Positions 1 through 63,313 are shown, counted from the first letter of the whole stretch. The stretch is 63,313 nucleotides of DNA, filler included, from Actinomycetota bacterium (GCA_025963875.1; 4 parts of 4 records of this genome joined end to end with filler, not necessarily neighbours in it), one strand, 5' to 3'. Translations and numbers: made by a program. The notes: generated from the letters alone by a model not told the origin.

Positions 1-1980
1 GCCCTGCTCGCCTCACGGCTCAAGTCGGACTTCGTCGCGACGATGAGCCATGAGATCCGTACGCCGATGAACGGGGTGATCGGCCTGACGGGCCTCCTGC
101 TCAACACGGATCTGACCGACACGCAGCGCCAGTACGCCGAGGGCGTGCGCCACTCGGGCGAGGGTCTGCTGACCATCATCAACGACATCCTGGACTTCTC
201 CAAGATCGAAGCGGGCAAGCTCCAGCTCGAGGCTGTCGACTTCAACCTCCCCCAGGCAGTGGACGACGTGGCAGCCCTGATGGCCGAGCTGAGCCGGGGA
301 AAGGGCATCGAGCTGGTGGCGTACTGCCGCCCCGATGTGCCGGCGTCGCTCCGGGGCGATGTCGGTCGGCTCCGTCAGATCCTCCTCAACCTCGTCTCCA
401 ACGCCGTGAAGTTCACGGACGGGGGCGAGGTGGTGCTCCGGGCACGGCTGCAGGGCGAGCCCACCGCCGACCAGGTCCTCGTGCGCTTCGAGGTCGCGGA
501 CACCGGCATCGGCATCGCGCCGGAGAACGTCAACCGGGTGTTCGAGTCCTTCTCCCAGGCCGACGCCTCCACCACCCGCCGCTACGGCGGGACCGGACTG
601 GGCCTGGCCATCTGCCGCCGACTCGCCGAGGCCATGGGCGGCGGCGTCGGTGTCCAGAGCGAACCCGGCAGGGGCAGCACCTTCTGGGTGGAGCTGCCGT
701 TCGAGGTACAGCGCAACGCCGATGCACCCACGGCGGCGCCCGTCCACAGTCTCCAGGGTCTGCGGGCCATCGTGGTGGACGACAACGAGACCAACCGGAT
801 GGTGCTCGAGTCGCAGCTCACCGCCTGGGACATGCGGGCCGAGGTTGCGGCGGACGGCTCCTCGGCGCTGCAGCGTCTCCGCCAGGCCAACCTCGAGGGA
901 GCACCCTACGACATTGCCCTGCTGGACCTGGCGATGCCCGGCATGGACGGCCTCGAGTTGGCCCGGGCGATCACCGCCGACCCGGCGCTTGCCTCGACCC
1001 CACTGCTCCTGCTGAGCTCGATGCCGGTCGAGGCAGAGGCCGCGACGGAGGCGGGCTTCGGGGCCTGCCTCACAAAGCCCGTCCGGCTGTCCCAGCTCTA
1101 CGACCACATGGTCCGCGCGGTCGGCCGGATCACGGCGCCGGCGGTGGCCCCGCAGCCGCCACGGGCGCACGGAGAGCGTGGCCATGTCCTGGTGGTCGAA
1201 GACCAGAGCATCAACCAGACCGTCGCCAGGGGGATCCTGGACTCCCTGGGGTACGGGTGCGATGTGGCCGCCAACGGGATCGAGGCGCTGGAGGCGCTGG
1301 GGCTGCGAAGCTACGACGCCGTCCTGATGGACTGCCACATGCCGGAGATGGACGGCTACGAGGCGACCGCCGAGATCCGCCGCCGGGAGGAGGGTCAACG
1401 CCGAACGCCCATCATCGCGATGACCGCCGCGGCGCTGCCCGAGGACCACAACAAGTGCCTGGCCGCGGGGATGGACGATTTCGTCTCCAAACCGGTCACC
1501 GCCGAAGCGCTCCAGGAAGCGCTGGCCCGGTGGGGCCAGGAGCGGCAGCCCACCGGCGAGGCCGAACGACCCATCGAAGCGCCGACCGAATCACGGCCCG
1601 AGGCGCCCCTCAAGGCGCCGGATGATGGACTCGACCTGGATCGCCTCGACATGCTCCGCACGCTGGGTCCCGCCGACGGTTGGGGTCTCCTTCCCTCCCT
1701 CGTCCGCCTCTTCGTGAGGGACGGACCCGACTGGGTGGCGTCGGTCCGGGACGCCGTCGAGGCCCACGACGGACCGCTCTTCGCGCAACGTGCCCACCGG
1801 CTGAGAGGCGCAGCAGCCAACATCGGCGCGACCGGCGTGGGTGACCTCTGCCAGGCGCTCGAGCTCGCCGGTCCATCGGCGGCCGGGGAATCCGAATCCG
1901 CCCTCCTCCTCGACCGGCTCGATGCAGAGCTCGCCCGGACGGCCGAGGCCCTGGCCGGCATCGTCGCAACCGCTCCGTGA
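1..1980 (+). CDS. Hybrid sensor histidine kinase (HisKA-HATPase-REC-REC-Hpt), 5' truncated by the window
   Basis: [12 protein letters not shown]-box, [11 protein letters not shown]-box, GTGLGL G2 box, two receiver domains (LLDLAMP, LMDCHMP), Hpt motif [13 protein letters not shown]; frame is open from base 1. Confidence 0.95.
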
Positions 1981-2897
1981 ACATCCTCGTTGCGGACGAC
2001 GACCTGGGATCGAGGCTGGTTGCCCAGGCCGTCGTCGAGGGCCTCGGGCACGAGTGCGTCGTGGTAGCCGATGGGGCCGCGGCGTGGCAGGCGATCGAAG
2101 GCCACCCTCCCGAAGTCCTGGTCACCGATCTGATGATGCCCGGGATGGACGGACTCGAGCTGTGCAGGAGGATCCGCGCAGCCGAGCAGGACAGCTACAC
2201 CTACATCGTCCTCGTGACCTCGCTCGCCGAGCGCCGCGATGTGCTGTCCGGCATGCAGGCGGGTGCCGACGACTACCTCACCAAGCCCCTTGACCCGTTC
2301 GAGCTCGAGACGAGACTCCTCGCGGCCGGTCGGGTGACCGCCCTCCATGCCGACCTTGGTCGGTGCCGGGCCGACCTGGTTCGACTCGCCCGAACCGATC
2401 CCCTCACGGGGCTGCGCAACCGGCAGGGCCTCGCAGAGGAACTTGCCCTGCTGCACCTCCGCAGCGAACGCCACGACCGGAACTATGCAGTGGCCATCTG
2501 CGACGTGGATTTCTTCAAGGCCTACAACGACGCGTATGGACACCAGGCCGGGGACGACGCTCTGCGGAGCGTTGCCGCCACCCTGACGGCGCAGACGAGG
2601 GACGGCGACGGCGTGTACCGCTATGGCGGCGAGGAATTCCTGCTGATCCTCCCCGAACAGACATTGCCGTCGGCGGTCGCCGTCATGGAGCGGATCCGCC
2701 GGGCCGTGCAGGACCTCGGCATCCCCCACGGAGCGGGCGGCGCCGGCAGTGTCGTCATGCTGAGCACCGGGATCGCCGCCTTCCTCCCCGGTGGCCGGAC
2801 GGTGACGAGCGAGGAGCTTCTGAGAGAAGCCGACAAGGCGGTCTACGCCGCCAAGTCCCGGGGCCGCAACGCGGTCGTGGCGGCCGAGGCGGGGTGA
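1977..2897 (+). CDS. Response-regulator diguanylate cyclase (REC-GGEEF)
   Basis: N-terminal REC ([11 protein letters not shown]), [14 protein letters not shown] active site with RDGD I-site; GTGA overlap with the kinase. Confidence 0.95.
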
Positions 2898-2900
2898 GGC

Positions 2901-3383
2901 CTACACGACAACCAGTTCTGCCGACACGTCCCCACCGGCGATCTCCAGGATCGCCACGGTCGGCACCTTGGCCTGGCGGGGGTCGCAGGCGCTGCCGGGG
3001 TTCAGCAGCATGAGGCCGTCCCGATCCTCGACGACCGGCATGTGGGAGTGGCCGTAGACGACAACCCGGACGCCGGGGAAGCGGCGCCGCATCCGCTCCC
3101 GGCGGCCCTTCGACGGCCCCGAGTCGTGGACCATCCCGACGGTGACGCCGCCGATGTCGAGCCGGAGCTGCACCGGGAGCGCGGCCTGCAGCGCTGCGTC
3201 GTCGATGTTGCCGGCCACCGCGTGCACGGGAGCCAGGGCGGCGAGATCGTCGAGGGCTGCCCTCACGCTGACGTCGCCGGCATGCAGGATCAGGTCGACG
3301 CCCTCGAACACCTCGGCGACCCGCGAAGGGATCCCTGGCGCCCGCGAGGGGATATGCGTATCGGAGAGGACCCCCACCCGCAT
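2901..3383 (-). CDS. YfcE/MJ0936-type metallophosphoesterase
   Basis: LSDTH, HAGD, GNID, GHSH and NPGS motifs; start at MRVGVLSDTH. Confidence 0.9.
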   Translation of the reverse strand: MRVGVLSDTHIPSRAPGIPSRVAEVFEGVDLILHAGDVSVRAALDDLAALAPVHAVAGNIDDAALQAALPVQLRLDIGGVTVGMVHDSGPSKGRRERMRRRFPGVRVVVYGHSHMPVVEDRDGLMLLNPGSACDPRQAKVPTVAILEIAGGDVSAELVVV

Positions 3384-3397
3384 CGTGGTGCTTGCGG

Positions 3398-4132
3398 TCA
3401 GCTCTTCAGGACGAACGAGCCCTGCGGCGTCGAGTTCCCGGCCCTGGCCTCCACGGTGACGGCCATGCCCTGCATGTTCGAAAGGTTGGTCCGGATCTGC
3501 ACCAGTGCGAGCCCCGACTCGTCGGGCCGGAATGCCTGGACGGGCACGGGAACGTTGTTGTTCCCTATCAACCAGAGCTGGTAGACGTTCTTGCCGGGGT
3601 CCGACAGCCCGCGTGCCACGAGTCCCGCGGTGTGCTTGTCTCCCGAGACGTAGAGCTCGGCCGAGGCATTCACCCCCGGACCCGTCCCCGTCATGGGCAC
3701 CGCCGTGGCGAGCGGGCTGGCCAGGGCCTGGAAGATCTCGTTCTGGGCCGCCAGCTTGCGCGCCTGATCGTGGAGGTGGCGGGTCTGGCGGTAGCTGAAT
3801 GCCCCCAGCACGATCAGCGCTGCCACCGCCACGAGCGCTGACAGCCGCTCCCACGTCACCGGCGGGCGGGGTCGCAGGGGTACCGCCGGAGGCAACGAGG
3901 GCGCCTGGGGGGTGGAGGCCACCGCCGTCATGAGCCGGCTGCGCAGCGCCGCAGGCGGCGTCACGGGCTCGGCGGCCAGGGCCAGGCTGGCGGCCGCCTG
4001 CACGTCGGACTCCAGCAGCATGCGGCAGGGCTGGCAGGTTTCCAGGTGGCCGCGGACCTCCAGCTCCTCGTCGCCGTCGAGGGCGTCGAGCGCGTAGATC
4101 GGGACCAGGTCGCGGAGCTCGTCGTGGGTCAT
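3398..4132 (-). CDS. Anti-sigma factor, RskA-like with zinc-finger N-terminus
   Basis: HLETCQPC (HxxxCxxC), one TM helix, YQLWLI and MAVTVE...P motifs; coupled to the sigma gene. Confidence 0.88.
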   Translation of the reverse strand: MTHDELRDLVPIYALDALDGDEELEVRGHLETCQPCRMLLESDVQAAASLALAAEPVTPPAALRSRLMTAVASTPQAPSLPPAVPLRPRPPVTWERLSALVAVAALIVLGAFSYRQTRHLHDQARKLAAQNEIFQALASPLATAVPMTGTGPGVNASAELYVSGDKHTAGLVARGLSDPGKNVYQLWLIGNNNVPVPVQAFRPDESGLALVQIRTNLSNMQGMAVTVEARAGNSTPQGSFVLKS

Positions 4133-4707
4133 ATCTCACCCGCCTGGAGATGGGGGAGGAGGCCGCGCAGGCGGATCATGCCGTCGCGCAGCCGGGTCTT
4201 GGCGGTCCCGAGCGGGATACCGAGCTTGTCGGCGACCTCGCTGTAGGTCAGGCCCTCGAAGTAGGCGAGCTCGAGCGCCTCTCGCTGCACCGGGGACAAT
4301 CGGGCGACCGCCGAGCGAACCTCCTTGCGTCGCACCCCGAGCCACGCAGCCTCGACCACTTCTTCCCCCTCTGTCTCCGCGGTGAAGTCCGCAGCACCTT
4401 CCTCCCGGCGGCGCAGCGACTCTTCGTGGCGCACCGCGTCCACAGCTTTGTTGTGCACCGCGGCGAAGAGATAGGCGGCGACGCTGCCCCGATCCGGGTC
4501 GAATCTGGCGGCCCGTTGCCATATGGAAAGAAAGGCCTCCTGCACCACATCCTCCGCCAGCGCTCTGCTGTTGCAGATCTTCAGGGCCATCCCGAAAGAC
4601 GACGCCCCGTAGCGGTCGTAAAGAGCGGCGAAGGCAGCCTGGTCCCCCTGGGCAACCCGTTGAAGCAGGGACCGATCCTCGTCCTGAGACTCGCTCGGCT
4701 TGCGCAT
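4129..4707 (-). CDS. ECF RNA polymerase sigma factor, SigK-like
   Basis: AEDVVQEAF region 2; LAYFEGLTYSEVADKLGIPLGTAKTRLRDG region 4. Confidence 0.93.
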   Translation of the reverse strand: MRKPSESQDEDRSLLQRVAQGDQAAFAALYDRYGASSFGMALKICNSRALAEDVVQEAFLSIWQRAARFDPDRGSVAAYLFAAVHNKAVDAVRHEESLRRREEGAADFTAETEGEEVVEAAWLGVRRKEVRSAVARLSPVQREALELAYFEGLTYSEVADKLGIPLGTAKTRLRDGMIRLRGLLPHLQAGEI

Positions 4708-5042
4708 GGTGTATTCGTTCCCGGCCCCTGTCCGGATGGGAACCGGATTGGGACCGTGCCGCTCGCCGGCACCGGTCCCGACAGCCCCTCGAGAATTTTA
4801 ACCCCCCCGCAAGGCGGCCCCTCGTCCATACCCATAGACGCTTGACGAACGGGGCTTGCGTAAGGTCCCGCGTGATACAGTTTCCGTCGAGGGCACCGGC
4901 TAAGGTCATGCGTTCTGCAGCACCAGCAGTTCCCTCCGTAGGTTCCGGGCTAGACGGTTGGAGGTCCTCACAGGGAGGACCGATCCGCCTGGTACAGACC
5001 GGCGCGTTTGGTAAGTGAAGCACCGAAGGGAGGGAACTGCAG

Positions 5043-5246
5043 ATGCCGCAAGGCACGGTGAAGTGGTTCAGTGCTGAGAAGGGGTACGGTTTCATCTCAC
5101 GCCCCGACGGGGATGATGTCTTCGTACATTTCAGCGCTATTGAGGGCGAGGGGTACCGCAACCTCGAGCAGGGCGAAACCGTCGAATTCGAGGTCACCCA
5201 GGGGCCCAAGGGTCTCCAGGCGTCCAAGGTCCGGAGGATGATGTAG
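5043..5246 (+). CDS. cspA: Cold-shock protein
   Basis: [15 protein letters not shown] and [12 protein letters not shown] motifs; 67 aa. Confidence 0.97.
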
Positions 5247-5337
5247 CGGTAGCACCTCCGCACCACCGGCTCGGACCCGCCGCGGGTCCAGCGGATAGCC
5301 TGGCAACGCAGAGGGGGGGAGCCAGACGTCTCCCCAT

Positions 5338-5778
5338 GTGGCAGCCACGCTGCCCCGCGTCGCTCATCTCACGGGTGAGCACTGCCGGGCACAAGCCAAG
5401 GAGCAATGCTTGGAAGCAGCAACTACGGTGGCATGGGAGGGACGGTTCGGCGACGCCGACCTGAAGATCGAGATCCCACCATCCGGTCGGATCCACGCCG
5501 AGTGGCGCACCCCTGCGGGCAGCCGCCAGAAGGTCGTGGACTCGATCGAACAGCTCGAGCGCAGCGTCCTGTTCCAGTTGATGGTCGGCGCGAACGTGCG
5601 CGACGAGGTCCGTGAGGAGATTGCGGATGCAGTCGCGCTCACGCTGGCGAACCGGACGCCACTGCCGTCCGACGACCCCTCCCAGCCTCGCCGCCCACCT
5701 CGGCGCAAAGCCCGGCCGAACCAGCCGCCGCGGCGTCGTACCGGGGGCGCAGCGAGCCGAGGCCGGCGGCGCCACTAG
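5338..5778 (+). CDS. Hypothetical protein
   Basis: 146-aa ORF with plausible composition and Arg/Pro-rich tail; no recognised motif. Confidence 0.55.
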   Translation: MAATLPRVAHLTGEHCRAQAKEQCLEAATTVAWEGRFGDADLKIEIPPSGRIHAEWRTPAGSRQKVVDSIEQLERSVLFQLMVGANVRDEVREEIADAVALTLANRTPLPSDDPSQPRRPPRRKARPNQPPRRRTGGAASRGRRRH

Positions 5779-5813
5779 ACGCGCTGTCTAGCCTCAACGC
5801 GCCACCCCTCAGC

Positions 5814-5864
5814 CCGAAGTAAGTCGTCTATCGCGCATCTGCGCGCGATTGCGGACCAAGCTCG
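5814..5864. repeat. Intergenic ~50-bp imperfect palindrome (TCGCGC-core family, copy 1)
   Basis: ccgaagtaagtcgtctatcgcgcatctgcgcgcgattgcggaccaagctcg; related to copies near 39941, 43638 and 56688. Confidence 0.7.
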
Positions 5865-5887
5865 TCCAGCGACGAGCCGACTAGGAG

Positions 5888-7129
5888 TTAGGTGCAGGCC
5901 GCTGCGGCCTGGAGGGCCGGCTCCGGGGTTGCCGCCTCGCTCTTGGCGGCGCCGTCCCTGGCTCCCTCGTCCTTGGCTCGGTCATCCTTGGCTCCGTCAT
6001 CCTTGGCTCCGTCGCCGCAGGTGGGGCAGTGGGGGTCGCGGCGCAGCTTGAGCTCACGGAAGGTCGTCGACTGCGCGTCGAACATCAACAGCCGGCCGAC
6101 CAGCGGCTCGCCGTAGCCGACGAGGATCTTGAGGGCCTCGTTCGCCTGAAGAACTCCGATGACGCCTGGGAGCACGCCCAGGACCCCGGCCTCGCTTCAA
6201 GTGGGGGCCAGCTCGTCCGGCGGCGCCTCGGGGTGCATGCAGCGATAGCAAGGCCCGCCCGCGGCCGGCCAGAACGTGCTGGCGTAGCCTTCGAAGCGGA
6301 AGATCGAGCCGTAGATGTAGGGCTTGCCCTGCTTCACGGCCGCCTCGTTGATGAGGTACCGGGTCGAGAAGTTGTCGGTGGCGTCGATCACCATGTCGAA
6401 CTGGGCCAGGATGCCGTCGACGTTGTCGGGGGTGAGGCGCTCCTTCCAGATCTGGACGTCGACGTCGGGGTTGAGGTCGTCGATTGCCTGGCGGGCGCTC
6501 TCCGCCTTGTTCATGCCCACGCGCGAAGTGGAGTGGATGACCTGCCGTTGCAGGTTGCTGATGTCGACCGTGTCGAAGTCGACGATGCCGAGCTTGCCGA
6601 CGCCGGCGGCGCCCAGGAAGTAGATGGCAGGGGCGCCGAGGCCGCCGGCCCCGACGACGAGGACCTTGCCCTCGCTGATCTTGCGCTGCCCCGCCTCGCC
6701 CACCTCCGGGAGGACGAAATGCCGTGAGTAACGCTCGCGCTGCTCCGGCGTCCAGTTCTTCGGCTGCACGACCTCGAAGCCGCCGTCTCTCCAGCCGGAG
6801 AAGCCCCGGATCATATGCCGGACGTCGGTGTAGCCGAGTTCCTTCAGCGTCTTGGCGGACATGGCGGAGCGGTTGCCGCCGGCGCAGTACAGGACGATGG
6901 GCGCGTCCTTGTCGGGCAGCTTCTCGTCCACCTGCAGCTCGAAGTAGCCGCGAGGGATGTGGATGGCGCCGGGCAGGTGCCCGGCCCGCCACTCATCGCC
7001 CTCCCGGACGTCGACCAGGGTCATCGGCTCGCGCCGGCGGATCATCTCGTCCACCTGCTCGAGCGTGAGGGGTTCTACTTCAGCCTTGGCCTGCTTGACG
7101 ATGTCCCGGCCACGCTTGCTGTCCGCCAT
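5888..7129 (-). CDS. moeB: Rhodanese-MoeB/ThiF adenylyltransferase, probable selenoprotein (in-frame TGA at 6197-6199)
   Basis: ORFs 6197-7147 and 5888-6175 share a frame. Rhodanese LYCAGGNRS, RYSRH, GAGGLG, SNLQRQ, CYRC, then APT-TGA-SEAGVLGVLPG where MoeB has the conserved Cys (PxCxEAGVLG), and a final CPTC. Confidence 0.9.
6165..6182 (-). promoter_or_regulatory. Candidate bacterial SECIS hairpin of moeB
   Basis: cctggg-cgtgct-cccagg stem-loop starting 14 nt 3' of the TGA on the minus strand. Confidence 0.65.
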
Positions 7130-7289
7130 GTGTCTCTCCAGGTTCAATTTGGGTCGATGGGCCTACTTCCAAGTATATAAACCATCACAACGCTGCAAAT
7201 GTCCCAGGAATTCCCCGCCCGGCCCAAACCCGTCGGGCTCAACGTCGGGCTCTCGGCGGGGCCACCAGCACCGTGAGTAAGCTGGAGGT

Positions 7290-8000
7290 ATGGCATTCCT
7301 GACCGACACCGACGCCTCCTACCTGCGGGAGAAACTCGCCGAGTTGCTCGTCCGGCCGGTCGGCCTGCGCCTCTTCACCGAGCCTGTCGGCGGTCTGTAC
7401 GTACCCGGCCGGCGCACCTGCGAGACCTGCGCCGACGCCGAGGCCCTCATGAAGGAGGTCGCAGCCCTGTCGGACCAGATCCACCTCGAGATCGTCGACG
7501 TCTCCACCCGCCGGGATGAGGCCGAGCAATGGGGGGTCGTCCACCTCCCCACCATCGCCGTGGGGCCGGGCGACGAGGACTCCGGGGTGCGGTTTCAGGG
7601 GATGCCCGACGGCTACGAGTTCACGTCGTTCGTCGAGACCCTCGCCTCGGCGGGAACCGAGAACGGGCACGGCCTGGAGCCCGAGACGCTCGAGGCCCTC
7701 GCCGCGCTGCCCGCCGGCGTCGAGATCAAGACCTTCGTCACCCCCACCTGACCGCACTGCCCCCGCGCTGTCGTGACAGCGCACAGGATGGCACTGGCGA
7801 GCCCCCTCGTCCGGTCCACCTCCGTCGAGGCCCAGGAGTTCCCGGATCTCGCCCGGCACTACCAGGTATCCGCGGTCCCCAAGATCGTGCTGAACGACCG
7901 GGTCGAGTTCATGGGGGCCGTGCCCGAGGCCATGTTCCTGGAGGCGGTGCTGGCGGCAGTCGCCGACGGGACCGAGCCGGCCGCGGAGGCTACGCCGTAA
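7290..8000 (+). CDS. Two-domain glutaredoxin-like protein disulfide oxidoreductase (AhpF-NTD/PDO type), probable selenoprotein (TGA at 7749-7751)
   Basis: ORFs 7290-7751 and 7773-8000 share a frame. CETC first motif, G.P.GYEF, then FVTPT-TGA-PHCP (UxxC), SAVPKIV and GAVPE. Confidence 0.9.
7765..7782 (+). promoter_or_regulatory. Candidate bacterial SECIS hairpin of the glutaredoxin-like gene
   Basis: gcgctgt-cgtg-acagcgc perfect stem starting 13 nt after the TGA. Confidence 0.7.
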
Positions 8001-8982
8001 GCGGAAACACCTCGCTGGCGAATAGCTCCACGGCCGAGGCGTCGGCCAGCTGGAAGGGAAGCAGGCCGAAGCTCAAGATGATCTCCTCCACGCCCAGGGT
8101 GGCGAAGTCCTCCACTGTGGCGGCAATTTCGTCCGGCGTTCCCACCAACTTGTCCCGGCGCCACTCGTCGAGGCGCAGCCGTGGAGTGGTTCCGGGGAAT
8201 GCCGCCAGGTACCGGTCCCAACGGGCCTGCAGGTCGATCGGGTCGGAGCCGGGCAGGCAGTAGAGGCCGACCGAGCGCCGGACCGAGGCCGGATCCCTCC
8301 CCGCCCGCCTCGCCGCCCGCTCGAGGAGCTGGACCCGGCCGGCGTAGGCCTCCGGGGTCCAGGCCCAGGCGGTGTTGAAGCCGCCGGCCAGGCGGCCGGC
8401 AAGCGACACGAGACGGTCGCCCTTCCCTCCCAGCCACACCGTGGGTGGAGACTGCACCGGCTGGGGCAGGTTCCGGCCCTGGCGGATCTTGTAGTACTTA
8501 CCGCTGAACGACAATTCGGGCCTCGACAGCAGGCTGGTGACGATCTGCAGGGCCTCGGTCAGGCGGGCGATCCTGACCCCCGGCGGCTCGAAGGGAACAC
8601 CGGCTGCCTCGTACTCCTCCTCGTACCAACCTGCGCCCATCCCCAGCTCGAGCCTCCCACCGGACACGAGGTCGATGGTGGTGGCCGTCTTTGCCAGCAC
8701 GGTGGGGAGGCGGAGGTCGTTGCAGACCACCAGGGTGCCGAGCCGGACCCGATCGGTGGCGGCAGCCAGGGCGGCCAGCGTTGCCAGGCACTCCATGGCC
8801 CCCTGCTTGCGCTCGGCGGCTCCGTAGCGAGCGGTGTCGAGGAAGAGGTGATCGGAGAGCCAGACGGAGGAAAAACCGAGTTCTTCTGCCCGCTGGGCCC
8901 AGTCGCGCACAAACGACCAGCCGATCTCGGGAATCCCGGGAACGGAGAAGTCGTACTGGGGAAGCGCCAAGCCGAATCGCAT
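7990..8982 (-). CDS. LLM-class (luciferase-like, possibly F420-dependent) oxidoreductase
   Basis: AEELGFSSVWLSDH, RVRLGTLV, SGGRLELGMGAGW and VWLGG motifs. Confidence 0.92.
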   Translation of the reverse strand: MRFGLALPQYDFSVPGIPEIGWSFVRDWAQRAEELGFSSVWLSDHLFLDTARYGAAERKQGAMECLATLAALAAATDRVRLGTLVVCNDLRLPTVLAKTATTIDLVSGGRLELGMGAGWYEEEYEAAGVPFEPPGVRIARLTEALQIVTSLLSRPELSFSGKYYKIRQGRNLPQPVQSPPTVWLGGKGDRLVSLAGRLAGGFNTAWAWTPEAYAGRVQLLERAARRAGRDPASVRRSVGLYCLPGSDPIDLQARWDRYLAAFPGTTPRLRLDEWRRDKLVGTPDEIAATVEDFATLGVEEIILSFGLLPFQLADASAVELFASEVFPLTA

Positions 8983-9005
8983 GGGAATGGTCTACCCGGG
9001 TCGGG

Positions 9006-9392
9006 TCACGCGATCGGTGAGGCCAGACCCGAGAGGACCACCTCCAGGGCCGCCCTCGCCTCCTCGGCGAGGCCGGTGGCCGCCCAGCCTTCCAGCCCCT
9101 CGGTGGGGTCGAGCATGGCGACCATCGTCCGGCCTTCGTCTTCGAAGACCGCCACGTTGCAGGCGAGGTGATCGCCGACGTCCAGGCCTGGACCGCCGAG
9201 GTTCGTGGTGTTGATGATCCGCTGCCAGACCCCCATGAACAGGTGCTGGCGGCCTGCCTGCTGTGCCAGGGCGGCGGGGGCCGGCATCTCGGAGAGGATG
9301 CGGAATCCCTGCGCCTTCAGCAGCAGCCGGGTGGTGGACACCGCCTGGTCGAAGCCGAGCGCCGTCGTCACGCCCAGCCCGTACTCGTCCAT
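9006..9392 (-). CDS. DUF302-like protein
   Basis: FDQAV...LKAQGFRIL...CNVAVFE...VAMLDP pattern resembles DUF302. Confidence 0.65.
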   Translation of the reverse strand: MDEYGLGVTTALGFDQAVSTTRLLLKAQGFRILSEMPAPAALAQQAGRQHLFMGVWQRIINTTNLGGPGLDVGDHLACNVAVFEDEGRTMVAMLDPTEGLEGWAATGLAEEARAALEVVLSGLASPIA

Positions 9393-9416
9393 ATCGCGAC
9401 ATGGTACTCATAGCCG

Positions 9417-10322
9417 ATGCGACTCCCATCCGATCTCCTGGTGTGCCCGGCGAACGTGTCCGAGGGACGCCGCCTTGTCGTCGTCGCGAGCATCGCCCTC
9501 GCGGCCGGCCGCCCCAGCGTCCAACTTCTCGACGTCCACACCGATCCCGACCACAACCGCAGCGTGCTCACCCTCGCGGGCAGGGCCGATGCCCTGGTGG
9601 ACGGCGTGGTCGCAGCCGCATCGACGGCGGTGCAGATGATCGATCTTCCGACCCACGAGGGCGCCCACCCGCGGCTCGGAGCAATCGACGTCATCCCTTT
9701 TGTACCGGTCAGTACAGATCCGGCCGGGATGGCGACGGCGGTGTCGGCTGCGCGGGAAGCGGCAAGGAGGATCGCGGACGAGGTGGGCATCCCCTGCTTC
9801 CTCTACGGGGAGGCAGGCTCCGGCCGGTCGCTGCCCGAGGTCCGGCGGAGGGCGTTCGCCGACCTTGCCCCCGACTTCGGCGGGCCAGGGCCGCATCCCA
9901 CCGCCGGCGCAGCCGCCGTGGGGGCGCGGGGCCCACTCGTCGCCTACAACGTCGACCTCGACACCGACGACGTCGCGCTTGCCCGTCACATCGCGGCGTC
10001 GATCCGGGAGCGCAATGGCGGGCTCCCCCACGTCCGTGCCCTCGGGATGGCCCTGCCGAGCCGGGGCATCGTGCAGGTGTCGACGAACCTGCTCCTGCCC
10101 GCCGTCACGACCATCGGCGTCGTCTTCGAGGCGGTGGCTGCCCTTGCGGCAGCGGCGGGAGTTGATGTCAGGGGAAGTGAAATCGTGGGGCTGACACCCC
10201 GAGCAGCGTTGCCAGCATCGACAGACCACCTCTTGCTGCGAGAACCGCCCAAGATTCTGGAGGCGGAACTCGCACGATGCATGGCGTCCCCCGGCAAGGA
10301 AACCGGAGCTACCAACCTTTAA
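9417..10322 (+). CDS. ftcD: Glutamate formiminotransferase
   Basis: NVSEGR, DPDHNRSV, HEGAHPRLGAIDVIPFVP, HPTAGA..VGAR..LVAYN and VQVSTNL motifs. Confidence 0.9.
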   Translation: MRLPSDLLVCPANVSEGRRLVVVASIALAAGRPSVQLLDVHTDPDHNRSVLTLAGRADALVDGVVAAASTAVQMIDLPTHEGAHPRLGAIDVIPFVPVSTDPAGMATAVSAAREAARRIADEVGIPCFLYGEAGSGRSLPEVRRRAFADLAPDFGGPGPHPTAGAAAVGARGPLVAYNVDLDTDDVALARHIAASIRERNGGLPHVRALGMALPSRGIVQVSTNLLLPAVTTIGVVFEAVAALAAAAGVDVRGSEIVGLTPRAALPASTDHLLLREPPKILEAELARCMASPGKETGATNL

Positions 10323-10394
10323 GAGACGAGGGTCAAGAGATGACTGCGCCGGCGCACCCCTGGCTGGAGCGACGCCGGTGCAGGCGCTGCTGTG

Positions 10395-10715
10395 CTACTT
10401 CTTGGCGGCGCTCTTCCTTCCTGCCGCCTTGGCCGGGGCCTTTGCTGCCGCTCGAGGTTTGGCCGCGGCCTTCGCCTTCGCGGGTGCAGCCTTCACCTTG
10501 GCCGCTGCCTTGGTGGCAGCCTTAGCAGGCGCCTTCGCCTTCGCGGCAGCCCTTGCCTTTGCCGGGACTGCCTTCGCCCTGGTCGGCGACGCACTCTTCA
10601 GCTTGGTGGCGGGCTTGGCCTTGGCGGCCGCCTTGGCCTTTGCCGGTGCTGCCTTCTTCGCAGGCGCGGCTTTCTTCGCCGCTACCTTCGTTGGAGCTGC
10701 CTTTTTCGCAGGCAT
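10395..10715 (-). CDS. Lys/Ala-rich histone H1-like basic protein
   Basis: MPAKKAAP start with PAKK/AKAK repeats throughout; GGAG upstream. Confidence 0.75.
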   Translation of the reverse strand: MPAKKAAPTKVAAKKAAPAKKAAPAKAKAAAKAKPATKLKSASPTRAKAVPAKARAAAKAKAPAKAATKAAAKVKAAPAKAKAAAKPRAAAKAPAKAAGRKSAAKK

Positions 10716-10764
10716 GCCCGCTACTCCTTTCCCATGGGCTCCGGGCACCGCGGCGAGGGGCCCT

Positions 10765-10992
10765 CTACGAAGCCAGCTTCTTCAGCTTCCGCCGCTCTCG
10801 CTCACTCGTTCCGCCCCAGATCCCGAACTGCTCCCGGTTGGTCAGCGCGTACCGCAGGCACAGCGTGCGGACGGGACACTGATTGCAGACGGCACGGGCA
10901 GCCCGGGAAGAACCTCCCCGCTCCGGGAAGAAGATCTCGGGGTCGACCTCAAGGCAGCGCGCCAGCGACTGCCAACTCAGGGTCTGCCGCAT
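10765..10992 (-). CDS. whiB: WhiB family Fe-S transcriptional regulator
   Basis: Four Cys (C..DPEIFFP..C..CPV...C) and GIWGGTSERERR. Confidence 0.96.
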   Translation of the reverse strand: MRQTLSWQSLARCLEVDPEIFFPERGGSSRAARAVCNQCPVRTLCLRYALTNREQFGIWGGTSERERRKLKKLAS

Positions 10993-11090
10993 TACTGATT
11001 ACTCCATGCGCTCGTGTAATTACGGTTCGGTAATTCTAGTCATGTTATTTCTACCCGCGTCAAGTGCAAACCACAAAAAACTTCTGCGAT

Positions 11091-11495
11091 CTACAGCGAG
11101 GGTGCCAGGGCGGCGTCGAGCGCCAGGAGGAGGGCCATCGGGTCGGAGAGGGGTTTCACGATGACCTGCTGGGCGCCGGCCTGGTGGCAGAGCCAGCGGT
11201 CGTGCGGCCGTTCGCACAGCATGACGAGCGGGAGGTGGCCCATGGAGGGGAGGGCGTGGAGGTCCTTGGCGAGGCCGAAGCCGCCGTAGTCGCCGACGCG
11301 CAGCTCCAGCACGGCGACGGCAGGCTTGCTCTTACGGACCTCGTCGATCGCATCCGGGGGGGTGTCGGAGTAGGTCACGAGATAGCGTGCAGCCGGCAGC
11401 GACCGGGCCGCCTGGCGGATGCGGTCGTCGCCCGTAAAGACATGGACCCCCAGGGGTCCGGCCTCGGGCCCTTGGAGGGCCTCAGGCTGACTCAT
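11091..11495 (-). CDS. Atypical single-domain response regulator receiver
   Basis: REC-like pattern (AVAVLEL, PLVML, QAGA..VIVKP); the phospho-acceptor position appears to be Glu. Confidence 0.7.
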   Translation of the reverse strand: MSQPEALQGPEAGPLGVHVFTGDDRIRQAARSLPAARYLVTYSDTPPDAIDEVRKSKPAVAVLELRVGDYGGFGLAKDLHALPSMGHLPLVMLCERPHDRWLCHQAGAQQVIVKPLSDPMALLLALDAALAPSL

Positions 11496-11778
11496 CGTGT
11501 CGTTCTGTGGCCACGAGGGCCGCGCTCAGGCGCTTCAGGAAGTCCTCAGCGTTGAGGTCGAAACCGGGGTGCATGTCGGCAAGGCGGTTGAAGGACGAGG
11601 CGAAGGTGTCGGCGGCAGCCTCGACGGACCGCACGAGGTCCGGGAGGGCAGCCACGTAGTGACGCGCGAAGTGGGTGCCGCAGAAGGGGCACCGGCCGCC
11701 GCTGCCCTCGGGCGGAGGCAGGATCTCGGTGAGGAGGAACCTCCGCCGGCAGGTGTTGCAGACAGCCTCGAGCTTCAT
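11482..11778 (-). CDS. Hypothetical zinc-ribbon protein
   Basis: CNTC...CPFCG; start MKLEAVC preceded by GAAGGG. Confidence 0.65.
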   Translation of the reverse strand: MKLEAVCNTCRRRFLLTEILPPPEGSGGRCPFCGTHFARHYVAALPDLVRSVEAAADTFASSFNRLADMHPGFDLNAEDFLKRLSAALVATERHDESA

Positions 11779-11987
11779 TCGTTTCCCTTCTCTGGCCCTT
11801 CTGGGGACGGACTCCGCACCGCTGGCTGCACGGTGATCAGGGCGATCGCGGCGATGCGGCGTTCGCATTCACTATGGCTTGCAGGGCAGCCGGCGGCAAC
11901 TGGCACTCGGCGCGCTCGCCGGCGGTCGGCAGACTCGGCAGATTCGGCAGACGTGGCCGGAGGTTCGCTAGACTCGAAAAGCACTGC

Positions 11988-12060
11988 GGGCCGTTAGCTC
12001 AATTGGGAGAGCAGGGGCCTCTTAAGCCCAAGGTTCCGGGATCGACGCCCGGGCGGCCCA
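11988..12060 (+). tRNA. tRNA-Lys (anticodon CTT)
   Basis: Cloverleaf: acceptor gggccgt/gcggccc, D-arm gctc/gagc, anticodon loop ctCTTaa, T-arm ccggg/cccgg; CCA is not encoded. Confidence 0.93.
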
Positions 12061-12195
12061 CTTCCCGCACCACCCCAGCCCCTTGCAGGCCCGTCCGGGC
12101 CCTTGCGGGCTTGGTTCCGCGGAAGGGACGCGGGGCTAGGATCCTCCGGTGGGTGTTCTCCAAGCTGCTCCCCCGTCGCCGGGCTCGGACCGACC

Positions 12196-13224
12196 GTGAG
12201 GCGGCTTGGCGCCTGGCTTCAGCGCCCACTCGAAGATCGAACACTGGCCGAGCTGGTTCTGCATCGGCTGCGCTGGGCGCTGCTCGTGTTGCTCGTCGTG
12301 TTCGGCATCACCACCAGCGGCTACGTCGTCCTGGAGAGGTATGGCTGGATCGACGCCGCCTACATGGCCATCGTCACCCTGAGCACCGTCGGCTACGGCG
12401 AGGTCCACCCGCTGGATACCGTCGGCCGGATCTTCACGATGGGCGTCATCATCGCCGGATTCGGCACCTTCGTCTACGCTGCGACCACCCTCACCAACCT
12501 GTTCACGTCCGGAGAGGCAGTCACCCATATCCGTCGATCCAGAGGCAGGCGCATGCGAAGCGACATGGACCGCCACGTCATCGTCGTCGGCTTCGGCCTG
12601 GTCGGTCAGGCGGTGGCCCGGGGGGTCAGGGACCTCCAAGGACCGTGCCTCGTGATGGACCACGATCCCACCCGTGAGCAGGCGATCCTGGGTTGCGGCT
12701 ATGTGCCCATGATCGGCGACGCGACCGACGAGCACGACCTCCTCGAGGCAGGCATTCGACGGGCCGACGCACTCGTCGCCGCCGCCGACTCCGACGAGGT
12801 GAACCTGATCGTCACCCTCACCGCTCGGGCGCTCTGCCGCGAGCTGCGCATCGTGTCGCGGGTGAACGAGGCAGGCTGGCGGGACCGGATGACCCGGGCG
12901 GGAGCCGACGTCGCCCTCTCCCCCTACGCGTCCTACGGCATGTCACTCGCCGCGTCGGCGGTCACCCCGGCCGTCCTGGACGTCCACAGTCTGCCCCTGC
13001 TGGGGTTGGGGACCGAAGAGGTCGAGGTATCGGACGGGTCGCCGCTGGTGGGCCAGACCCTCAGCAGCGTCTCCGAGGCCCATCCGGGAGTGCTGGTCGT
13101 GGGTCTGCGGCGGGACAGCCGCCTTCATCGATGGCACGACGTCGAGGGAGCCATTGCGCCCGGTGATGTGCTGGTGGCGCTCGGGACGCCGGGTTCCCTC
13201 GGGGCCTTGGCCGAGAGCTCCTGA
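12196..13224 (+). CDS. Potassium channel protein with TrkA-N/TrkA-C (RCK) domains
   Basis: Two TM helices with TLSTVGYG selectivity filter, VVGFGLVG Rossmann motif, GDAT; start approximate. Confidence 0.92.
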   Translation: MRRLGAWLQRPLEDRTLAELVLHRLRWALLVLLVVFGITTSGYVVLERYGWIDAAYMAIVTLSTVGYGEVHPLDTVGRIFTMGVIIAGFGTFVYAATTLTNLFTSGEAVTHIRRSRGRRMRSDMDRHVIVVGFGLVGQAVARGVRDLQGPCLVMDHDPTREQAILGCGYVPMIGDATDEHDLLEAGIRRADALVAAADSDEVNLIVTLTARALCRELRIVSRVNEAGWRDRMTRAGADVALSPYASYGMSLAASAVTPAVLDVHSLPLLGLGTEEVEVSDGSPLVGQTLSSVSEAHPGVLVVGLRRDSRLHRWHDVEGAIAPGDVLVALGTPGSLGALAESS

Positions 13225-13234
13225 GACTCGGGGG

Positions 13235-13636
13235 TCAGCTCGGGACGGCGACGTTGAAGTCTGCCACTGCGTCAGTGGCGGCCAGGGCGGCTCGGAGCGC
13301 CTCGACGCGGCCCGGAACCGGCCGGTACCAGACCCAGGTCCCCCGCTTCTCCCGGGCCACGAGGCCGGCCTCGTAGAGAACTCGGAGATGGTGGCTCACG
13401 GTCGGCTGCGACCGGCCGAGGGGTTCCACGAGGGCGCAGGCGCAGACCTCTCCCTCCGGCTGAGCAGCGATGAGGCTGAAGAGCCGTAGGCGGGCAGGAT
13501 CGGCGAGGGCGGCGAAACCTCGGGCGAGTTCGGCCGCATCGGATTCATCGAGTGGCGCAGCGAGGATCGAAGGGCAACAGTCCTCGATGTCGTTGTCGAG
13601 CCCTGCCATGGGCAGCAGGGCCTTCTTCCTGCTCAT
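13235..13636 (-). CDS. arsR: ArsR/SmtB family repressor
   Basis: N-terminal CC, ALADPARLRL, VCAC, SQPTVSHHL and KRGTWVWY. Confidence 0.92.
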   Translation of the reverse strand: MSRKKALLPMAGLDNDIEDCCPSILAAPLDESDAAELARGFAALADPARLRLFSLIAAQPEGEVCACALVEPLGRSQPTVSHHLRVLYEAGLVAREKRGTWVWYRPVPGRVEALRAALAATDAVADFNVAVPS

Positions 13637-13928
13637 GCCATCCATCTTGACATGTCCACCGTATATGGACATTGGTCCATAGGCTTGGCAAGATAGGTTG
13701 ATATCGACTCATATCAATGCATTGGAGGCAGCTTGGTAGCTCCAGCCCTGTGCATCGCGGCCTCATCCCGGAGCGAGTGTTGCCCGCCAGGGAGTAGCGA
13801 TTTGACCCACAGCCAACTGGAGTCCCGGGACGACCTGTCGGGTGCCCGCACCGTCAACTTCGTCCCCATCACGTTCGACGCTTCGCCCGGGCAGAACTCC
13901 GGGCGCTCACCCCGCGGAAGGAGGCATC

Positions 13929-14339
13929 GTGAACGACGTCCCTGAAGTGCTCTTCGTGTGTATCCACAACGCCGGCCGGTCACAGATGGCCGCCGCCCTG
14001 CTTGATCACCACGCCCAGGGGCGGGTGCGCGTTCGGTCCGGGGGCTCGGCGCCCGGTGACAGCATCAACCCGGCGGTCGCTGCCGCGATGGCCGAGATCG
14101 GGCTCGACCTCTCCAAGGAGTTCCCGAAGCCGGTGACCGACGAGGCAGTCCGTGCCGCCGACGTCGTCGTCACGATGGGCTGCGGAGATGTGTGCCCCAT
14201 CTACCCCGGAAAGCGCTATGAGGACTGGGAGCTGAACGACCCCAAGGGCAAGAGCGTCGAGCAGGTCCGCCCCATCCGCGACGAGATCGACCAGAGGGTG
14301 CAGGCACTCCTCGTTGAGCTGACGGCCAGTGCGAACTGA
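13929..14339 (+). CDS. arsC: Arsenate reductase (LMW-PTP fold)
   Basis: LFVCIHNAGRSQMA, TMGCGDVCP and DP motifs; GGAGG RBS before GTG. Confidence 0.95.
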   Translation: MNDVPEVLFVCIHNAGRSQMAAALLDHHAQGRVRVRSGGSAPGDSINPAVAAAMAEIGLDLSKEFPKPVTDEAVRAADVVVTMGCGDVCPIYPGKRYEDWELNDPKGKSVEQVRPIRDEIDQRVQALLVELTASAN

Positions 14340-14512
14340 GCCGTCGAGGAGACGGGCAAGGCCCAAGTTCCTGCTTGGGCCCGACAGTTGAACGATGCGG
14401 CAGCGCTGGTGCTGCCGAGTAACCGAGGCGACTTTGCGGTCACCGGCACCATCTGTCCAGGCGATTCGGCAGCGACACCAGCTAGTGCATCCGATTCGGC
14501 GAGCCCCCAGTG

Positions 14513-14542
14513 TTTGTCGAATTCGGATCCGAATTCGACAAA
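14513..14542. repeat. Perfect 30-bp palindrome
   Basis: tttgtcgaattcggatccgaattcgacaaa equals its own reverse complement. Confidence 0.9.
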
Positions 14543-14685
14543 TCCGGGATCAGAGTGTCTTTGGAAAAGGTCCCACACCGGTCCCGACGTCCTACCTGGC
14601 GCCCTCACCTCTTTGGGCCCAGCGGATCGTGACGGCCCACAAGTCGCACCGACCTCTATGAACCCCGATCACCGATTTCGAGCCG

Positions 14686-15201
14686 GTGCCCTCGGCCCCG
14701 AAGGCGCAAAGGAGCGCCGTGCCTCTGGTCGGGGCGGCGGTGGTATGGGGATTCGTCCTGCTCATCCTGGCCACTGCCCTGCCAATCGTGACTCCGCAAG
14801 CCCCACCGTCTTTCGCGCCACCTCCGCCGTCGGCGAGCCCAGACGGTGCCGGAACCCCAGCGCTTCCGCCGCCCGCTTCCGGCCCCGCACCAGCGATCGT
14901 GCGCGTGCCGCAGGTCACGCTGGTCCACTATTACGGGCACTCGGTGCTGCTGCTCGTCGCGTTGCCGGCATTTGCTTCGTTCGTGGTGGGCCTGATGCTG
15001 TGGATGAGCGTTGCCAAGCGATCCAGGGCGGCCGGCATAGGAGCGTGGATCGTTGCTGTCATCGTCTTGGCGGCCGGTATCATCGGTTTCTTTACTTTCC
15101 TTTTCACTATCGGGCTCGCAATTGTCCCGATCGGGGTCCTGCTCATCTTCGCCTGCACCCGGGCAGCCCCGCTGTCCCATTCCCAAACCGGCGTCGTGTG
15201 A
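14686..15201 (+). CDS. Hypothetical membrane protein
   Basis: About four hydrophobic segments and a Pro-rich loop. Confidence 0.7.
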   Translation: MPSAPKAQRSAVPLVGAAVVWGFVLLILATALPIVTPQAPPSFAPPPPSASPDGAGTPALPPPASGPAPAIVRVPQVTLVHYYGHSVLLLVALPAFASFVVGLMLWMSVAKRSRAAGIGAWIVAVIVLAAGIIGFFTFLFTIGLAIVPIGVLLIFACTRAAPLSHSQTGVV

Positions 15202-15720
15202 TCGACGTCGTCCAGTCATGACGAGCCCGCCGGATGCGCTCCAAGAGCGGCACCAATAGGTACCCAATTACGGTTGCTTCAGACCCGTCCCCGCCGTCAG
15301 GCGGTCGACCTTGGCGGCCATGATGAAGTCGTTGTGCGTCTGCCCCCGGAGTCGTGGGTCGTGCGTGACGGCGCCGTCCCAGACGACGGATGTACTGCCT
15401 CACCGCCCTGGGCAAGCGCGAGGCAAAGAACGCCGTGGCTGACTTCTACCGGGACATCGGCCGTGCCCCCATTTGGGCGCCCGGTATCGAGACCATCTGA
15501 TGGCCTCGTTCTTTCCGTTCGCCATAGCCGCGGTGGCAGTCTTGGTGGCCGAGCGCTTCGGCGTGAGCCGCCAGTCGGTGCACGATTGAAGTTTGTCGCT
15601 ACAAGGAACGGGGGGGTGGCCGCCCTTGCCGATCAATCCCTCCGTACGCATCTGCGATGGGGGCGCCCGCCGGATCCGCCACGAGCGGGCCCGCCAGGGG
15701 CTCGACCAGTGCGACGGCGC

Positions 15721-15805
15721 ACCAGCCGATCCCATGAAGATCTGGTATCCACGAAAATTCTGTGAGTATGAGTCGACGCTGTACGTCGTTCTGTACTCAA
15801 AGAAT
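15721..15805 (+). repeat. 85-bp repeat (copy A) containing a 47-bp TTCT...AGAA palindrome
   Basis: 77/85 identical by eye to the reverse complement of 17734-17818. Confidence 0.9.
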
Positions 15806-15870
15806 GACCCGATGGACGATAACCCGACTCAGGAGGGTTGGTTACGCGTGCCGGGACAGACCGAGGGGTG

Positions 15871-16452
15871 ATGGGCACGGGTAGCATCTTCTTCGTCGAG
15901 TTGGCGGAGTGGGCCGAACAAGAGTCAAAGCGCCTGCTGGCCGGTACGGGCAACCGGTGGCTCCATGTCCAGGGGGTGGTGGGTCTGGCCCGCCAGGTGG
16001 TGGGGATCCTGCCTGAGAACGAGCGGCCAGTGCTCCTGGCAGCTGCGCATTTGCATGACGTGGGTTATGCGGAAGAGCTGGTTCGGTGCGGGGCGCATCA
16101 GCTCGACGGCGCAGAGTTCTTGCGAATGGCCGGCCAGAAACGGTTGGCGTGCATTGTGGCCCATCATTCCGAGGCGAGGTACGAGCTGGAGGCCAGGGGC
16201 TTGGGCTCGGAGCTGGCGGCCTACCAGCGTGAGGAGTCGGCGTTGACAGATGCCCTCACGTACTGCGACCTGCTGACTGGGCCGACGGGCATGCCGACAT
16301 CTTTGAGGGAGCGTGTGGCGGACGTTGAACGGCGCTATGGCGACGAGAGCCTCGTGGTGGATGCGCTCAGAAAGGCTCTGCCGACGTTGCAAGGAGCGGT
16401 GGAATGGACACGACTGCGGCTCGGCGGAGAGACGCAAACCGCTATCGGATGA
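15871..16452 (+). CDS. HD-domain metal-dependent phosphohydrolase
   Basis: RWLHVQGV, AAHLHDVGY, HQLDGA, VAHHS and LTYCD.TGP motifs. Confidence 0.9.
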   Translation: MGTGSIFFVELAEWAEQESKRLLAGTGNRWLHVQGVVGLARQVVGILPENERPVLLAAAHLHDVGYAEELVRCGAHQLDGAEFLRMAGQKRLACIVAHHSEARYELEARGLGSELAAYQREESALTDALTYCDLLTGPTGMPTSLRERVADVERRYGDESLVVDALRKALPTLQGAVEWTRLRLGGETQTAIG

Positions 16453-16912
16453 AGGCGCCGGGCTTGCCCTTCAGGTAGTCCTCGATGCGGAGACGGATCG
16501 ACGGATGCACGTTGAGTCCATCGATCTCGGCTGCGGGGAAGAACTTGACCTGGATGGATTCCCTGCTCGGCCGCAGGTCCCCCCCGACAATCCTGCAGGC
16601 GAAGCAGATCGAGAACTGTTGGCGCACCTCGCCGTCGTTGTAGGCGAAGACGTGGCCCGGGTCGGTGTAGACGCCGACTATCCGTTCTGGTTCCACAGTG
16701 AGTCCGGTCTCCTCCTGCACTTCCCTGGCAATCGCCTGGGCGATGCTCTCGCCGATGTCCATGACCCCTCCGGGCAGCGCCCACCGGCCGTTGTCGCTTC
16801 GGCGCTGGAGCAGGATGCGTCCCTCGTTGTCGGCCACGATCGCAGAAGCGCCAGGCACGAGCGAGTTGGCCTTAGGAGCGTCCGCTTGGTGGTAGTAGTC
16901 GATGCGGGTCAT
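16442..16912 (-). CDS. NUDIX hydrolase
   Basis: Nudix box PGGVMDIGESIAQAIAREVQEETG. Confidence 0.95.
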   Translation of the reverse strand: MTRIDYYHQADAPKANSLVPGASAIVADNEGRILLQRRSDNGRWALPGGVMDIGESIAQAIAREVQEETGLTVEPERIVGVYTDPGHVFAYNDGEVRQQFSICFACRIVGGDLRPSRESIQVKFFPAAEIDGLNVHPSIRLRIEDYLKGKPGAFIR

Positions 16913-17009
16913 GCCCGGACGTCACTTGTGGCTGCGAGAAGATCTTCGTTTGCCGGTCGGCGAGACTCCTCCCAGATCAGGTCGAACTGATCCAGGAAGT
17001 TGGCAAAGA
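16909..17009 (-). CDS. 3' end of a gene truncated by the contig end, possibly an XRE-type regulator
   Basis: FANFLDQFDLIWEES...VRA* with ATGA overlap on the NUDIX start; identity inferred from the XRE-NUDIX-HD arrangement common in actinomycete mobile elements. Confidence 0.5.
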
Positions 17010-17109
17010 NNNNNNNNNNNNNNNNNNNNNNNNNNNNNNNNNNNNNNNNNNNNTTAATTAATTAANNNNNNNNNNNNNNNNNNNNNNNNNNNNNNNNNNN
17101 NNNNNNNNN
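17010..17109. other. Artificial contig linker
   Basis: N-run, TTAATTAATTAA (stops in all six frames), N-run. Confidence 0.98.
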
Positions 17110-17432
17110 ACGCCGTCCATGATGTCGGGGTTCCCGGCCTTGCCGAGGGCGGTGATGCGGCCGTCGCGCACGCCGACGTCGGCCTTCACGACCCCCCAGT
17201 GGTCGAGCACGACGGCGTTGGTGATGACGAGGTCGACCGTCGAGAAGGTTGCCTGCCCCATCGACTCCCGGATGACCTTGCCGCCGCCGAAGACCGTCTC
17301 GTCGCCCGCTCCGGCCGGGGAGCAGCGGTCCTCCGTGGGCGAGATCCAGAGGTCGGTGTCGCCGAGGCGCACTCTGTCGCCGACAGTCGGGCCGTACAGT
17401 TCGGCATAGCGGCGGCGGTCGATGTTCGTCAT
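17110..17432 (-). CDS. ureC: Urease alpha subunit, 3' truncated
   Basis: [33 protein letters not shown] and GKAGNPD. Confidence 0.96.
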
Positions 17433-17719
17433 CGTCGCTGGAGGCCCGGGACCACCCGGCGCCCGGCCAGGGCGACGAGGTCGACGTCCTTCGACATGCC
17501 GGGCTCGAAGCGCACCCCGGTCCCGGCGGGGACGTCGAGGCGGAACCCCTGGGCCGCCCCGCGGTCGAAGGCGAGGGCCGCGTTCACGTCGGCGAAGTGG
17601 AAGTGCGACCCCACCTGCACCGGCCGGTCCCCGGTGTTCTCGACCACGAGGTGGCGCCGCTCCCGGCCCGGGTTGAGCTCCATGGAGCCCTCGGCCGCAA
17701 CGACCTCGCCGGGGATCAT
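17429..17719 (-). CDS. ureB: Urease beta subunit
   Basis: [20 protein letters not shown] and [15 protein letters not shown]. Confidence 0.97.
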
Positions 17720-17733
17720 CGGGGGCTCCCCAG

Positions 17734-17818
17734 ATTCTTTGAGTACAGAACGACGTACAGCGTCGATTCATACTCACAGAATCTCCACGGGTACGCGATC
17801 TTCATGGGATCGGCTGGT
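17734..17818 (-). repeat. 85-bp repeat (copy B) spanning the ureA 3' end and the ureA-ureB spacer
   Basis: Matches 15721-15805; internal 47-bp palindrome at 17735-17781. Confidence 0.9.
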
Positions 17819-18104
17819 GGAGCGTCACGAGCTTCGTGCCGTCGGGGAAGGTCGCCTCGACCTGGACCTCGTGGAGCAGCTCGGGAACGCCCTCCATCAC
17901 GTCCTCGCGGGCGAGCACCGCACGGCCCGCCGACATGAGGTCCGCCACGGTCCGGCCGTCCCGGGCCCCCTCGAGCACGAAGGACGAGAGGAGGGCGGTC
18001 GCCTCGGGGACGTTGAGCTTCAGCCCTCTGGCCCTGCGGTCCCGGGCGACCATCGCCGCCACGGAAAGGAGCAGCTTGTCGACGTCGGTGGGGGACAGCC
18101 TCAT
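17802..18104 (-). CDS. ureA: Urease gamma subunit
   Basis: 100 aa: RGLKLN.PE, EGARDG, DVMEGV and [19 protein letters not shown]. Confidence 0.97.
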
Positions 18105-18886
18105 GGCACCCGCTCCGGCGAAGGCGAGGCGGACCCGAACGCCCTGGGCAGAAGGCCCCAGACCTCCGGGTCGTGGCCCGGGATCATCAGCGCCCCCAGA
18201 GCGACCGCAGCCTCCTTGAAACGGTCGATGGAGGCGAGGGCCTGTTCCCGCCCGGCCAGCAGGATGCCCGGGGCGATCCGCTCGGTCAGGTTCCTCTGGG
18301 TGTCTGCGGCGTCCGCCGCGAGGGCGATCCATCCGTCGGGCAGCTCGACCAGCATCGACATGTGCCCCGGGCAGTGGCCCGGAGTGAACAGCAGCTGGAC
18401 GCCCGGCCACGGCTCGGCGTCGCCGTCGATGAGCTGCACGTCCAGCCCACCCTCGGTGAGCGGCGGCAGGTCGGCCGGGCGGTAGGCGAGGGAGTCGGGG
18501 GACGGGCCGTGCGCGTAGTCCCACTCGGCCTGCTGGATCCACACGCTCGTCTCCGGGGCGAGGCACCCGACGCCGCCGGCGTGGTCGACCATGAGGTGGC
18601 TGAGGACGCAGTCGGTCACCTCCTCGATGCCGAACCCCGCGGCAGCCAGGGCGTCGGGCAGGGCAACGACCTCGGGCGGAGGGTAGCCGGGGAAGGCCAG
18701 CTCCGACGGCGCAGCCGCTGGGTCGTAGCCGGTGTCGTAGAGGATGAGGCCTCCGTCGTCGCGCTCGACGACCCAGCCGGGGATCGGGATCCGGTCGCCC
18801 TCCCCGGGCGGATAGCCGTCGAGGGCGATGCAGCGGTCCAGCTCCTGCCACCCGAGGGTGAGCGGCACCAGGCGTTGCAGGGTCAT
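18101..18886 (-). CDS. Metallo-beta-lactamase-fold hydrolase (AHL-lactonase-like) with atypical HLMVDH motif
   Basis: [29 protein letters not shown] and PGHD; ATGA-coupled on both sides. Confidence 0.88.
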
Positions 18887-19878
18887 GCGGCGCGCAGCCT
18901 CGGGTCGGCCACGATCTGGGCCAGGTCGACCAGGGAGTTGATGACGACGTACAGCGCCCCGAGCACGAGCGTGACACCGGCGACGGCGGGGAAGTCGGTC
19001 GACGAGATCGACTGGACGGTGTAGAGGCCGACGCCGGGCCATGCGAAGACGGACTCGATGACGACCACGCCGGCGAGGAGCAGCCCGACCTGCAGGCCTC
19101 CCATCGTGAGCGGGGCGTTCAGCGCCGATCGCAGGGCGTGGCGCAGCAGCACGGTGCGCTCCTTGAGGCCCTTGGCGCGGGCGGTGCGGATGTGGTCCTG
19201 GGTGAGGACGGTCTGCAGCGACGAGCGCAGGGTCCGTCCGAGGGCCACCGCCGGCCCGAGCGCCAGGCAGAAGGCCGGCAGGGCAAGGTGCCACAGCGCG
19301 TCGGACACGACATCGAAGCGCCCGTGGACGAGGCCGTCGATCACCAGGAGGCCGGTCGGTCCGGCGGGCGGGGTGATGCTGGAGGAGAGCCGCCCGGAGC
19401 TGGGGAGGATGTGCCACTTGGAGTAGAAGAGCATCAGGAGCGCCAGGGCGAGCAGGAACGGCGGTGCCGATGCCCCCGCCAGCATCAGCAGGCGCGGCGC
19501 CGTTCCCTTGCCCCGGGCGGTGGCGATCCCCAGCAGCCCGCCGAGCACGGCGGCGATGATCGCTGCTGCTCCGGCGAGCTCGAGGGTCGCCGGAAGGAAG
19601 TTGCCCAGGTCCGTGACCACGGGCCGGCGGGTGCGCAGCGAGTCCGAGAGGTTGCCGGTCGCCGCCCGCCCGAGGAACCGGACGTACTGCACCGGCAGCG
19701 GCTTGTCGAAGCCGAGCTCGTGGCGCTTGGCGGCGACCGCCTCCTTCGTGGCCGACGCTCCCACCATCGCCCGCACCGGATCGGAGGGGATCATGGCCTC
19801 GAGGGCGAACACGATGGCGGAAAGGGCCAGCAGGATGACGGCGAGCGCCGCAAGCCGGGACAGGACGAGCCTTGCCAT
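18883..19878 (-). CDS. ABC transporter permease (DppB/OppB type)
   Basis: PSDP, LPATLEL, HLALPA, TARAKGL EAA loop, [12 protein letters not shown] and DPR. Confidence 0.95.
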
Positions 19879-21446
19879 CAGGACCTCGCCAGCGTCCCGA
19901 GCCGCAGGGCCCAGGGATAGTTGGGAACGTGCTCCACGTTGGTCAGATTCTTCCGCATCACCATGACGTCGCGCGTGTCGGCCAGGAAGAGGATGCCGTA
20001 GTCGGCGACGAGGAGCTGAGCGGCCTTGGCGTATGCCTGGGCCGAGGCTGCGGAGTCGGTCGTCGACGCCCCCTGGTTGAGGAGCGTGTCCACCTGGGGG
20101 TTGGAATAGCCAAGGAAGTTCAGGCCGCCGCCGGTGCCCCACAGGATGCGGGACCAGGTGTCGGGGTGGGCGGCGTCCGGGGTGTTGGTCATGAGCAGCA
20201 GGTCGGGCGCCTGGGCCAGGGTCTGCGGCGACGTGGCATATCCGTAGACCTGCGGGTTCGTGACCTCCTTGAGGGTCACCTGGAAGCCCTGGCCCTGCAG
20301 CTTCTGCTGGATGAGGCCGGCGAGGCGGCTCTGGATGCCCGACTCGTCGGACGTGTAGGCGAAGGTGATCGCCGGGGTGCCGGCGGGTGCTTTGACCGTG
20401 GCCGTCGGGTAGCTGATCGGCGCCAGCGACTGGTCGAGGATCCCCGGCGCGTACGGGGAGCCGGCGGGGTGGCCGTAGGAGCCGTAGATCTGGCTGACGA
20501 GCGTGTCACGGTCGATGTCCGCGGCCACCGCCTTCCGCAGGGCGAGGTTGTTGAACGGCGCCTTGTTGGCGTTGATGTAGAGCATCGACTGCAGGTACGA
20601 CGAGAAGTCCCTGATGGTGAGGTTGGGGTCGCTGCGGGCCGTCGGCAGCTCAGCCACCGGGAACGAGTGCAGGATGACGTCGAGGCCCCCCGAGCGGAGC
20701 TGGAGGATCTGGCTGTTCATGTCGGGGATGATCCGGATGTTGACGGTGGCGAAGTTGGGCTTCGGCCCCCAGTAGCTGTCGTTGCGGGTGAGCGTGTAGT
20801 TCTGGCCCCGGTTGAAGGCGGTCAGCTTGTAGGGGCCGGTCCCGTCCGCGTTGGTCTTGGCCCAGGTCTGGGCGAAGTCGTTGCCGGCGTTGTCGGTGAG
20901 GGCCTTGGGGCTGATGATCTTCGGCCCCCAGCTCGACGCCATGTAGTCCATGAACGGCGTGACCACGCTCTTGAGCTTCACGACGAAGGTCATGGGGTCG
21001 GGCGTCTGCATGTCGGCGACCTGGGCCAGCATGTACGCGGGGGCCGAGTTGACGCTGATCCGGCGCTGGAACGAGGCCTTCACCGCCGCGGCGTTGAAGG
21101 GCGTCCCGTCCTGGAAGGTGACGCCACTGCGGAGGTGGAAGGTGTAGGTGAGGGCGTCCGGGCTGATGTCCCACGAGGTCGCCAGCACGGGCTCGATCGT
21201 TGTCGAGTCCGGCTTGTAGTCGACGAGACCCTGGTAGGCGGACAGGATGACCGTGTTGCCTTCGATGTCGTAGAAGACGTCGGGGTCGGGCACGGACATG
21301 TCGGCGAGGTAGGCGAGGTTGAGGGTGCCGTTGGTGCTCGGCGTCGACCCGGCGCCGGTGGTCGACGACTTGGTCGAGCAGGCGCTGAGGACGAGGCCGG
21401 CCACGGCCACCAGACTGAACACACGGCGCATCGTTCCGGTTCTCAC
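19878..21446 (-). CDS. ABC substrate-binding lipoprotein, family 5 (peptide/nickel)
   Basis: Lipobox LSAC, LATSWDIS...YTFHLRSGVTFQDGTPF and GTGPY. Confidence 0.93.
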   Translation of the reverse strand: MRTGTMRRVFSLVAVAGLVLSACSTKSSTTGAGSTPSTNGTLNLAYLADMSVPDPDVFYDIEGNTVILSAYQGLVDYKPDSTTIEPVLATSWDISPDALTYTFHLRSGVTFQDGTPFNAAAVKASFQRRISVNSAPAYMLAQVADMQTPDPMTFVVKLKSVVTPFMDYMASSWGPKIISPKALTDNAGNDFAQTWAKTNADGTGPYKLTAFNRGQNYTLTRNDSYWGPKPNFATVNIRIIPDMNSQILQLRSGGLDVILHSFPVAELPTARSDPNLTIRDFSSYLQSMLYINANKAPFNNLALRKAVAADIDRDTLVSQIYGSYGHPAGSPYAPGILDQSLAPISYPTATVKAPAGTPAITFAYTSDESGIQSRLAGLIQQKLQGQGFQVTLKEVTNPQVYGYATSPQTLAQAPDLLLMTNTPDAAHPDTWSRILWGTGGGLNFLGYSNPQVDTLLNQGASTTDSAASAQAYAKAAQLLVADYGILFLADTRDVMVMRKNLTNVEHVPNYPWALRLGTLARS

Positions 21447-21470
21447 GAGCCCCCCTTTGGTCGCGTTGTT

Positions 21471-22337
21471 CTACGTGTGGCGCAGCAGATCCCTGATGCC
21501 GTCTCCGGCGAGGTTGGCGGCGAAGGCCAGGACGAAGATGGCGACGGCGGGCGCAAGGCACACCCAGGGCTGGCCGAAGAAGTAGGGCAGCCCCTGGGCG
21601 ACCATCGACCCGAGTTCGGGTGCCGGCGGCGGTGCGCCGAGGCCGATGAAGGCCAGGCCCGCCAGGGTGAGGACCAGGTTCCCGACATCGAGGCTGGCGG
21701 TGACGAGCACGGCCGGCAGCGCGCCGGGCAGGGCATGGCGGAAGGCGAGGCGCATCCTCCCGATCCTGGCGAGGCGTGCCGCATCGATGTGGGGCCGGAC
21801 CATCAAGGCCCGGACCTCCCCGCGTACGATGCGGGCGTACCAGGGCCACCAGACCACCCCCACCGCCAGGAGGGTGTGCGGCAGCGAGGGGCCGAGGGAC
21901 GCGACGATGGCGATGGCCAGGATGGGGCCGGGGAGGGCGAGGAAGAGGTCGGTGATCCGCATGAGCACGGTGTCGACCCACCCGCCCTTGAAGCCGGCGA
22001 CCAGGCCGATGAGCCCGCCGATCAGCACCCCGCTGGCGATGACGGCGATGGCGGAGAACCACGAGGAGCGAATGCCGTAGAGGACGCGGGAGGCGATGTC
22101 CCGGCTGAGGTCGTCGGTGCCAAGCAGGTGCGCCGCCGAGGGTTTCAGGAGCGGGCCCGCGGAGACCGGGAGGGTCGGGGCGTACGGGGCGAGGAGCGGC
22201 GCCGCCAGAGCGCCGATCGTGGTGAGCGCCAGGACGGCGAGGCCGATCTTCTCAAGCCGGCCGACCTTGAGGCTGGGGATGGCCCGCCGGCGGAGCGGGA
22301 GCGCCCCCCCGAGCGTGACGGGCTCCGCGACCCCCAT
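21471..22337 (-). CDS. ABC transporter permease (DppC/OppC type)
   Basis: HLLGTDDLSRD, RITDLFLALP, GLAFIGLG.P.PELG and GDGIRD. Confidence 0.95.
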   Translation of the reverse strand: MGVAEPVTLGGALPLRRRAIPSLKVGRLEKIGLAVLALTTIGALAAPLLAPYAPTLPVSAGPLLKPSAAHLLGTDDLSRDIASRVLYGIRSSWFSAIAVIASGVLIGGLIGLVAGFKGGWVDTVLMRITDLFLALPGPILAIAIVASLGPSLPHTLLAVGVVWWPWYARIVRGEVRALMVRPHIDAARLARIGRMRLAFRHALPGALPAVLVTASLDVGNLVLTLAGLAFIGLGAPPPAPELGSMVAQGLPYFFGQPWVCLAPAVAIFVLAFAANLAGDGIRDLLRHT

Positions 22338-24172
22338 CAGGCGTGCGCCTCGAACCGGGGGATCGCCCCCACGAGAGCGGCGGTGTGCGGATGCTGCGGG
22401 TTGGTGAGGATGTCCTCGGACGGCCCTTCCTCGATGATGCGTCCGCCCGCCATCACGGCGACGCGGTCGCCGATGAAGCGTGCGGCGGCGAGGTCGTGGG
22501 TCACGAACAGCATCGCCATGCCCAGCTCCGCGCGGAGGTTCATCAGCAGGTTGAGGACCGTGGCAGCGAGCGAGACGTCGAGTGCCGAGATCGGCTCGTC
22601 GCAGGCGAGCAGGGCGGGCGGCACCGCGACGGCCCGGGCGAGGGCGACGCGCTGGCGCTGGCCCCCCGAAAGCTGCCGGGGCCGCCGGGTGGCCACGTCG
22701 GCGGGGAGGCCCACCATCTGCAGCACCTCGACGGAGCGCGTCCTGCGTGCAGGGGCGTCGAGGCCGTCGGTCCGCAGGCGCTCCTCCAGCATCTCGCCGA
22801 CGGTGAGCCAGGGCGTCAGCGACGCGCCCGCGTCCTGGAACACGAGCTGCGGGGAGCCGCCGGGGCCGACGTGGATCTCGCCGCCATCCGGGTTCTCCAG
22901 GCCCACCGCCATGCGGAGCGTGGTGGTCTTGCCGCAACCGCTCTCGCCCACGAGGGCGAGTGAGCCGCCGGCCGGGACCTCGAGGCTGAGCCCATCCACG
23001 ACCGCCCTGCGACGGTCGCCCTTGCCGAAGGCTTTGGTGATATCGGTGAGGAGGAGAGCGGGGCCCGGGTGCGGGGTGGCCCCAGTGGGCCCTCTTTTTT
23101 GCCCCAGGGGGACCCCGACATCGAGCGTGGCCGCGCCCTCGGGGTCCCCCCTGGGACTGGGTGCCTCCCTGACCCGGAGCCGGGCGCCGGCGCTCTCGCC
23201 GGCGTGCAGGCAGGCGACGAGCCCGTCGTGGGTCGGGGCGGCCTCGGGCTCGGGCAGGGCGGCGTCACAGGCGGGCTCGGCCAGCGGGCAGCGGGGGGCG
23301 AAGGGGCACCCCGGGGGAAGCGCCCTGGGGTCGGGGGGCTCGCCCTCCAGCGTCGGCAGCATCGTGGCGCGGGGTGAGTCGCCCCGGAGGCGTGCGGCCA
23401 TCAGGGCAACGGTGTACGGGTGGCAGGGGCGGTGCAGCACGTCGGCCGCCGGGCCGATCTCGGCAAGCCTTCCCCCGTAGAGCACGGCGATGCGGTCGGC
23501 CAGCTCGGCGGCGACGGCAAGGTCGTGGGTGACGAACAGGATCGAGGAGCCGGTCTCGTCGCGGATGGTTGTGAGCAGCGCCAGGATCTCTGCCTGCACC
23601 GTGACGTCGAGGGCGGTGGTGGGCTCGTCGGCGACGACGAGGTCGGGGCTACCGGCGATCGCCATTGCGATCATCACGCGCTGGCGCAGGCCACCGGACA
23701 GCTCGTGTGGATACTGGCCGGCCCGGCGCCTGGGTTCGGGCACCCTCGCCCGCTCGAGGGCTTCGATGGCCGCCTCCGTGGACCCGGCAGCTTCGGCGAC
23801 CTGCCTGCCGACCTTCATCGTCGGGTTGAGCGAGGTCATCGGGTCCTGGAAGACCGCACCCGCGTACCGGCGGCGGGCGAGCCGGCGCTCCTCGTCGCTG
23901 GTGCCCACCATCTGCCGGCCGTCGAGCAGGACGCTGCCCGTGATGGTCGCCGCCGGGGGAAGCAGCCCGAGGGCGGCGAGGCCGAGGACGCTCTTGCCGG
24001 AGCCCGACTCGCCGACGAGGCCGACGATCTCGCCGGGGGCGATGTCGAGCGTCACGCCCCGCAGGGCCTTCACGGCGCCCGGGAAGGTGACGGCCAGGTC
24101 CCGGATGGCCAGGACCGGCGCGCGGACCGCGGGGGCCCGTTCGGCTTCGATCGCTTCCGCCGCCGTGCTCAC
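22337..24172 (-). CDS. Fused double ABC ATPase (DppD/F type)
   Basis: Two Walker A motifs (GESGSGKS, GESGCGKT), two LSGG signatures, HPYT and GC.FAPRC. Confidence 0.95.
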   Translation of the reverse strand: MSTAAEAIEAERAPAVRAPVLAIRDLAVTFPGAVKALRGVTLDIAPGEIVGLVGESGSGKSVLGLAALGLLPPAATITGSVLLDGRQMVGTSDEERRLARRRYAGAVFQDPMTSLNPTMKVGRQVAEAAGSTEAAIEALERARVPEPRRRAGQYPHELSGGLRQRVMIAMAIAGSPDLVVADEPTTALDVTVQAEILALLTTIRDETGSSILFVTHDLAVAAELADRIAVLYGGRLAEIGPAADVLHRPCHPYTVALMAARLRGDSPRATMLPTLEGEPPDPRALPPGCPFAPRCPLAEPACDAALPEPEAAPTHDGLVACLHAGESAGARLRVREAPSPRGDPEGAATLDVGVPLGQKRGPTGATPHPGPALLLTDITKAFGKGDRRRAVVDGLSLEVPAGGSLALVGESGCGKTTTLRMAVGLENPDGGEIHVGPGGSPQLVFQDAGASLTPWLTVGEMLEERLRTDGLDAPARRTRSVEVLQMVGLPADVATRRPRQLSGGQRQRVALARAVAVPPALLACDEPISALDVSLAATVLNLLMNLRAELGMAMLFVTHDLAAARFIGDRVAVMAGGRIIEEGPSEDILTNPQHPHTAALVGAIPRFEAHA

Positions 24173-24771
24173 GCGGCCACGAGCTTGCGGATTGCGGCCA
24201 GGACCTCGTCGCTCGTCCGCCGGGCACCCGTCTGCAGGTACTCCATGGCCTCGAGGGCGGCGGTGTGGGCGCGCAGGTCGGAACCGCCGACGCAGTCCTC
24301 CAGCACGCGCACGTGGTAGTCGCGCTGATGGGCGTCGGCGAACGTGTAGTGCACGCAGACGTTGGTCAGGTTGCCGGCGAGCAGGAGCGTCTGCACGCCG
24401 AGGCCCCGCAGCAGGATGTCGAGGTCGGTGTGGATGAAGCAGGAGTACCGGCGCTTCTGGATGAAGTAGTCGCCGGGCCTGGGGCGCAGCTCGTCGACCA
24501 GGTCGGTGCCGGGATCGCCCTCCAGGCAGTGGACGCCCTCGGCGCCGTCCAGCTCGCGGCCGAAGTCCACGAGGTCCCGGCGGTGGATCTCCTGGAAGAA
24601 GATCACCGGGATACCGGCGCCGTGGCACGCGTCCACGACGGTCACCACCCGGTTGATGCGCTCCTGGTACCCGGCCATGTGGGAGATGCCGGAGGTTTCG
24701 AAGGGCTCGAGGCCCCCCTTCTGCATGTCGATGACAATCAGCGCCGCCCTGCCACCGATCAGCTCCCGCAC
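24169..24771 (-). CDS. Isochorismatase-like cysteine hydrolase
   Basis: Asp-Lys-Cys triad in IVIDMQ, IQKRRYS and GNLTNVCV; GGAGG RBS before GTG. Confidence 0.93.
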   Translation of the reverse strand: MRELIGGRAALIVIDMQKGGLEPFETSGISHMAGYQERINRVVTVVDACHGAGIPVIFFQEIHRRDLVDFGRELDGAEGVHCLEGDPGTDLVDELRPRPGDYFIQKRRYSCFIHTDLDILLRGLGVQTLLLAGNLTNVCVHYTFADAHQRDYHVRVLEDCVGGSDLRAHTAALEAMEYLQTGARRTSDEVLAAIRKLVAA

Positions 24772-24810
24772 GCTTCCTCCTTCATCGCCCTGTACATCTC
24801 AAGGGAGGCG

Positions 24811-24850
24811 GAAAAGCGTGGAGGCCCGGGGCGCACATGCGTGGGCCTCC
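24811..24850 (-). terminator. Riboswitch expression-platform hairpin/terminator overlapping the aptamer 3' end
   Basis: Minus strand: ggaggccc...gggcctcc followed by acgctttt; its 5' arm uses the conserved GGAG tail of the aptamer. Confidence 0.65.
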
Positions 24851-24968
24851 CGGGCTTTTGTCCCTCCGTGTAGCGGCGCCGTCTTCCCACGGGACCGCTG
24901 GCACCTCTCGGACCAGGCCCCCCGGCTGGCCACAGGATCGTGGCTCCGGGAGCGGAACCCTAGGTGCT
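24846..24968 (-). ncRNA. Guanidine-I (ykkC-yxkD subtype 1) riboswitch
   Basis: Minus strand reads gcacCTAGGGTTCCG...CTGGTCCGAGAGgtgc...ACACGGAGGGACAAAAGCCCGGGAG, containing all hallmark conserved blocks; it lies in the 5' leader of the operon. Confidence 0.93.
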
Positions 24969-24977
24969 CTCAGGCGT

Positions 24978-25031
24978 AATGTACGTGGCGTTTGTTTCCG
25001 CCGTATTACCTGCCGGTAACGTTGCTGTTGC
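24978..25031 (-). promoter_or_regulatory. Promoter with GlnR-like boxes and a -10 element
   Basis: Minus strand GCAAC-n6-GTTAC-n6-GTAAT-n6-GAAAC (exact 11-bp spacing), then TACATT about 10 nt upstream of the aptamer. Confidence 0.72.
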
Positions 25032-25107
25032 AGTATGGACCGACCCGCCCCAGACTCCCGACCCGCTTTGCAGGAAGTGGTCGGGACGGAGGGGTTAACC
25101 TCACCGC

Positions 25108-25812
25108 GTGCAACCCATCCTCACCGCCAAGCCATCCGCCGTCCTGCTCGACTTCTACGGGACGATGGCGCGGGCGACGTCGCGCGGGCCGTTGGCCGGG
25201 GAGCTGTTCGGTCGTCGGGGGTTTGCCTTTGACCAGGAACTGTGGGACCGGCACCGGTGGGACGCCCTCGACGGCCTCGACCACCAGCAGTTCTCCGGCA
25301 CCCGGGAGGACTATGAGGCCTGGGAGGTGGACCGGCTGCGGCGAGCCGCCGAGGCCTGTGGCGTGGGCCTCGACGACGCCGAGGAGCTCATCGCCGAGCT
25401 GTATGCGGCGTCGAAGGACTTCACGGTGTCCGCCTACGAGGAGGTGCCCGCGGTGCTCGAGGAGCTACGGCGACGGGGCGTGGTCCTCGGTGTCTGCTCG
25501 AACTGGGACTGGGATCTCGACCGGGTCCTGGACGAGGCCGGCCTCACGCCACTGATGGACTTCGCCGTGACGTCCGCCAGGGCGGGCGTCCGCAAGCCCC
25601 ATCCCCTCATCTTCGAGCGCGCCCTGGAGCTGGCCGGCGTCGGCCCCGGCGACGCGCTCTTCGTCGGCGACTCGTGGATCGCCGATGTCGAGGGCGCACG
25701 GTCGGCCGGCATCCCACCGGTGCATGTCTGGCGCGGGCCGGAGGAGCCCCCGCCGCTGGTGGACGGGATCTGGCGGATCCCCGACCTGCGGGGCCTGCTC
25801 GACCTGGTCTGA
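25108..25812 (+). CDS. HAD-IA family hydrolase
   Basis: LLDFYGT, CSNWD, RKPHP and FVGDSWIADVEGA. Confidence 0.92.
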   Translation: MQPILTAKPSAVLLDFYGTMARATSRGPLAGELFGRRGFAFDQELWDRHRWDALDGLDHQQFSGTREDYEAWEVDRLRRAAEACGVGLDDAEELIAELYAASKDFTVSAYEEVPAVLEELRRRGVVLGVCSNWDWDLDRVLDEAGLTPLMDFAVTSARAGVRKPHPLIFERALELAGVGPGDALFVGDSWIADVEGARSAGIPPVHVWRGPEEPPPLVDGIWRIPDLRGLLDLV

Positions 25813-25843
25813 CGGCGCCCTTGTGCGCGCGTCCGGCGATCAC

Positions 25844-25877
25844 TGTATGCTCATGCATCATGGCGCATAACTATTCT
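25844..25877 (+). promoter_or_regulatory. Tandem ARG-box-like (ArgR) operator
   Basis: tgtatgctcatgca and cgcataactattct in an AT-rich patch at the argC start; resembles TGCATRnnnATGCA. Confidence 0.6.
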
Positions 25878-26903
25878 GCATGCCGGGTGGCGGTCCTGGG
25901 GGCTTCCGGGTTCGCCGGCGGCGAGCTGCTCCGCATCCTCGCCCGGCACCCGGGCATGGAGCTCGTGGCCGCGGGGGCGTCGTCGAAGGTCGGGATGCCG
26001 GTTCGCTCGCTCTATCCGTGGATCTCGTTCGAGGGTTCCTTCGTTGCCGCGGAGGACGCCCTGGCGGCGAGCCCGGACCTCCTGTTCGCGTCGCTGCCGC
26101 ATACCCAGAGCATGGAGCTCCTCGGGGCGTGGGACGGCGGGTACGCCGTGGACCTCGGCGGCGACTTCCGCCTCCGGGACCCGGGCGTCTACCGCGAGTG
26201 GTTCGGGGCAGAGCACTCCCACCCCGACGCCCTGAGTGGCTGGGTCTACGGGCTCACCGAGTGGCGCCGCCCCGAGATCGCCGCAGCCGCACGCGTGGCG
26301 AACCCGGGGTGCTATCCGACTGCCACGATCCTCGCGCTGGCGCCGCTGCTGGCGGCCGGCGCCGTCGCTGCCGAGGGCATCCACATCGACGCCCAGTCCG
26401 GCGTGTCCGGTGCGGGCCGCGCCACGGGCGAGGGCTTCGACTTCGTCTCGGTCAACGAGAACCTGCGCCCCTATGCCGTGACGGGGCACAAGCACATTGC
26501 CGAGATGGAGCAGGAGCTCTCGGCGGCCGCCGGGTCCCCCGTGAGAGTCAGCTTCGTTCCCCATCTGGTGCCGGTGACCCGCGGGCTGCTGGCAACCTGC
26601 AGCGCCCCCCTTACGGGCGTCGCCTCGACCGAGGAGCTCCTGGAGATCTTCCACCACCGGTACAAGGAGGAACCGTTCGTCCGGGTGATGGGCGCCGGCG
26701 AGCTGCCGGCGACGAAGGGGGTCACGGGCACCAACGTCGCCGAGGTGACGGTCAGGGCGGACGCCAGGACCGGCAGGGCGATCGCCTTCTGCGCCATCGA
26801 CAACCTCGGCAAGGGTGCCGCGGGGCAGGCGGTGCAGAACGCCAACCTGATGCTCGGTTTCGACGAGGCGACCGCCCTCGACACCGCGGGCCTGGCTCCA
26901 TGA
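25860..26903 (+). CDS. argC: N-acetyl-gamma-glutamyl-phosphate reductase
   Basis: GASGFAGGE, ANPGCYPT, SGVSGAG and DNLGKGAAGQAVQN; start uncertain (25860 or 25887). Confidence 0.96.
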   Translation: MAHNYSACRVAVLGASGFAGGELLRILARHPGMELVAAGASSKVGMPVRSLYPWISFEGSFVAAEDALAASPDLLFASLPHTQSMELLGAWDGGYAVDLGGDFRLRDPGVYREWFGAEHSHPDALSGWVYGLTEWRRPEIAAAARVANPGCYPTATILALAPLLAAGAVAAEGIHIDAQSGVSGAGRATGEGFDFVSVNENLRPYAVTGHKHIAEMEQELSAAAGSPVRVSFVPHLVPVTRGLLATCSAPLTGVASTEELLEIFHHRYKEEPFVRVMGAGELPATKGVTGTNVAEVTVRADARTGRAIAFCAIDNLGKGAAGQAVQNANLMLGFDEATALDTAGLAP

Positions 26904-28084
26904 GCCCGTTCACCGACATCCCCGGGGCCGTCTGCGCCGCCACGGGGTTCCGGGCGGCCGGCGTGGCCGCGGGCCTGAAGCGCTCCGGGGGCCTCGATCT
27001 CGCCCTCATCGTTTCCGACACACCCGCATCGGCGGCCGGCGTGTTCACCGCCCACCGGGCGGCGGCGGCGCCGGTGCACGTCTCACGCGAACGGCTGGCG
27101 GGCGGTGTGGCGCAGGTGATCGTGGTGAACGCCGGTTGCGCCAACGCCGTCACCGGCGCCCGGGGCCGCCGGGATGCCGAGGCGATGGCGGCAGAGGCGG
27201 CAGCTGCAATCGGGGTGGATCCCGGGCTGGCGCTCGTGTGCTCGACCGGCAAGATCGGCAACTTCCTGCCGATGGACCGGGTGTCGTTGGGCATCGCCGA
27301 GGCTGCCGGCAGGTTGGGCACCGACGACCTCTCGGCGGCCGACGCCATCCTCACCACCGACACCCGCCGCAAGACGGCGGCGCTGTCCCACGACGCCGGA
27401 TGGCGCCTCGGGGGGATGGCCAAGGGGGCGGGGATGATCTCGCCCGACATGGCGACGATGCTCGCCTTCATCACGACGGATGCGGTCGTCGCTCCCGACG
27501 TCCTCCAGAAGGCGCTGACCGCTGCGGTCAACGACTCGTTCAACGCCATCACCGTCGACGGGGAGTGCAGCACCAACGACACCGTCCTCGTGCTCGCCAA
27601 CGGCGCCTCGGGCGTGACGCCGTCCGCGGACGACGTGGCGGCGGCGCTGGGTTCGGTCTGCACCAGCCTCGCCCGGGCCATCGTCGCCGACGGCGAAGGC
27701 GCCACCAAGTTCGTCCGCGTCTCCGTGAGCGGTGCCAGGACACCCGAGGAGGCCCGGCGGGCGGCCCGGTCGGTGGCCGAGTCGCCGCTCGTCAAGTGCG
27801 CCCTGTTCGGGGAGGACGCGAACTGGGGCAGGGTGGCGGCGGCCCTCGGCAAGACCGACGTCGGGCTCGACCTCGACGTCCTGTCGATCGCCATGGGTGG
27901 TGTGACGCTCTTCGACCGGGGCCAGCCGGTCGACGGGGATGCCGAGGCCCGGGCCCACGAGGGCCTCACTGCCCACGAGATCTCGATCGACTGCGACCTC
28001 GCCGTGGGCGACGCCAGCGGCGAGATCCTCACGACCGACTTCTCGCACGGCTACGTCGACATCAATGCCGAATACGAGCCATGA
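26900..28084 (+). CDS. argJ: Ornithine acetyltransferase / N-acetylglutamate synthase
   Basis: AKGAGMISPDMATML, STNDT, DGEGATK and DANWGR. Confidence 0.97.
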   Translation: MSPFTDIPGAVCAATGFRAAGVAAGLKRSGGLDLALIVSDTPASAAGVFTAHRAAAAPVHVSRERLAGGVAQVIVVNAGCANAVTGARGRRDAEAMAAEAAAAIGVDPGLALVCSTGKIGNFLPMDRVSLGIAEAAGRLGTDDLSAADAILTTDTRRKTAALSHDAGWRLGGMAKGAGMISPDMATMLAFITTDAVVAPDVLQKALTAAVNDSFNAITVDGECSTNDTVLVLANGASGVTPSADDVAAALGSVCTSLARAIVADGEGATKFVRVSVSGARTPEEARRAARSVAESPLVKCALFGEDANWGRVAAALGKTDVGLDLDVLSIAMGGVTLFDRGQPVDGDAEARAHEGLTAHEISIDCDLAVGDASGEILTTDFSHGYVDINAEYEP

Positions 28085-28944
28085 GTCGGGAACAGGCGCA
28101 GGCCAAGGCCCAGGTGCTGACCGAGGCCCTGCCGTACATCCGGCAGTGGGCGGGCAAACGGGTGGTGGTGAAAGCGGGTGGCGAGACGGTGGACAAGCCC
28201 GGCATGCTCGACTCGCTCGCCCGCGACGTCGCCCTCATGCGGGCGGTGGGCCTGCACCCCATCCTCGTCCACGGCGGTGGGCGCCAGATCTCCGACGCGA
28301 TGAAGGCCAGCGGCGTGGAGCCCGTCTTTGTCGGCGGCCGCCGGGTCACCGACGCGGCGACCATCGAGGTGGTGAAGCGGGTCCTGCTGGACATCAACGC
28401 CCGCCTCGTGAACGCCCTGCAGCGCTACGGCGCACATGCATTCGGCGTCTCGGGGGAGGAGGGCGGCCTGCTCACCACCCGCAGGGCGTCCGGGCCGAAC
28501 GGGGAGGACCTCGGCTTCGTCGGGGAGGTGGAGCGCGTGGAAACCTCGGTGCTCGACTTCTCGCTCGGCCGGGACCTGATCCCGGTGATCGCACCGGTGG
28601 GGGCCGGACCCGACGGGCCCTACAACATCAACGCCGACCTGGCGGCGTCGGCCCTCGCCATCGCGGTGCGCGCCCAGAAGATCGTGCTGCTCACCAACAT
28701 CGAGGGCCTCTACCGTGACCTGGGCGACCGGGACAGCCTCATCTCCGAGACGACGGTGCGCCAGCTCGAGAAGCTGATCGGCGAAGGGGTCCTCACCGAG
28801 GGCATGATCCCGAAGATCACCGCCGTCATCGAGGCGATGCAGGCCGGCGTGCCCCAGGCGCACATCCTCGACGGCCGGGTCTCCCATGCGCTCCTGCTGG
28901 AGGTCTTCACCGAAGAAGGCATCGGGACCATGGTGCTGCCGTGA
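28081..28944 (+). CDS. argB: Acetylglutamate kinase
   Basis: EALPYI, VHGGG, YNINAD, GMIPK and HALLLEVFT.EGIGT. Confidence 0.97.
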   Translation: MSREQAQAKAQVLTEALPYIRQWAGKRVVVKAGGETVDKPGMLDSLARDVALMRAVGLHPILVHGGGRQISDAMKASGVEPVFVGGRRVTDAATIEVVKRVLLDINARLVNALQRYGAHAFGVSGEEGGLLTTRRASGPNGEDLGFVGEVERVETSVLDFSLGRDLIPVIAPVGAGPDGPYNINADLAASALAIAVRAQKIVLLTNIEGLYRDLGDRDSLISETTVRQLEKLIGEGVLTEGMIPKITAVIEAMQAGVPQAHILDGRVSHALLLEVFTEEGIGTMVLP

Positions 28945-29079
28945 GCGCCACCCAGCGGGAGCGGGCCGACGCCGTGCTGATGCCGACCTACCGGCGCTAC
29001 CCGGTGACGTTCGCCCGCGGCAAGGGCTTCTACCTCTACGACGAGACGGGCCGCCCGTACCTCGACTTCGTGGCCGGCG
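28941..29079 (+). CDS. argD: Acetylornithine aminotransferase, 3' truncated
   Basis: MPTYRRYPVTFARGKG.YLYD..G..YLDFVAG directly after argB. Confidence 0.9.
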
Positions 29080-29179
29080 NNNNNNNNNNNNNNNNNNNNN
29101 NNNNNNNNNNNNNNNNNNNNNNNTTAATTAATTAANNNNNNNNNNNNNNNNNNNNNNNNNNNNNNNNNNNNNNNNNNNN
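29080..29179. other. Artificial contig linker
   Basis: N-TTAATTAATTAA-N. Confidence 0.98.
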
Positions 29180-29746
29180 GGCCAGACCGGCAACAGCTCC
29201 GAGGTCGGGGGCATGGTCGAGCAACTCCATCCCGACGTGCTCGTCCTCGACCTCATCATGCCGGGCATCGGAGGCCTCAACGCGCTCCGGGAGCTCGCCC
29301 GGCGCCGCCTGCCCACCCGGGTTGTCGTCCTGTCGATGTACGCCAACGAGGCGTACGTCCTCGAGGCCCTCCAGAACGGGGCCGGCGCCTACGTCCTCAA
29401 GCAGTCCGAGGCCGCCGAGCTGGTGCGGGGCATCCGGGAGGTCGCCAAGGGCCGACGTTACCTGAGCCCACCACTCTCGCAGCGGGCGGTCGAGGCCTAC
29501 GCCAAGCGGGCTAAGGGGACCATCGCCACCGAGGAGGCGGAGCTGACTGCTCGGGAGAAGGAGGTCCTGACACTGGTCGGCCAGGGCTTCACGAGTGCCC
29601 AGATCGGGGAGCGGCTCTTCATCAGCGTCCGGACGGTCGAGAGCCACCGCTCCAACCTGACCAAGAAGCTGGGCCTGCATTCCCAGGCGGAGATGGTGCG
29701 CACCGCGCTTCGCCGGGAACTCACGCCGCTCGACCCCACGCCGTAG
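29180..29746 (+). CDS. NarL/LuxR family response regulator, 5' truncated
   Basis: PDVLVLDLIMP, YVLK and LTAREKEVL...ISVRTVESHR HTH. Confidence 0.93.
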   Translation, partial: GQTGNSSEVGGMVEQLHPDVLVLDLIMPGIGGLNALRELARRRLPTRVVVLSMYANEAYVLEALQNGAGAYVLKQSEAAELVRGIREVAKGRRYLSPPLSQRAVEAYAKRAKGTIATEEAELTAREKEVLTLVGQGFTSAQIGERLFISVRTVESHRSNLTKKLGLHSQAEMVRTALRRELTPLDPTP

Positions 29747-29842
29747 CGCCTCAGGCCCTGGGGCGGGTGAGATTTTCCCCGCATACCGACGAATTCTTCA
29801 CCCACCCTCCATATCTCTTGGTTTCTATGCTTATCTACGCAT

Positions 29843-30760
29843 GTGAACAATGCGGAGCGGGCACTCCTGGCCCTTGCTCAGACCCAGCACGGAGTTCTCT
29901 CCCGGCAGCAGGCACTCTGCGAGGGCCTGTCGCCCAGTGCGATCGACCGCCGGCTGGTCACGGGGCAATGGGTGCGAGTGTTCCAGGGGGCCTATCGACT
30001 GGCGGGCGTGCAGCCCACGTGGGAGCAAACGGTCATGGCGGGTTGTCTGGCGGCCGGCGCCGATGCCGTGGCGTCGCACAGGTCGGCGGCGACCTTGCTC
30101 GGTATGCCGGGGGCACCGAGGTGGGTCGAAGTCACCGTTCCCCGGCCTCGCCAGGTCAGCGTGGCGGGTGTCATTGCCCACCGCACCCGGCTCCTCGCCC
30201 CGGAAGACGTGGCCAAGCTGAAGGGCATCCCGGTGACGAGAGCAGGGCGGACCATCGCCGACCTGGCCAGCTTCTATTCGAAGGCCAAGCTCAGCCCGAT
30301 GCTCAACTACGCCGTTGCCCAGAGGCTTGTCACACGCGCCGAGCTGGAGGCTCGGGCGACGGGCCGGAGACACGACGACGTTCTCAGAGAGTTGCTGGAT
30401 GAGCGACCGGCCTCGGCACGGCCGATGGGAAGTGAGTTCGAGGCCTCCCTCTTCCGAGGACTCCGTGAGGCCGGGCTTCCGCTGCCGCTCCCGCAGTACC
30501 GGGTGCTGATGGACGACGGCAGCGAGGTCTTCCTCGACTTTGCCTACCCGGACGTAAAGTTGGCCATCGAGGCGGACAGCTTCGTTTGGCACGCCTCCCT
30601 GGCAGACTGGCAGCGTGACCGCGCCCGCAACCGCAACAACGATCTCATGGCTCTCGGCTGGTCCATCCTTCCGATCACCTGGGACCTGGTGATGCGAAGC
30701 CCGGCGGTGGCTGCTCGCCAGGTCCGGCGCGCCCGGGAGACCCGGCTGGCTGGGATCTAG
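29843..30760 (+). CDS. AbiEi-antitoxin-like N-terminal domain fused to a DUF559/Vsr-like endonuclease
   Basis: LAQTQHGVLSR, ASHRSAA.LLG, IPVT...RTIADLA, SEFE, LDFAYP..KLAIEAD...WH, RDR.R and GW motifs. Confidence 0.85.
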   Translation: MNNAERALLALAQTQHGVLSRQQALCEGLSPSAIDRRLVTGQWVRVFQGAYRLAGVQPTWEQTVMAGCLAAGADAVASHRSAATLLGMPGAPRWVEVTVPRPRQVSVAGVIAHRTRLLAPEDVAKLKGIPVTRAGRTIADLASFYSKAKLSPMLNYAVAQRLVTRAELEARATGRRHDDVLRELLDERPASARPMGSEFEASLFRGLREAGLPLPLPQYRVLMDDGSEVFLDFAYPDVKLAIEADSFVWHASLADWQRDRARNRNNDLMALGWSILPITWDLVMRSPAVAARQVRRARETRLAGI

Positions 30761-31059
30761 ATCGCGTCGGGCCTTACGACGGCGATCGCTTCCTTGGCGT
30801 GCACGAGGATGGTGTCGCCGACCTTGGCGTCGACGAGCGCAATGCTCACGACCTCGATGCTCTGGCCGGTGTCGACGTTGGCGAGGTCGTCATCGAGCAG
30901 CTCGACGATGGTGACCGGGATCGCCTCGTCGGAGCACGTGATGCAGACGTCGCCGTAGCACTCCGGGATCGTGGGCCGGGGGGCAGGCGGCTGCTCCCCG
31001 AGAACCGGAAGCGGCACCCGTGCTCCCCGTCCGCCTCCTGCCCCTTCGGTGCCGGCCAT
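30757..31059 (-). CDS. HypC/HupF-like hydrogenase maturation chaperone (actinobacterial CITC type)
   Basis: CITCSDEA.PV.IVE...VSIALVDAKVGDTILVHA; start uncertain. Confidence 0.8.
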   Translation of the reverse strand: MAGTEGAGGGRGARVPLPVLGEQPPAPRPTIPECYGDVCITCSDEAIPVTIVELLDDDLANVDTGQSIEVVSIALVDAKVGDTILVHAKEAIAVVRPDAI

Positions 31060-31330
31060 CGTCTGATTCTAGCGCGCGGCTACTCACCGGGCGGACGCGA
31101 GTCACACATGGACAACGGGCTCCGAACGGGAACATAATCGGGATACGGTGCCGTCGAGGCCGTGGAGCAGGAGGATGTCAGGGGACGTGGCCGCTACCCA
31201 ATCCTCAGGGTGCGCTCGCTCATGCTTGAGCGCCCGTTCGGCGATGGTTGCCTTCACATCTCGCCTACCCCCACGACTGTCGCCGCGTGTGTCTGCCCAT
31301 CGGGAAGGATGACGGAAGGAGGTTCCAAGC

Positions 31331-31432
31331 ATGAAGGGTCTCATCGCAGGTGCACTGCTTCTCCTGGTAGCCGTGGTTGTGATGCAGTCACTCCCTGACT
31401 TCCAGCGGTACCAGCAGCTCCGGGACATGTAG
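31331..31432 (+). CDS. 33-aa single-TM small protein (DUF6893-like), absent from the ORF track
   Basis: MKGLIAGALLLLVAVVVMQSLPDFQRYQQLRDM* with AAGGAGG RBS. Confidence 0.8.
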   Translation: MKGLIAGALLLLVAVVVMQSLPDFQRYQQLRDM

Positions 31433-31557
31433 TTCTGATCATCCTGCCACGCCAGGGCCCCCTCGCTGCAGGCCGACAAGGCCGGGGGGTCCTGTCGCGT
31501 GGGGGCTGTACAGGGCTTGATCGTCGAAGGTGAAGAGCCAAGCGGAAGGGGGGGTTC

Positions 31558-33054
31558 ATGGGGCAGTTTCGCCGGTTGGTTTTCGAGTATGCCCTGAAGG
31601 TCAAATCCAAGGACCAGGTCTTCGATGAGATGCTGCAGCTCGCCCAGTCTGCAGCGGGCTCCGGGAAGCTGGGCGACGTTTCGGCTCTCAGGTCGCTCGC
31701 TGGTGGTGCGGGGGCCTCGGGCCTCGGCGACGTCGAGGCGCTGAAGGGTCTGGTGACCCAGGCCCTCAAGGCGGCCGGCCCGGCGCTGTCGAGCCGGCGA
31801 GCCGGGCCGTCGGGCGGTGGTGCTGCGCCCGCTGGTGCGACGAGCCACCCAGCGCCGCCACCGGTCAGCACCGGGCGGAAGGGCATGCCCAGCGTCCTGG
31901 GGACCCGAGTTGCAACGGAGGCGCCGGCTGCCGCCGAGCCGGAGCCAGCGCCGGCCGCCGCCGAGCGGAAACCGGCCGGGGCACGGGCCGCCCGAAGGCC
32001 ACGGCGGGGCATGCCCAGCGTGCTCGGGGCGAGCGCCCCGATTCCCGAAGCAGGCCCGGCCCCGGAGGAGGCCCCGGAGCCCCAACCCGAGCCGGAACCG
32101 CAAAAGAAACCCCGAGCGGCACCAAAGCCGCGGCCTGCCGCCAAGTCCTCTCCTTCCCGAGGCCCGAGGAAGCGGATGCCGAGCGTCCTGACAGGCTCCC
32201 GGCCCTCCGCCCCGATTGAAACCGTCCAGGCGCCAGTGCTCGAGGCCGAACCCGAGCCCGAGCCAGCCTCGAGCGCCGCACCGGAACCCGAGCCAGCGCC
32301 GAGGCCGGCCCGCCGGCGTATGTCGAGCGTGCTCCCCACCTACCGCCGCCCTCCAATGGGGGTGGCGGCCACTCCTCCGCCACCCCTGGAGCCTGAGCCT
32401 GAGCCGGAATTGGAGCCTCCGGCAACAGAACCTGCACTCCTCGAGGACGAGCCCGAGCCGGAGCTCATTGTTCTGGAGGTTCTGCCGGAGCCGCTTGCCC
32501 TTGAGGTCGAAATACCGGCGCTCGAGCCCGAGCCAGAGCTCCTGATCGTGGAAGTCATTGCTGAGCCGGAGCCGCCGGCAGAGCCCGCCCCCAAGCAACG
32601 CGCCCGAAAGCGTCCGGCTTCCAGGGCGGCGGGGACGAAACCGAAGGCGGCACCCGCCAAACCGCTGGCCTCCAAGCCCTCGGCGAAGGCGGCGCCCAGC
32701 GTCAAGACGGCCGCCAGGTCAAAGCCAGGAGCCAAGAAGGCAGCCGTCAAGCCGAAGGCGAAGCCAAAAGCACCGGTGAAGAAGGCATCCACCGCCAAGG
32801 CGAAGCCAAAGCCCGAACCGGGGGCGAAGCCCAAGGCAAGCCCGGTGAAGGCAAAGGGGAAGCCCAAGGCAAGCCCGGTCAAGGCAAAGGGGAAGCCCAA
32901 ACCGCAACCAAAGGCCGCCCCCAAGGCGAAGGCGAAGGCAAACGCCAAGGCCACGGCAAAGACTGCCCCCCAAGCAAAAGCAAAAGCGAAAGGGAAGGCC
33001 AAGCCGAAGGCGACCACGAGGCCCAAGTCCCGGACCAAATTTCCAGACTTCTGA
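31558..33054 (+). CDS. Low-complexity protein with four R-x-x-M-P-S-V-L motifs, acidic PE tract and Lys/Ala-rich histone-like tail
   Basis: 498-aa ORF with G-rich RBS; composition visible in translation. Confidence 0.7.
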   Translation: MGQFRRLVFEYALKVKSKDQVFDEMLQLAQSAAGSGKLGDVSALRSLAGGAGASGLGDVEALKGLVTQALKAAGPALSSRRAGPSGGGAAPAGATSHPAPPPVSTGRKGMPSVLGTRVATEAPAAAEPEPAPAAAERKPAGARAARRPRRGMPSVLGASAPIPEAGPAPEEAPEPQPEPEPQKKPRAAPKPRPAAKSSPSRGPRKRMPSVLTGSRPSAPIETVQAPVLEAEPEPEPASSAAPEPEPAPRPARRRMSSVLPTYRRPPMGVAATPPPPLEPEPEPELEPPATEPALLEDEPEPELIVLEVLPEPLALEVEIPALEPEPELLIVEVIAEPEPPAEPAPKQRARKRPASRAAGTKPKAAPAKPLASKPSAKAAPSVKTAARSKPGAKKAAVKPKAKPKAPVKKASTAKAKPKPEPGAKPKASPVKAKGKPKASPVKAKGKPKPQPKAAPKAKAKANAKATAKTAPQAKAKAKGKAKPKATTRPKSRTKFPDF

Positions 33055-33083
33055 GTCCGCCAGCTTCGTGCGGGGTCCGGCCC

Positions 33084-34376
33084 TCAGCCGGTCAGGAGCT
33101 GGACGAGCAGGGCGGCGTTCAGGGTCACGATGATCGCCACCACCACGATGGCCGCCGCCGTCGTGACCGGGCGGTTGGTCAGCGCCCCCATCAGGCGCCT
33201 GCGCGTCGTGAACCACACGAGGGGAGCGACCGCGAAGGGCAGGCCGAAGCTCAGCACCACCTGGGACAGCACCAGGATCCGCAGGGGATCCAGGCCGATG
33301 GCGATGACGACCAGCGCCGGGATCAGGCTGATCCCCCGGCGAAGGAACAACGGGACCCGGTACCCGAGGAAGCCCTCCATGATGCCCTGGCCGGCCATTG
33401 TGCCGACCGTCGTCGATGAAAGGCCCGACGCCAGCAGGGAGATGCCGAAGAGCAAGCCGGCCAGCGGCCCGGCGATCGGCCGCAGCGTCCGGGCGGCGTC
33501 CTGGAGCGACGAGACCTGGAGGCCGTGGGCCCAGAACACTGCCGCCGCCATGATCAGCATGGCGGAGTTGACGAACCACGCCCCGTTCATGGCGATGGCC
33601 ACGTCGAGGACCTCGAAGTGGAACAGGCGCTTGGCCTGGGCGTCGTCGTGGTGGGGGTTCCGGGACTTCGTCAGGTCCGAGTGGAGGAAGACGACGTGGG
33701 GCATCACCGTCGCGCCCAGGATGCCGATCGCGAGATAGAGGGCGTGACCCTTGGCGTAGGGCGTGAACATGCCGTGCAGGATCGGTCCCGCGGGGGGATG
33801 GGTGAGGAAGATCTCGGCGGTGTAACAGAGGCCGACGACGGCGACGAAGGCCATGATCACGTACTCGATGGGCCGGTGGCCGTACTTGTGCAGGTAGAGG
33901 ACGCCGAAGGCGAAGACCCCGGTGAGCAGGGCGGCCGGCAGCAGCCCGAGGCCGAAGACGAGGTTGAAGCCGATCGCCGCCCCCAGCACCTCGGCCAGGT
34001 CGGTGGACATCGCCACCAGCTCGGCGATCACCCAGAGGCCGTACGACACCGGCTTCGAGAACTCGTCCCGGCAGACCCGGGCCAGGCCGCGCCCGGTGGC
34101 GATGCCGAGCTTGGCGGAGAGAGTCTGGATGAGGATGGCCAGCAGATTGGCGGTGAGGATCACCCACAGCAGCCGGTAGCCGAACTCGGAGCCTCCGGCG
34201 ATGTTGGTGGCGAAGTTGCCCGGGTCGATGTAGGCGACGCTCGCCACGAAGGCGGGGCCGAGGAACGGCCAGACGCCCCGCAGCCGCTGGATCGAGGTGT
34301 GACCGGCCCGAATGGGGAGGCCGAGGGCCGCAGCTTCCTCGGTTGGGGTTTCGCTCGCCTGGTCGAGTTCCTTCAT
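33084..34376 (-). CDS. mntH: Nramp family Mn2+ transporter
   Basis: AYIDPGN, GATVMPH, GTMAGQ and SQVVLS. Confidence 0.97.
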   Translation of the reverse strand: MKELDQASETPTEEAAALGLPIRAGHTSIQRLRGVWPFLGPAFVASVAYIDPGNFATNIAGGSEFGYRLLWVILTANLLAILIQTLSAKLGIATGRGLARVCRDEFSKPVSYGLWVIAELVAMSTDLAEVLGAAIGFNLVFGLGLLPAALLTGVFAFGVLYLHKYGHRPIEYVIMAFVAVVGLCYTAEIFLTHPPAGPILHGMFTPYAKGHALYLAIGILGATVMPHVVFLHSDLTKSRNPHHDDAQAKRLFHFEVLDVAIAMNGAWFVNSAMLIMAAAVFWAHGLQVSSLQDAARTLRPIAGPLAGLLFGISLLASGLSSTTVGTMAGQGIMEGFLGYRVPLFLRRGISLIPALVVIAIGLDPLRILVLSQVVLSFGLPFAVAPLVWFTTRRRLMGALTNRPVTTAAAIVVVAIIVTLNAALLVQLLTG

Positions 34377-35083
34377 CCCGGCGGCTTCGTGCCACCTTCG
34401 GCGTCGCCTTCGACGCGGATGGCCCGGGCGAGCCCCAGCGGCACGGAGATCTGCGAGCCGTCGAGGGACACGACGATCGGGCTTTCCCAGACGCTCTCCT
34501 CGACCACCATGACGCGCCGCCCGGGTGTCAGGCCGAGCCGCTCGACCGCCCGCAACTTCGCGGGGTCACGGTCCGAGATGCGACTGACGGTCACCTCGCT
34601 GCCGGCCGGGGCCGACTGCAGCGGAAGGGTTGGGTGCTCGACGAGCGTCCCGTCCGGGGCGGGGATGGGGTCGCCGTGGGGATCGAAGGCGGGCTGGCCG
34701 AGCGCCTGCCACATCCGCTCCTCCAGCCGCTCGGAGATGGCGTGCTCCAAGCGGTCGGCCTCCTCGTGGACCTCGTCCCACCCGTAGCCGAGGGCCCGCA
34801 CGAGGTAGGTCTCGATCAGGCGGTGGTGGCGGATCATCTCGACGGCGACCTTGAGGCCGTCCGGCGTGAGCCGCGCCCCCCGGTAAGGGTCGTGGACGAT
34901 GAGGCCCAGCGTGGCGAGCTTGCCCAGCATCTCGCTCACCGACCCCGGACTCACTCCCATCTCCTCTGCGAGGCGAGCGTTGGGCACGAGCGTCGCCGCT
35001 CTGCCGGAGATCCGGAACAGCGCTTTGAGGTAGTCCTCCTGTGCTGCAGATGTTCGGCGCTTGCCAACTTTAAGTTTCGGCAT
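34373..35083 (-). CDS. mntR: DtxR/MntR family metal-dependent repressor with FeoA domain
   Basis: EDYLKA, RHHRLIETYL, HEEADRLEH and DPHGDPIP. Confidence 0.93.
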   Translation of the reverse strand: MPKLKVGKRRTSAAQEDYLKALFRISGRAATLVPNARLAEEMGVSPGSVSEMLGKLATLGLIVHDPYRGARLTPDGLKVAVEMIRHHRLIETYLVRALGYGWDEVHEEADRLEHAISERLEERMWQALGQPAFDPHGDPIPAPDGTLVEHPTLPLQSAPAGSEVTVSRISDRDPAKLRAVERLGLTPGRRVMVVEESVWESPIVVSLDGSQISVPLGLARAIRVEGDAEGGTKPPG

Positions 35084-35090
35084 GCCTAAA
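35075..35090. promoter_or_regulatory. MntR/DtxR-type operator palindrome overlapping the mntR start codon
   Basis: tttcggcatgcctaaa, a palindrome with one mismatched pair. Confidence 0.75.
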
Positions 35091-35116
35091 TATTAGCCGA
35101 ACGTCCCCCGAAATTC

Positions 35117-35146
35117 CGGCCCGAGGCGCCCCTCAAGGCGCCGGAT
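35117..35146 (+). repeat. GGCGCC-hairpin REP-like element, intergenic copy
   Basis: 30 bp identical to 1594-1623 (cggcccgaggcgcccctcaaggcgccggat). Confidence 0.9.
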
Positions 35147-35242
35147 CCAACTTGGGCGTTGCTTCTCACTCGGGGCGGCAGGTATGATGACACTGTTCTA
35201 TGTAGCATCCAAACGTGCAGGTTAGATGCCGAGGAGGCCGAT

Positions 35243-36634
35243 ATGTCCGTGGAGTCCCGGATCCCTGAGGTCGCAACGTCGAGCGGACAGATGCCCCCGG
35301 GTCCGAAGGGTCTCCCTGTGCTGGGGCCGCTGCTTGAGTTGAAGAAGGATCTGCTCGGCACCTCGTACCGTGCCATGCTCGAGTTTGGGGACGTGGTGCG
35401 CTTTGCCGGTGCCCCCGGCAAGTACCACCGCGAAGCCACCTTCCTCTTCCACCCCGACATGGTGCAGTACGTGCTTGCCACCGGCGCCGACAACTTCTAC
35501 AAGGGCGACGAGGCCTACACCGAACTGCGGGAGGTCCTCGGCAACGGGCTGCTGACGGCTGAGGGCGACGTGTGGAAGCGCCAGAAGCGCCAGGTCCAGC
35601 CGCTGTTCACCCACAAGACCGTGGGCGACTACGTCCCGATGATCGCCGAGGAAGGCGCCGAGGTCGTTGAGCGCTGGCGACCGTCCGCCGCAGGCGGCAC
35701 GGTCGATCTGGCGGCCGAGATGCCGCGGGTGACGCTACGGATCGTTGGCAAGGCCGTCTTCGGCGCCGATGTCGACCACATGTTGCCGGTCTTCAAGGAT
35801 CGGGTGCCGTACCTGAGCGAGCGCGCCTTCAAGCGTTCGGTCAACCCGTTCCGGCCTCCGCAGAACTGGCCGACCCTCGGCAACCGCAAGGCGCACGCCA
35901 TGCAGGCCGACATCAACAAGGTCGTTGACGACCTCATCGCCGGCCACCGCCGCGACCCGGACGGCGGGACGGACCTCGTGCGCCTCCTGATCGGCGCCAC
36001 CGACCCGGAGACAGGGGAGCGACTCAGCGACGACGAGATCCGCGACCAGGCGCTCGTGTTCCTGCTGGCGGGCCACGAGACGACGGCGACGTCGCTGACC
36101 TTCACGCTCCACCTGCTGGGCCACCACCCCGACGTGCAGCGCCGGGTCCACGAGGAGGTCGACAGCGTCCTCGGCGGCCGGACGCCCACGCTGGAGGACG
36201 TGCGGGCTCTGGAGTACACGACGATGGTCGTCAAGGAGGCCATGCGCCTCTACCCGGCGGCCCACGGCATGCCGCGCCAGTCCAAGACGCAGTTCGAGGC
36301 CGGCGGCTACACGATCCCCGCCGAGTCAGCGGTCATCGTGAGCTCCTACGCGACGCACCGCCACCCCAAGTTCTGGGACAACCCGCTTGCCTTCGACCCC
36401 GAGCGGTTCACGCCAGAGCTGGAGAAGGCCCGCCACCGCTACGCCTACTTCCCCTTCGGTGGCGGCCCGCGGGCCTGCATCGGCCAGTACTTCTCGATGC
36501 TCGAGAGCGTCATCGTGACGGCCATGCTCATGCGGGACTACGAGGTGAAGACGACCGAGCGCAAGGTGCCGCTCTTCGTCGGAATCACCTTGCGCCCCGC
36601 GGGACCGATGCCGGCGGTGCTGAAGCCACGCTGA
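35243..36634 (+). CDS. Cytochrome P450
   Basis: PPGP, AGHETT, KEAMR (ExxR), PERF and FGGGPRACIG heme motif. Confidence 0.97.
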   Translation: MSVESRIPEVATSSGQMPPGPKGLPVLGPLLELKKDLLGTSYRAMLEFGDVVRFAGAPGKYHREATFLFHPDMVQYVLATGADNFYKGDEAYTELREVLGNGLLTAEGDVWKRQKRQVQPLFTHKTVGDYVPMIAEEGAEVVERWRPSAAGGTVDLAAEMPRVTLRIVGKAVFGADVDHMLPVFKDRVPYLSERAFKRSVNPFRPPQNWPTLGNRKAHAMQADINKVVDDLIAGHRRDPDGGTDLVRLLIGATDPETGERLSDDEIRDQALVFLLAGHETTATSLTFTLHLLGHHPDVQRRVHEEVDSVLGGRTPTLEDVRALEYTTMVVKEAMRLYPAAHGMPRQSKTQFEAGGYTIPAESAVIVSSYATHRHPKFWDNPLAFDPERFTPELEKARHRYAYFPFGGGPRACIGQYFSMLESVIVTAMLMRDYEVKTTERKVPLFVGITLRPAGPMPAVLKPR

Positions 36635-36696
36635 CCCCGCTCTAGAATGCCTCCGCGGCGCACCCTCCCGATGGGGCGCCGCGGAGGAGCCAGACC

Positions 36697-38392
36697 TTGC
36701 ACGTACTCGGCATCAACTGCCTCGCGCACGACACCGCGGCGGCCCTCGTCGTCGACGGCCAGGTGGTCGCCTTCGTCGAGGAGGAGCGCCTCAGCCGCGA
36801 GAAGCACACGTGGAAGTTCCCCGACCAGGCCATTCGCTGGTGCCTGGACACGGCGGGGCTCGCCGTCGACGAGATCGACCTCGTCACCTTCGACTACCGC
36901 CCCGGCCTCGACTACGCCCGCGGGATGGCCTACGACATCCTGCCGCACCTTCCCCGCTCTGCGAAGCACTGGGCGAAGCAGACCTACGTCGACGGCCGCC
37001 ACGTCTGGAAGGCGAAGGACTTCCGCCGGCGCTGGGGGTACAAAGGCCGGATCCGGTTCATCGAGCACCACCGGACGCACGCCGCCGCCGCCTTCCTGTC
37101 CTCGCCGTTCGACCGGGCGGTCGCCCTCAGCATCGACCGCGGCGGCGACTACCTCTCCACGGCCGCCTATCTGTGTGAGGGGACGCAGATGCGGGAGATC
37201 GCCCGGGTGCGCAACCCCCACTCGCTCGGCGAGCTGTACTCGGCGGTCACCTGGTGGCTCGGCTTCAAGCCGAACTGTGACGAGGGCAAGGTCATGGGGC
37301 TCGCCTCCTACGGCCGGCCGACCTACCTCGACGACTTCCGCAGCATAGTCCGCTGCCGCCCCAACGGGGAGTTCCGCATCGATCTCTCCTGGGCCGGCTG
37401 GCACACCGAGCACGGCAACGCATGGGTGTCGCAACGGTTCCTGAAGCGCTTCGGCCCCCCCCCGCCGTCCCGAGGAACCCATCACCGAGTTCCACGAGGA
37501 CGTCGCCTTTGGCCTCCAGGCCGTCGTCGAGGAGGCCGCGCTCAACCTGGCCCGGGAGGCCGCGATCCAGTGCGGCACCGACCTCGGCCTCTGCCTGGCG
37601 GGCGGTGTGGCGCTCAACTCGGTGATGAACGCCCGGCTGCTGACCGACGGCCCCTTCCGTGACGTCTACATCCCCGCCCCCTGCGGCGACGCCGGCAACG
37701 CCATCGGCGGTGCCCTGCTCGCCTGGCACGAGGAGACCGGCAAGCCGCGGGGCTGGCAGATGGAGCACGCCTACCTCGGCCCGGAGTACTCGGCTGCCGC
37801 CATCCGCCGGGCGCTCGACGAACGCAAGCTCACCTACCGGGAGGTGCCGGACCCCTCCGGGGAGGCCGCCCGCCTGCTGGCGGCCGGCAGGATCACCGGA
37901 TGGTTCCAGGGTCGCGCCGAGGCCGGCCCCCGTGCCCTCGGCAACCGCTCGATCCTGGCGGACCCACGGCCGGACCACATGAAGGACACGATCAACGCCG
38001 AGGTCAAGCACCGGGAGCCCTTCCGGCCGTTCGCGCCCTCCGTCCTGGCGGAGGAGGCTCCGGCGTGGTTCGAGCCCGTCGCCCCGTCCCCCTTCATGCT
38101 GCTCTGCATGCCGATCCGTCCCGAGCGCCGGGCGCAGGTGCCGGCCGTCACCCACGTCGACGGGACGGGGCGCCTTCAGACGGTCACCGAGGCCGCCAAC
38201 CCTCCGTTCCGGCGCCTTATCGAGGCGTTCCACCGGGAAACCGGGGTGCCGATGGTGCTCAACACGTCGTTCAACGATGTGGGCGAGCCCATCGTCTGCT
38301 CACCGGTCGAGGCAGTCCGTACCTTCTTCTCCACGGGCCTGGACGCCCTCGTGATCGGGCCGTATGTGCTGGAGAAGGAGCGGCCCCGCTGA
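36697..38392 (+). pseudogene. CmcH/NodU-type carbamoyltransferase split by a +1 frameshift in a C9 tract (37455-37463)
   Basis: N-part HD..AA, EEERLSR.K, EHH..H, DEGKVMGLASYG; C-part GGVALN, GDAG, GPRALGNRS, KHRE.FRPFAP, HVDGTGR, NTSFN; removing one C restores FGPPRRPEEPITEFHEDVA. Confidence 0.88.
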
Positions 38393-38468
38393 ATCCGGGT
38401 ATCGTGGTGTCATGAGCGACCTCGACCGATTGCTGCAGCAGGTGGAAGAGCTGAAGAAGCTCGCCAAC

Positions 38469-38568
38469 NNNNNNNNNNNNNNNNNNNNNNNNNNNNNNNN
38501 NNNNNNNNNNNNTTAATTAATTAANNNNNNNNNNNNNNNNNNNNNNNNNNNNNNNNNNNNNNNNNNNN
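38469..38568. other. Artificial contig linker
   Basis: N-TTAATTAATTAA-N. Confidence 0.98.
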
Positions 38569-38897
38569 GCGATGCCCTGCTGACCAGCACCCGCGGTGAC
38601 TCCCTGCTGGTCCAGATGGCCACCCTCAACCTCGTGGCGATCCTCGGCATCTCCCTGCGCCGCCGCCTTGCCCGCTCGGGGCGGAGGGCCGTCACCGGCA
38701 TCGGTCGCCGTCTCGGGCAGGCCCACGCATGAGAGTCACGAAGGCCCAGGAGGCCGCCAGCACGGTCGCAACGTCACGTGCCACAGGGCCACAGACAGGG
38801 GCATTTCCCCGTGGTCCCCCGCCGAGAGCGTCTGCTCTCGACTGGTTTTGCTCACCCAGGAACAGATCTCCTGGCCCCCCGAAAGAAAGGACCCGTG

Positions 38898-39455
38898 ATG
38901 ATGGGTTGCAGTAGTTGCAGCATGAAGCCCCGAGCCCTGGTTTGGCGCTTGAGCGCCGGATTGCTCGCGATGTCGGCGACAGTCCTCATCGCAATCCCAG
39001 GAGCCAACGCAGCCACTGCGGATCGGCCCCCGGTCACCACCGTGCGGTCCGCGGCCCCTCCCGTGCAAAGCTGCAATGACGCTTACGACCAGACTGGCGT
39101 GCGCGGCGCCGGGATCGGCCAGATACGGGCGGTTGGGAACGGCGTTTACTCCTTCGACATCAAGTTCAACCAGGACTTCATCGCTGTCCATCCACCGACT
39201 ACCATCTTTGCGGCGGGTGAGGCCCGCCTCTATGTCAACGGCCGGTACGCGTTTACCATCCCAACTGGACATCCACGCCCTATTGGCGACTCCTTCCACT
39301 CGACTATCCAGCTTCAGGGACACAAGTACGGTCGCGGAAACAAAAAGTCCATTCAGCGTGGCGACTCCCTCAGCTTTCGCATCTCCCTCCTACTCATGGA
39401 TCCTGCTTCAGGTACCCTCTACCCGGGGCGTGGAACGATTTCCTGTCGACTCTGA
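38898..39455 (+). CDS. Hypothetical secreted protein
   Basis: Signal-peptide-like N-terminus (ANA-A), beta-rich body with Cys near each end; lower GC; start uncertain. Confidence 0.65.
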   Translation: MMGCSSCSMKPRALVWRLSAGLLAMSATVLIAIPGANAATADRPPVTTVRSAAPPVQSCNDAYDQTGVRGAGIGQIRAVGNGVYSFDIKFNQDFIAVHPPTTIFAAGEARLYVNGRYAFTIPTGHPRPIGDSFHSTIQLQGHKYGRGNKKSIQRGDSLSFRISLLLMDPASGTLYPGRGTISCRL

Positions 39456-39471
39456 CGAAGGCGAGGCTGCA

Positions 39472-39933
39472 GTGAGTGATCCCGCGGAGACTCTTATTGG
39501 TTCGACCCGGTCCATCCCTATCGACTTCGACGCGGGGCCCATCGTCGGGCCGCACAGGGTCATTCTCCGAGCGCTGAGATGGTTTCCGGATGTCTGGGGG
39601 GTGCACTCAGGTAGTCAGGAGTACCTTGACCTGTCCTACAGCTTCCAACCGCCGCTAACGGAGAAAGAGCACAGTACCGACTTCCCCAGGAATGTCTGGA
39701 CGTTGACCGTGAGCGACGACATCGGAACAGACTATGACTCGTCGACAGGGGGACTCGGAATTTCCGGAGGAGACCGCGAGATCCATCCGGCACCCCCGAC
39801 CGGTGCGGAGACCCTGACCCTTTCCATAGGAACCCCGCTGCTTGGCTGGGACGGCCACCCCCGTCCCAGCCAAGTCGTCCGGCAACTCATTGTCGACCTG
39901 AAGAGCGGGACAGTAGTCTCGGCGAGAAGGTAA
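39472..39933 (+). CDS. Hypothetical acidic protein
   Basis: GTG start 17 nt after the preceding stop; 153 aa; no recognised motif. Confidence 0.55.
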   Translation: MSDPAETLIGSTRSIPIDFDAGPIVGPHRVILRALRWFPDVWGVHSGSQEYLDLSYSFQPPLTEKEHSTDFPRNVWTLTVSDDIGTDYDSSTGGLGISGGDREIHPAPPTGAETLTLSIGTPLLGWDGHPRPSQVVRQLIVDLKSGTVVSARR

Positions 39934-39940
39934 GTCCGAA

Positions 39941-39976
39941 ATCGCGCGTATGCGCGCGATTGGCGCCTAACGTCGG
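39941..39976 (-). repeat. TCGCGC-core palindrome family, copy 2
   Basis: Reverse complement ccgacgttaggcgccaatcgcgcgcatacgcgcgat. Confidence 0.75.
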
Positions 39977-40047
39977 GCCGGGCCGCCGTCGCGCGGTGCT
40001 CACAAGCCGCGTGGCGGAGGGGCGGCGCTCCCCGTACTGTTGGCGCC

Positions 40048-40653
40048 GTGGAAACAGCTCGTCTGGAGGCGTTCAGCGATGGGGTGTTCGCCATCGCCAT
40101 CACGCTACTGATCCTCGAGGTCCATCTGAGTGGCCAGGGCGGTGTCTCACTCGCCCGCCAGCTGGCGCATGCGTGGCCGTCGTACATCGGCTACGTGATC
40201 AGCTTCGTCACCATCGGCATCATGTGGGCAAACCACCACTCGATGTTCCGGCTCATCGACCGCTCGACGCACGGCCTCGTGGTCGCCAACCTCCTGCTGC
40301 TGCTCTGCGTCTCCTTCGTCCCGTTCCCCACCAAGGTCCTCGCCGAGCATCTGCCGGTGGCGGGGCCGGATCAGCGCACGGCGGTGCTGTTCTTCAGCGG
40401 AACCTACGTGGTGATCGCCATCTTCTACAACCTGCTGTGGCGTGTGGCGGCCACCGGCCACCGCCTCATCGCCGCGGGTTGTGAGGAGGAGGCCGACAAG
40501 ATCACCAGGGCGTTCCGCTTCGGGGTCCCGGGCTACGCCATCGCCACGCTGCTCACCTTCGTGGCGGTCCCGGCCAGCCTGGCGGTCGACGCCGCGCTGG
40601 CCGTCTACTACCTGGCGCCCCGACGGGCATCGTCCCAGGCAGATGTCCCCTAA
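40048..40653 (+). CDS. TMEM175/DUF1211 family channel protein
   Basis: RLEAFSDGVFAIAITLL, SFVTIGIMWANHH and PFPT. Confidence 0.93.
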   Translation: METARLEAFSDGVFAIAITLLILEVHLSGQGGVSLARQLAHAWPSYIGYVISFVTIGIMWANHHSMFRLIDRSTHGLVVANLLLLLCVSFVPFPTKVLAEHLPVAGPDQRTAVLFFSGTYVVIAIFYNLLWRVAATGHRLIAAGCEEEADKITRAFRFGVPGYAIATLLTFVAVPASLAVDAALAVYYLAPRRASSQADVP

Positions 40654-40860
40654 CTGGCCTTTTCTTCTCCCGGGGCGGCTGCTCGCCCATCTTCTTGTAG
40701 TGCTTCGCCAGGTTGGCCTTGATGCCAGGGATGTCGTCCGGGGGGATCTTCGCTCCCCCGCGCGCCGGACCGCCTTCAGCTGGCCTCGGATGACATCGGC
40801 GATGGGCAACTTGTAGCTGCCGAACTTATCGGGGGCCTTCTGGTACTCGACCACAGCCAT
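40650..40860 (-). pseudogene. Frameshifted remnant of a small conserved protein
   Basis: PDKFGSYKLPIADVIRGQLKAV in one frame continues as ARGGAKIPPDDIPGIKANLAKHYKKMGEQPP in another. Confidence 0.5.
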
Positions 40861-40954
40861 GCCTGCGAAGTACCAGCCACGGGCCTGGTCAAATGGGCCG
40901 TACCGGGAAACAGATTGTGCCAAAAAGTGCGCTGGGCGAACTTTTTGGCGGAAA

Positions 40955-41266
40955 CTACTTCTCGGCGGTCTCGGCCGGCTCGACAGCTCCGCCGCGTGCG
41001 GTGATCTCCTCGAAGATCCGGTCCGGCCCCCATCCTGCATCGAGGTCGTCGAGCAGGGCCTGCGCTTCGTCGAGGTCGAGGTGGCCGACACGAGCCTCAT
41101 CGCGGAAGCGGATCTTGTACCGGACGAGCGTCGGCCTGCCCCCGCCCGGGGCGTTGAACTCGATCCGGCTGCTCAGGGCTTCCACCTCGGCAACGACGCC
41201 GGCGGCCTGGTGCGCGCAGCGCTCGGTGAGCAACGTCGAGAGCTTTTCCGCGTCGTCCCTGATCAT
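40955..41266 (-). CDS. Hypothetical protein
   Basis: 103 aa, ATGA-coupled to the threonine aldolase stop. Confidence 0.65.
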   Translation of the reverse strand: MIRDDAEKLSTLLTERCAHQAAGVVAEVEALSSRIEFNAPGGGRPTLVRYKIRFRDEARVGHLDLDEAQALLDDLDAGWGPDRIFEEITARGGAVEPAETAEK

Positions 41267-42348
41267 GCCGCCCCCAGCACGCCGGCGATCTGCTCCAGGG
41301 CGATCTCGATGCCCTCCGCGGAGACATCCTTGTGCGTCACCATCCGGACGGTCCCCGGTCCGAAGGTGAAGAACTTCACTCCCCGCCGTGCCAGCTCCTC
41401 GGCGAAGGCCTCGGGCGTGAAGCCCAACGGTTGGGTCCGCACCATGACGATGTTCGTCTCGACTTCGTCGACGTTCACCGCCCCCTCCCGCAGGGCGGCG
41501 ATGCCCTGCGCCAGGCGCTTGGCGTTGGCGTGGTCCTCCCCGAGGCGGTCCACCATCGTGTCGAGGGCCACAAGGCAGGCGGCGGCGAGGATGCCCACCT
41601 GGCGCATGCCGCCACCGTGGAGCTTGCGGAAGCGTCTTGCCCGGGCAATGAACTCGGCAGACCCCACCACCATCGAGCCGACCGGCGCACCCAGTCCCTT
41701 CGAGAAGCAGAACATCATCCCGTCGGTGAGGGCGCAGTACTCCGACACCGGCACGCCGGACGCGGTCGAGGCGTTGAAGATGCGAGCGCCATCGAGGTAG
41801 AGACGGAGGCCATGCTCGTCGGAGACCTTGCGGAGCGCCCGGAGGTCGTCGATCGGATATACAGCGCCACCCTCCTGGTTGTGGGTGTTCTCGATGGCCA
41901 CGACCCGGGTGCGGGGAAGGTGGTCGAGCGGGGGCCGGACCGCGGACGCGACGTCCTCGGGATCCAGCACCCCCCGCCGGTCGAGCAGCGGCCGGGGCTG
42001 CGCCCCGCAAGCGGCCGCCAGGGCGGCGGCCTCGTAGTGCACGAAGTGGGCGTTGCGGGTGCAGAGCACCTCGTCGCCGGGCTCGGTGAGGGCCTGCAGG
42101 CCGACGAGGTTTGCCATCCTGCCGCTCGGCACGTAGACCGAGGCCTCGGCCCCGAACAGCTCGTTGACCCGTTCCTCGAGCCGGCGGGCGGTGGGGTCCT
42201 CGCCGAGAAAGTCGTCGCCCACCTCGGCCGTGGCCATCGCGTGGCGCATCTCCGGCGTTGGAACCGTGACGGTGTCCGAGCGGAGGTCAACCACCGCTCT
42301 CGACGCCTCCGAGCGCGATGCGGAACTGGGCGATGTGTAAGCAGGCAC
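41263..42348 (-). CDS. ltaE: Low-specificity L-threonine aldolase
   Basis: [41 protein letters not shown] and GGGMRQ; start approximate. Confidence 0.95.
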
Positions 42349-42365
42349 GCGGTGGAGTGTACCGC

Positions 42366-43547
42366 TCAGGCTTTCGGAGCCATCTCCAGGGCCTTCTTGA
42401 TGCCCCGGGCAGCCTGGCGGATGCGGTGCTCGTTTTCGACCAGGGCGAACCGCACGTGGCCGTCGCCTGCCCCACCGAAACCGATCCCGGGGGCCACCGC
42501 CACTTTGGCCTCCGCCAGCAGATGCTTGGCGAACTCCAGCGACCCCATCTGCCGGAAGGGCTCGGGGATCGGCGCCCAGGCGAACATCGTCGCCGGGGGC
42601 ACGGGGATCTCCCACCCGGCGCGGGCCAGCGCGCCGACCAGGGCGTCACGGCGGGCGCGATAGGTCTCCCGGATCTCCTTGGGGGCGGTGGCGCATTCGT
42701 TGAGGGCGATGATCCCGGCGATCTGGATCGGCTGGAACACCCCGTAGTCGAGGTAGGACTTGAGCTTGCCCAGGGCGGCGATGATCTCCGGGTTGCCGCA
42801 CATGAAGGCCAGCCGCCACCCCGGCATCGAGTACGACTTCGACATCGAGAACAACTCGACGCCGACGTCCTTGGCGCCCGGGACCTGGAGCATCGACGGT
42901 GCCCGCTCGGCGTCGAAGACGAGGTCGGCGTAGGCCATGTCGTGGACCAGCAGGATCCCGCGCTCCTTGGCGAAGGCCACCAGGCGCTCGAAGAAGTCGA
43001 GGCCGACGATCGCCGTCGTCGGGTTGTGGGGAAAGGAGACGATGATCACCCGAGGGGCCGGCGAGGTGTTGTTGACCGACTCCGTCAGATGGGCGAAGAA
43101 GTCGACGTCGAGCGACAGCGGCACCCGGATGACGTTCGCCCCCGCCAGCACCGGAGCGTAGGTATGGATGGGATAGGTGGGGTCGGGCACGAGGCACGAG
43201 TCGCCGGGCTCGAGCAGGATCCACATGAGGTGGCTGATCCCCTCTTTGGCCCCGATGCAGGCCAGGGCCTCGGTCTCGGGATCGAGGTCGACCCCGTAGT
43301 TGCGCTCGTACCAGTCGCAGATGGCCAGGCGGAGCTTCGGAAGGCCACGCGACGTCGAGTAGCGGTGGTTGCGAGGGTTCTGCGCCGCCTCGATCAGCTT
43401 CTCCACGATCGGCTCGGGCGTCGGGATGTCCGGGTTGCCCATGCCCAGATCGATGACGTCCTCCCCGGCGCGACGCGCGGCCGCCTTGAGGTCGTTGACC
43501 ACAGCGAAGACATAGGGGGGAAAGCGCCCGATGCGTCGGAACTCCAT
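42366..43547 (-). CDS. Class I/II PLP aminotransferase (AlaC-like)
   Basis: [36 protein letters not shown] and [14 protein letters not shown]. Confidence 0.93.
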
Positions 43548-43637
43548 CCCGCAGAGTCTACAAGCCCAGGCGGGGGCTTTCGGTGGAACGATCCCTGCCG
43601 ACATGCACCTTTCTGGCCCGGAGCACGGGTACCATGG

Positions 43638-43673
43638 CCGACGTTGGTCGCCTTTCGCGCATATACGCGCGAT
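43638..43673 (+). repeat. TCGCGC-core palindrome family, copy 3
   Basis: ccgacgttggtcgcctttcgcgcatatacgcgcgat. Confidence 0.8.
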
Positions 43674-43705
43674 CTGCTCCTACCCTTGAACGGCAAGGAG
43701 GCCAC

Positions 43706-43954
43706 ATGGCCGCAACGTCGACTTGCGTCCACACGACCGGGACCGTCGCCACGCCGAACTCCGCCACGTGCGAGGAGTGCGGCTCGGGGAGCGCCCTCCG
43801 GGTCTGCACCGAGTGCGGCCACGTCGGTTGCTGCGAGTCGCAGCTCGCCCACGACACGGCGCACTTCGAAGCGTCCGGCCACCCGGTGATCCGATCCTTG
43901 CCGTTGTCGGACGACTCGTTCACCTGGTGCTACGCCTGTGCCAACTACGTCTAA
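43706..43954 (+). CDS. UBP-type zinc finger protein
   Basis: CEEC...LRVCTECGHVGCC...H...HF...GHPVIRS...WCY; AAGGAGG RBS. Confidence 0.9.
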   Translation: MAATSTCVHTTGTVATPNSATCEECGSGSALRVCTECGHVGCCESQLAHDTAHFEASGHPVIRSLPLSDDSFTWCYACANYV

Positions 43955-44183
43955 AAGACCTTCGCCCAAATCAGTGACGGCAGGGCAGATTCTGGCAAGG
44001 CAGCAAATCGAAGTGACAGTCGCGAGGCGGGGCGGATTTTGCCCGCTCAGCGGGAAGTATTCGACACACCGGTACTTGTGCCTCCTCGTCGAAGATCCGG
44101 CGCACGGCCGCAGCCGGCACCACCCCAGGAAGGCGAGACTCTGTCCGGCGGAGGCGGTTTGTGGCCGTCGCCGGGGCCTACGT

Positions 44184-44732
44184 CTAGAAGGGGTAGCCCT
44201 TCATGCCGTTCATGCCCTTCACGGCCGAGATCTCGCCGGTCAGGTTGTTCAGGTGGCCCACGACGGTGACTGCGAAGACCGTCGCCAGCGGCAGGATGCC
44301 CATGCCGACGAAGGACATGTCCATGGAGCGGTTGAGGACCGCATCGTCTGCCCCGGCGAGGAAGGCTTCGCTGGCGGCATACACCGCCTCGGCGTACGCA
44401 CGGCACCCAGCCACGTCCACCTTCACCGACCGGTACCACTCGTCCATGCTCCCCTCCGGGGAGTCGGGGAAGGGGGTGGGCCGGTCGGTCCCCGTGCGGC
44501 CCGACCACGTGCTGCTGAAGAGAGGCGGCTGGCCCTGCAGCATCTCCTGGACGGCGCGGTCCTCGGCAAGGACCGCATGGGCATAGGCCGAGCCGATCGG
44601 ATTCGCAGTGCCGGCGGCGGGCTTGTTGGCGATATCGTCGGTCACATCCGCCATCGTGGCCTCCAGGAGGAAATGGGCACTCCGCAGAGCCCCGAGCAGC
44701 GTGGACTTGACGGTCGCAGGTTCGGTGGCCAC
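44184..44732 (-). CDS. DinB/YfiT-like protein
   Basis: NPIG..YAH...ED and H...GEISAVKG..G.KGYPF; AAGGAGG RBS. Confidence 0.75.
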   Translation of the reverse strand: MATEPATVKSTLLGALRSAHFLLEATMADVTDDIANKPAAGTANPIGSAYAHAVLAEDRAVQEMLQGQPPLFSSTWSGRTGTDRPTPFPDSPEGSMDEWYRSVKVDVAGCRAYAEAVYAASEAFLAGADDAVLNRSMDMSFVGMGILPLATVFAVTVVGHLNNLTGEISAVKGMNGMKGYPF

Positions 44733-44814
44733 GTGGTCCTCCTTGGGGATTGTCGTCGTCGGGCAAGGATTACCTTCTACCGAGGTAGGTTGAGGAGCAA
44801 GGAAGGGAGGCGCC

Positions 44815-45219
44815 ATGGCCACCGTCAGCGTCCGCTACATCGTCGACGACGTCGACAGCGCGATCGACTTCTATTGCCGGCATCTCGGCTTCAAGGAGGA
44901 GATGCATCCGGCTCCCACGTTCGCGATGCTGTCCCGAGGCGAACTCCGTCTCGTGCTCAGCGCACCGAGGGGCCCGGGTGGTGGAGGCCAGGCGATGCCT
45001 GACGGCAGGATGCCCGAGCCCGGGGGTTGGAACCGGTTCACGCTCGAGGTGCCCGACCTCGTCGCCACCGTCGAGGCGTTGCGCAGGGAGGGTGTCCACT
45101 TTCGAAACGACGTCGTCATCGGCGTCGGGGGCAAGCAGATCCTGGTTGACGATCCGTCCGGCAATCCCGTTGAGCTGTTCGAGCCGACGCTGCCGGAGGC
45201 GAAACTCTCGGGCGGTTAG
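44815..45219 (+). CDS. VOC/glyoxalase family protein
   Basis: VRYIVDDVD.AI.FY..HLGF and DDPSGNPVELF. Confidence 0.93.
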   Translation: MATVSVRYIVDDVDSAIDFYCRHLGFKEEMHPAPTFAMLSRGELRLVLSAPRGPGGGGQAMPDGRMPEPGGWNRFTLEVPDLVATVEALRREGVHFRNDVVIGVGGKQILVDDPSGNPVELFEPTLPEAKLSGG

Positions 45220-45644
45220 GCGGGGACGTCCGCCCAGGGACCGATGCCCGTCAGGCGATGCGGCGTGATCCGGAGCACGAACCCCGGCGGTGGGAACTCC
45301 ATCGGGGGGAACGGGACGTCCGGCCCGATGTAGACGTGGGCCAACTCCTGGAGGAGCTCGGGCGCCCCGCCCTCGGTTATCCGTGCCGTGCCGTAGACGA
45401 CGAGGTACTCGTCGAGGCCGATGGGATTGCGCCCACCCGTCAGCATCGAGAGCGTGACACGAGGGTCTCGCTCGACGTTGCGCAGCTTCTGGTACTTCCC
45501 GAGGTGGCCGCTCACGATGTCGTCGCCGTCGATGCCCACCCACACCACGGTCACGTGGGGGCTTCCGTCACGCCCCAGCGTCGTTAGGTGGGCGAGGTTG
45601 CCACTGGTCAGCGCGGTGCGGGCCTCGTCGGAGAGGACGGACAC
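45216..45644 (-). CDS. PPOX-class F420-dependent oxidoreductase
   Basis: HLTTLGRDGSPHVTVVW and KLRNVERDPRV. Confidence 0.9.
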   Translation of the reverse strand: MSVLSDEARTALTSGNLAHLTTLGRDGSPHVTVVWVGIDGDDIVSGHLGKYQKLRNVERDPRVTLSMLTGGRNPIGLDEYLVVYGTARITEGGAPELLQELAHVYIGPDVPFPPMEFPPPGFVLRITPHRLTGIGPWADVPA

Positions 45645-45649
45645 GGCGG

Positions 45650-45859
45650 TTAGCCTCCGACCTGGTAGCCCTCGCCGGTGATCGCGCTGACGAAGCTGTC
45701 ATGGCCCACCCGCGCGTCGTCATAGTCGATGGTGATGTCTTTGCGGTCCAGGTCCACCTTGACGGTGTCGACGCCTTGGAGCGCGCCGACCGCACCCTCG
45801 AGGGCGCTGACACAGTGCTGGCACGTGACTTCGGGGACGGAAAGAACTTCCTGGGCCAT
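45650..45859 (-). CDS. copZ: Copper chaperone (HMA domain)
   Basis: VTCQHC and EGY; AGGAGG RBS. Confidence 0.88.
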   Translation of the reverse strand: MAQEVLSVPEVTCQHCVSALEGAVGALQGVDTVKVDLDRKDITIDYDDARVGHDSFVSAITGEGYQVGG

Positions 45860-45919
45860 GACCTCACTCCTCCTCGTGCGATCTTCCCGCCATCGTATCC
45901 CCGGGGCCGCCTTACACAC

Positions 45920-46657
45920 TCAGGGGGCGACCAGCAGGCTGACGAGGAACTGGGCGCCGATGGCGGTGATCATGGCGATGTAGAGCAGGCCGGTCGCCGA
46001 CTGGGTGGAGCGGGTCCAGACCGTCGAGCGCACCATCAGGGCGAGAACGACCGTGCCCACGAGCAGCAGCAGCCACGCCCACCAGTACCCGGAGGCCGAG
46101 AAGGCCACCAGGCCGGGCAGCACGGCCCGCAGCAGCCGGCCCCGGGTGACGAAGCCCGCCAGCCCCGCCGCAGCGAGGGAGGCCAGCATGATCCAGGTGG
46201 CGCCCTTCAGGGGCTCGATCGGCAGGCGGGGCTGGTTGAGGTACCAGTGGCCCAGCACCATGGCATGCGTGACGGCGCCGAGGAAGAAGGTGCCGGCCAC
46301 CGCCAGGGCGATGCCATCGGTGCAGCCCCCGCAGGTGCGGGAGCCGCCCTGGAGGATCAGCCAGACGCTCAACGCCGACGCCGCGGCCCCGGTGGCGATC
46401 TCCAGCAGCGGCCGCTGCGTGTAGACCGCGACGAGGAACGCGGCCATCAGGCCGGCGAGGAGGAAGCCCTCGGTGCGGAGGTTGCGCGGGAGGGCGAACG
46501 AGATGGCGGCGACGAGCGGTACGAGGCAGTAGGCGGCGGCCCGGTAGTGACCACGATCCACGACCTTCCACACGAGCATCGTGATCCACATCAGGACGAA
46601 CGTGCCGGCAAAGGTTTCCAGGCCAACGAGGACGAAGGCACCGGCGGGGCCACGCAC
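45920..46657 (-). CDS. Conserved integral membrane protein
   Basis: About eight TM segments with AMVLGHWYL..P and TQSATGLLY motifs. Confidence 0.75.
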   Translation of the reverse strand: MRGPAGAFVLVGLETFAGTFVLMWITMLVWKVVDRGHYRAAAYCLVPLVAAISFALPRNLRTEGFLLAGLMAAFLVAVYTQRPLLEIATGAAASALSVWLILQGGSRTCGGCTDGIALAVAGTFFLGAVTHAMVLGHWYLNQPRLPIEPLKGATWIMLASLAAAGLAGFVTRGRLLRAVLPGLVAFSASGYWWAWLLLLVGTVVLALMVRSTVWTRSTQSATGLLYIAMITAIGAQFLVSLLVAP

Positions 46658-46668
46658 CGGCGAGGTTG

Positions 46669-47049
46669 TTAGGCGACGCTGCCGAAGACGCGCCGCACCC
46701 TGGCGGGCGCAAGGGCGCTGCCGCGCCGTGCCAGACCGCGGATGGTCTTCAGGACCTCCGGGTCGCCGTGCCAGTGATCCCTGAGGACCTCGTCGCTTGC
46801 ACCGCTCAGCAGGACATCGATGGCAATGACCGGGAGGATCAGCTCGTTGATCCGCTTCAGCCCCAGCAGCCGCCGTGGGACCATCCCGACGGGGGTGACC
46901 AGGTAGGCGGCGATCCCGCCGACGACGATCTTGTTCATCCTGGGCACGCGGGGATCGGCCATCAGGGCGACCACCAGCTTGCCGAGGCTCGGCAGCGACA
47001 TGCCCCACTTCTTCAGTTCCCGCACGACGGTCTCGGTTTGCACGGGCAC
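46669..47049 (-). CDS. DUF1232/YkvA-like protein
   Basis: DPRVP..K......AYLV.P and LRDHW.G. Confidence 0.7.
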   Translation of the reverse strand: MPVQTETVVRELKKWGMSLPSLGKLVVALMADPRVPRMNKIVVGGIAAYLVTPVGMVPRRLLGLKRINELILPVIAIDVLLSGASDEVLRDHWHGDPEVLKTIRGLARRGSALAPARVRRVFGSVA

Positions 47050-47069
47050 AGACTATCTCGACTCTGGCC

Positions 47070-48059
47070 CTAGCCTGGCCGGAAACCGGATAGAGGCTTG
47101 CCGGCCTCCCGGCCCGCCGTCCGCAGCCTCGCCAGCGAGGCCGCCCCGATAGCCCCGGCGTCGTTGCCGAGGGTTGCGGTCACGATCGGCGGGACCGTGC
47201 GACGTCCGCCGAGGCGCCGGTCGAGCTCCAGGCGGGCCGGCTCCAGCAGGAACCATCCCGCCGCAGCCGCGCCGCCACCGATGACGATCAGGTTGGGATC
47301 GAAGGCGTTCACGAGGCTTGCCAGCCCGGCACCCAGCCACCTGCCGGCGCGCTGGAGGATCTCGGCCGCGAACTCGTCACCGGCGTGAGCGGCCTCGGAG
47401 ACGAGGGCCCCCGTGATCCGGTCCGGTGCGCCCCCCGCCAGCTCCATCAGGATCGAGCCGGGAGCGGCGGCGATGCCCTCCCTGGCCATCCGCCCGATGG
47501 CGTTGCCGGAGGCCAGCGCCTCCAGGCACCCGCGCTGCCCGCAGCCACACTGAGGCCCTCCGTCGACGAGGGTGATGTGTCCCAGCTCTGCGGCGAAGCC
47601 GCGATGCCCGCGGAACAGCTCGCCCCGCACCACGACGCCGCCACCGATGCCGGTCCCGACCGTGAGCATGAGCACCTCGTCGCATCCCCTGCCGGCTCCG
47701 TACTGTTGTTCGGCCCAGGCCGCGGCATTCGCATCGTTTTCCACGACGACCTCGACGTGGAAGCGATGCCTGACCGCTTCCGCCACATCGACTCGCTCAT
47801 AGGTGAGGTTTGGGGCGAATGCGATGTGCCCCGAGGGGTATTCGACGTAGGCGGCGGCGGCGATGCCGACCGCGGAGGGCCTCGCATTGGGACCGGAGTC
47901 GCACCCCCGGCCGATGAGCTCGTCGAGGGCAAGGACGATCGAGGCCGTCCCGGCTTCGGGGTCGGTGGCACTCGACGCGCGCTCCCGCACGGACCCGCCC
48001 TCGTCGACGAGGACAGCGAATACCTTCGTACCACCGATATCCACCCCAGCGGTCAGCAT
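47070..48059 (-). CDS. ROK family glucokinase
   Basis: GVDIGGTK, ENDANAAA, GTGIGGG, ELGH and CGCGQRGCLE. Confidence 0.95.
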   Translation of the reverse strand: MLTAGVDIGGTKVFAVLVDEGGSVRERASSATDPEAGTASIVLALDELIGRGCDSGPNARPSAVGIAAAAYVEYPSGHIAFAPNLTYERVDVAEAVRHRFHVEVVVENDANAAAWAEQQYGAGRGCDEVLMLTVGTGIGGGVVVRGELFRGHRGFAAELGHITLVDGGPQCGCGQRGCLEALASGNAIGRMAREGIAAAPGSILMELAGGAPDRITGALVSEAAHAGDEFAAEILQRAGRWLGAGLASLVNAFDPNLIVIGGGAAAAGWFLLEPARLELDRRLGGRRTVPPIVTATLGNDAGAIGAASLARLRTAGREAGKPLSGFRPG

Positions 48060-48170
48060 GATCCGCCGAGTATAGAAGCGGTGGATTCGGTTCCCAGCCG
48101 GGTTCTCAGCAAGGTTCCCAGCGGGGACTCAAGTGTCGTTGCAAGGGTGACGAGAATTCCATATAGGCCA

Positions 48171-49370
48171 ATGCACATGACCCATGCGAACGACGCGGCA
48201 GTAAATCGCTCCGAGCGAGACCTCGAGGCCCTGGCGACGGTCGGCCGGCGGCTCCGGGGCGGCGCGGACCTGGACCGGCAACTCAGCCTCACCCTCCGGC
48301 TCGCCGCGGAGGCGGTCGGCGCCAACCGGGCCTCGGTCATGCTGCTCAACCCCGACACCGAACGGCTGGAGATCCGCTGTTCGATCGGGCTCCCGCCGGA
48401 GGCCATCCTCTCCACGATCGGCCTGGGTGAGGGCATCGCCGGGTGGGTGGCGGAGCACAACCAGCCCTTCATCCTGCACGGCCCGGTCACCGACCCCCGC
48501 TTCGAGGGCGTCGATCCCACCATCGACTCGAGTCTGTGCCTGCCCCTTGCCGCCGAGGGCAAGGTGACGGGCGTGCTGAACCTGACCCGCAAGCCCGGCG
48601 AGCCATTCACCGTCGTTGACCTTCGCCTCGCCTCCTCCCTCGCCGACCTGGCCTCGGTGGCGGTCGAGAAGGCCCTTCTGTGCGCCAGCCTGCGGGAACG
48701 GGAAACCCGAGTGGCCCGGCTGCTCGAAGCCGCAATGAACGCCGAGGAAACCGAGCGCCGCAGGATGGCCGACGAGATGCACGACGGCTTCCTGCGGGGC
48801 CTGACCGGGTTGTCCCTCCAGACCGAGATCGCAAAGATGACGCTGGGCCGAACGGCGCCGCCCGAGGCGATCGCGGCAGTCGAGGAGATCCAGGACGCCG
48901 TCCGGCGAACCTCCGCGGAGCTTCGGGACTACGTGTTCAATGTCTGCCCGGCATCGGTGGACGAGCGCGGCCTGGCCCCAACGCTCGCGGCGATGATGGA
49001 CGAGATCTCCATCACGTCGTCACTGGAGGGGCACTTCGACAACCGTGCCGGAGACGAGCGTCTCCCCAGCGGCGTCGAGACGATCCTCTACCGTGTCGCC
49101 CAGGAGGCCCTTCGCAACGCGGTGAAGCACGCCGGAGCACGACAGGTCTGGGTTGTCCTGGAGCGCAACCGGGGTGAGGCTCGGGTGAGCGTACGCGATG
49201 ACGGCGGCGGCATGCGGCCGGGGCCGTCCGGGGGGCACCATCCCGGCACGACAGGCCTCGACACCATGCGGGAACGCCTTGCTCTCGCTGGCGGGGCCAT
49301 CGACGTCGTCGCCGTGCCGGAGGGCGGGACCCGGATCAGCGCCCGGATCCCGCTGGCAGCCTTCCGCTGA
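48171..49370 (+). CDS. GAF-domain sensor histidine kinase (HisKA_3/NarX type)
   Basis: GEGIAGWVA GAF, ERRRMADEMHD, QEALRNAVKHA and DDGGG; start approximate. Confidence 0.9.
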   Translation: MHMTHANDAAVNRSERDLEALATVGRRLRGGADLDRQLSLTLRLAAEAVGANRASVMLLNPDTERLEIRCSIGLPPEAILSTIGLGEGIAGWVAEHNQPFILHGPVTDPRFEGVDPTIDSSLCLPLAAEGKVTGVLNLTRKPGEPFTVVDLRLASSLADLASVAVEKALLCASLRERETRVARLLEAAMNAEETERRRMADEMHDGFLRGLTGLSLQTEIAKMTLGRTAPPEAIAAVEEIQDAVRRTSAELRDYVFNVCPASVDERGLAPTLAAMMDEISITSSLEGHFDNRAGDERLPSGVETILYRVAQEALRNAVKHAGARQVWVVLERNRGEARVSVRDDGGGMRPGPSGGHHPGTTGLDTMRERLALAGGAIDVVAVPEGGTRISARIPLAAFR

Positions 49371-49379
49371 TTCCGCGGT

Positions 49380-49643
49380 TCAGTAGGCCCTGCGGCGGTA
49401 GCTGGACCGGTAGATGAGCAGGGCGATCACCGAGCCGATCACCGAGCCGATCAGGCCGCTGGTCCTGAGCTGCAGGGTGTGCTCGAAGAGCAGGCTTGCC
49501 AGCAACCCGCCGACGAACGATCCGACGATGCCCAGCAGGGCGGTGCCGAAGATCCCGATCGGGTCAGGGCCCGGAACGATCAGCCTTGCCAGGCCTCCGG
49601 CGATGAGCCCGACGAGGAAAAGCGAAAGCAGAAAGACAAGCAT
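49380..49643 (-). CDS. GlsB/YeaQ/YmgE family membrane protein
   Basis: GLIAGGLARLIVPG, LGIVGSFVGG and SVIGSVI. Confidence 0.9.
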   Translation of the reverse strand: MLVFLLSLFLVGLIAGGLARLIVPGPDPIGIFGTALLGIVGSFVGGLLASLLFEHTLQLRTSGLIGSVIGSVIALLIYRSSYRRRAY

Positions 49644-49774
49644 GAGTTCTCCTTCCCGCGCTGCCGGCCGTAGCCGGCGTCCAAGCCGGTCGCGGGCGCG
49701 CCGACAGGGAAGTTGTACCCAGGAGGCGACGAGCGTCTGCCTATGAGCGGCGAACCACGCAGACGCGTAGTGCG

Positions 49775-50221
49775 CTAGGCCCCCGACTCCACCCGCTTCT
49801 TGAGTCCTCCGAGCGCCCGGGCGACGATCATCTTCACCGCTTGGCGGCGGATGAAGCTGGGGACGGGGAAGCCGGGATCGATCTCGAAGTTGTAGGTCAC
49901 GGTCGTCGCGTCGCTCGCTGAGGCAGCCGGCGACATGATGTAGGAGCCCTTGATCAGCTTCACGTCGCCGCCGGGCTCGCTCTCCCAGGCCAGGCCGCCC
50001 TCGGGATAGGTGTAGGCCAGGACGTAGCGGACGGTTTTGATCTTCGCGTCGAGCTCGAACGAGGCCCGGGAGGGCCGGCCCTGGTCGTCCCGGTCGAGGA
50101 CCGTGGCTTCTTTGAACTCGTCCATCCACTTGGGGAACGAGTCGATGTCGGTCATCACCTGGAAGATCGCTTCGGGTGTGGCCTGTATGTCAATGGACTC
50201 GCTACCTGATTCAGCCGACAT
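49775..50221 (-). CDS. SRPBCC/START family protein
   Basis: IDIQATPE...DIDSFPKW...GSY...LGGLKKRVES. Confidence 0.88.
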   Translation of the reverse strand: MSAESGSESIDIQATPEAIFQVMTDIDSFPKWMDEFKEATVLDRDDQGRPSRASFELDAKIKTVRYVLAYTYPEGGLAWESEPGGDVKLIKGSYIMSPAASASDATTVTYNFEIDPGFPVPSFIRRQAVKMIVARALGGLKKRVESGA

Positions 50222-50268
50222 CGCCTGGGTCCTTTCCGGTGCGCCCGTTTCGCAGTTTGGGGGAGATT

Positions 50269-51042
50269 CTAGAGCGCAAGAGGAACTGCACGTTGCGTGC
50301 GCCGAAAGTACCCGGCATTCATGAGGTGGGTCCGGCCCACGTGGGTGGACGACAGCAGCGGCTGGTGGATGTGCCCGAAGAACACCCGGACCGGCTGGTA
50401 ATCCCGCACGTAGGTGAGCAGACCGGCCGAGCCGCGCTCACGGCGGCGTGCCACCGTGTCGTAGGTCAGCTCCGGGAGATCCGGGGGCACATGCGAACAG
50501 ATAACGTCCACCTCGCCGAGGGCTGCGAGCTTGGCGTCGTACTCCTCCTCGGCGATCTCGCCGGCCACGCCGAGCGGCGTGGGCAGCCCCCCACCGACGA
50601 AGCCGACCCGTAGCCCCTCGATGTCGACCACCTTCCCGTCCGCCAGCACCACGCCGGGTGCGCACTCGGTCAGGACCTCGAGGGCAATCCCCGGGGAGTC
50701 GACGTTGCCGAGGATGAGGTAGGTCCGCCGTGGCAGCACCGCCGCCACCCGGCGGTACGCCTCCCGGGTGAGATCCTGGAAGCGGGCGGCGATCTCCTCC
50801 TCGCGGCCCTCGCGCCGGCGCTGCATGGCCACCCGCGCCTCGTCGAACCGGCGCTGCGCCCGCAGCTCCACCACTTCGGCAACCGCCTGCGACCCGTAGA
50901 CGTCGACGAGAATCCCGTCCATCGCGCCGTAGTCGATGATGTTGATGAGGTCGCCGAGTAGCAGCAAGGTGTCGTCGGGGTGGACCTCGCGGACGAGGGC
51001 CTCCACGCCCGAATGCAGGTCCGAGACCACTTTGACCGCCAC
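50269..51042 (-). CDS. Metallophosphoesterase
   Basis: SDLH, LGDL, GNVD, SHVPP and FGHIHQP. Confidence 0.9.
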   Translation of the reverse strand: MAVKVVSDLHSGVEALVREVHPDDTLLLLGDLINIIDYGAMDGILVDVYGSQAVAEVVELRAQRRFDEARVAMQRRREGREEEIAARFQDLTREAYRRVAAVLPRRTYLILGNVDSPGIALEVLTECAPGVVLADGKVVDIEGLRVGFVGGGLPTPLGVAGEIAEEEYDAKLAALGEVDVICSHVPPDLPELTYDTVARRRERGSAGLLTYVRDYQPVRVFFGHIHQPLLSSTHVGRTHLMNAGYFRRTQRAVPLAL

Positions 51043-51053
51043 GCGTTTACTTT

Positions 51054-51079
51054 ATCCGGCGCCTTGAGGGGCGCCTCGG
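51054..51079 (-). repeat. GGCGCC-hairpin REP-like element, intergenic copy
   Basis: Reverse complement ccgaggcgcccctcaaggcgccggat. Confidence 0.9.
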
Positions 51080-51133
51080 GCACCCTATCCTGAGGCCGCC
51101 GCCCCACCCACCGCAGAGACAAGGAGGCCGAGG

Positions 51134-51958
51134 CTGCCGTCCCCGGTTGTTCGCCCCCTGCTTCATCCCGGGGCTGTCCTGTTCGACTACGGGCACACCC
51201 TGGTCGACTTCCAGAGGCTGCCAGGTGCCCTGGTGGCGGCCTACGGGGACATCCGAGCACGCATCGAGCACCTGGTCGAGCACGAGCTGCCCGAGGCGGA
51301 GGAGTTGGCCCGCCAGGTGACCGGCGCGGTGGACGTGCTCATCACCCAGTCCTACCTCGAGCGCAGGCTCCAGGAGTTCGACATCGTCGAGCTGCTGGCC
51401 GAGGCCTTCGCCGGCATCGGGATCACCCTCGGCCCGGAGGTCGCCGAGGAGATCGTGGCCATCGATCACCGGGCGTTCACGGAATCCGTCACGGTGCCCG
51501 ACTCGACGATCCGGGTGCTGGAGACGCTCCAGGGACGAGGCTGGCGGATGGGCCTGGTCTCGAACATGCACCTGCGGGCGGATCTCATGCACGCCGACCT
51601 GGCGGCCCTCGGGCTGGACCGGTTCCTGTCCGCGACGGTGTTCAGCTCCGAGCTGGGCTGGCGCAAGCCCGACGCACGGATCTTCACTGCCGCGCTGCAG
51701 CGCCTGGGCGTGGGACCCGAAGAGGCGGTGTTCGTGGGCGATCGACTGCGCGACGACATCGCCGGCGCCCGTGCTGTCGGGATGCGGACCGTACTCACCC
51801 GCGAGTTCCGCGACGAGATCGAGGGTCCCGAGCGGGCGGACGCCCGCCGGTTCTGGCGCAGCGGTGAAGACATCGCGGCCCTCCGCGCAGACCGCAGCAT
51901 CCGTGCCCTCGCGGAGCTGCCGGCCGTCCTCGAAGACTGGGGCCGTGATCACGCATGA
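51134..51958 (+). CDS. HAD family hydrolase with probable CTG start
   Basis: Motif I VLFDYGHTL lies upstream of the ORF-track start; LVSN, RKPD and FVGDRLRDDI follow; AAGGAGG lies 6 nt before an in-frame CTG. Confidence 0.85.
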   Translation: MPSPVVRPLLHPGAVLFDYGHTLVDFQRLPGALVAAYGDIRARIEHLVEHELPEAEELARQVTGAVDVLITQSYLERRLQEFDIVELLAEAFAGIGITLGPEVAEEIVAIDHRAFTESVTVPDSTIRVLETLQGRGWRMGLVSNMHLRADLMHADLAALGLDRFLSATVFSSELGWRKPDARIFTAALQRLGVGPEEAVFVGDRLRDDIAGARAVGMRTVLTREFRDEIEGPERADARRFWRSGEDIAALRADRSIRALAELPAVLEDWGRDHA

Positions 51959-52257
51959 CCCAGACGACCAGGGCGGCCGGTTAGGTGCGCTGAATAACCC
52001 GATTGTTGGGCTGGCGGTTCGTCACTGGATGGTCCATGAACGTGGAGTCGTAGCTGAACGCGGAACCCGTCCGTTCCAGGGGAATTACAGTCCGATTTCT
52101 CAAATTCAGGCGCTTCCATCGTCGGATTAAAGTTCTCACATCCGCCCACGCCAAGCGCCCAATCCGCCCAATAATGGTCTCTCGTTTTGGTTCTTTGATG
52201 GGATAGTAGAAGAGCCAAACCGGTCTGAAATTTCCCACTAAACAAGGAGCAAATTGC

Positions 52258-54903
52258 ATGCGGGCGCGCGTACCCCAGTTTCTGACGGCGGGGCTTGTCC
52301 CCCGGGCAACAACCCTCGGGCTGCTTGCCTCATTGATGGCCATCGCCCCCTTCGGAGTCTCGACGCCGGCGGCGCAGGCGGCGACGGGCACCATCACGGA
52401 ATTCAACAACGCCAAGCGGCCGGGCATCATCCAGAACTCGAGCTCCGACCCTCTCGGTCTCACGGTTGGTCCCGACGGCAACCTGTGGTTCACGGATGCG
52501 GGTGAGAACCTGCAGGCAACAGGAGGCGCCGCAGCGCCGCCGAAGCAGATCGGCAGGTTCCACCTCGCCGACGGGTCGCTGTCGTTCAACCCGGCCATCG
52601 ACTGGTTCCCCAACGGCGAGCCCGGCAGCGTCCCGGTCGCCATCGCAAACAGCGGGGACAACAACCTGTGGTTCGCCAACTTCGGCACCGCGGCCAACGA
52701 CGTCGGGGCCATCAATTCCCAGGGCGGCAACCCGCTCGGCGCGGCGAACCCCTTCGGGGTTGGCGTCCTCGCCAGCACCATCACCGACATCACGCTGGGA
52801 CCGGACAACAACATGTGGTTCACGATGTTCGGCTCGGGCAACATCGGCCACATCGGCAGGGACGGCAGCAATTTCACCGCCCTCAAGCTCCCGGGAGGGC
52901 GCAGCGCTGCCCAACCCGTCACCACGACGGTCACGCAGAACCCCCAGGCCATCACCGCGGGCCCTGACGGCAACCTGTGGTTCACCATCCAGCAGTCGAA
53001 GACCATCGGCCGGATGACCCCGGGAGGGACTTTCACCGAGTTCACGCCGCCGACCACCCTCCACGGCCTCGCCGGCATCACCGCCGGTTCCGACGGGAAC
53101 CTCTACGTCACGGCCGAGGGTGACAGCACCGCCAACCCTTCGCAGCCCATGCGCCCCGTCATGAGCGGCAACGGGTCGCTGGCCCGCGTGACGCCGTCCG
53201 GTGTAATCGTCCCCATCCCGGCGCCGGCCGGCGCACCCAGGTTCTCGCCGAACGCCATCGTCAACGGCCCGGACGGCAACCTGTGGTTCACCGACGTCGG
53301 CGACAACTCCATCTGGCGCTTCAACCCGCTCACCGCAGCCTTCACGCCCTTCCCCGTCCCGACTCCTGGCGCCTTCTCCGGCAACGTACAGCCCACCGGC
53401 ATCACGGTCGGCCCCGATGGCAACATCTGGTTCACGGAGAACAACGCAGTGGGGGGCCTCGCCCGCCTGACCATCGATCCGCTCGTGCAGCTCTCCCCCT
53501 CGCCCGCCGGCTTCGGGACCCACCTTCCCGGCTCGACCACCAACGTGGCCGTCGTGGCCTCCAACACCACCAGCAACGCCTACACGATCACGAGCGCCCC
53601 CACGATCACCGGGCCGAACGCGGGTGACTTCACCGTCGTCGGCAACAACTGCAACGCCACGTCGCCGCTCGGGCCGCTTGCCTCCTGCACGATGACCATC
53701 CGGTTCAAGCCAACCGGCACCGGCACGAGGTCGGCGACCCTGACCCTCGGGGTGAACGACAACGCGACCCCCCACACGGCGCTGCTCACCGGCGTGGGTC
53801 AGGCGGCGGTTCCGACCTTCGGCCCCGCCAGCGCCGCCTTCGGCAACTCGTTCGTCCACCAGGTGACGAGACCCGTCAACTTCAGCCTGACCAACGTCAC
53901 CGGCGTGCCGGTGAAGGTGAACTCGGTCACGCTGGGCCAGCCCCACCCGAACGACTTCATCATCGGGAGCGACACCTGCACGGGCGCAACCGTGCCGGAC
54001 TCCAGCAGCTGCACCGTGTCCGTGTCCTTCGCTCCGACCACCGTCGGGCCTCGGTCCTCCAGCCTGACCGTCGTGGCCAACGGGGCTGCCCTGCCGTCCT
54101 CGATCCTGTCCGGCACGGGCGTGGCGGCCCCTCCCGGTAGCAACCCGGGCAACGGGTACTGGGAGGTCGCCTCGGACGGCGGGATCTTCAACTTCGGCAG
54201 CGCCACGTTCCTGGGCTCAACCGGGTCGATCAAGCTGAACAAACCCATCGTGGGCATGGCCCGGACGGCTGACGGCAACGGCTACTGGCTCGTCGCGACC
54301 GACGGTGGCATCTTCGCCTTCGGCAACGCTAAGTTCTTCGGCTCCACCGGGTCGATCCATCTGAACCAGCCGATCGTCGGCATGGCGGCAACGCCCGACG
54401 GCCAGGGCTACTGGCTCGTGGCCTCCGACGGCGGGATCTTCGCCTTCGGCAACGCCAGGTTCTTCGGCTCCACCGGCTCCGTCCACCTCAACAAGCCAAT
54501 CGTGGGTATGGTCGCTGCCCCCGATGGTGAGGGGTACTGGATGGTGGCCACGGACGGCGGCATCTTCTCCTTCGGCACCTCCAAGTTCTTCGGATCGACG
54601 GGGTCGATCCACCTGAACCAGCCGATCGTCGGCATGGCCTCCACGCCCGACGGCCAGGGCTACTGGCTGGCGGCCACCGACGGCGGGATCTTCGCCTTCG
54701 GCACCTCCAAGTTCTTCGGATCGACGGGGTCGATCCATCTGAACCAGCCCGTGGTGGGCATCGCGGCCACGCTGGACGGGGCCGGCTACTGGATGTCCGC
54801 CACCGACGGCGGGATCTTCAACTTCGGCGACGCCAGGTTCTTCGGCTCCACCGGGTCGATCAAGCTCAACAAGCCGATGGTGGGCCTCGCCCCAGCCACC
54901 TAA
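52258..54903 (+). CDS. Secreted surface protein: Vgb-like beta-propeller, two Ig-like domains, six C-terminal GYW-DGG repeats
   Basis: Signal peptide, repeated GPDGNLWFT, Cys-paired Ig-like modules (C...C.V.F.P...G.R) and six ~42-aa GYWxVAxDGGIFxFG..FFGSTG repeats. Confidence 0.9.
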   Translation: MRARVPQFLTAGLVPRATTLGLLASLMAIAPFGVSTPAAQAATGTITEFNNAKRPGIIQNSSSDPLGLTVGPDGNLWFTDAGENLQATGGAAAPPKQIGRFHLADGSLSFNPAIDWFPNGEPGSVPVAIANSGDNNLWFANFGTAANDVGAINSQGGNPLGAANPFGVGVLASTITDITLGPDNNMWFTMFGSGNIGHIGRDGSNFTALKLPGGRSAAQPVTTTVTQNPQAITAGPDGNLWFTIQQSKTIGRMTPGGTFTEFTPPTTLHGLAGITAGSDGNLYVTAEGDSTANPSQPMRPVMSGNGSLARVTPSGVIVPIPAPAGAPRFSPNAIVNGPDGNLWFTDVGDNSIWRFNPLTAAFTPFPVPTPGAFSGNVQPTGITVGPDGNIWFTENNAVGGLARLTIDPLVQLSPSPAGFGTHLPGSTTNVAVVASNTTSNAYTITSAPTITGPNAGDFTVVGNNCNATSPLGPLASCTMTIRFKPTGTGTRSATLTLGVNDNATPHTALLTGVGQAAVPTFGPASAAFGNSFVHQVTRPVNFSLTNVTGVPVKVNSVTLGQPHPNDFIIGSDTCTGATVPDSSSCTVSVSFAPTTVGPRSSSLTVVANGAALPSSILSGTGVAAPPGSNPGNGYWEVASDGGIFNFGSATFLGSTGSIKLNKPIVGMARTADGNGYWLVATDGGIFAFGNAKFFGSTGSIHLNQPIVGMAATPDGQGYWLVASDGGIFAFGNARFFGSTGSVHLNKPIVGMVAAPDGEGYWMVATDGGIFSFGTSKFFGSTGSIHLNQPIVGMASTPDGQGYWLAATDGGIFAFGTSKFFGSTGSIHLNQPVVGIAATLDGAGYWMSATDGGIFNFGDARFFGSTGSIKLNKPMVGLAPAT

Positions 54904-55061
54904 GCGACAGTTCGGCCCACGTCCATCGAACTCCACAAGAACGACTATGTACTTGCTTTCGGGAATCTCGGGAGGTAGAAACGAGGCCTATGGTCCAAGT
55001 CCGGTCGAAATGCGGCCCCTGCTTGGCCGACCGTCCCCTCCGCCGCACAAAGGAGCAGCCC

Positions 55062-56624
55062 ATGCACCGGCATCACCCTGCCAGCACAGGGTTCGTCGCC
55101 CGCACCCTTGCCCTGGTCCTGTTGAGCTCCGGCCTGCTGCTCGCGGCGGCGCCGAGCACGTTCGCAGTCACCATGCCAGCGCTGCCCGCCCAGACCCTGC
55201 CGCCGAGCGTCACGGGCACGACCTTCACCACCCAAACGGTGGGGACCACCAGTCCCACCCAGACGGTCACCTTCACCGCCACCGCCGGGGATGTCGTCAT
55301 GCTTGCGACGCCCACTGTCACCGGAACCAACTCCTCGGACTTCACCCTGTCCTTCCCATCATCTGGTGGGTGCGTGACCGGTACCACCGTTCTCTCGGGA
55401 ACGACCTGTGCCGTGTGGGTCGCCTTCACACCGACCGCAGCCGGAGTCCGGACTGCCACGATGACCGTGACCGACACCGCGAGCGACGCACCCCAACAGG
55501 TGTCACTCAGCGGCACCGGGCAGGTGGTCGCGACCGGCGTCTACCCCGGGGTCCTCAACTTCTACAACCAGGCCATCGGGACCACGAGCACCGTCCGGTC
55601 GGTGGCGCTCGTCAACGGCGGCCCCACGACCATCACCGTGAGCGCGGATGGGATCGTCACCGGCACCGCAGGAACCACCAAACCTGATTTCTCGATTGTG
55701 CCGGGGTCCGATACCTGTACGGGCAAACAGGTGGCCCCGAATGCCGCCTGTACGGTCGGGATCGTCTTCAGCCCGTCGGCGGAGGGCGTCCGCAGCGCGT
55801 TCATCTTCTTCGTCGACAGCGGCACCGGCAGCCCGCACCTGGGATTGCTCACCGGGCGCGGCGTGCACACCGCCGGCTACTGGCTGTCGGCATCCGACGG
55901 CGGGATCTTCACCTTCGGGCCGGGCGCAGCCTTCTTCGGCTCGACGGGGTCGATGACGCTCAACAAGCCGATCGTGGGCATGGCCGGAACACCCGACAGC
56001 GGCGGGTACTGGGAGGTGGCCACCGACGGCGGGATCTTCGCCTTCGGCGATGCCGGCTTCTTCGGCTCAACGGGGTCGATGACGCTCAACAAGCCGATCG
56101 TCGGGATGGCCAGCACGGCCAGCGGCCTGGGCTACTGGATGGTGGCGTCCGACGGTGGCATCTTCGCCTTCGGGGATGCCGGCTTCTTCGGCTCGACGGG
56201 GTCCATCAAGCTCAACAAACCGATCGTCGGGATGGCCCCGACACCCACGGGGCTGGGCTACTGGCTCGTGGCGTCCGACGGCGGCATCTTCGCCTTCGGG
56301 GATGCCGTGTTCCAGGGCTCGACGGGTTCCATCACCCTCAACAAGCCGATCGTCGGGATGGCTGCGACGCCGGGCGGCCAGGGCTACTGGCTCGTGGCGT
56401 CCGACGGCGGCATCTTCGCCTTCAGTGCGCCGTTCTTCGGATCGACGGGGTCCATCAAGCTCAACAAGCCGGTGGTGGGGATCGCCCCCACGCCGACAGG
56501 GTTGGGCTACTGGATGGTGGCGACCGACGGTGGCATCTTCGCCTTCGGGGATGCGCCGTTCTTCGGATCGACGGGGTCCATCACCCTCAACAAGCCGGTG
56601 GTCGGGATGGCGCCGGCCCTGTAG
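55062..56624 (+). CDS. Secreted surface protein: two Ig-like domains and six GYW-DGG repeats
   Basis: AAGGAG RBS, signal peptide, same Ig-like and C-terminal repeat modules, no propeller head. Confidence 0.9.
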   Translation: MHRHHPASTGFVARTLALVLLSSGLLLAAAPSTFAVTMPALPAQTLPPSVTGTTFTTQTVGTTSPTQTVTFTATAGDVVMLATPTVTGTNSSDFTLSFPSSGGCVTGTTVLSGTTCAVWVAFTPTAAGVRTATMTVTDTASDAPQQVSLSGTGQVVATGVYPGVLNFYNQAIGTTSTVRSVALVNGGPTTITVSADGIVTGTAGTTKPDFSIVPGSDTCTGKQVAPNAACTVGIVFSPSAEGVRSAFIFFVDSGTGSPHLGLLTGRGVHTAGYWLSASDGGIFTFGPGAAFFGSTGSMTLNKPIVGMAGTPDSGGYWEVATDGGIFAFGDAGFFGSTGSMTLNKPIVGMASTASGLGYWMVASDGGIFAFGDAGFFGSTGSIKLNKPIVGMAPTPTGLGYWLVASDGGIFAFGDAVFQGSTGSITLNKPIVGMAATPGGQGYWLVASDGGIFAFSAPFFGSTGSIKLNKPVVGIAPTPTGLGYWMVATDGGIFAFGDAPFFGSTGSITLNKPVVGMAPAL

Positions 56625-56643
56625 TCGCCGTGAGCAGGTTCAG

Positions 56644-56671
56644 CCGGGGAGCCCTTCGGGGCTCCCCGGCC
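56644..56671 (+). terminator. GC-rich hairpin after the second surface-protein gene
   Basis: ccggggagccc-ttcg-gggctccccgg. Confidence 0.7.
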
Positions 56672-56687
56672 CGCGTCCAAGGGGCGC

Positions 56688-56737
56688 CGATGTTCGTCCG
56701 CTATCTCGCGTATGTGCGCGAAAGGCGACCAACCTCG
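56688..56737 (-). repeat. TCGCGC-core palindrome family, copy 4
   Basis: Reverse complement begins cgaggttggtcgcctttcgcgcacatacgcgagat, near-identical to 43639-43673. Confidence 0.8.
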
Positions 56738-57137
56738 CACACAGTCCGGGATTAGAGATCTTTCAGGACCGGCTGACAGCCTTGATTCCGGGATCACGCC
56801 GACGTAGAAACGAAGTGGACGGCGCCCCTCATCCGTTCCACGGCTCGATCCGGCTCAACCAACCCATCATCGGGTGACACCGGGGCCATAGATGGTCGTA
56901 GATATGCCCTAGATGTTGCCTAGACAAAATGACCGAACGCCCCGTCCCGAGCCGAGGGTATTTGCGCTAAGTCAATTATCGGTATAGACATGACGGACAA
57001 CTGTCTTTTGACGGGTTCGGTGCGTTTTGTCACCGTGCCAAGCCAGAGAGGTTAATCCAAAGCAGCAGAACGTACACAAAGCGGCAGAAGTTCAAAAAGC
57101 GGTATGCCGATCATTCGCCTGCAAAAGGAGCGTTTGT

Positions 57138-59681
57138 ATGTCTGAATCCGCGCGCCGGTTCCCCCTCTTGGGAGCACTGTCACGCCTCGTGGTCCTCGCA
57201 TTCGTCGCCTCGGCAGTCTTCTTCTGGGTCCCGGGGGCCGGCAAGGCCTTCGCCGCGAACCCCCCGGTCGGCAGCGTGGGCCACATCGACGAGTACAACT
57301 CCGCCCCCACGGCCAGTGAGTCCGTTTCCGACCCGGTCGGCATCGCAGCCGGGACCGGCAACACCCTTATCTTCGTCGACTCGACGAACAGCACGGTGGG
57401 CCGGATCAATACCGACGGCACCGGGATCGTGGCGACCAATACCAACGCCAGCGGAGCATCCCCGCTGGGCATCGCAAAGGGCGCCGACAGCAACTACTAC
57501 TTCACGGAAAGCAACATCAGCGTCGACCAGACGGCACGGTTCAACGTCCCCGGAGGGTCGATCAACGAGTTCAACGTCGTCCCGCCGGGTTCCGTCCCCA
57601 CCGGCATCACCGCCGGGCCGGCGGGCGATGCCAACAGCATGTGGTACACGGAAAACGCCACCTCCAACATCGGGAGGATCCCGACGAGCGCAGCAGGCGG
57701 CGCCACGGGCACAGCCTTCCCAGTGACTTCGGGCGGCGCCCCGCTCGCCATCGTCGCCGGCCCGAACGGCAACATCTGGTTCACCGAGCAGCTTGGCCTC
57801 ACGCCCGGCAGCGGCGGCACGATCGGCGAGATGACCACTGCCGGCACCATCGTCGGCGAGACCCAGGTGAACGCGGTCACGACCACGGTCGGGCTCGATG
57901 GCCTCGCCGTGGGCCCGGACGTCACCGCAAGCAGCACCGCGCTCTGGTTCACTGAGCAGAGCACGGGCGTTGTCGGCAAGATGAACCCCACAACGCACGT
58001 GCCAACCGAGTTCCAGATCACCGGCACTGCCCACCCGACCGCCATCACGGCAGGCCCCGACGGGAACATGTATTTCGTCGACCCAGGCAACAACGCGATC
58101 GGCCAGATCACCCCTGCCGGCTCGTTCGTCGAATTCCCCACGCCGACCACCGGCGTCTTCGGCCCCAACGCAGCGCCGTTCGGTATCACGGCCGGGCCAG
58201 ACGGCAAGATCTGGTTCACCGAGCAGACCGGCGTCGGTGGGGGCAAGGTCGGTAAGCTCACGATCACCGCCGCCGTCGCTCCCCCAACAGTCACCATCGC
58301 CCCCAATCCGCTGAACTTCGGAAACCAGGCCATCGGCACGACCAGTACGGCGATGACGGCGACCGTCACCGCCTCCGGTGGGACGGTGAACGTCACATCG
58401 GTCACCCTCGGCGGCACCAACGCGGCCGATTTCCACCAAACCAATGACTGCACGACGGTCACTACGTTCTGCACCGTCACCGGGACGTTCACGCCCACCG
58501 GGACCGCCACGGGCGCCCGCACGGCCACGGTGTCGTTCGCCGACAACGCCGCGGGGACCCCGCAGACGCTCACCCTGAACGGCACCGTACCGGGCGGGAT
58601 CGCCGGGGTCGTTCCCGCGGTGACGAACTTCTTCAACCACGCCCTGGGCACGACGTCCACGGTCCACACCATCTCCCTGGTCAACGGTGGCACCACGACC
58701 ATGACGGTCAGTTCCTTCAGCATCACCGGCGCCGGCAAGAGCGACTTCCCCGTTGCCCCCGGAACAGACCACTGCACCGGGGCCAGCGTGGCTCCCAGCG
58801 GCTTCTGCACGGTCGGCGTCGTCTTCGCTCCCAGCGTCGAGGGGCTGCGCCAGGCAGCCATCGTGTTCGTCAGCAACGCAGCGTCCGGCTCACAGATGGG
58901 CCTGCTCGTGGGCCGCGGCGTCCACTCCGCCGGCTACTGGCTCGGCGCTGCCGACGGAGGCATCTTCACCTTCGGTTCGGGGGCCGGCTTCTTCGGCTCC
59001 ACCGGCTCCATCAAGCTCAACAAGCCGATCGTGGGCATGGCGGCCACCCCGGACAGCGCCGGGTACTGGTTGGTGGCGTCCGACGGCGGCATCTTCGCCT
59101 TCGGCAATGCCGGCTTCTTCGGTTCCACCGGCTCCATCAAGCTGAACCAGCCCATCGTGGCCATGGCGGCGACACCGACCGGCCTGGGCTACTGGCTCAT
59201 CGCATCCGACGGGGGCGTCTTCGCCTTCGGTGACGCCAAGTTCTTCGGCTCGACCGGCTCGATCAAACTCAACAAGCCGATTGCCGGGGCGGCGGCGACG
59301 CAGGATGGTCAGGGCTACTGGATGGTGGCCACCGATGGGGGCGTGTTCTCCTTCGGTGACGCCACCTTCAAGGGATCGACCGGATCCATCACGCTCAACA
59401 AGCCGATGGTGGCCATGGCCCCGACACCGGACGGCAACGGCTACTGGCTCGTGGCATCCGACGGCGGCATCTTCGCCTTCGGCGCTTCGTTCTTCGGATC
59501 GACGGGCTCGATCAAGCTGAACCAGCCGATCGTCGGGGCAGCGGCGACGCCGACGGGCAATGGCTACTGGCTCGTGGCCACCGACGGCGGCATCTTCGCC
59601 TTCGGCGACGCCCCGTTCTTCGGCTCCACGGGGTCGATCAAGCTCAACAAGCCGATCGTGGCCATGGCACCGGCGCTGTAG
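57138..59681 (+). CDS. Secreted surface protein: Vgb-like beta-propeller, two Ig-like domains, six GYW-DGG repeats
   Basis: AAGGAG RBS, signal peptide (AFA-A), GPxGNIWFTE repeats, Ig-like modules and six C-terminal repeats. Confidence 0.9.
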   Translation: MSESARRFPLLGALSRLVVLAFVASAVFFWVPGAGKAFAANPPVGSVGHIDEYNSAPTASESVSDPVGIAAGTGNTLIFVDSTNSTVGRINTDGTGIVATNTNASGASPLGIAKGADSNYYFTESNISVDQTARFNVPGGSINEFNVVPPGSVPTGITAGPAGDANSMWYTENATSNIGRIPTSAAGGATGTAFPVTSGGAPLAIVAGPNGNIWFTEQLGLTPGSGGTIGEMTTAGTIVGETQVNAVTTTVGLDGLAVGPDVTASSTALWFTEQSTGVVGKMNPTTHVPTEFQITGTAHPTAITAGPDGNMYFVDPGNNAIGQITPAGSFVEFPTPTTGVFGPNAAPFGITAGPDGKIWFTEQTGVGGGKVGKLTITAAVAPPTVTIAPNPLNFGNQAIGTTSTAMTATVTASGGTVNVTSVTLGGTNAADFHQTNDCTTVTTFCTVTGTFTPTGTATGARTATVSFADNAAGTPQTLTLNGTVPGGIAGVVPAVTNFFNHALGTTSTVHTISLVNGGTTTMTVSSFSITGAGKSDFPVAPGTDHCTGASVAPSGFCTVGVVFAPSVEGLRQAAIVFVSNAASGSQMGLLVGRGVHSAGYWLGAADGGIFTFGSGAGFFGSTGSIKLNKPIVGMAATPDSAGYWLVASDGGIFAFGNAGFFGSTGSIKLNQPIVAMAATPTGLGYWLIASDGGVFAFGDAKFFGSTGSIKLNKPIAGAAATQDGQGYWMVATDGGVFSFGDATFKGSTGSITLNKPMVAMAPTPDGNGYWLVASDGGIFAFGASFFGSTGSIKLNQPIVGAAATPTGNGYWLVATDGGIFAFGDAPFFGSTGSIKLNKPIVAMAPAL

Positions 59682-59700
59682 CCAAACGCCGGACCAACGA

Positions 59701-59733
59701 CCGGGGGCCCCTCACGGGGCCCCCGGTTTCTTT
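59701..59733 (+). terminator. Intrinsic terminator
   Basis: ccgggggcccc-tcac-ggggcccccgg followed by tttcttt. Confidence 0.85.
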
Positions 59734-59774
59734 GTATGATTAAGCATCATTATCATGTTTATTCATACAAAGAA
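59728..59774. repeat. 47-bp AT-rich TTCT...AGAA palindrome
   Basis: ttctttgtatgattaagcatcattatcatgtttattcatacaaagaa; same length and termini as 15758-15804 and 17735-17781. Confidence 0.75.
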
Positions 59775-59792
59775 GCTCAGCCCTGCCAGAAC

Positions 59793-60578
59793 TCAGCCCC
59801 CGAAGCGGCGGACCCGGGCCGAATACTCGAGGATGGCATCGACGAGGTCGGCCTCGTCGATGTCGGGGCAGTACTTCGTCGTGAAGACCAGCTCGGCGTA
59901 GGCGGCCTGCAGCGGCAGGAACCCCGAGGAGCGGTATTCCCCCGACGTCCGCCACACGAGGTCGGGGTTGGGGTGGGGCTGGCCGGTGGTGTCGAGGAAG
60001 TCCCGGAGGTCGAGGTCGGCCGGCTCTACACCCGTCTCCCGTGCCCGGGCCACCAGGCGCTCGAGGGCACGGTGCAACTCGTCGGCCCCGCCGTAGTTGA
60101 TGGCAAGGCTGATGACGTTGCGCCGGAAGTCTGCGGTCTCGTTCTGGATCTTGTCGATGGCCGCCAGCAGCGACGGAGGCATGCCCTCGGGAAACCCGGC
60201 CCGGGCGGCCTCGGCCTCCATCCCCTTGGGCGGACCATCCCGGCGGCCGATGTGCAGCACCTGGACCTCCTCCTCCACCGCCTCGGGCAGCAGATCGAGG
60301 ATCCACGACTCGTAGAGCGCGAAGAGCGTGGCGACCTCCTCGGGGGACCGCTTCCAGTTCTCGGTGGAGAAGGCCCACATGGTCACCGTGTGCACCCCCG
60401 CGCGGCGACAGAAGCGGGCGAGACGGCGGGCCACCTCGAACCCCTGGCGGTGGCCCTCGATCGTCGGCAGGCCGCGCTCCCACGCCCAGCGCCGGTTCCC
60501 GTCGGGGATGACGGCAAGGTGGGCCGGGATCCTGGCTCCCTCGAGTCGCTGTAGCTGGGCGGAGCTTGTCGGTTCCAT
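59793..60578 (-). CDS. uppS: cis-prenyltransferase (undecaprenyl/decaprenyl diphosphate synthase)
   Basis: HLAVIPDGNRRWA, AFSTENWKR, NYGG, PDLVWRTSGE.R.SGFL and RRFGG. Confidence 0.95.
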   Translation of the reverse strand: MEPTSSAQLQRLEGARIPAHLAVIPDGNRRWAWERGLPTIEGHRQGFEVARRLARFCRRAGVHTVTMWAFSTENWKRSPEEVATLFALYESWILDLLPEAVEEEVQVLHIGRRDGPPKGMEAEAARAGFPEGMPPSLLAAIDKIQNETADFRRNVISLAINYGGADELHRALERLVARARETGVEPADLDLRDFLDTTGQPHPNPDLVWRTSGEYRSSGFLPLQAAYAELVFTTKYCPDIDEADLVDAILEYSARVRRFGG

Positions 60579-61621
60579 TACTCCAGAACGGGGACCCGAT
60601 CGATGATCAGGCGGGTGAGGCGTTGCAGCGAGTCCCGCGCCGGTCCCTCCGGGGCGCCGTCGAGGCAGGCGAGGGCCTCGTCGACGTGCTCCGCGGCGAC
60701 GCCGAGTGCCCGCTGGAACGCTCCCGTGCGGACCACGGTCTTGCGGATCAGGTCGACGTCGGGCTGTGGGGTGCCGAGCTGGTCGGCGAGGGAGGGCTCC
60801 GCCTCGACGGCGTAGAGCAGGGGGAGGGTGTAGACGCCGTCCCGCAGGTCGGTGCCGGGCGGCTTGCCGAGGTCCTCCCTGGTGGCGGACAGGTCGAGCA
60901 GGTCGTCGGCGATCTGGAAGGCCATCCCGAAGGCGGCGCCGAAGAGGCGCAGTGGCTCCGCCTGGTCCGCGGGGCACCCGGCGAGCACGGCCCCGAGGCG
61001 GGACGACGCCTCGAGCAGCGCGCCGGTCTTGTCGTCCACCGTCGCATAGTAGTGCTCGACCGGACGCCGGCAGTCGTAGAGGTGCTCCAACTCCCGCACC
61101 TGGCCCTGGACCACCCTGGCGATGGCGTCGGCAAGGACCCGGGGCACCTCGCCGCCGACGTCGGCGGCGATGCTCGAGGCCTTGGCGAAGAGGAAGTCCC
61201 CGACGAGGATCGCCACGATGTTGCCCCACTTGCCGTTGGCGCTGGGGACGCCCCTGCGGGTGTCGGCCTCGTCGATGACGTCGTCGTGGTAGAGCGTCGC
61301 GAGATGGGTGAGCTCGATGGCCGCCCCCGTCGAGTCCGCCCGAGGGTTCACAGTAGTATCCGGCGCCTTGAGGGGCGCCCCCTTGTCCTTATCCGGCGCC
61401 TCGAGGGGCGCCTCGGGGGAATCCGACCACAGGCGGGACGAGAGCGCCACCAGGGCCGGCCGCAGGCGCTTGCCGCCGGCCTTCGTCAGGTAGCTGGCGC
61501 TCTCGGTCAGGAATGGGGTGCCGGCAGTGGAGGCCTGAAGGAGGATCGTCTCCACCCGCTCGAGGTCGGGAGCGATGGTCTCCAGGACGTCGGCGACCTC
61601 GTCACGCGAGAGGGGCTCCAC
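60578..61621 (-). CDS. trans-polyprenyl diphosphate synthase
   Basis: GGKRLRP, HDDVID...RRG, KTG and FQIADDLLD; carries an in-frame repeat insertion. Confidence 0.95.
   Translation of the reverse strand: MEPLSRDEVADVLETIAPDLERVETILLQASTAGTPFLTESASYLTKAGGKRLRPALVALSSRLWSDSPEAPLEAPDKDKGAPLKAPDTTVNPRADSTGAAIELTHLATLYHDDVIDEADTRRGVPSANGKWGNIVAILVGDFLFAKASSIAADVGGEVPRVLADAIARVVQGQVRELEHLYDCRRPVEHYYATVDDKTGALLEASSRLGAVLAGCPADQAEPLRLFGAAFGMAFQIADDLLDLSATREDLGKPPGTDLRDGVYTLPLLYAVEAEPSLADQLGTPQPDVDLIRKTVVRTGAFQRALGVAAEHVDEALACLDGAPEGPARDSLQRLTRLIIDRVPVLE
61358..61416 (-). repeat. Two tandem GGCGCC-hairpin REP-like elements inside the prenyl synthase ORF
   Basis: Copies at 61391-61416 and 61358-61381 encode PEAPLEAPD and GAPLKAPD. 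Confidence 0.88.
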
Positions 61622-62550
61622 TAGTCGAGGCCCGCCGGGAGCGGGAAGTGGACATCTTCGGTGGCCACGGTGACCTCCTCGACATCGCCGTACCCCCGGT
61701 CATGCAGGGAGGCGACGACCCGCTCCACGAGCACGTCGGGCGTGGAGGCCCCCGAGCTCAGACCGATGACCTCGGCCTGGGTGATCCAGTCGGGGTCGAT
61801 CGACGTCTCGTCGGAGATCAGGTACGCAACGGTCCCCGCCTCGCGGGCCACCTCGACAAGGCGGTTCGAGTTGGAGGAGTTCTGCGAGCCGACGATGAAG
61901 ACCAGGTCGCTGCGCGCCGCCAGCGCCTTGACCGCCTCCTGGCGGTTCTGGCTCGCGTAGCAGATGTCGTCATGCTTGGGACCGACCATGGCCGGGAAGC
62001 GCTGACGAAGCGCCTCGACGACCTCGACGGTGTCGTCGACGGCAAGGGTCGTCTGCGTGAGGTACGCGACCCTCTCGGGGTCGGCGGCGGCGACGTTCGC
62101 GACGTCGCCCGGACCCTCGACGACCACGATCCGATCCGGGGCCTCCCCGGCGGTGCCCTCGATCTCCTCATGGCCGGCGTGGCCGATGAGGAAGATGGTG
62201 CGGCCACCCTTGGCGAAGCGTTGCGCCTCGACGTGGACCTTGGTCACCAGGGGGCAGGTGGCGTCGACGACCTTCAGGTGCCGGCGCCCGGCATTCTCGT
62301 GCACCGCGGGGGAGACACCGTGGGCCGAGAGGACACAGACGCCGCCCTCGGGCACCTCGTCCTCGCTCTCGACGAAGACGGCGCCCTTCTCTTCCAGGCC
62401 GCGCACGACGTGGAGGTTGTGGACGATCTGCTTGCGGACGTAGACCGGGGGCCCGTAGCGGGTGAGGGTGCGCTCGACGATCTCGACGGCTCGCTCCACT
62501 CCTGCGCACCAGCCACGGGGCGCCGCGATGAGGATCTTCCGCGCCATCAC
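61621..62550 (-). CDS. ispH: 4-hydroxy-3-methylbut-2-enyl diphosphate reductase
   Basis: PRGWCAGV, IVHN, SAHG, DATCPLV, QTTL, DICYA and NSSNS. Confidence 0.97.
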   Translation of the reverse strand: MMARKILIAAPRGWCAGVERAVEIVERTLTRYGPPVYVRKQIVHNLHVVRGLEEKGAVFVESEDEVPEGGVCVLSAHGVSPAVHENAGRRHLKVVDATCPLVTKVHVEAQRFAKGGRTIFLIGHAGHEEIEGTAGEAPDRIVVVEGPGDVANVAAADPERVAYLTQTTLAVDDTVEVVEALRQRFPAMVGPKHDDICYASQNRQEAVKALAARSDLVFIVGSQNSSNSNRLVEVAREAGTVAYLISDETSIDPDWITQAEVIGLSSGASTPDVLVERVVASLHDRGYGDVEEVTVATEDVHFPLPAGLD

Positions 62551-62657
62551 ATCTTCCTAATCTTTGGCTGCCCTGTTTTACCGGGCCTGACCTTCCCTGG
62601 ACCCCACCCGTCCAACCCTCCCCCACCCGAATCACCGGGTTTGAGCGGGCGCTCAAT

Positions 62658-63313
62658 CTAGATCGGCTCCGGTACCTCTGTCAAATCCCGGATCCCCTCG
62701 GAGTCCTTGGCCGTCGCCTTGGCCGTCGCCTTGGCCGTCGCCACCTTGACCGCCTCCTCGAGGAGGGCGTCCACCATCCGGTCCGCCGGGACCCAGCCGA
62801 TCTGGCGGCCACGGGAGAACAGCAGACCCCGGCCGGGCCCCGCAGCGATGCCGACGTCGGCGTCGCGGGCCTCGCCCGGCCCGTTCACCTCGCACCCCAT
62901 GACCGCGATCTGCACCGGTGGCAGCTTTAGCTCCTCGAGGCGCTCCATAACCTGCTTCGTCAGGGCCACGACGTCGAGCTCCGCCCTCCCGCACGAGGGA
63001 CAGGCAACGAGGTCGAAGGTGCTCCGCCGGATGCCCAGGCTCTGCAGGATGTGCTTGGCGGCCTTGACCTCCTCGACGGGGTCGGCCGTGAGCGACACCC
63101 GCAGCGTGTCGCCGATGCCCTCTGCAAGGAGCGTGCCGATGCCGATGGCGGACTTGATGAGCCCGGTCGGCGGCGGTCCGGCCTCGGTCACCCCCAGGTG
63201 GAGGGGGTAGTCGCAGCTGGCGGCCAGCAGGCGGTAGGCGGCGATCATCTGCGCGACGTTCTGGTGCTTGACCGAGATCTTGATGTCCGAGAAGCCCTCG
63301 TCCTCGAGGATCC
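62658..63313 (-). CDS. ispG: HMBPP synthase, 5' part outside the window
   Basis: YPLHLGVTEAG, GIGDTLRVSL, ACPSCGR and MGCEVNGPGEA. Confidence 0.97.
   Translation of the reverse strand, partial: ILEDEGFSDIKISVKHQNVAQMIAAYRLLAASCDYPLHLGVTEAGPPPTGLIKSAIGIGTLLAEGIGDTLRVSLTADPVEEVKAAKHILQSLGIRRSTFDLVACPSCGRAELDVVALTKQVMERLEELKLPPVQIAVMGCEVNGPGEARDADVGIAAGPGRGLLFSRGRQIGWVPADRMVDALLEEAVKVATAKATAKATAKDSEGIRDLTEVPEPI

Follow-up and report, generated by a model that had tools for sequence, protein, structure and literature searches.

Organization of the locus

The window analysed here is a stretch of 63,313 nucleotides from an Actinomycetota bacterium (GCA_025963875.1), in which four contigs are joined by N44-TTAATTAATTAA-N44 linkers. 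It carries a riboswitch followed by nine co-directional genes, all on the minus strand, and searches with Pfam and NCBIfam profiles confirmed the genes as they had been named in an initial annotation of this DNA. A guanidine-I (ykkC subtype 1) aptamer (24845..24974) and an intrinsic terminator that overlaps its 3' end and forms the expression platform (24810..24850) lead into the gene for an isochorismatase-family cysteine hydrolase of 200 amino acids (A; 24169..24771; PF00857, 155 bits). The Dpp/Opp/Nik-type ABC importer consists of a fused double ATPase of 611 amino acids with two ABC_tran and two oligo_HPY domains (B; 22337..24172), a DppC/NikC-like permease (C; 21471..22337; PF00528), a family-5 substrate-binding lipoprotein of 522 amino acids (D; 19878..21446; PF00496, 230.9 bits) and a DppB/NikB-like permease (E; 18883..19878; PF00528 and PF19300). 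An MBL-fold protein of 261 amino acids, distantly related to the AiiA lactonase (F; 18101..18886; PF00753), is followed by the urease genes ureA (gamma; 17802..18104; PF00547), ureB (beta; 17429..17719; PF00699) and the first 107 codons of ureC, encoding the N-terminus of the alpha subunit (17110..17432; PF00449, 147 bits). The operon breaks off within ureC because of the way the window is composed: position 17110 is a contig end, with an N linker beginning at 17109, and the ureC sequence past codon 107 is therefore absent.

The riboswitch and its terminator

A search with the Rfam ykkC model, as the initial annotation had proposed, gave a match to RF00442 (Guanidine-I) at 24974..24845 on the minus strand that spans model positions 1-107 of 107 and scores 75.1 bits (E 1.5e-11), above the gathering score of 63 bits. 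With a covariance model of our own, made from 10 related riboswitch copies, the aptamer scored 89.2 bits. In ykkC subtype 2, the pocket nucleotides differ. The terminator comprises a hairpin at 24850-24820 and a short U-tract, ACGCUUUUCC, at 24819-24810; it folds with a minimum free energy of -35.6 kcal/mol (z -3.26), a value that none of 200 shuffled sequences reached. These results bear out the complete subtype-1 aptamer with overlapping terminator described earlier. When the whole leader was folded, the extended terminator stem took up letters from the 3' part of the aptamer (AAAAGC and GGAGG) and competed with aptamer helix P3. Since the terminator stem shares these 3' letters, the layout is that of an ON switch. 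The aptamer is thus, by sequence and predicted fold, of the canonical guanidine-I type with an overlapping terminator, and is predicted to act as an ON switch.

Related operons, the urease and the MBL-fold protein

We then turned to relatives of the window. L001, closest among the genomes with long contigs and the one relative that combines such a contig with the same gene order, encodes proteins 63-89% identical to those of the window. Its operon goes on, all on the same strand, with ureC-ureFGD, a GdmH orthologue, a formamidase-family protein and RidA. The GdmH orthologue, which follows ureD, matches PDB 9fek with E 1.5e-202 and 7esr/7oi1 with E 3.5e-173; 9FEK and 7OI1 are the guanidinases of N. 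inopinata and Synechocystis according to the available text of PMC11410670. No ureE or hypA/hypB-type gene was seen in the L001 operon. A metagenome scan with the MBL-fold protein returned 21 contigs, in which the importer-MBL-urease order is kept as far as each extends. The sibling contigs continue as ureC-ureF-ureG-ureD, five of them extending to ureF and one to ureD, and none of the 21 extends beyond ureD. L089, the single contig to include the 5' end of the operon, has the riboswitch. A second genome with this type of operon, G002, contains switch, cassette (importer and hydrolase) and urease.

The gdmH gene is absent from all four contigs of the window, the operon contig ending in ureC. 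The earlier statement that none of the usual guanidine-catabolic genes is present therefore holds up to the contig end, but not for L001, where the GdmH orthologue follows ureD. That orthologue also goes halfway towards an objection raised in advance against a new pathway, namely a canonical guanidinase immediately downstream. Judging from L001, the corresponding contig of the window lineage rather likely includes a gdmH gene.

The urease genes had been considered as a possible diverged paralogue with a new activity on guanidine. Both small subunits pass their NCBIfam cut-offs (UreA, NF009712, 156.9 bits against 123; UreB, NF009682, 147.2 against 129). The 107-amino-acid fragment of UreC in the window scores 174 bits against an equivalog cut-off of 907 and is 88.6% identical to UreC of L001, which passes the same cut-off with 1030; no further clear urease turned up in the L001 genome. 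By these sequence measures the urease is an ordinary one, which speaks against the proposal of a paralogue hydrolysing guanidine.

The MBL-fold protein scores 105 bits with the AiiA model, below the cut-off of 375, and aligns with AiiA in the PDB with E 1e-21. In this alignment HLMVDH stands opposite HLHFDH, so that HxMxDH replaces HxHxDH and one metal ligand of the AiiA type is missing. The altered HLMVDH-type motif is kept in all 12 intact relatives checked, and 6 of the 16 informative sibling contigs have lost the gene. A search for proteins of this type found them in two of the 61 genomes related to G001, and among 401 genomes of its class in G001 itself only. MBL-fold proteins from alphaproteobacterial loci were considered as the same gene; they are only ~20% identical to the window protein and were for that reason not counted. 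Motif and deletions suggest that the MBL-fold protein is accessory and dispensable, and weaken the idea that it is a new guanidine hydrolase.

Coupling of the genes

Six of the eight gene junctions overlap by one or four bases, as in the case of the GTG start of the ATPase gene, which overlaps the stop codon of the hydrolase gene; at the remaining two, the genes are separated by 24 and 82 nt. Stop and start codons overlap from the hydrolase gene through ureA, with the 24-nt gap as the one interruption, and again between ureB and ureC, in agreement with the earlier view that most genes are translationally coupled. The 82-nt gap lies between ureA and ureB and holds a hairpin-forming repeat (17734..17801, minus strand; z -4.05), of which a second, inverted copy is found at 15720-15805. 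This spacer differs among relatives and measures at most 3 nt in L001, L091, L094, L095, L102 and L103; the repeat, not conserved among relatives, is probably an insertion rather than a working part of the operon.

It is the gene overlaps that suggest co-transcription and guanidine induction of the whole operon. An alternative is that the switch governs the first gene or genes only, while the urease (and gdmH, if present) is expressed mainly from internal promoters, so that the locus would represent genomic clustering and not one regulon. The strong hairpin repeat in the spacer would fit such an arrangement, and internal starts are common in operons of about 13-15 kb. Furthermore, as L001 has only one clear urease, ordinary urea use should fall to that enzyme too. 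Against this stand the overlaps on both sides of the spacer, its length of no more than 3 nt in several relatives and the gene order kept on 21 contigs; in addition, terminator-like sites within the operon (two, against a shuffle mean of 1.6) show no excess. We therefore consider predominantly internal transcription unlikely, and favour a single regulon under the switch.

The cysteine hydrolase

Hydrolase A failed the NCBIfam cut-offs for BiuH (NF050097, 89.8 bits against 370) and RutB (86.3 against 378), and its best solved relative is BiuH (6xjm, E 9e-23). Residues D15, K106 and C139 are invariant among 18 homologues, and in the alignment with 6xjm, K106 and C139 fall on the equivalent positions; together with the PF00857 domain, the Asp-Lys-Cys set places the protein in the isochorismatase-like family. 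It shares fold and Asp-Lys-Cys positions with the known BiuH/RutB-type hydrolases, all of which remove a terminal carbamoyl amide, but the structural match is distant and the NCBIfam scores are about one quarter of the cut-offs.

A second point of comparison is the characterised guanylurea hydrolase of pMET-2, to which hydrolase A is 33% identical. The two known guanylurea hydrolases are 44.8% identical to each other, their product is guanidine, and identity does not predict substrate in the cysteine hydrolase family, according to the available text of PMC9800807. In the pMET-2 operon, which encodes a binding protein, a deaminase, the hydrolase, a permease and an ATPase, a cysteine hydrolase gene is likewise set within an ABC importer operon. 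The differences are that the window protein lacks a ~13-residue insertion seen in the alignment, and that the pMET-2 importer is of the sulfonate type and no riboswitch is reported there. A formamidase-like identity, considered for the two hypothetical proteins that follow the hydrolase on a Streptomyces plasmid, was not borne out.

Orthologues of hydrolase A lie inside operons for importers that represent four distinct ABC families. The Dpp/Nik-type importer with embedded cysteine hydrolase was found at 35 of 80 related loci, in 31 of them in the order B-C-E-A-D, and 8 of the 35 have the riboswitch in front. At the remaining 45 loci with hydrolase orthologues the cassette is missing, some of these being far from any guanidine gene. 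A synteny search had been suggested by the initial annotation: the order of riboswitch, hydrolase and urease recurs in L001 and G002, and the cassette recurs more widely still. Its neighbours include GdmH, at the head of the cassette in L013, and CgdAB with a piece of the carboxylase, after the cassette in L033; elsewhere they are creatininase and GS-like genes, allantoinase and allantoicase, or guanidine carboxylase. In 25 of the 35 loci an EFE-like 2-oxoglutarate oxygenase adjoins. Such neighbourhoods resemble actinobacterial guanidine/methylguanidine islands and the MgdH/MgdL operon of Vreelandella boliviensis; the window operon differs in having no oxygenase, creatininase, GS-like, allantoinase, allantoicase or carboxylase gene. 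In seven mycobacterial cassette loci scanned, no Rfam element, including other guanidine riboswitch classes, was detected. We found nothing in the literature that ties a guanidine riboswitch or ykkC to an isochorismatase or cysteine hydrolase, or that describes the cassette. As a recurrent unit, the cassette is new.

Does the importer supply nickel?

The initial annotation had offered nickel import for urease as an alternative role of the ABC system. In its fuller form, the importer would carry nickel or a nickel chelate for urease and GdmH, and the two hydrolases would be unrelated passengers. Both enzymes require nickel, as the available text of PMC12186494 states, and the L001 operon has no nickel-insertion gene of the types named above. 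The named relatives that score highest with the permeases and the binding protein are indeed nickel systems (Opp2B/C, NikA/B/C), the importer here is linked to nickel enzymes as they are, and the NikD cut-off is passed (338.6 against 318.7). However, the other four of the five Nik models remain below their cut-offs: NikA 156 bits against 393, NikB 203 against 447, NikC 235 against 358 and NikE 327.6 against 332.55. The best NCBIfam matches of permeases C and E, which include nickel/peptide permeases, are likewise all below cut-off. Binding protein D, which has an N-terminal LSAC lipobox in its translation, has 5u4o as its best solved relative (E 9e-43).

The genomic setting of the cassette also argues against nickel. 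The cassette also stands beside nickel-free guanidine carboxylase genes, as in L033, always with the hydrolase, whose gene in the 31 loci of conserved order is placed between those of a permease and the binding protein. Moreover, hydrolase orthologues are set in PotD-type, amino-acid-type and sulfonate/nitrate-type importers. A nickel importer with passenger hydrolases is thus very unlikely, and we retain a putative importer for guanidine or a close derivative.

Is a new guanidine hydrolase required?

Another reading, also raised earlier, is that the cysteine hydrolase (or the MBL-fold protein) itself hydrolyses guanidine, as a new enzyme independent of nickel, and thereby provides urea for urease, in a lineage that has no need of GdmH. 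In the window as well as in L001, L033 and L089, the hydrolase gene comes first behind the switch; the switch controls importer and hydrolase alone in L004 and in L049, from the cultivable Luedemannella flava JCM 13250, and these with an MBL-fold protein in L021. Arginine deiminase offers a precedent for the attack of a cysteine on a guanidinium carbon. In G002, an arginase-family gene and CgdB were not found, but this assembly is fragmented, with an operon contig of 6.7 kb. On the other hand, true GdmH accompanies the hydrolase in L001 and L013 and lies close to its orthologue in L073, and CgdAB accompanies it in L033. In four of the five genomes where the cassette is under the switch, a canonical guanidine pathway is also encoded elsewhere, by an operon in which a separate riboswitch precedes GdmH or CgdAB. 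Hydrolase orthologues are common at loci that have no guanidine gene, and the MBL-fold protein is missing from more than a third of the informative contigs. With GdmH in L001, an ordinary urease and an altered, dispensable MBL-fold protein, no new guanidine hydrolase is required; the claim is weakened rather than refuted, and we regard it as quite improbable.

Discussion

The evidence supports the view of the locus as a unit for nitrogen scavenging that is linked to guanidine and has urease at its end, and we think it probable that it is a guanidine-induced operon for nitrogen assimilation, from uptake to ammonia. In the proposed sequence of events, guanidine binding to the aptamer would prevent termination and allow the whole string of genes to be transcribed. 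The importer would bring in guanidine or a close guanidine derivative, GdmH would convert guanidine to urea and ammonium, and urease would convert urea to ammonia and CO2. With GdmH and urease in one operon, as in L001, a single transcription unit would free all three guanidine nitrogens. The cysteine hydrolase, which is always set in an importer operon, would act on the imported compound as guanylurea hydrolase does on guanylurea. By analogy, we tentatively predict as its likeliest role, at somewhat less than even chances, that it strips a carbamoyl or acyl amide off that compound and thereby supplies the pathway with guanidine or urea.

Like the known GdmH operons, the locus has a guanidine-I switch before an importer and, in L001, a GdmH orthologue, with urease finishing off the urea. 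In the model genomes, however, urease is located elsewhere and is not under riboswitch control, as far as the available text of PMC11410670 and PMC12186494 describes them, whereas here ureABC (with FGD in the siblings) lies within the guanidine-riboswitch operon, an arrangement that is new with respect to those systems. The importers of the models are of the sulfonate/nitrate type or an APC permease, in place of which a Dpp/Nik-type system is present here; the hypA/hypB-type nickel-insertion genes are absent, and the cysteine hydrolase and the MBL-fold protein are added. Taken together, the locus is for the most part a known pathway of nitrogen scavenging arranged in a new way, joined by one module, importer plus hydrolase, for which that pathway does not account.

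Guanidine metabolism is a young field in which, to our knowledge, only two routes of breakdown and a single kind of ABC importer have been described, and reviews state that urease is not under riboswitch control. A rather doubtful but more far-reaching possibility is that the cassette is an unrecognised arm of the guanidine regulon, in which either the hydrolase acts metal-free on guanidine or a substituted guanidine to give urea, or the pair imports and unmasks a natural guanidine-yielding compound widespread in soil and sea. If the hydrolase did split guanidine to urea, it would constitute a third breakdown route, and the recruitment of urease into the operon would be explained.

In this lineage of soil Actinomycetota, all steps from uptake to ammonia appear to be under the control of a single guanidine switch. 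The family-5 ABC importer with its isochorismatase-like hydrolase is a widespread module that has the same riboswitch ahead of it in several actinobacterial lineages, and its substrate could point to a natural guanidine source, or an enzyme activity related to guanidine, that has not been described before.

Guanidine-I riboswitch and the genes behind it

The window is composed of four contigs (1-17009, 17110-29079, 29180-38468 and 38569-63313) joined end to end by three N44-TTAATTAATTAA-N44 linkers (17010-17109, 29080-29179 and 38469-38568), and genomic adjacency across the linkers is therefore not established. The operon lies on the second contig, whose end sets its lower limit at 17110. A Rfam search of the whole window detected the guanidine-I aptamer (RF00442; minus strand, 24974-24845), which scored 75.1 bits where the gathering score is 63 (E 1.5e-11, 107 of 107 model positions). 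This agrees with the initial annotation, which had claimed a complete aptamer with an overlapping terminator. Every strongly conserved block was present (CUAGGGUUCCG, GGUCCGAGAG and ACACGG.GGGA.AAAAGCCCGGGAG). An 8-bp GC hairpin (24850-24820) adjoins the aptamer on its 3' side, and ACGCUUUUCC comes next. The 71-nt hairpin piece folded at -35.6 kcal/mol (z -3.26), a value equalled by none of 200 shuffles. When the whole leader was folded, an extended terminator stem took up the AAAAGC and GGAGG letters of aptamer P3 and the 3' tail. The predicted layout of the leader is the one typical of guanidine-induced ON switches.

The nine co-directional genes proposed to lie behind the switch are present, all on the minus strand. 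They encode an isochorismatase-family cysteine hydrolase (A, 24771-24169), a fused double ATPase (B, 24172-22337), a permease (C, 22337-21471), a family-5 binding lipoprotein (D, 21446-19878), a second permease (E, 19878-18883), an MBL-fold protein (F, 18886-18101), urease gamma (ureA, 18104-17802), urease beta (ureB, 17719-17429) and the first 107 codons of urease alpha (ureC, 17432-17110). Overlaps of 1 or 4 bases occur at six of the eight junctions, and terminator-like sites within the gene string were no more frequent than in shuffles; separate transcription of the urease genes appears unlikely.

The ureA-ureB spacer is filled by a repeat that forms a hairpin and is about 90 nt long (17734-17826); an inverted copy, 88-91% alike, is found on the neighbouring contig (15720-15805), upstream of an HD-domain ORF. 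The spacer has a different sequence or is absent in relatives, and the repeat resembles a small, palindromic mobile element. Upstream of the riboswitch, divergent genes on the plus strand (25108-28944) encode a HAD-family hydrolase, followed by argC, argJ and argB. The window also contains a Lys/Ala/Pro-repeat ORF (KKAAPAK-like; 10395-10748, minus strand), reminiscent of actinobacterial histone-like tails, and a tRNA (11988-12060, plus strand, 52.3 bits), the sole Rfam match besides RF00442.

Continuation of the operon in relatives

With an alignment of hydrolase A as query, the species-representative genomes yielded 80 loci. In one of them (L001, recorded as an Acidimicrobiales MAG), gene order was identical to that of the window, with proteins 63-89% identical and the riboswitch in front. 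UreC is full-length there and, at 1030, exceeds the NCBIfam cut-off of 907 for the urease-alpha equivalog. It is followed by UreF, UreG, UreD and an arginase-family protein, whose gene overlaps the end of ureD, with convergent genes beyond the operon. This arginase-family protein matched PDB entries 9fek (E 1.5e-202) and 7esr/7oi1 (E 3.5e-173), which an excerpt of the relevant study identifies as the Nitrospira inopinata guanidinase and Synechocystis GdmH (PMC11410670). We found one arginase-family gene, one guanidine-I riboswitch and one clear urease in the L001 genome, each being that of the operon; a second urease match reached only 25 bits. A formamidase/acetamidase-family protein and RidA close the operon after gdmH (L085:3200-4632, in the same genome), and the same pair lies near the cassette of importer and hydrolase genes in locus L047 (69% and 47% identity).

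A metagenome scan with MBL protein F gave 21 contigs, and the importer-MBL-urease order was kept in all 21 as far as each extends. Five reach ureF (L088, L089, L090, L092 and L094), L092 and L094 reach ureG, L094 alone reaches ureD, and none continues beyond it. L089, the sole contig extending 5', carries the riboswitch. A second genome, G002, has the window-type operon, riboswitch included; no arginase-family gene, GdmH or CgdB was found in it, an absence that says little, since its operon contig is just 6.7 kb.

The usual guanidine-catabolic genes had been reported as missing from the visible operon. GdmH is indeed not encoded on the window's four contigs, but the L001 operon has a GdmH orthologue after ureD. 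It is somewhat more probable than not that the window lineage also carries gdmH at this position.

Protein F is distantly related to the AiiA type (E 1e-21). In each of the 12 intact urease-linked copies checked, H[LM]MVDH replaces the HxHxDH motif, which mycobacterial-type copies retain. The gene is intact in 10 of 16 informative sibling contigs and a remnant in the other six (L097, L098, L102, L103, L104 and L106). The remnants, found after the last permease gene and before ureA, have deletion end points that differ among contigs, and it looks as if the gene is being lost at present in natural populations. Protein F is thus not essential, and it makes a poor candidate for the main guanidine hydrolase, a role suggested for it earlier. 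That the operon holds a new guanidine hydrolase at all, an option raised by the initial annotation, is quite improbable.

Cysteine hydrolase and importer

Hydrolase A has an isochorismatase domain with invariant Asp15, Lys106 and Cys139. Its closest solved relatives are biuret hydrolase (E 9e-23), a carbamoylsarcosine-amidase-related protein and RutB, and it scored far below both the BiuH and RutB equivalog cut-offs. The guanylurea hydrolase of plasmid pMET-2, experimentally characterised according to an extract of the report (PMC9800807), is 33% identical to hydrolase A and, like it, is encoded inside an ABC importer operon.

Orthologues of hydrolase A (50-63% identity) adjoin other ABC importer families, namely a PotD-type importer in Roseibium and Thalassovita, an amino-acid-type importer on a Yoonia plasmid, and a sulfonate/nitrate-type importer on a Gloeocapsopsis plasmid. 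This variety, seen by sequence comparison, argues that the importers would bring in the organic substrate of hydrolase A, and disfavours nickel import. The idea that the ABC system supplies nickel draws on the permeases and binding protein, whose best named matches are nickel models; every score against NikA, NikB, NikC and NikE fell under its cut-off. Nickel import is very unlikely.

The cassette across guanidine loci

ATPase and permease homologues (at least 45% identity, within 6 kb of A) were present in 35 of the 80 loci. All 35 have the family-5 binding protein, 29 an F-type MBL protein, and 25 an EFE-like 2-oxoglutarate oxygenase (closest solved relative 9ovh, E 7e-61). The commonest order is ATPase, permease, permease, hydrolase, binding protein, MBL, which places the hydrolase gene inside the transporter genes. 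A guanidine-I riboswitch precedes the cassette in eight loci (L001, L004, L009, L013, L021, L028, L033 and L049). Immediately behind the switch of L013 is a GdmH orthologue (80% identity), and L033 has CgdA and CgdB above NCBIfam cut-offs, then a carboxyltransferase piece of urea/guanidine carboxylase. This piece (L033:17218-19149) covers model positions 449-1109 of 1201, with the biotin carboxylase and biotin carrier parts absent, and the ORF after it encodes a mycosin-like protease; the carboxylase may be split or truncated. Arginase-family paralogues 35-39% identical to GdmH occur in L028, L013 and L047, and guanidine/urea carboxylase lies upstream in seven further loci. Allantoinase and allantoicase, each above cut-off, are encoded in L006, and creatininase-family and GS-like genes in L002, L008 and L009. 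A Rfam scan of seven mycobacterial cassette loci detected no element. Adjoining the cassette of L032, a guanidine-I riboswitch (3318-3428, minus strand) precedes genes for an EFE-like oxygenase, a protein weakly matching HRI1 and a luciferase-like monooxygenase; together these genes may form a unit for methylguanidine-type demethylation.

Further guanidine operons were sought in five genomes that have a switched cassette. G062 and G064 have a separate riboswitch-GdmH-SsuA-type ABC operon, G063 and G066 a separate riboswitch-CgdAB-carboxylase operon, and neither was found in G065. Separate canonical operons in four of five genomes indicate that the cassette normally adds to the canonical guanidine pathway and does not replace it. 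In the window/L001 lineage, the cassette and canonical pathway are fused in one operon.

Proposed pathway and its context

Given the aptamer, terminator, gene order and continuation in relatives observed here, we propose that guanidine would open the switch, the importer would take up guanidine or a derivative, GdmH would convert guanidine to urea and ammonium, and urease would complete the breakdown. For hydrolase A, the likeliest candidate role is deamidation of the imported compound in a carbamoyl or acyl form, an 'unmasking' step like that of guanylurea hydrolase.

Urease genes, unlike those for urea carboxylase, are not riboswitch-controlled according to an excerpt of a 2025 review (PMC12186494), and the consulted portion of another study places urease in four model genomes at sites without guanidine riboswitch regulation (PMC11410670). 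The novelty thus lies in the arrangement, with urease placed inside an operon behind a guanidine-I switch; the logic of the pathway is known. MgdH/MgdL are the subject of PMC12508155, which also states that guanidine importers have not been studied. We found no description of the importer-hydrolase cassette in the open-access papers searched. The conserved cassette, a recurrent and as yet unexplained component of guanidine loci, is the part that merits bench work.
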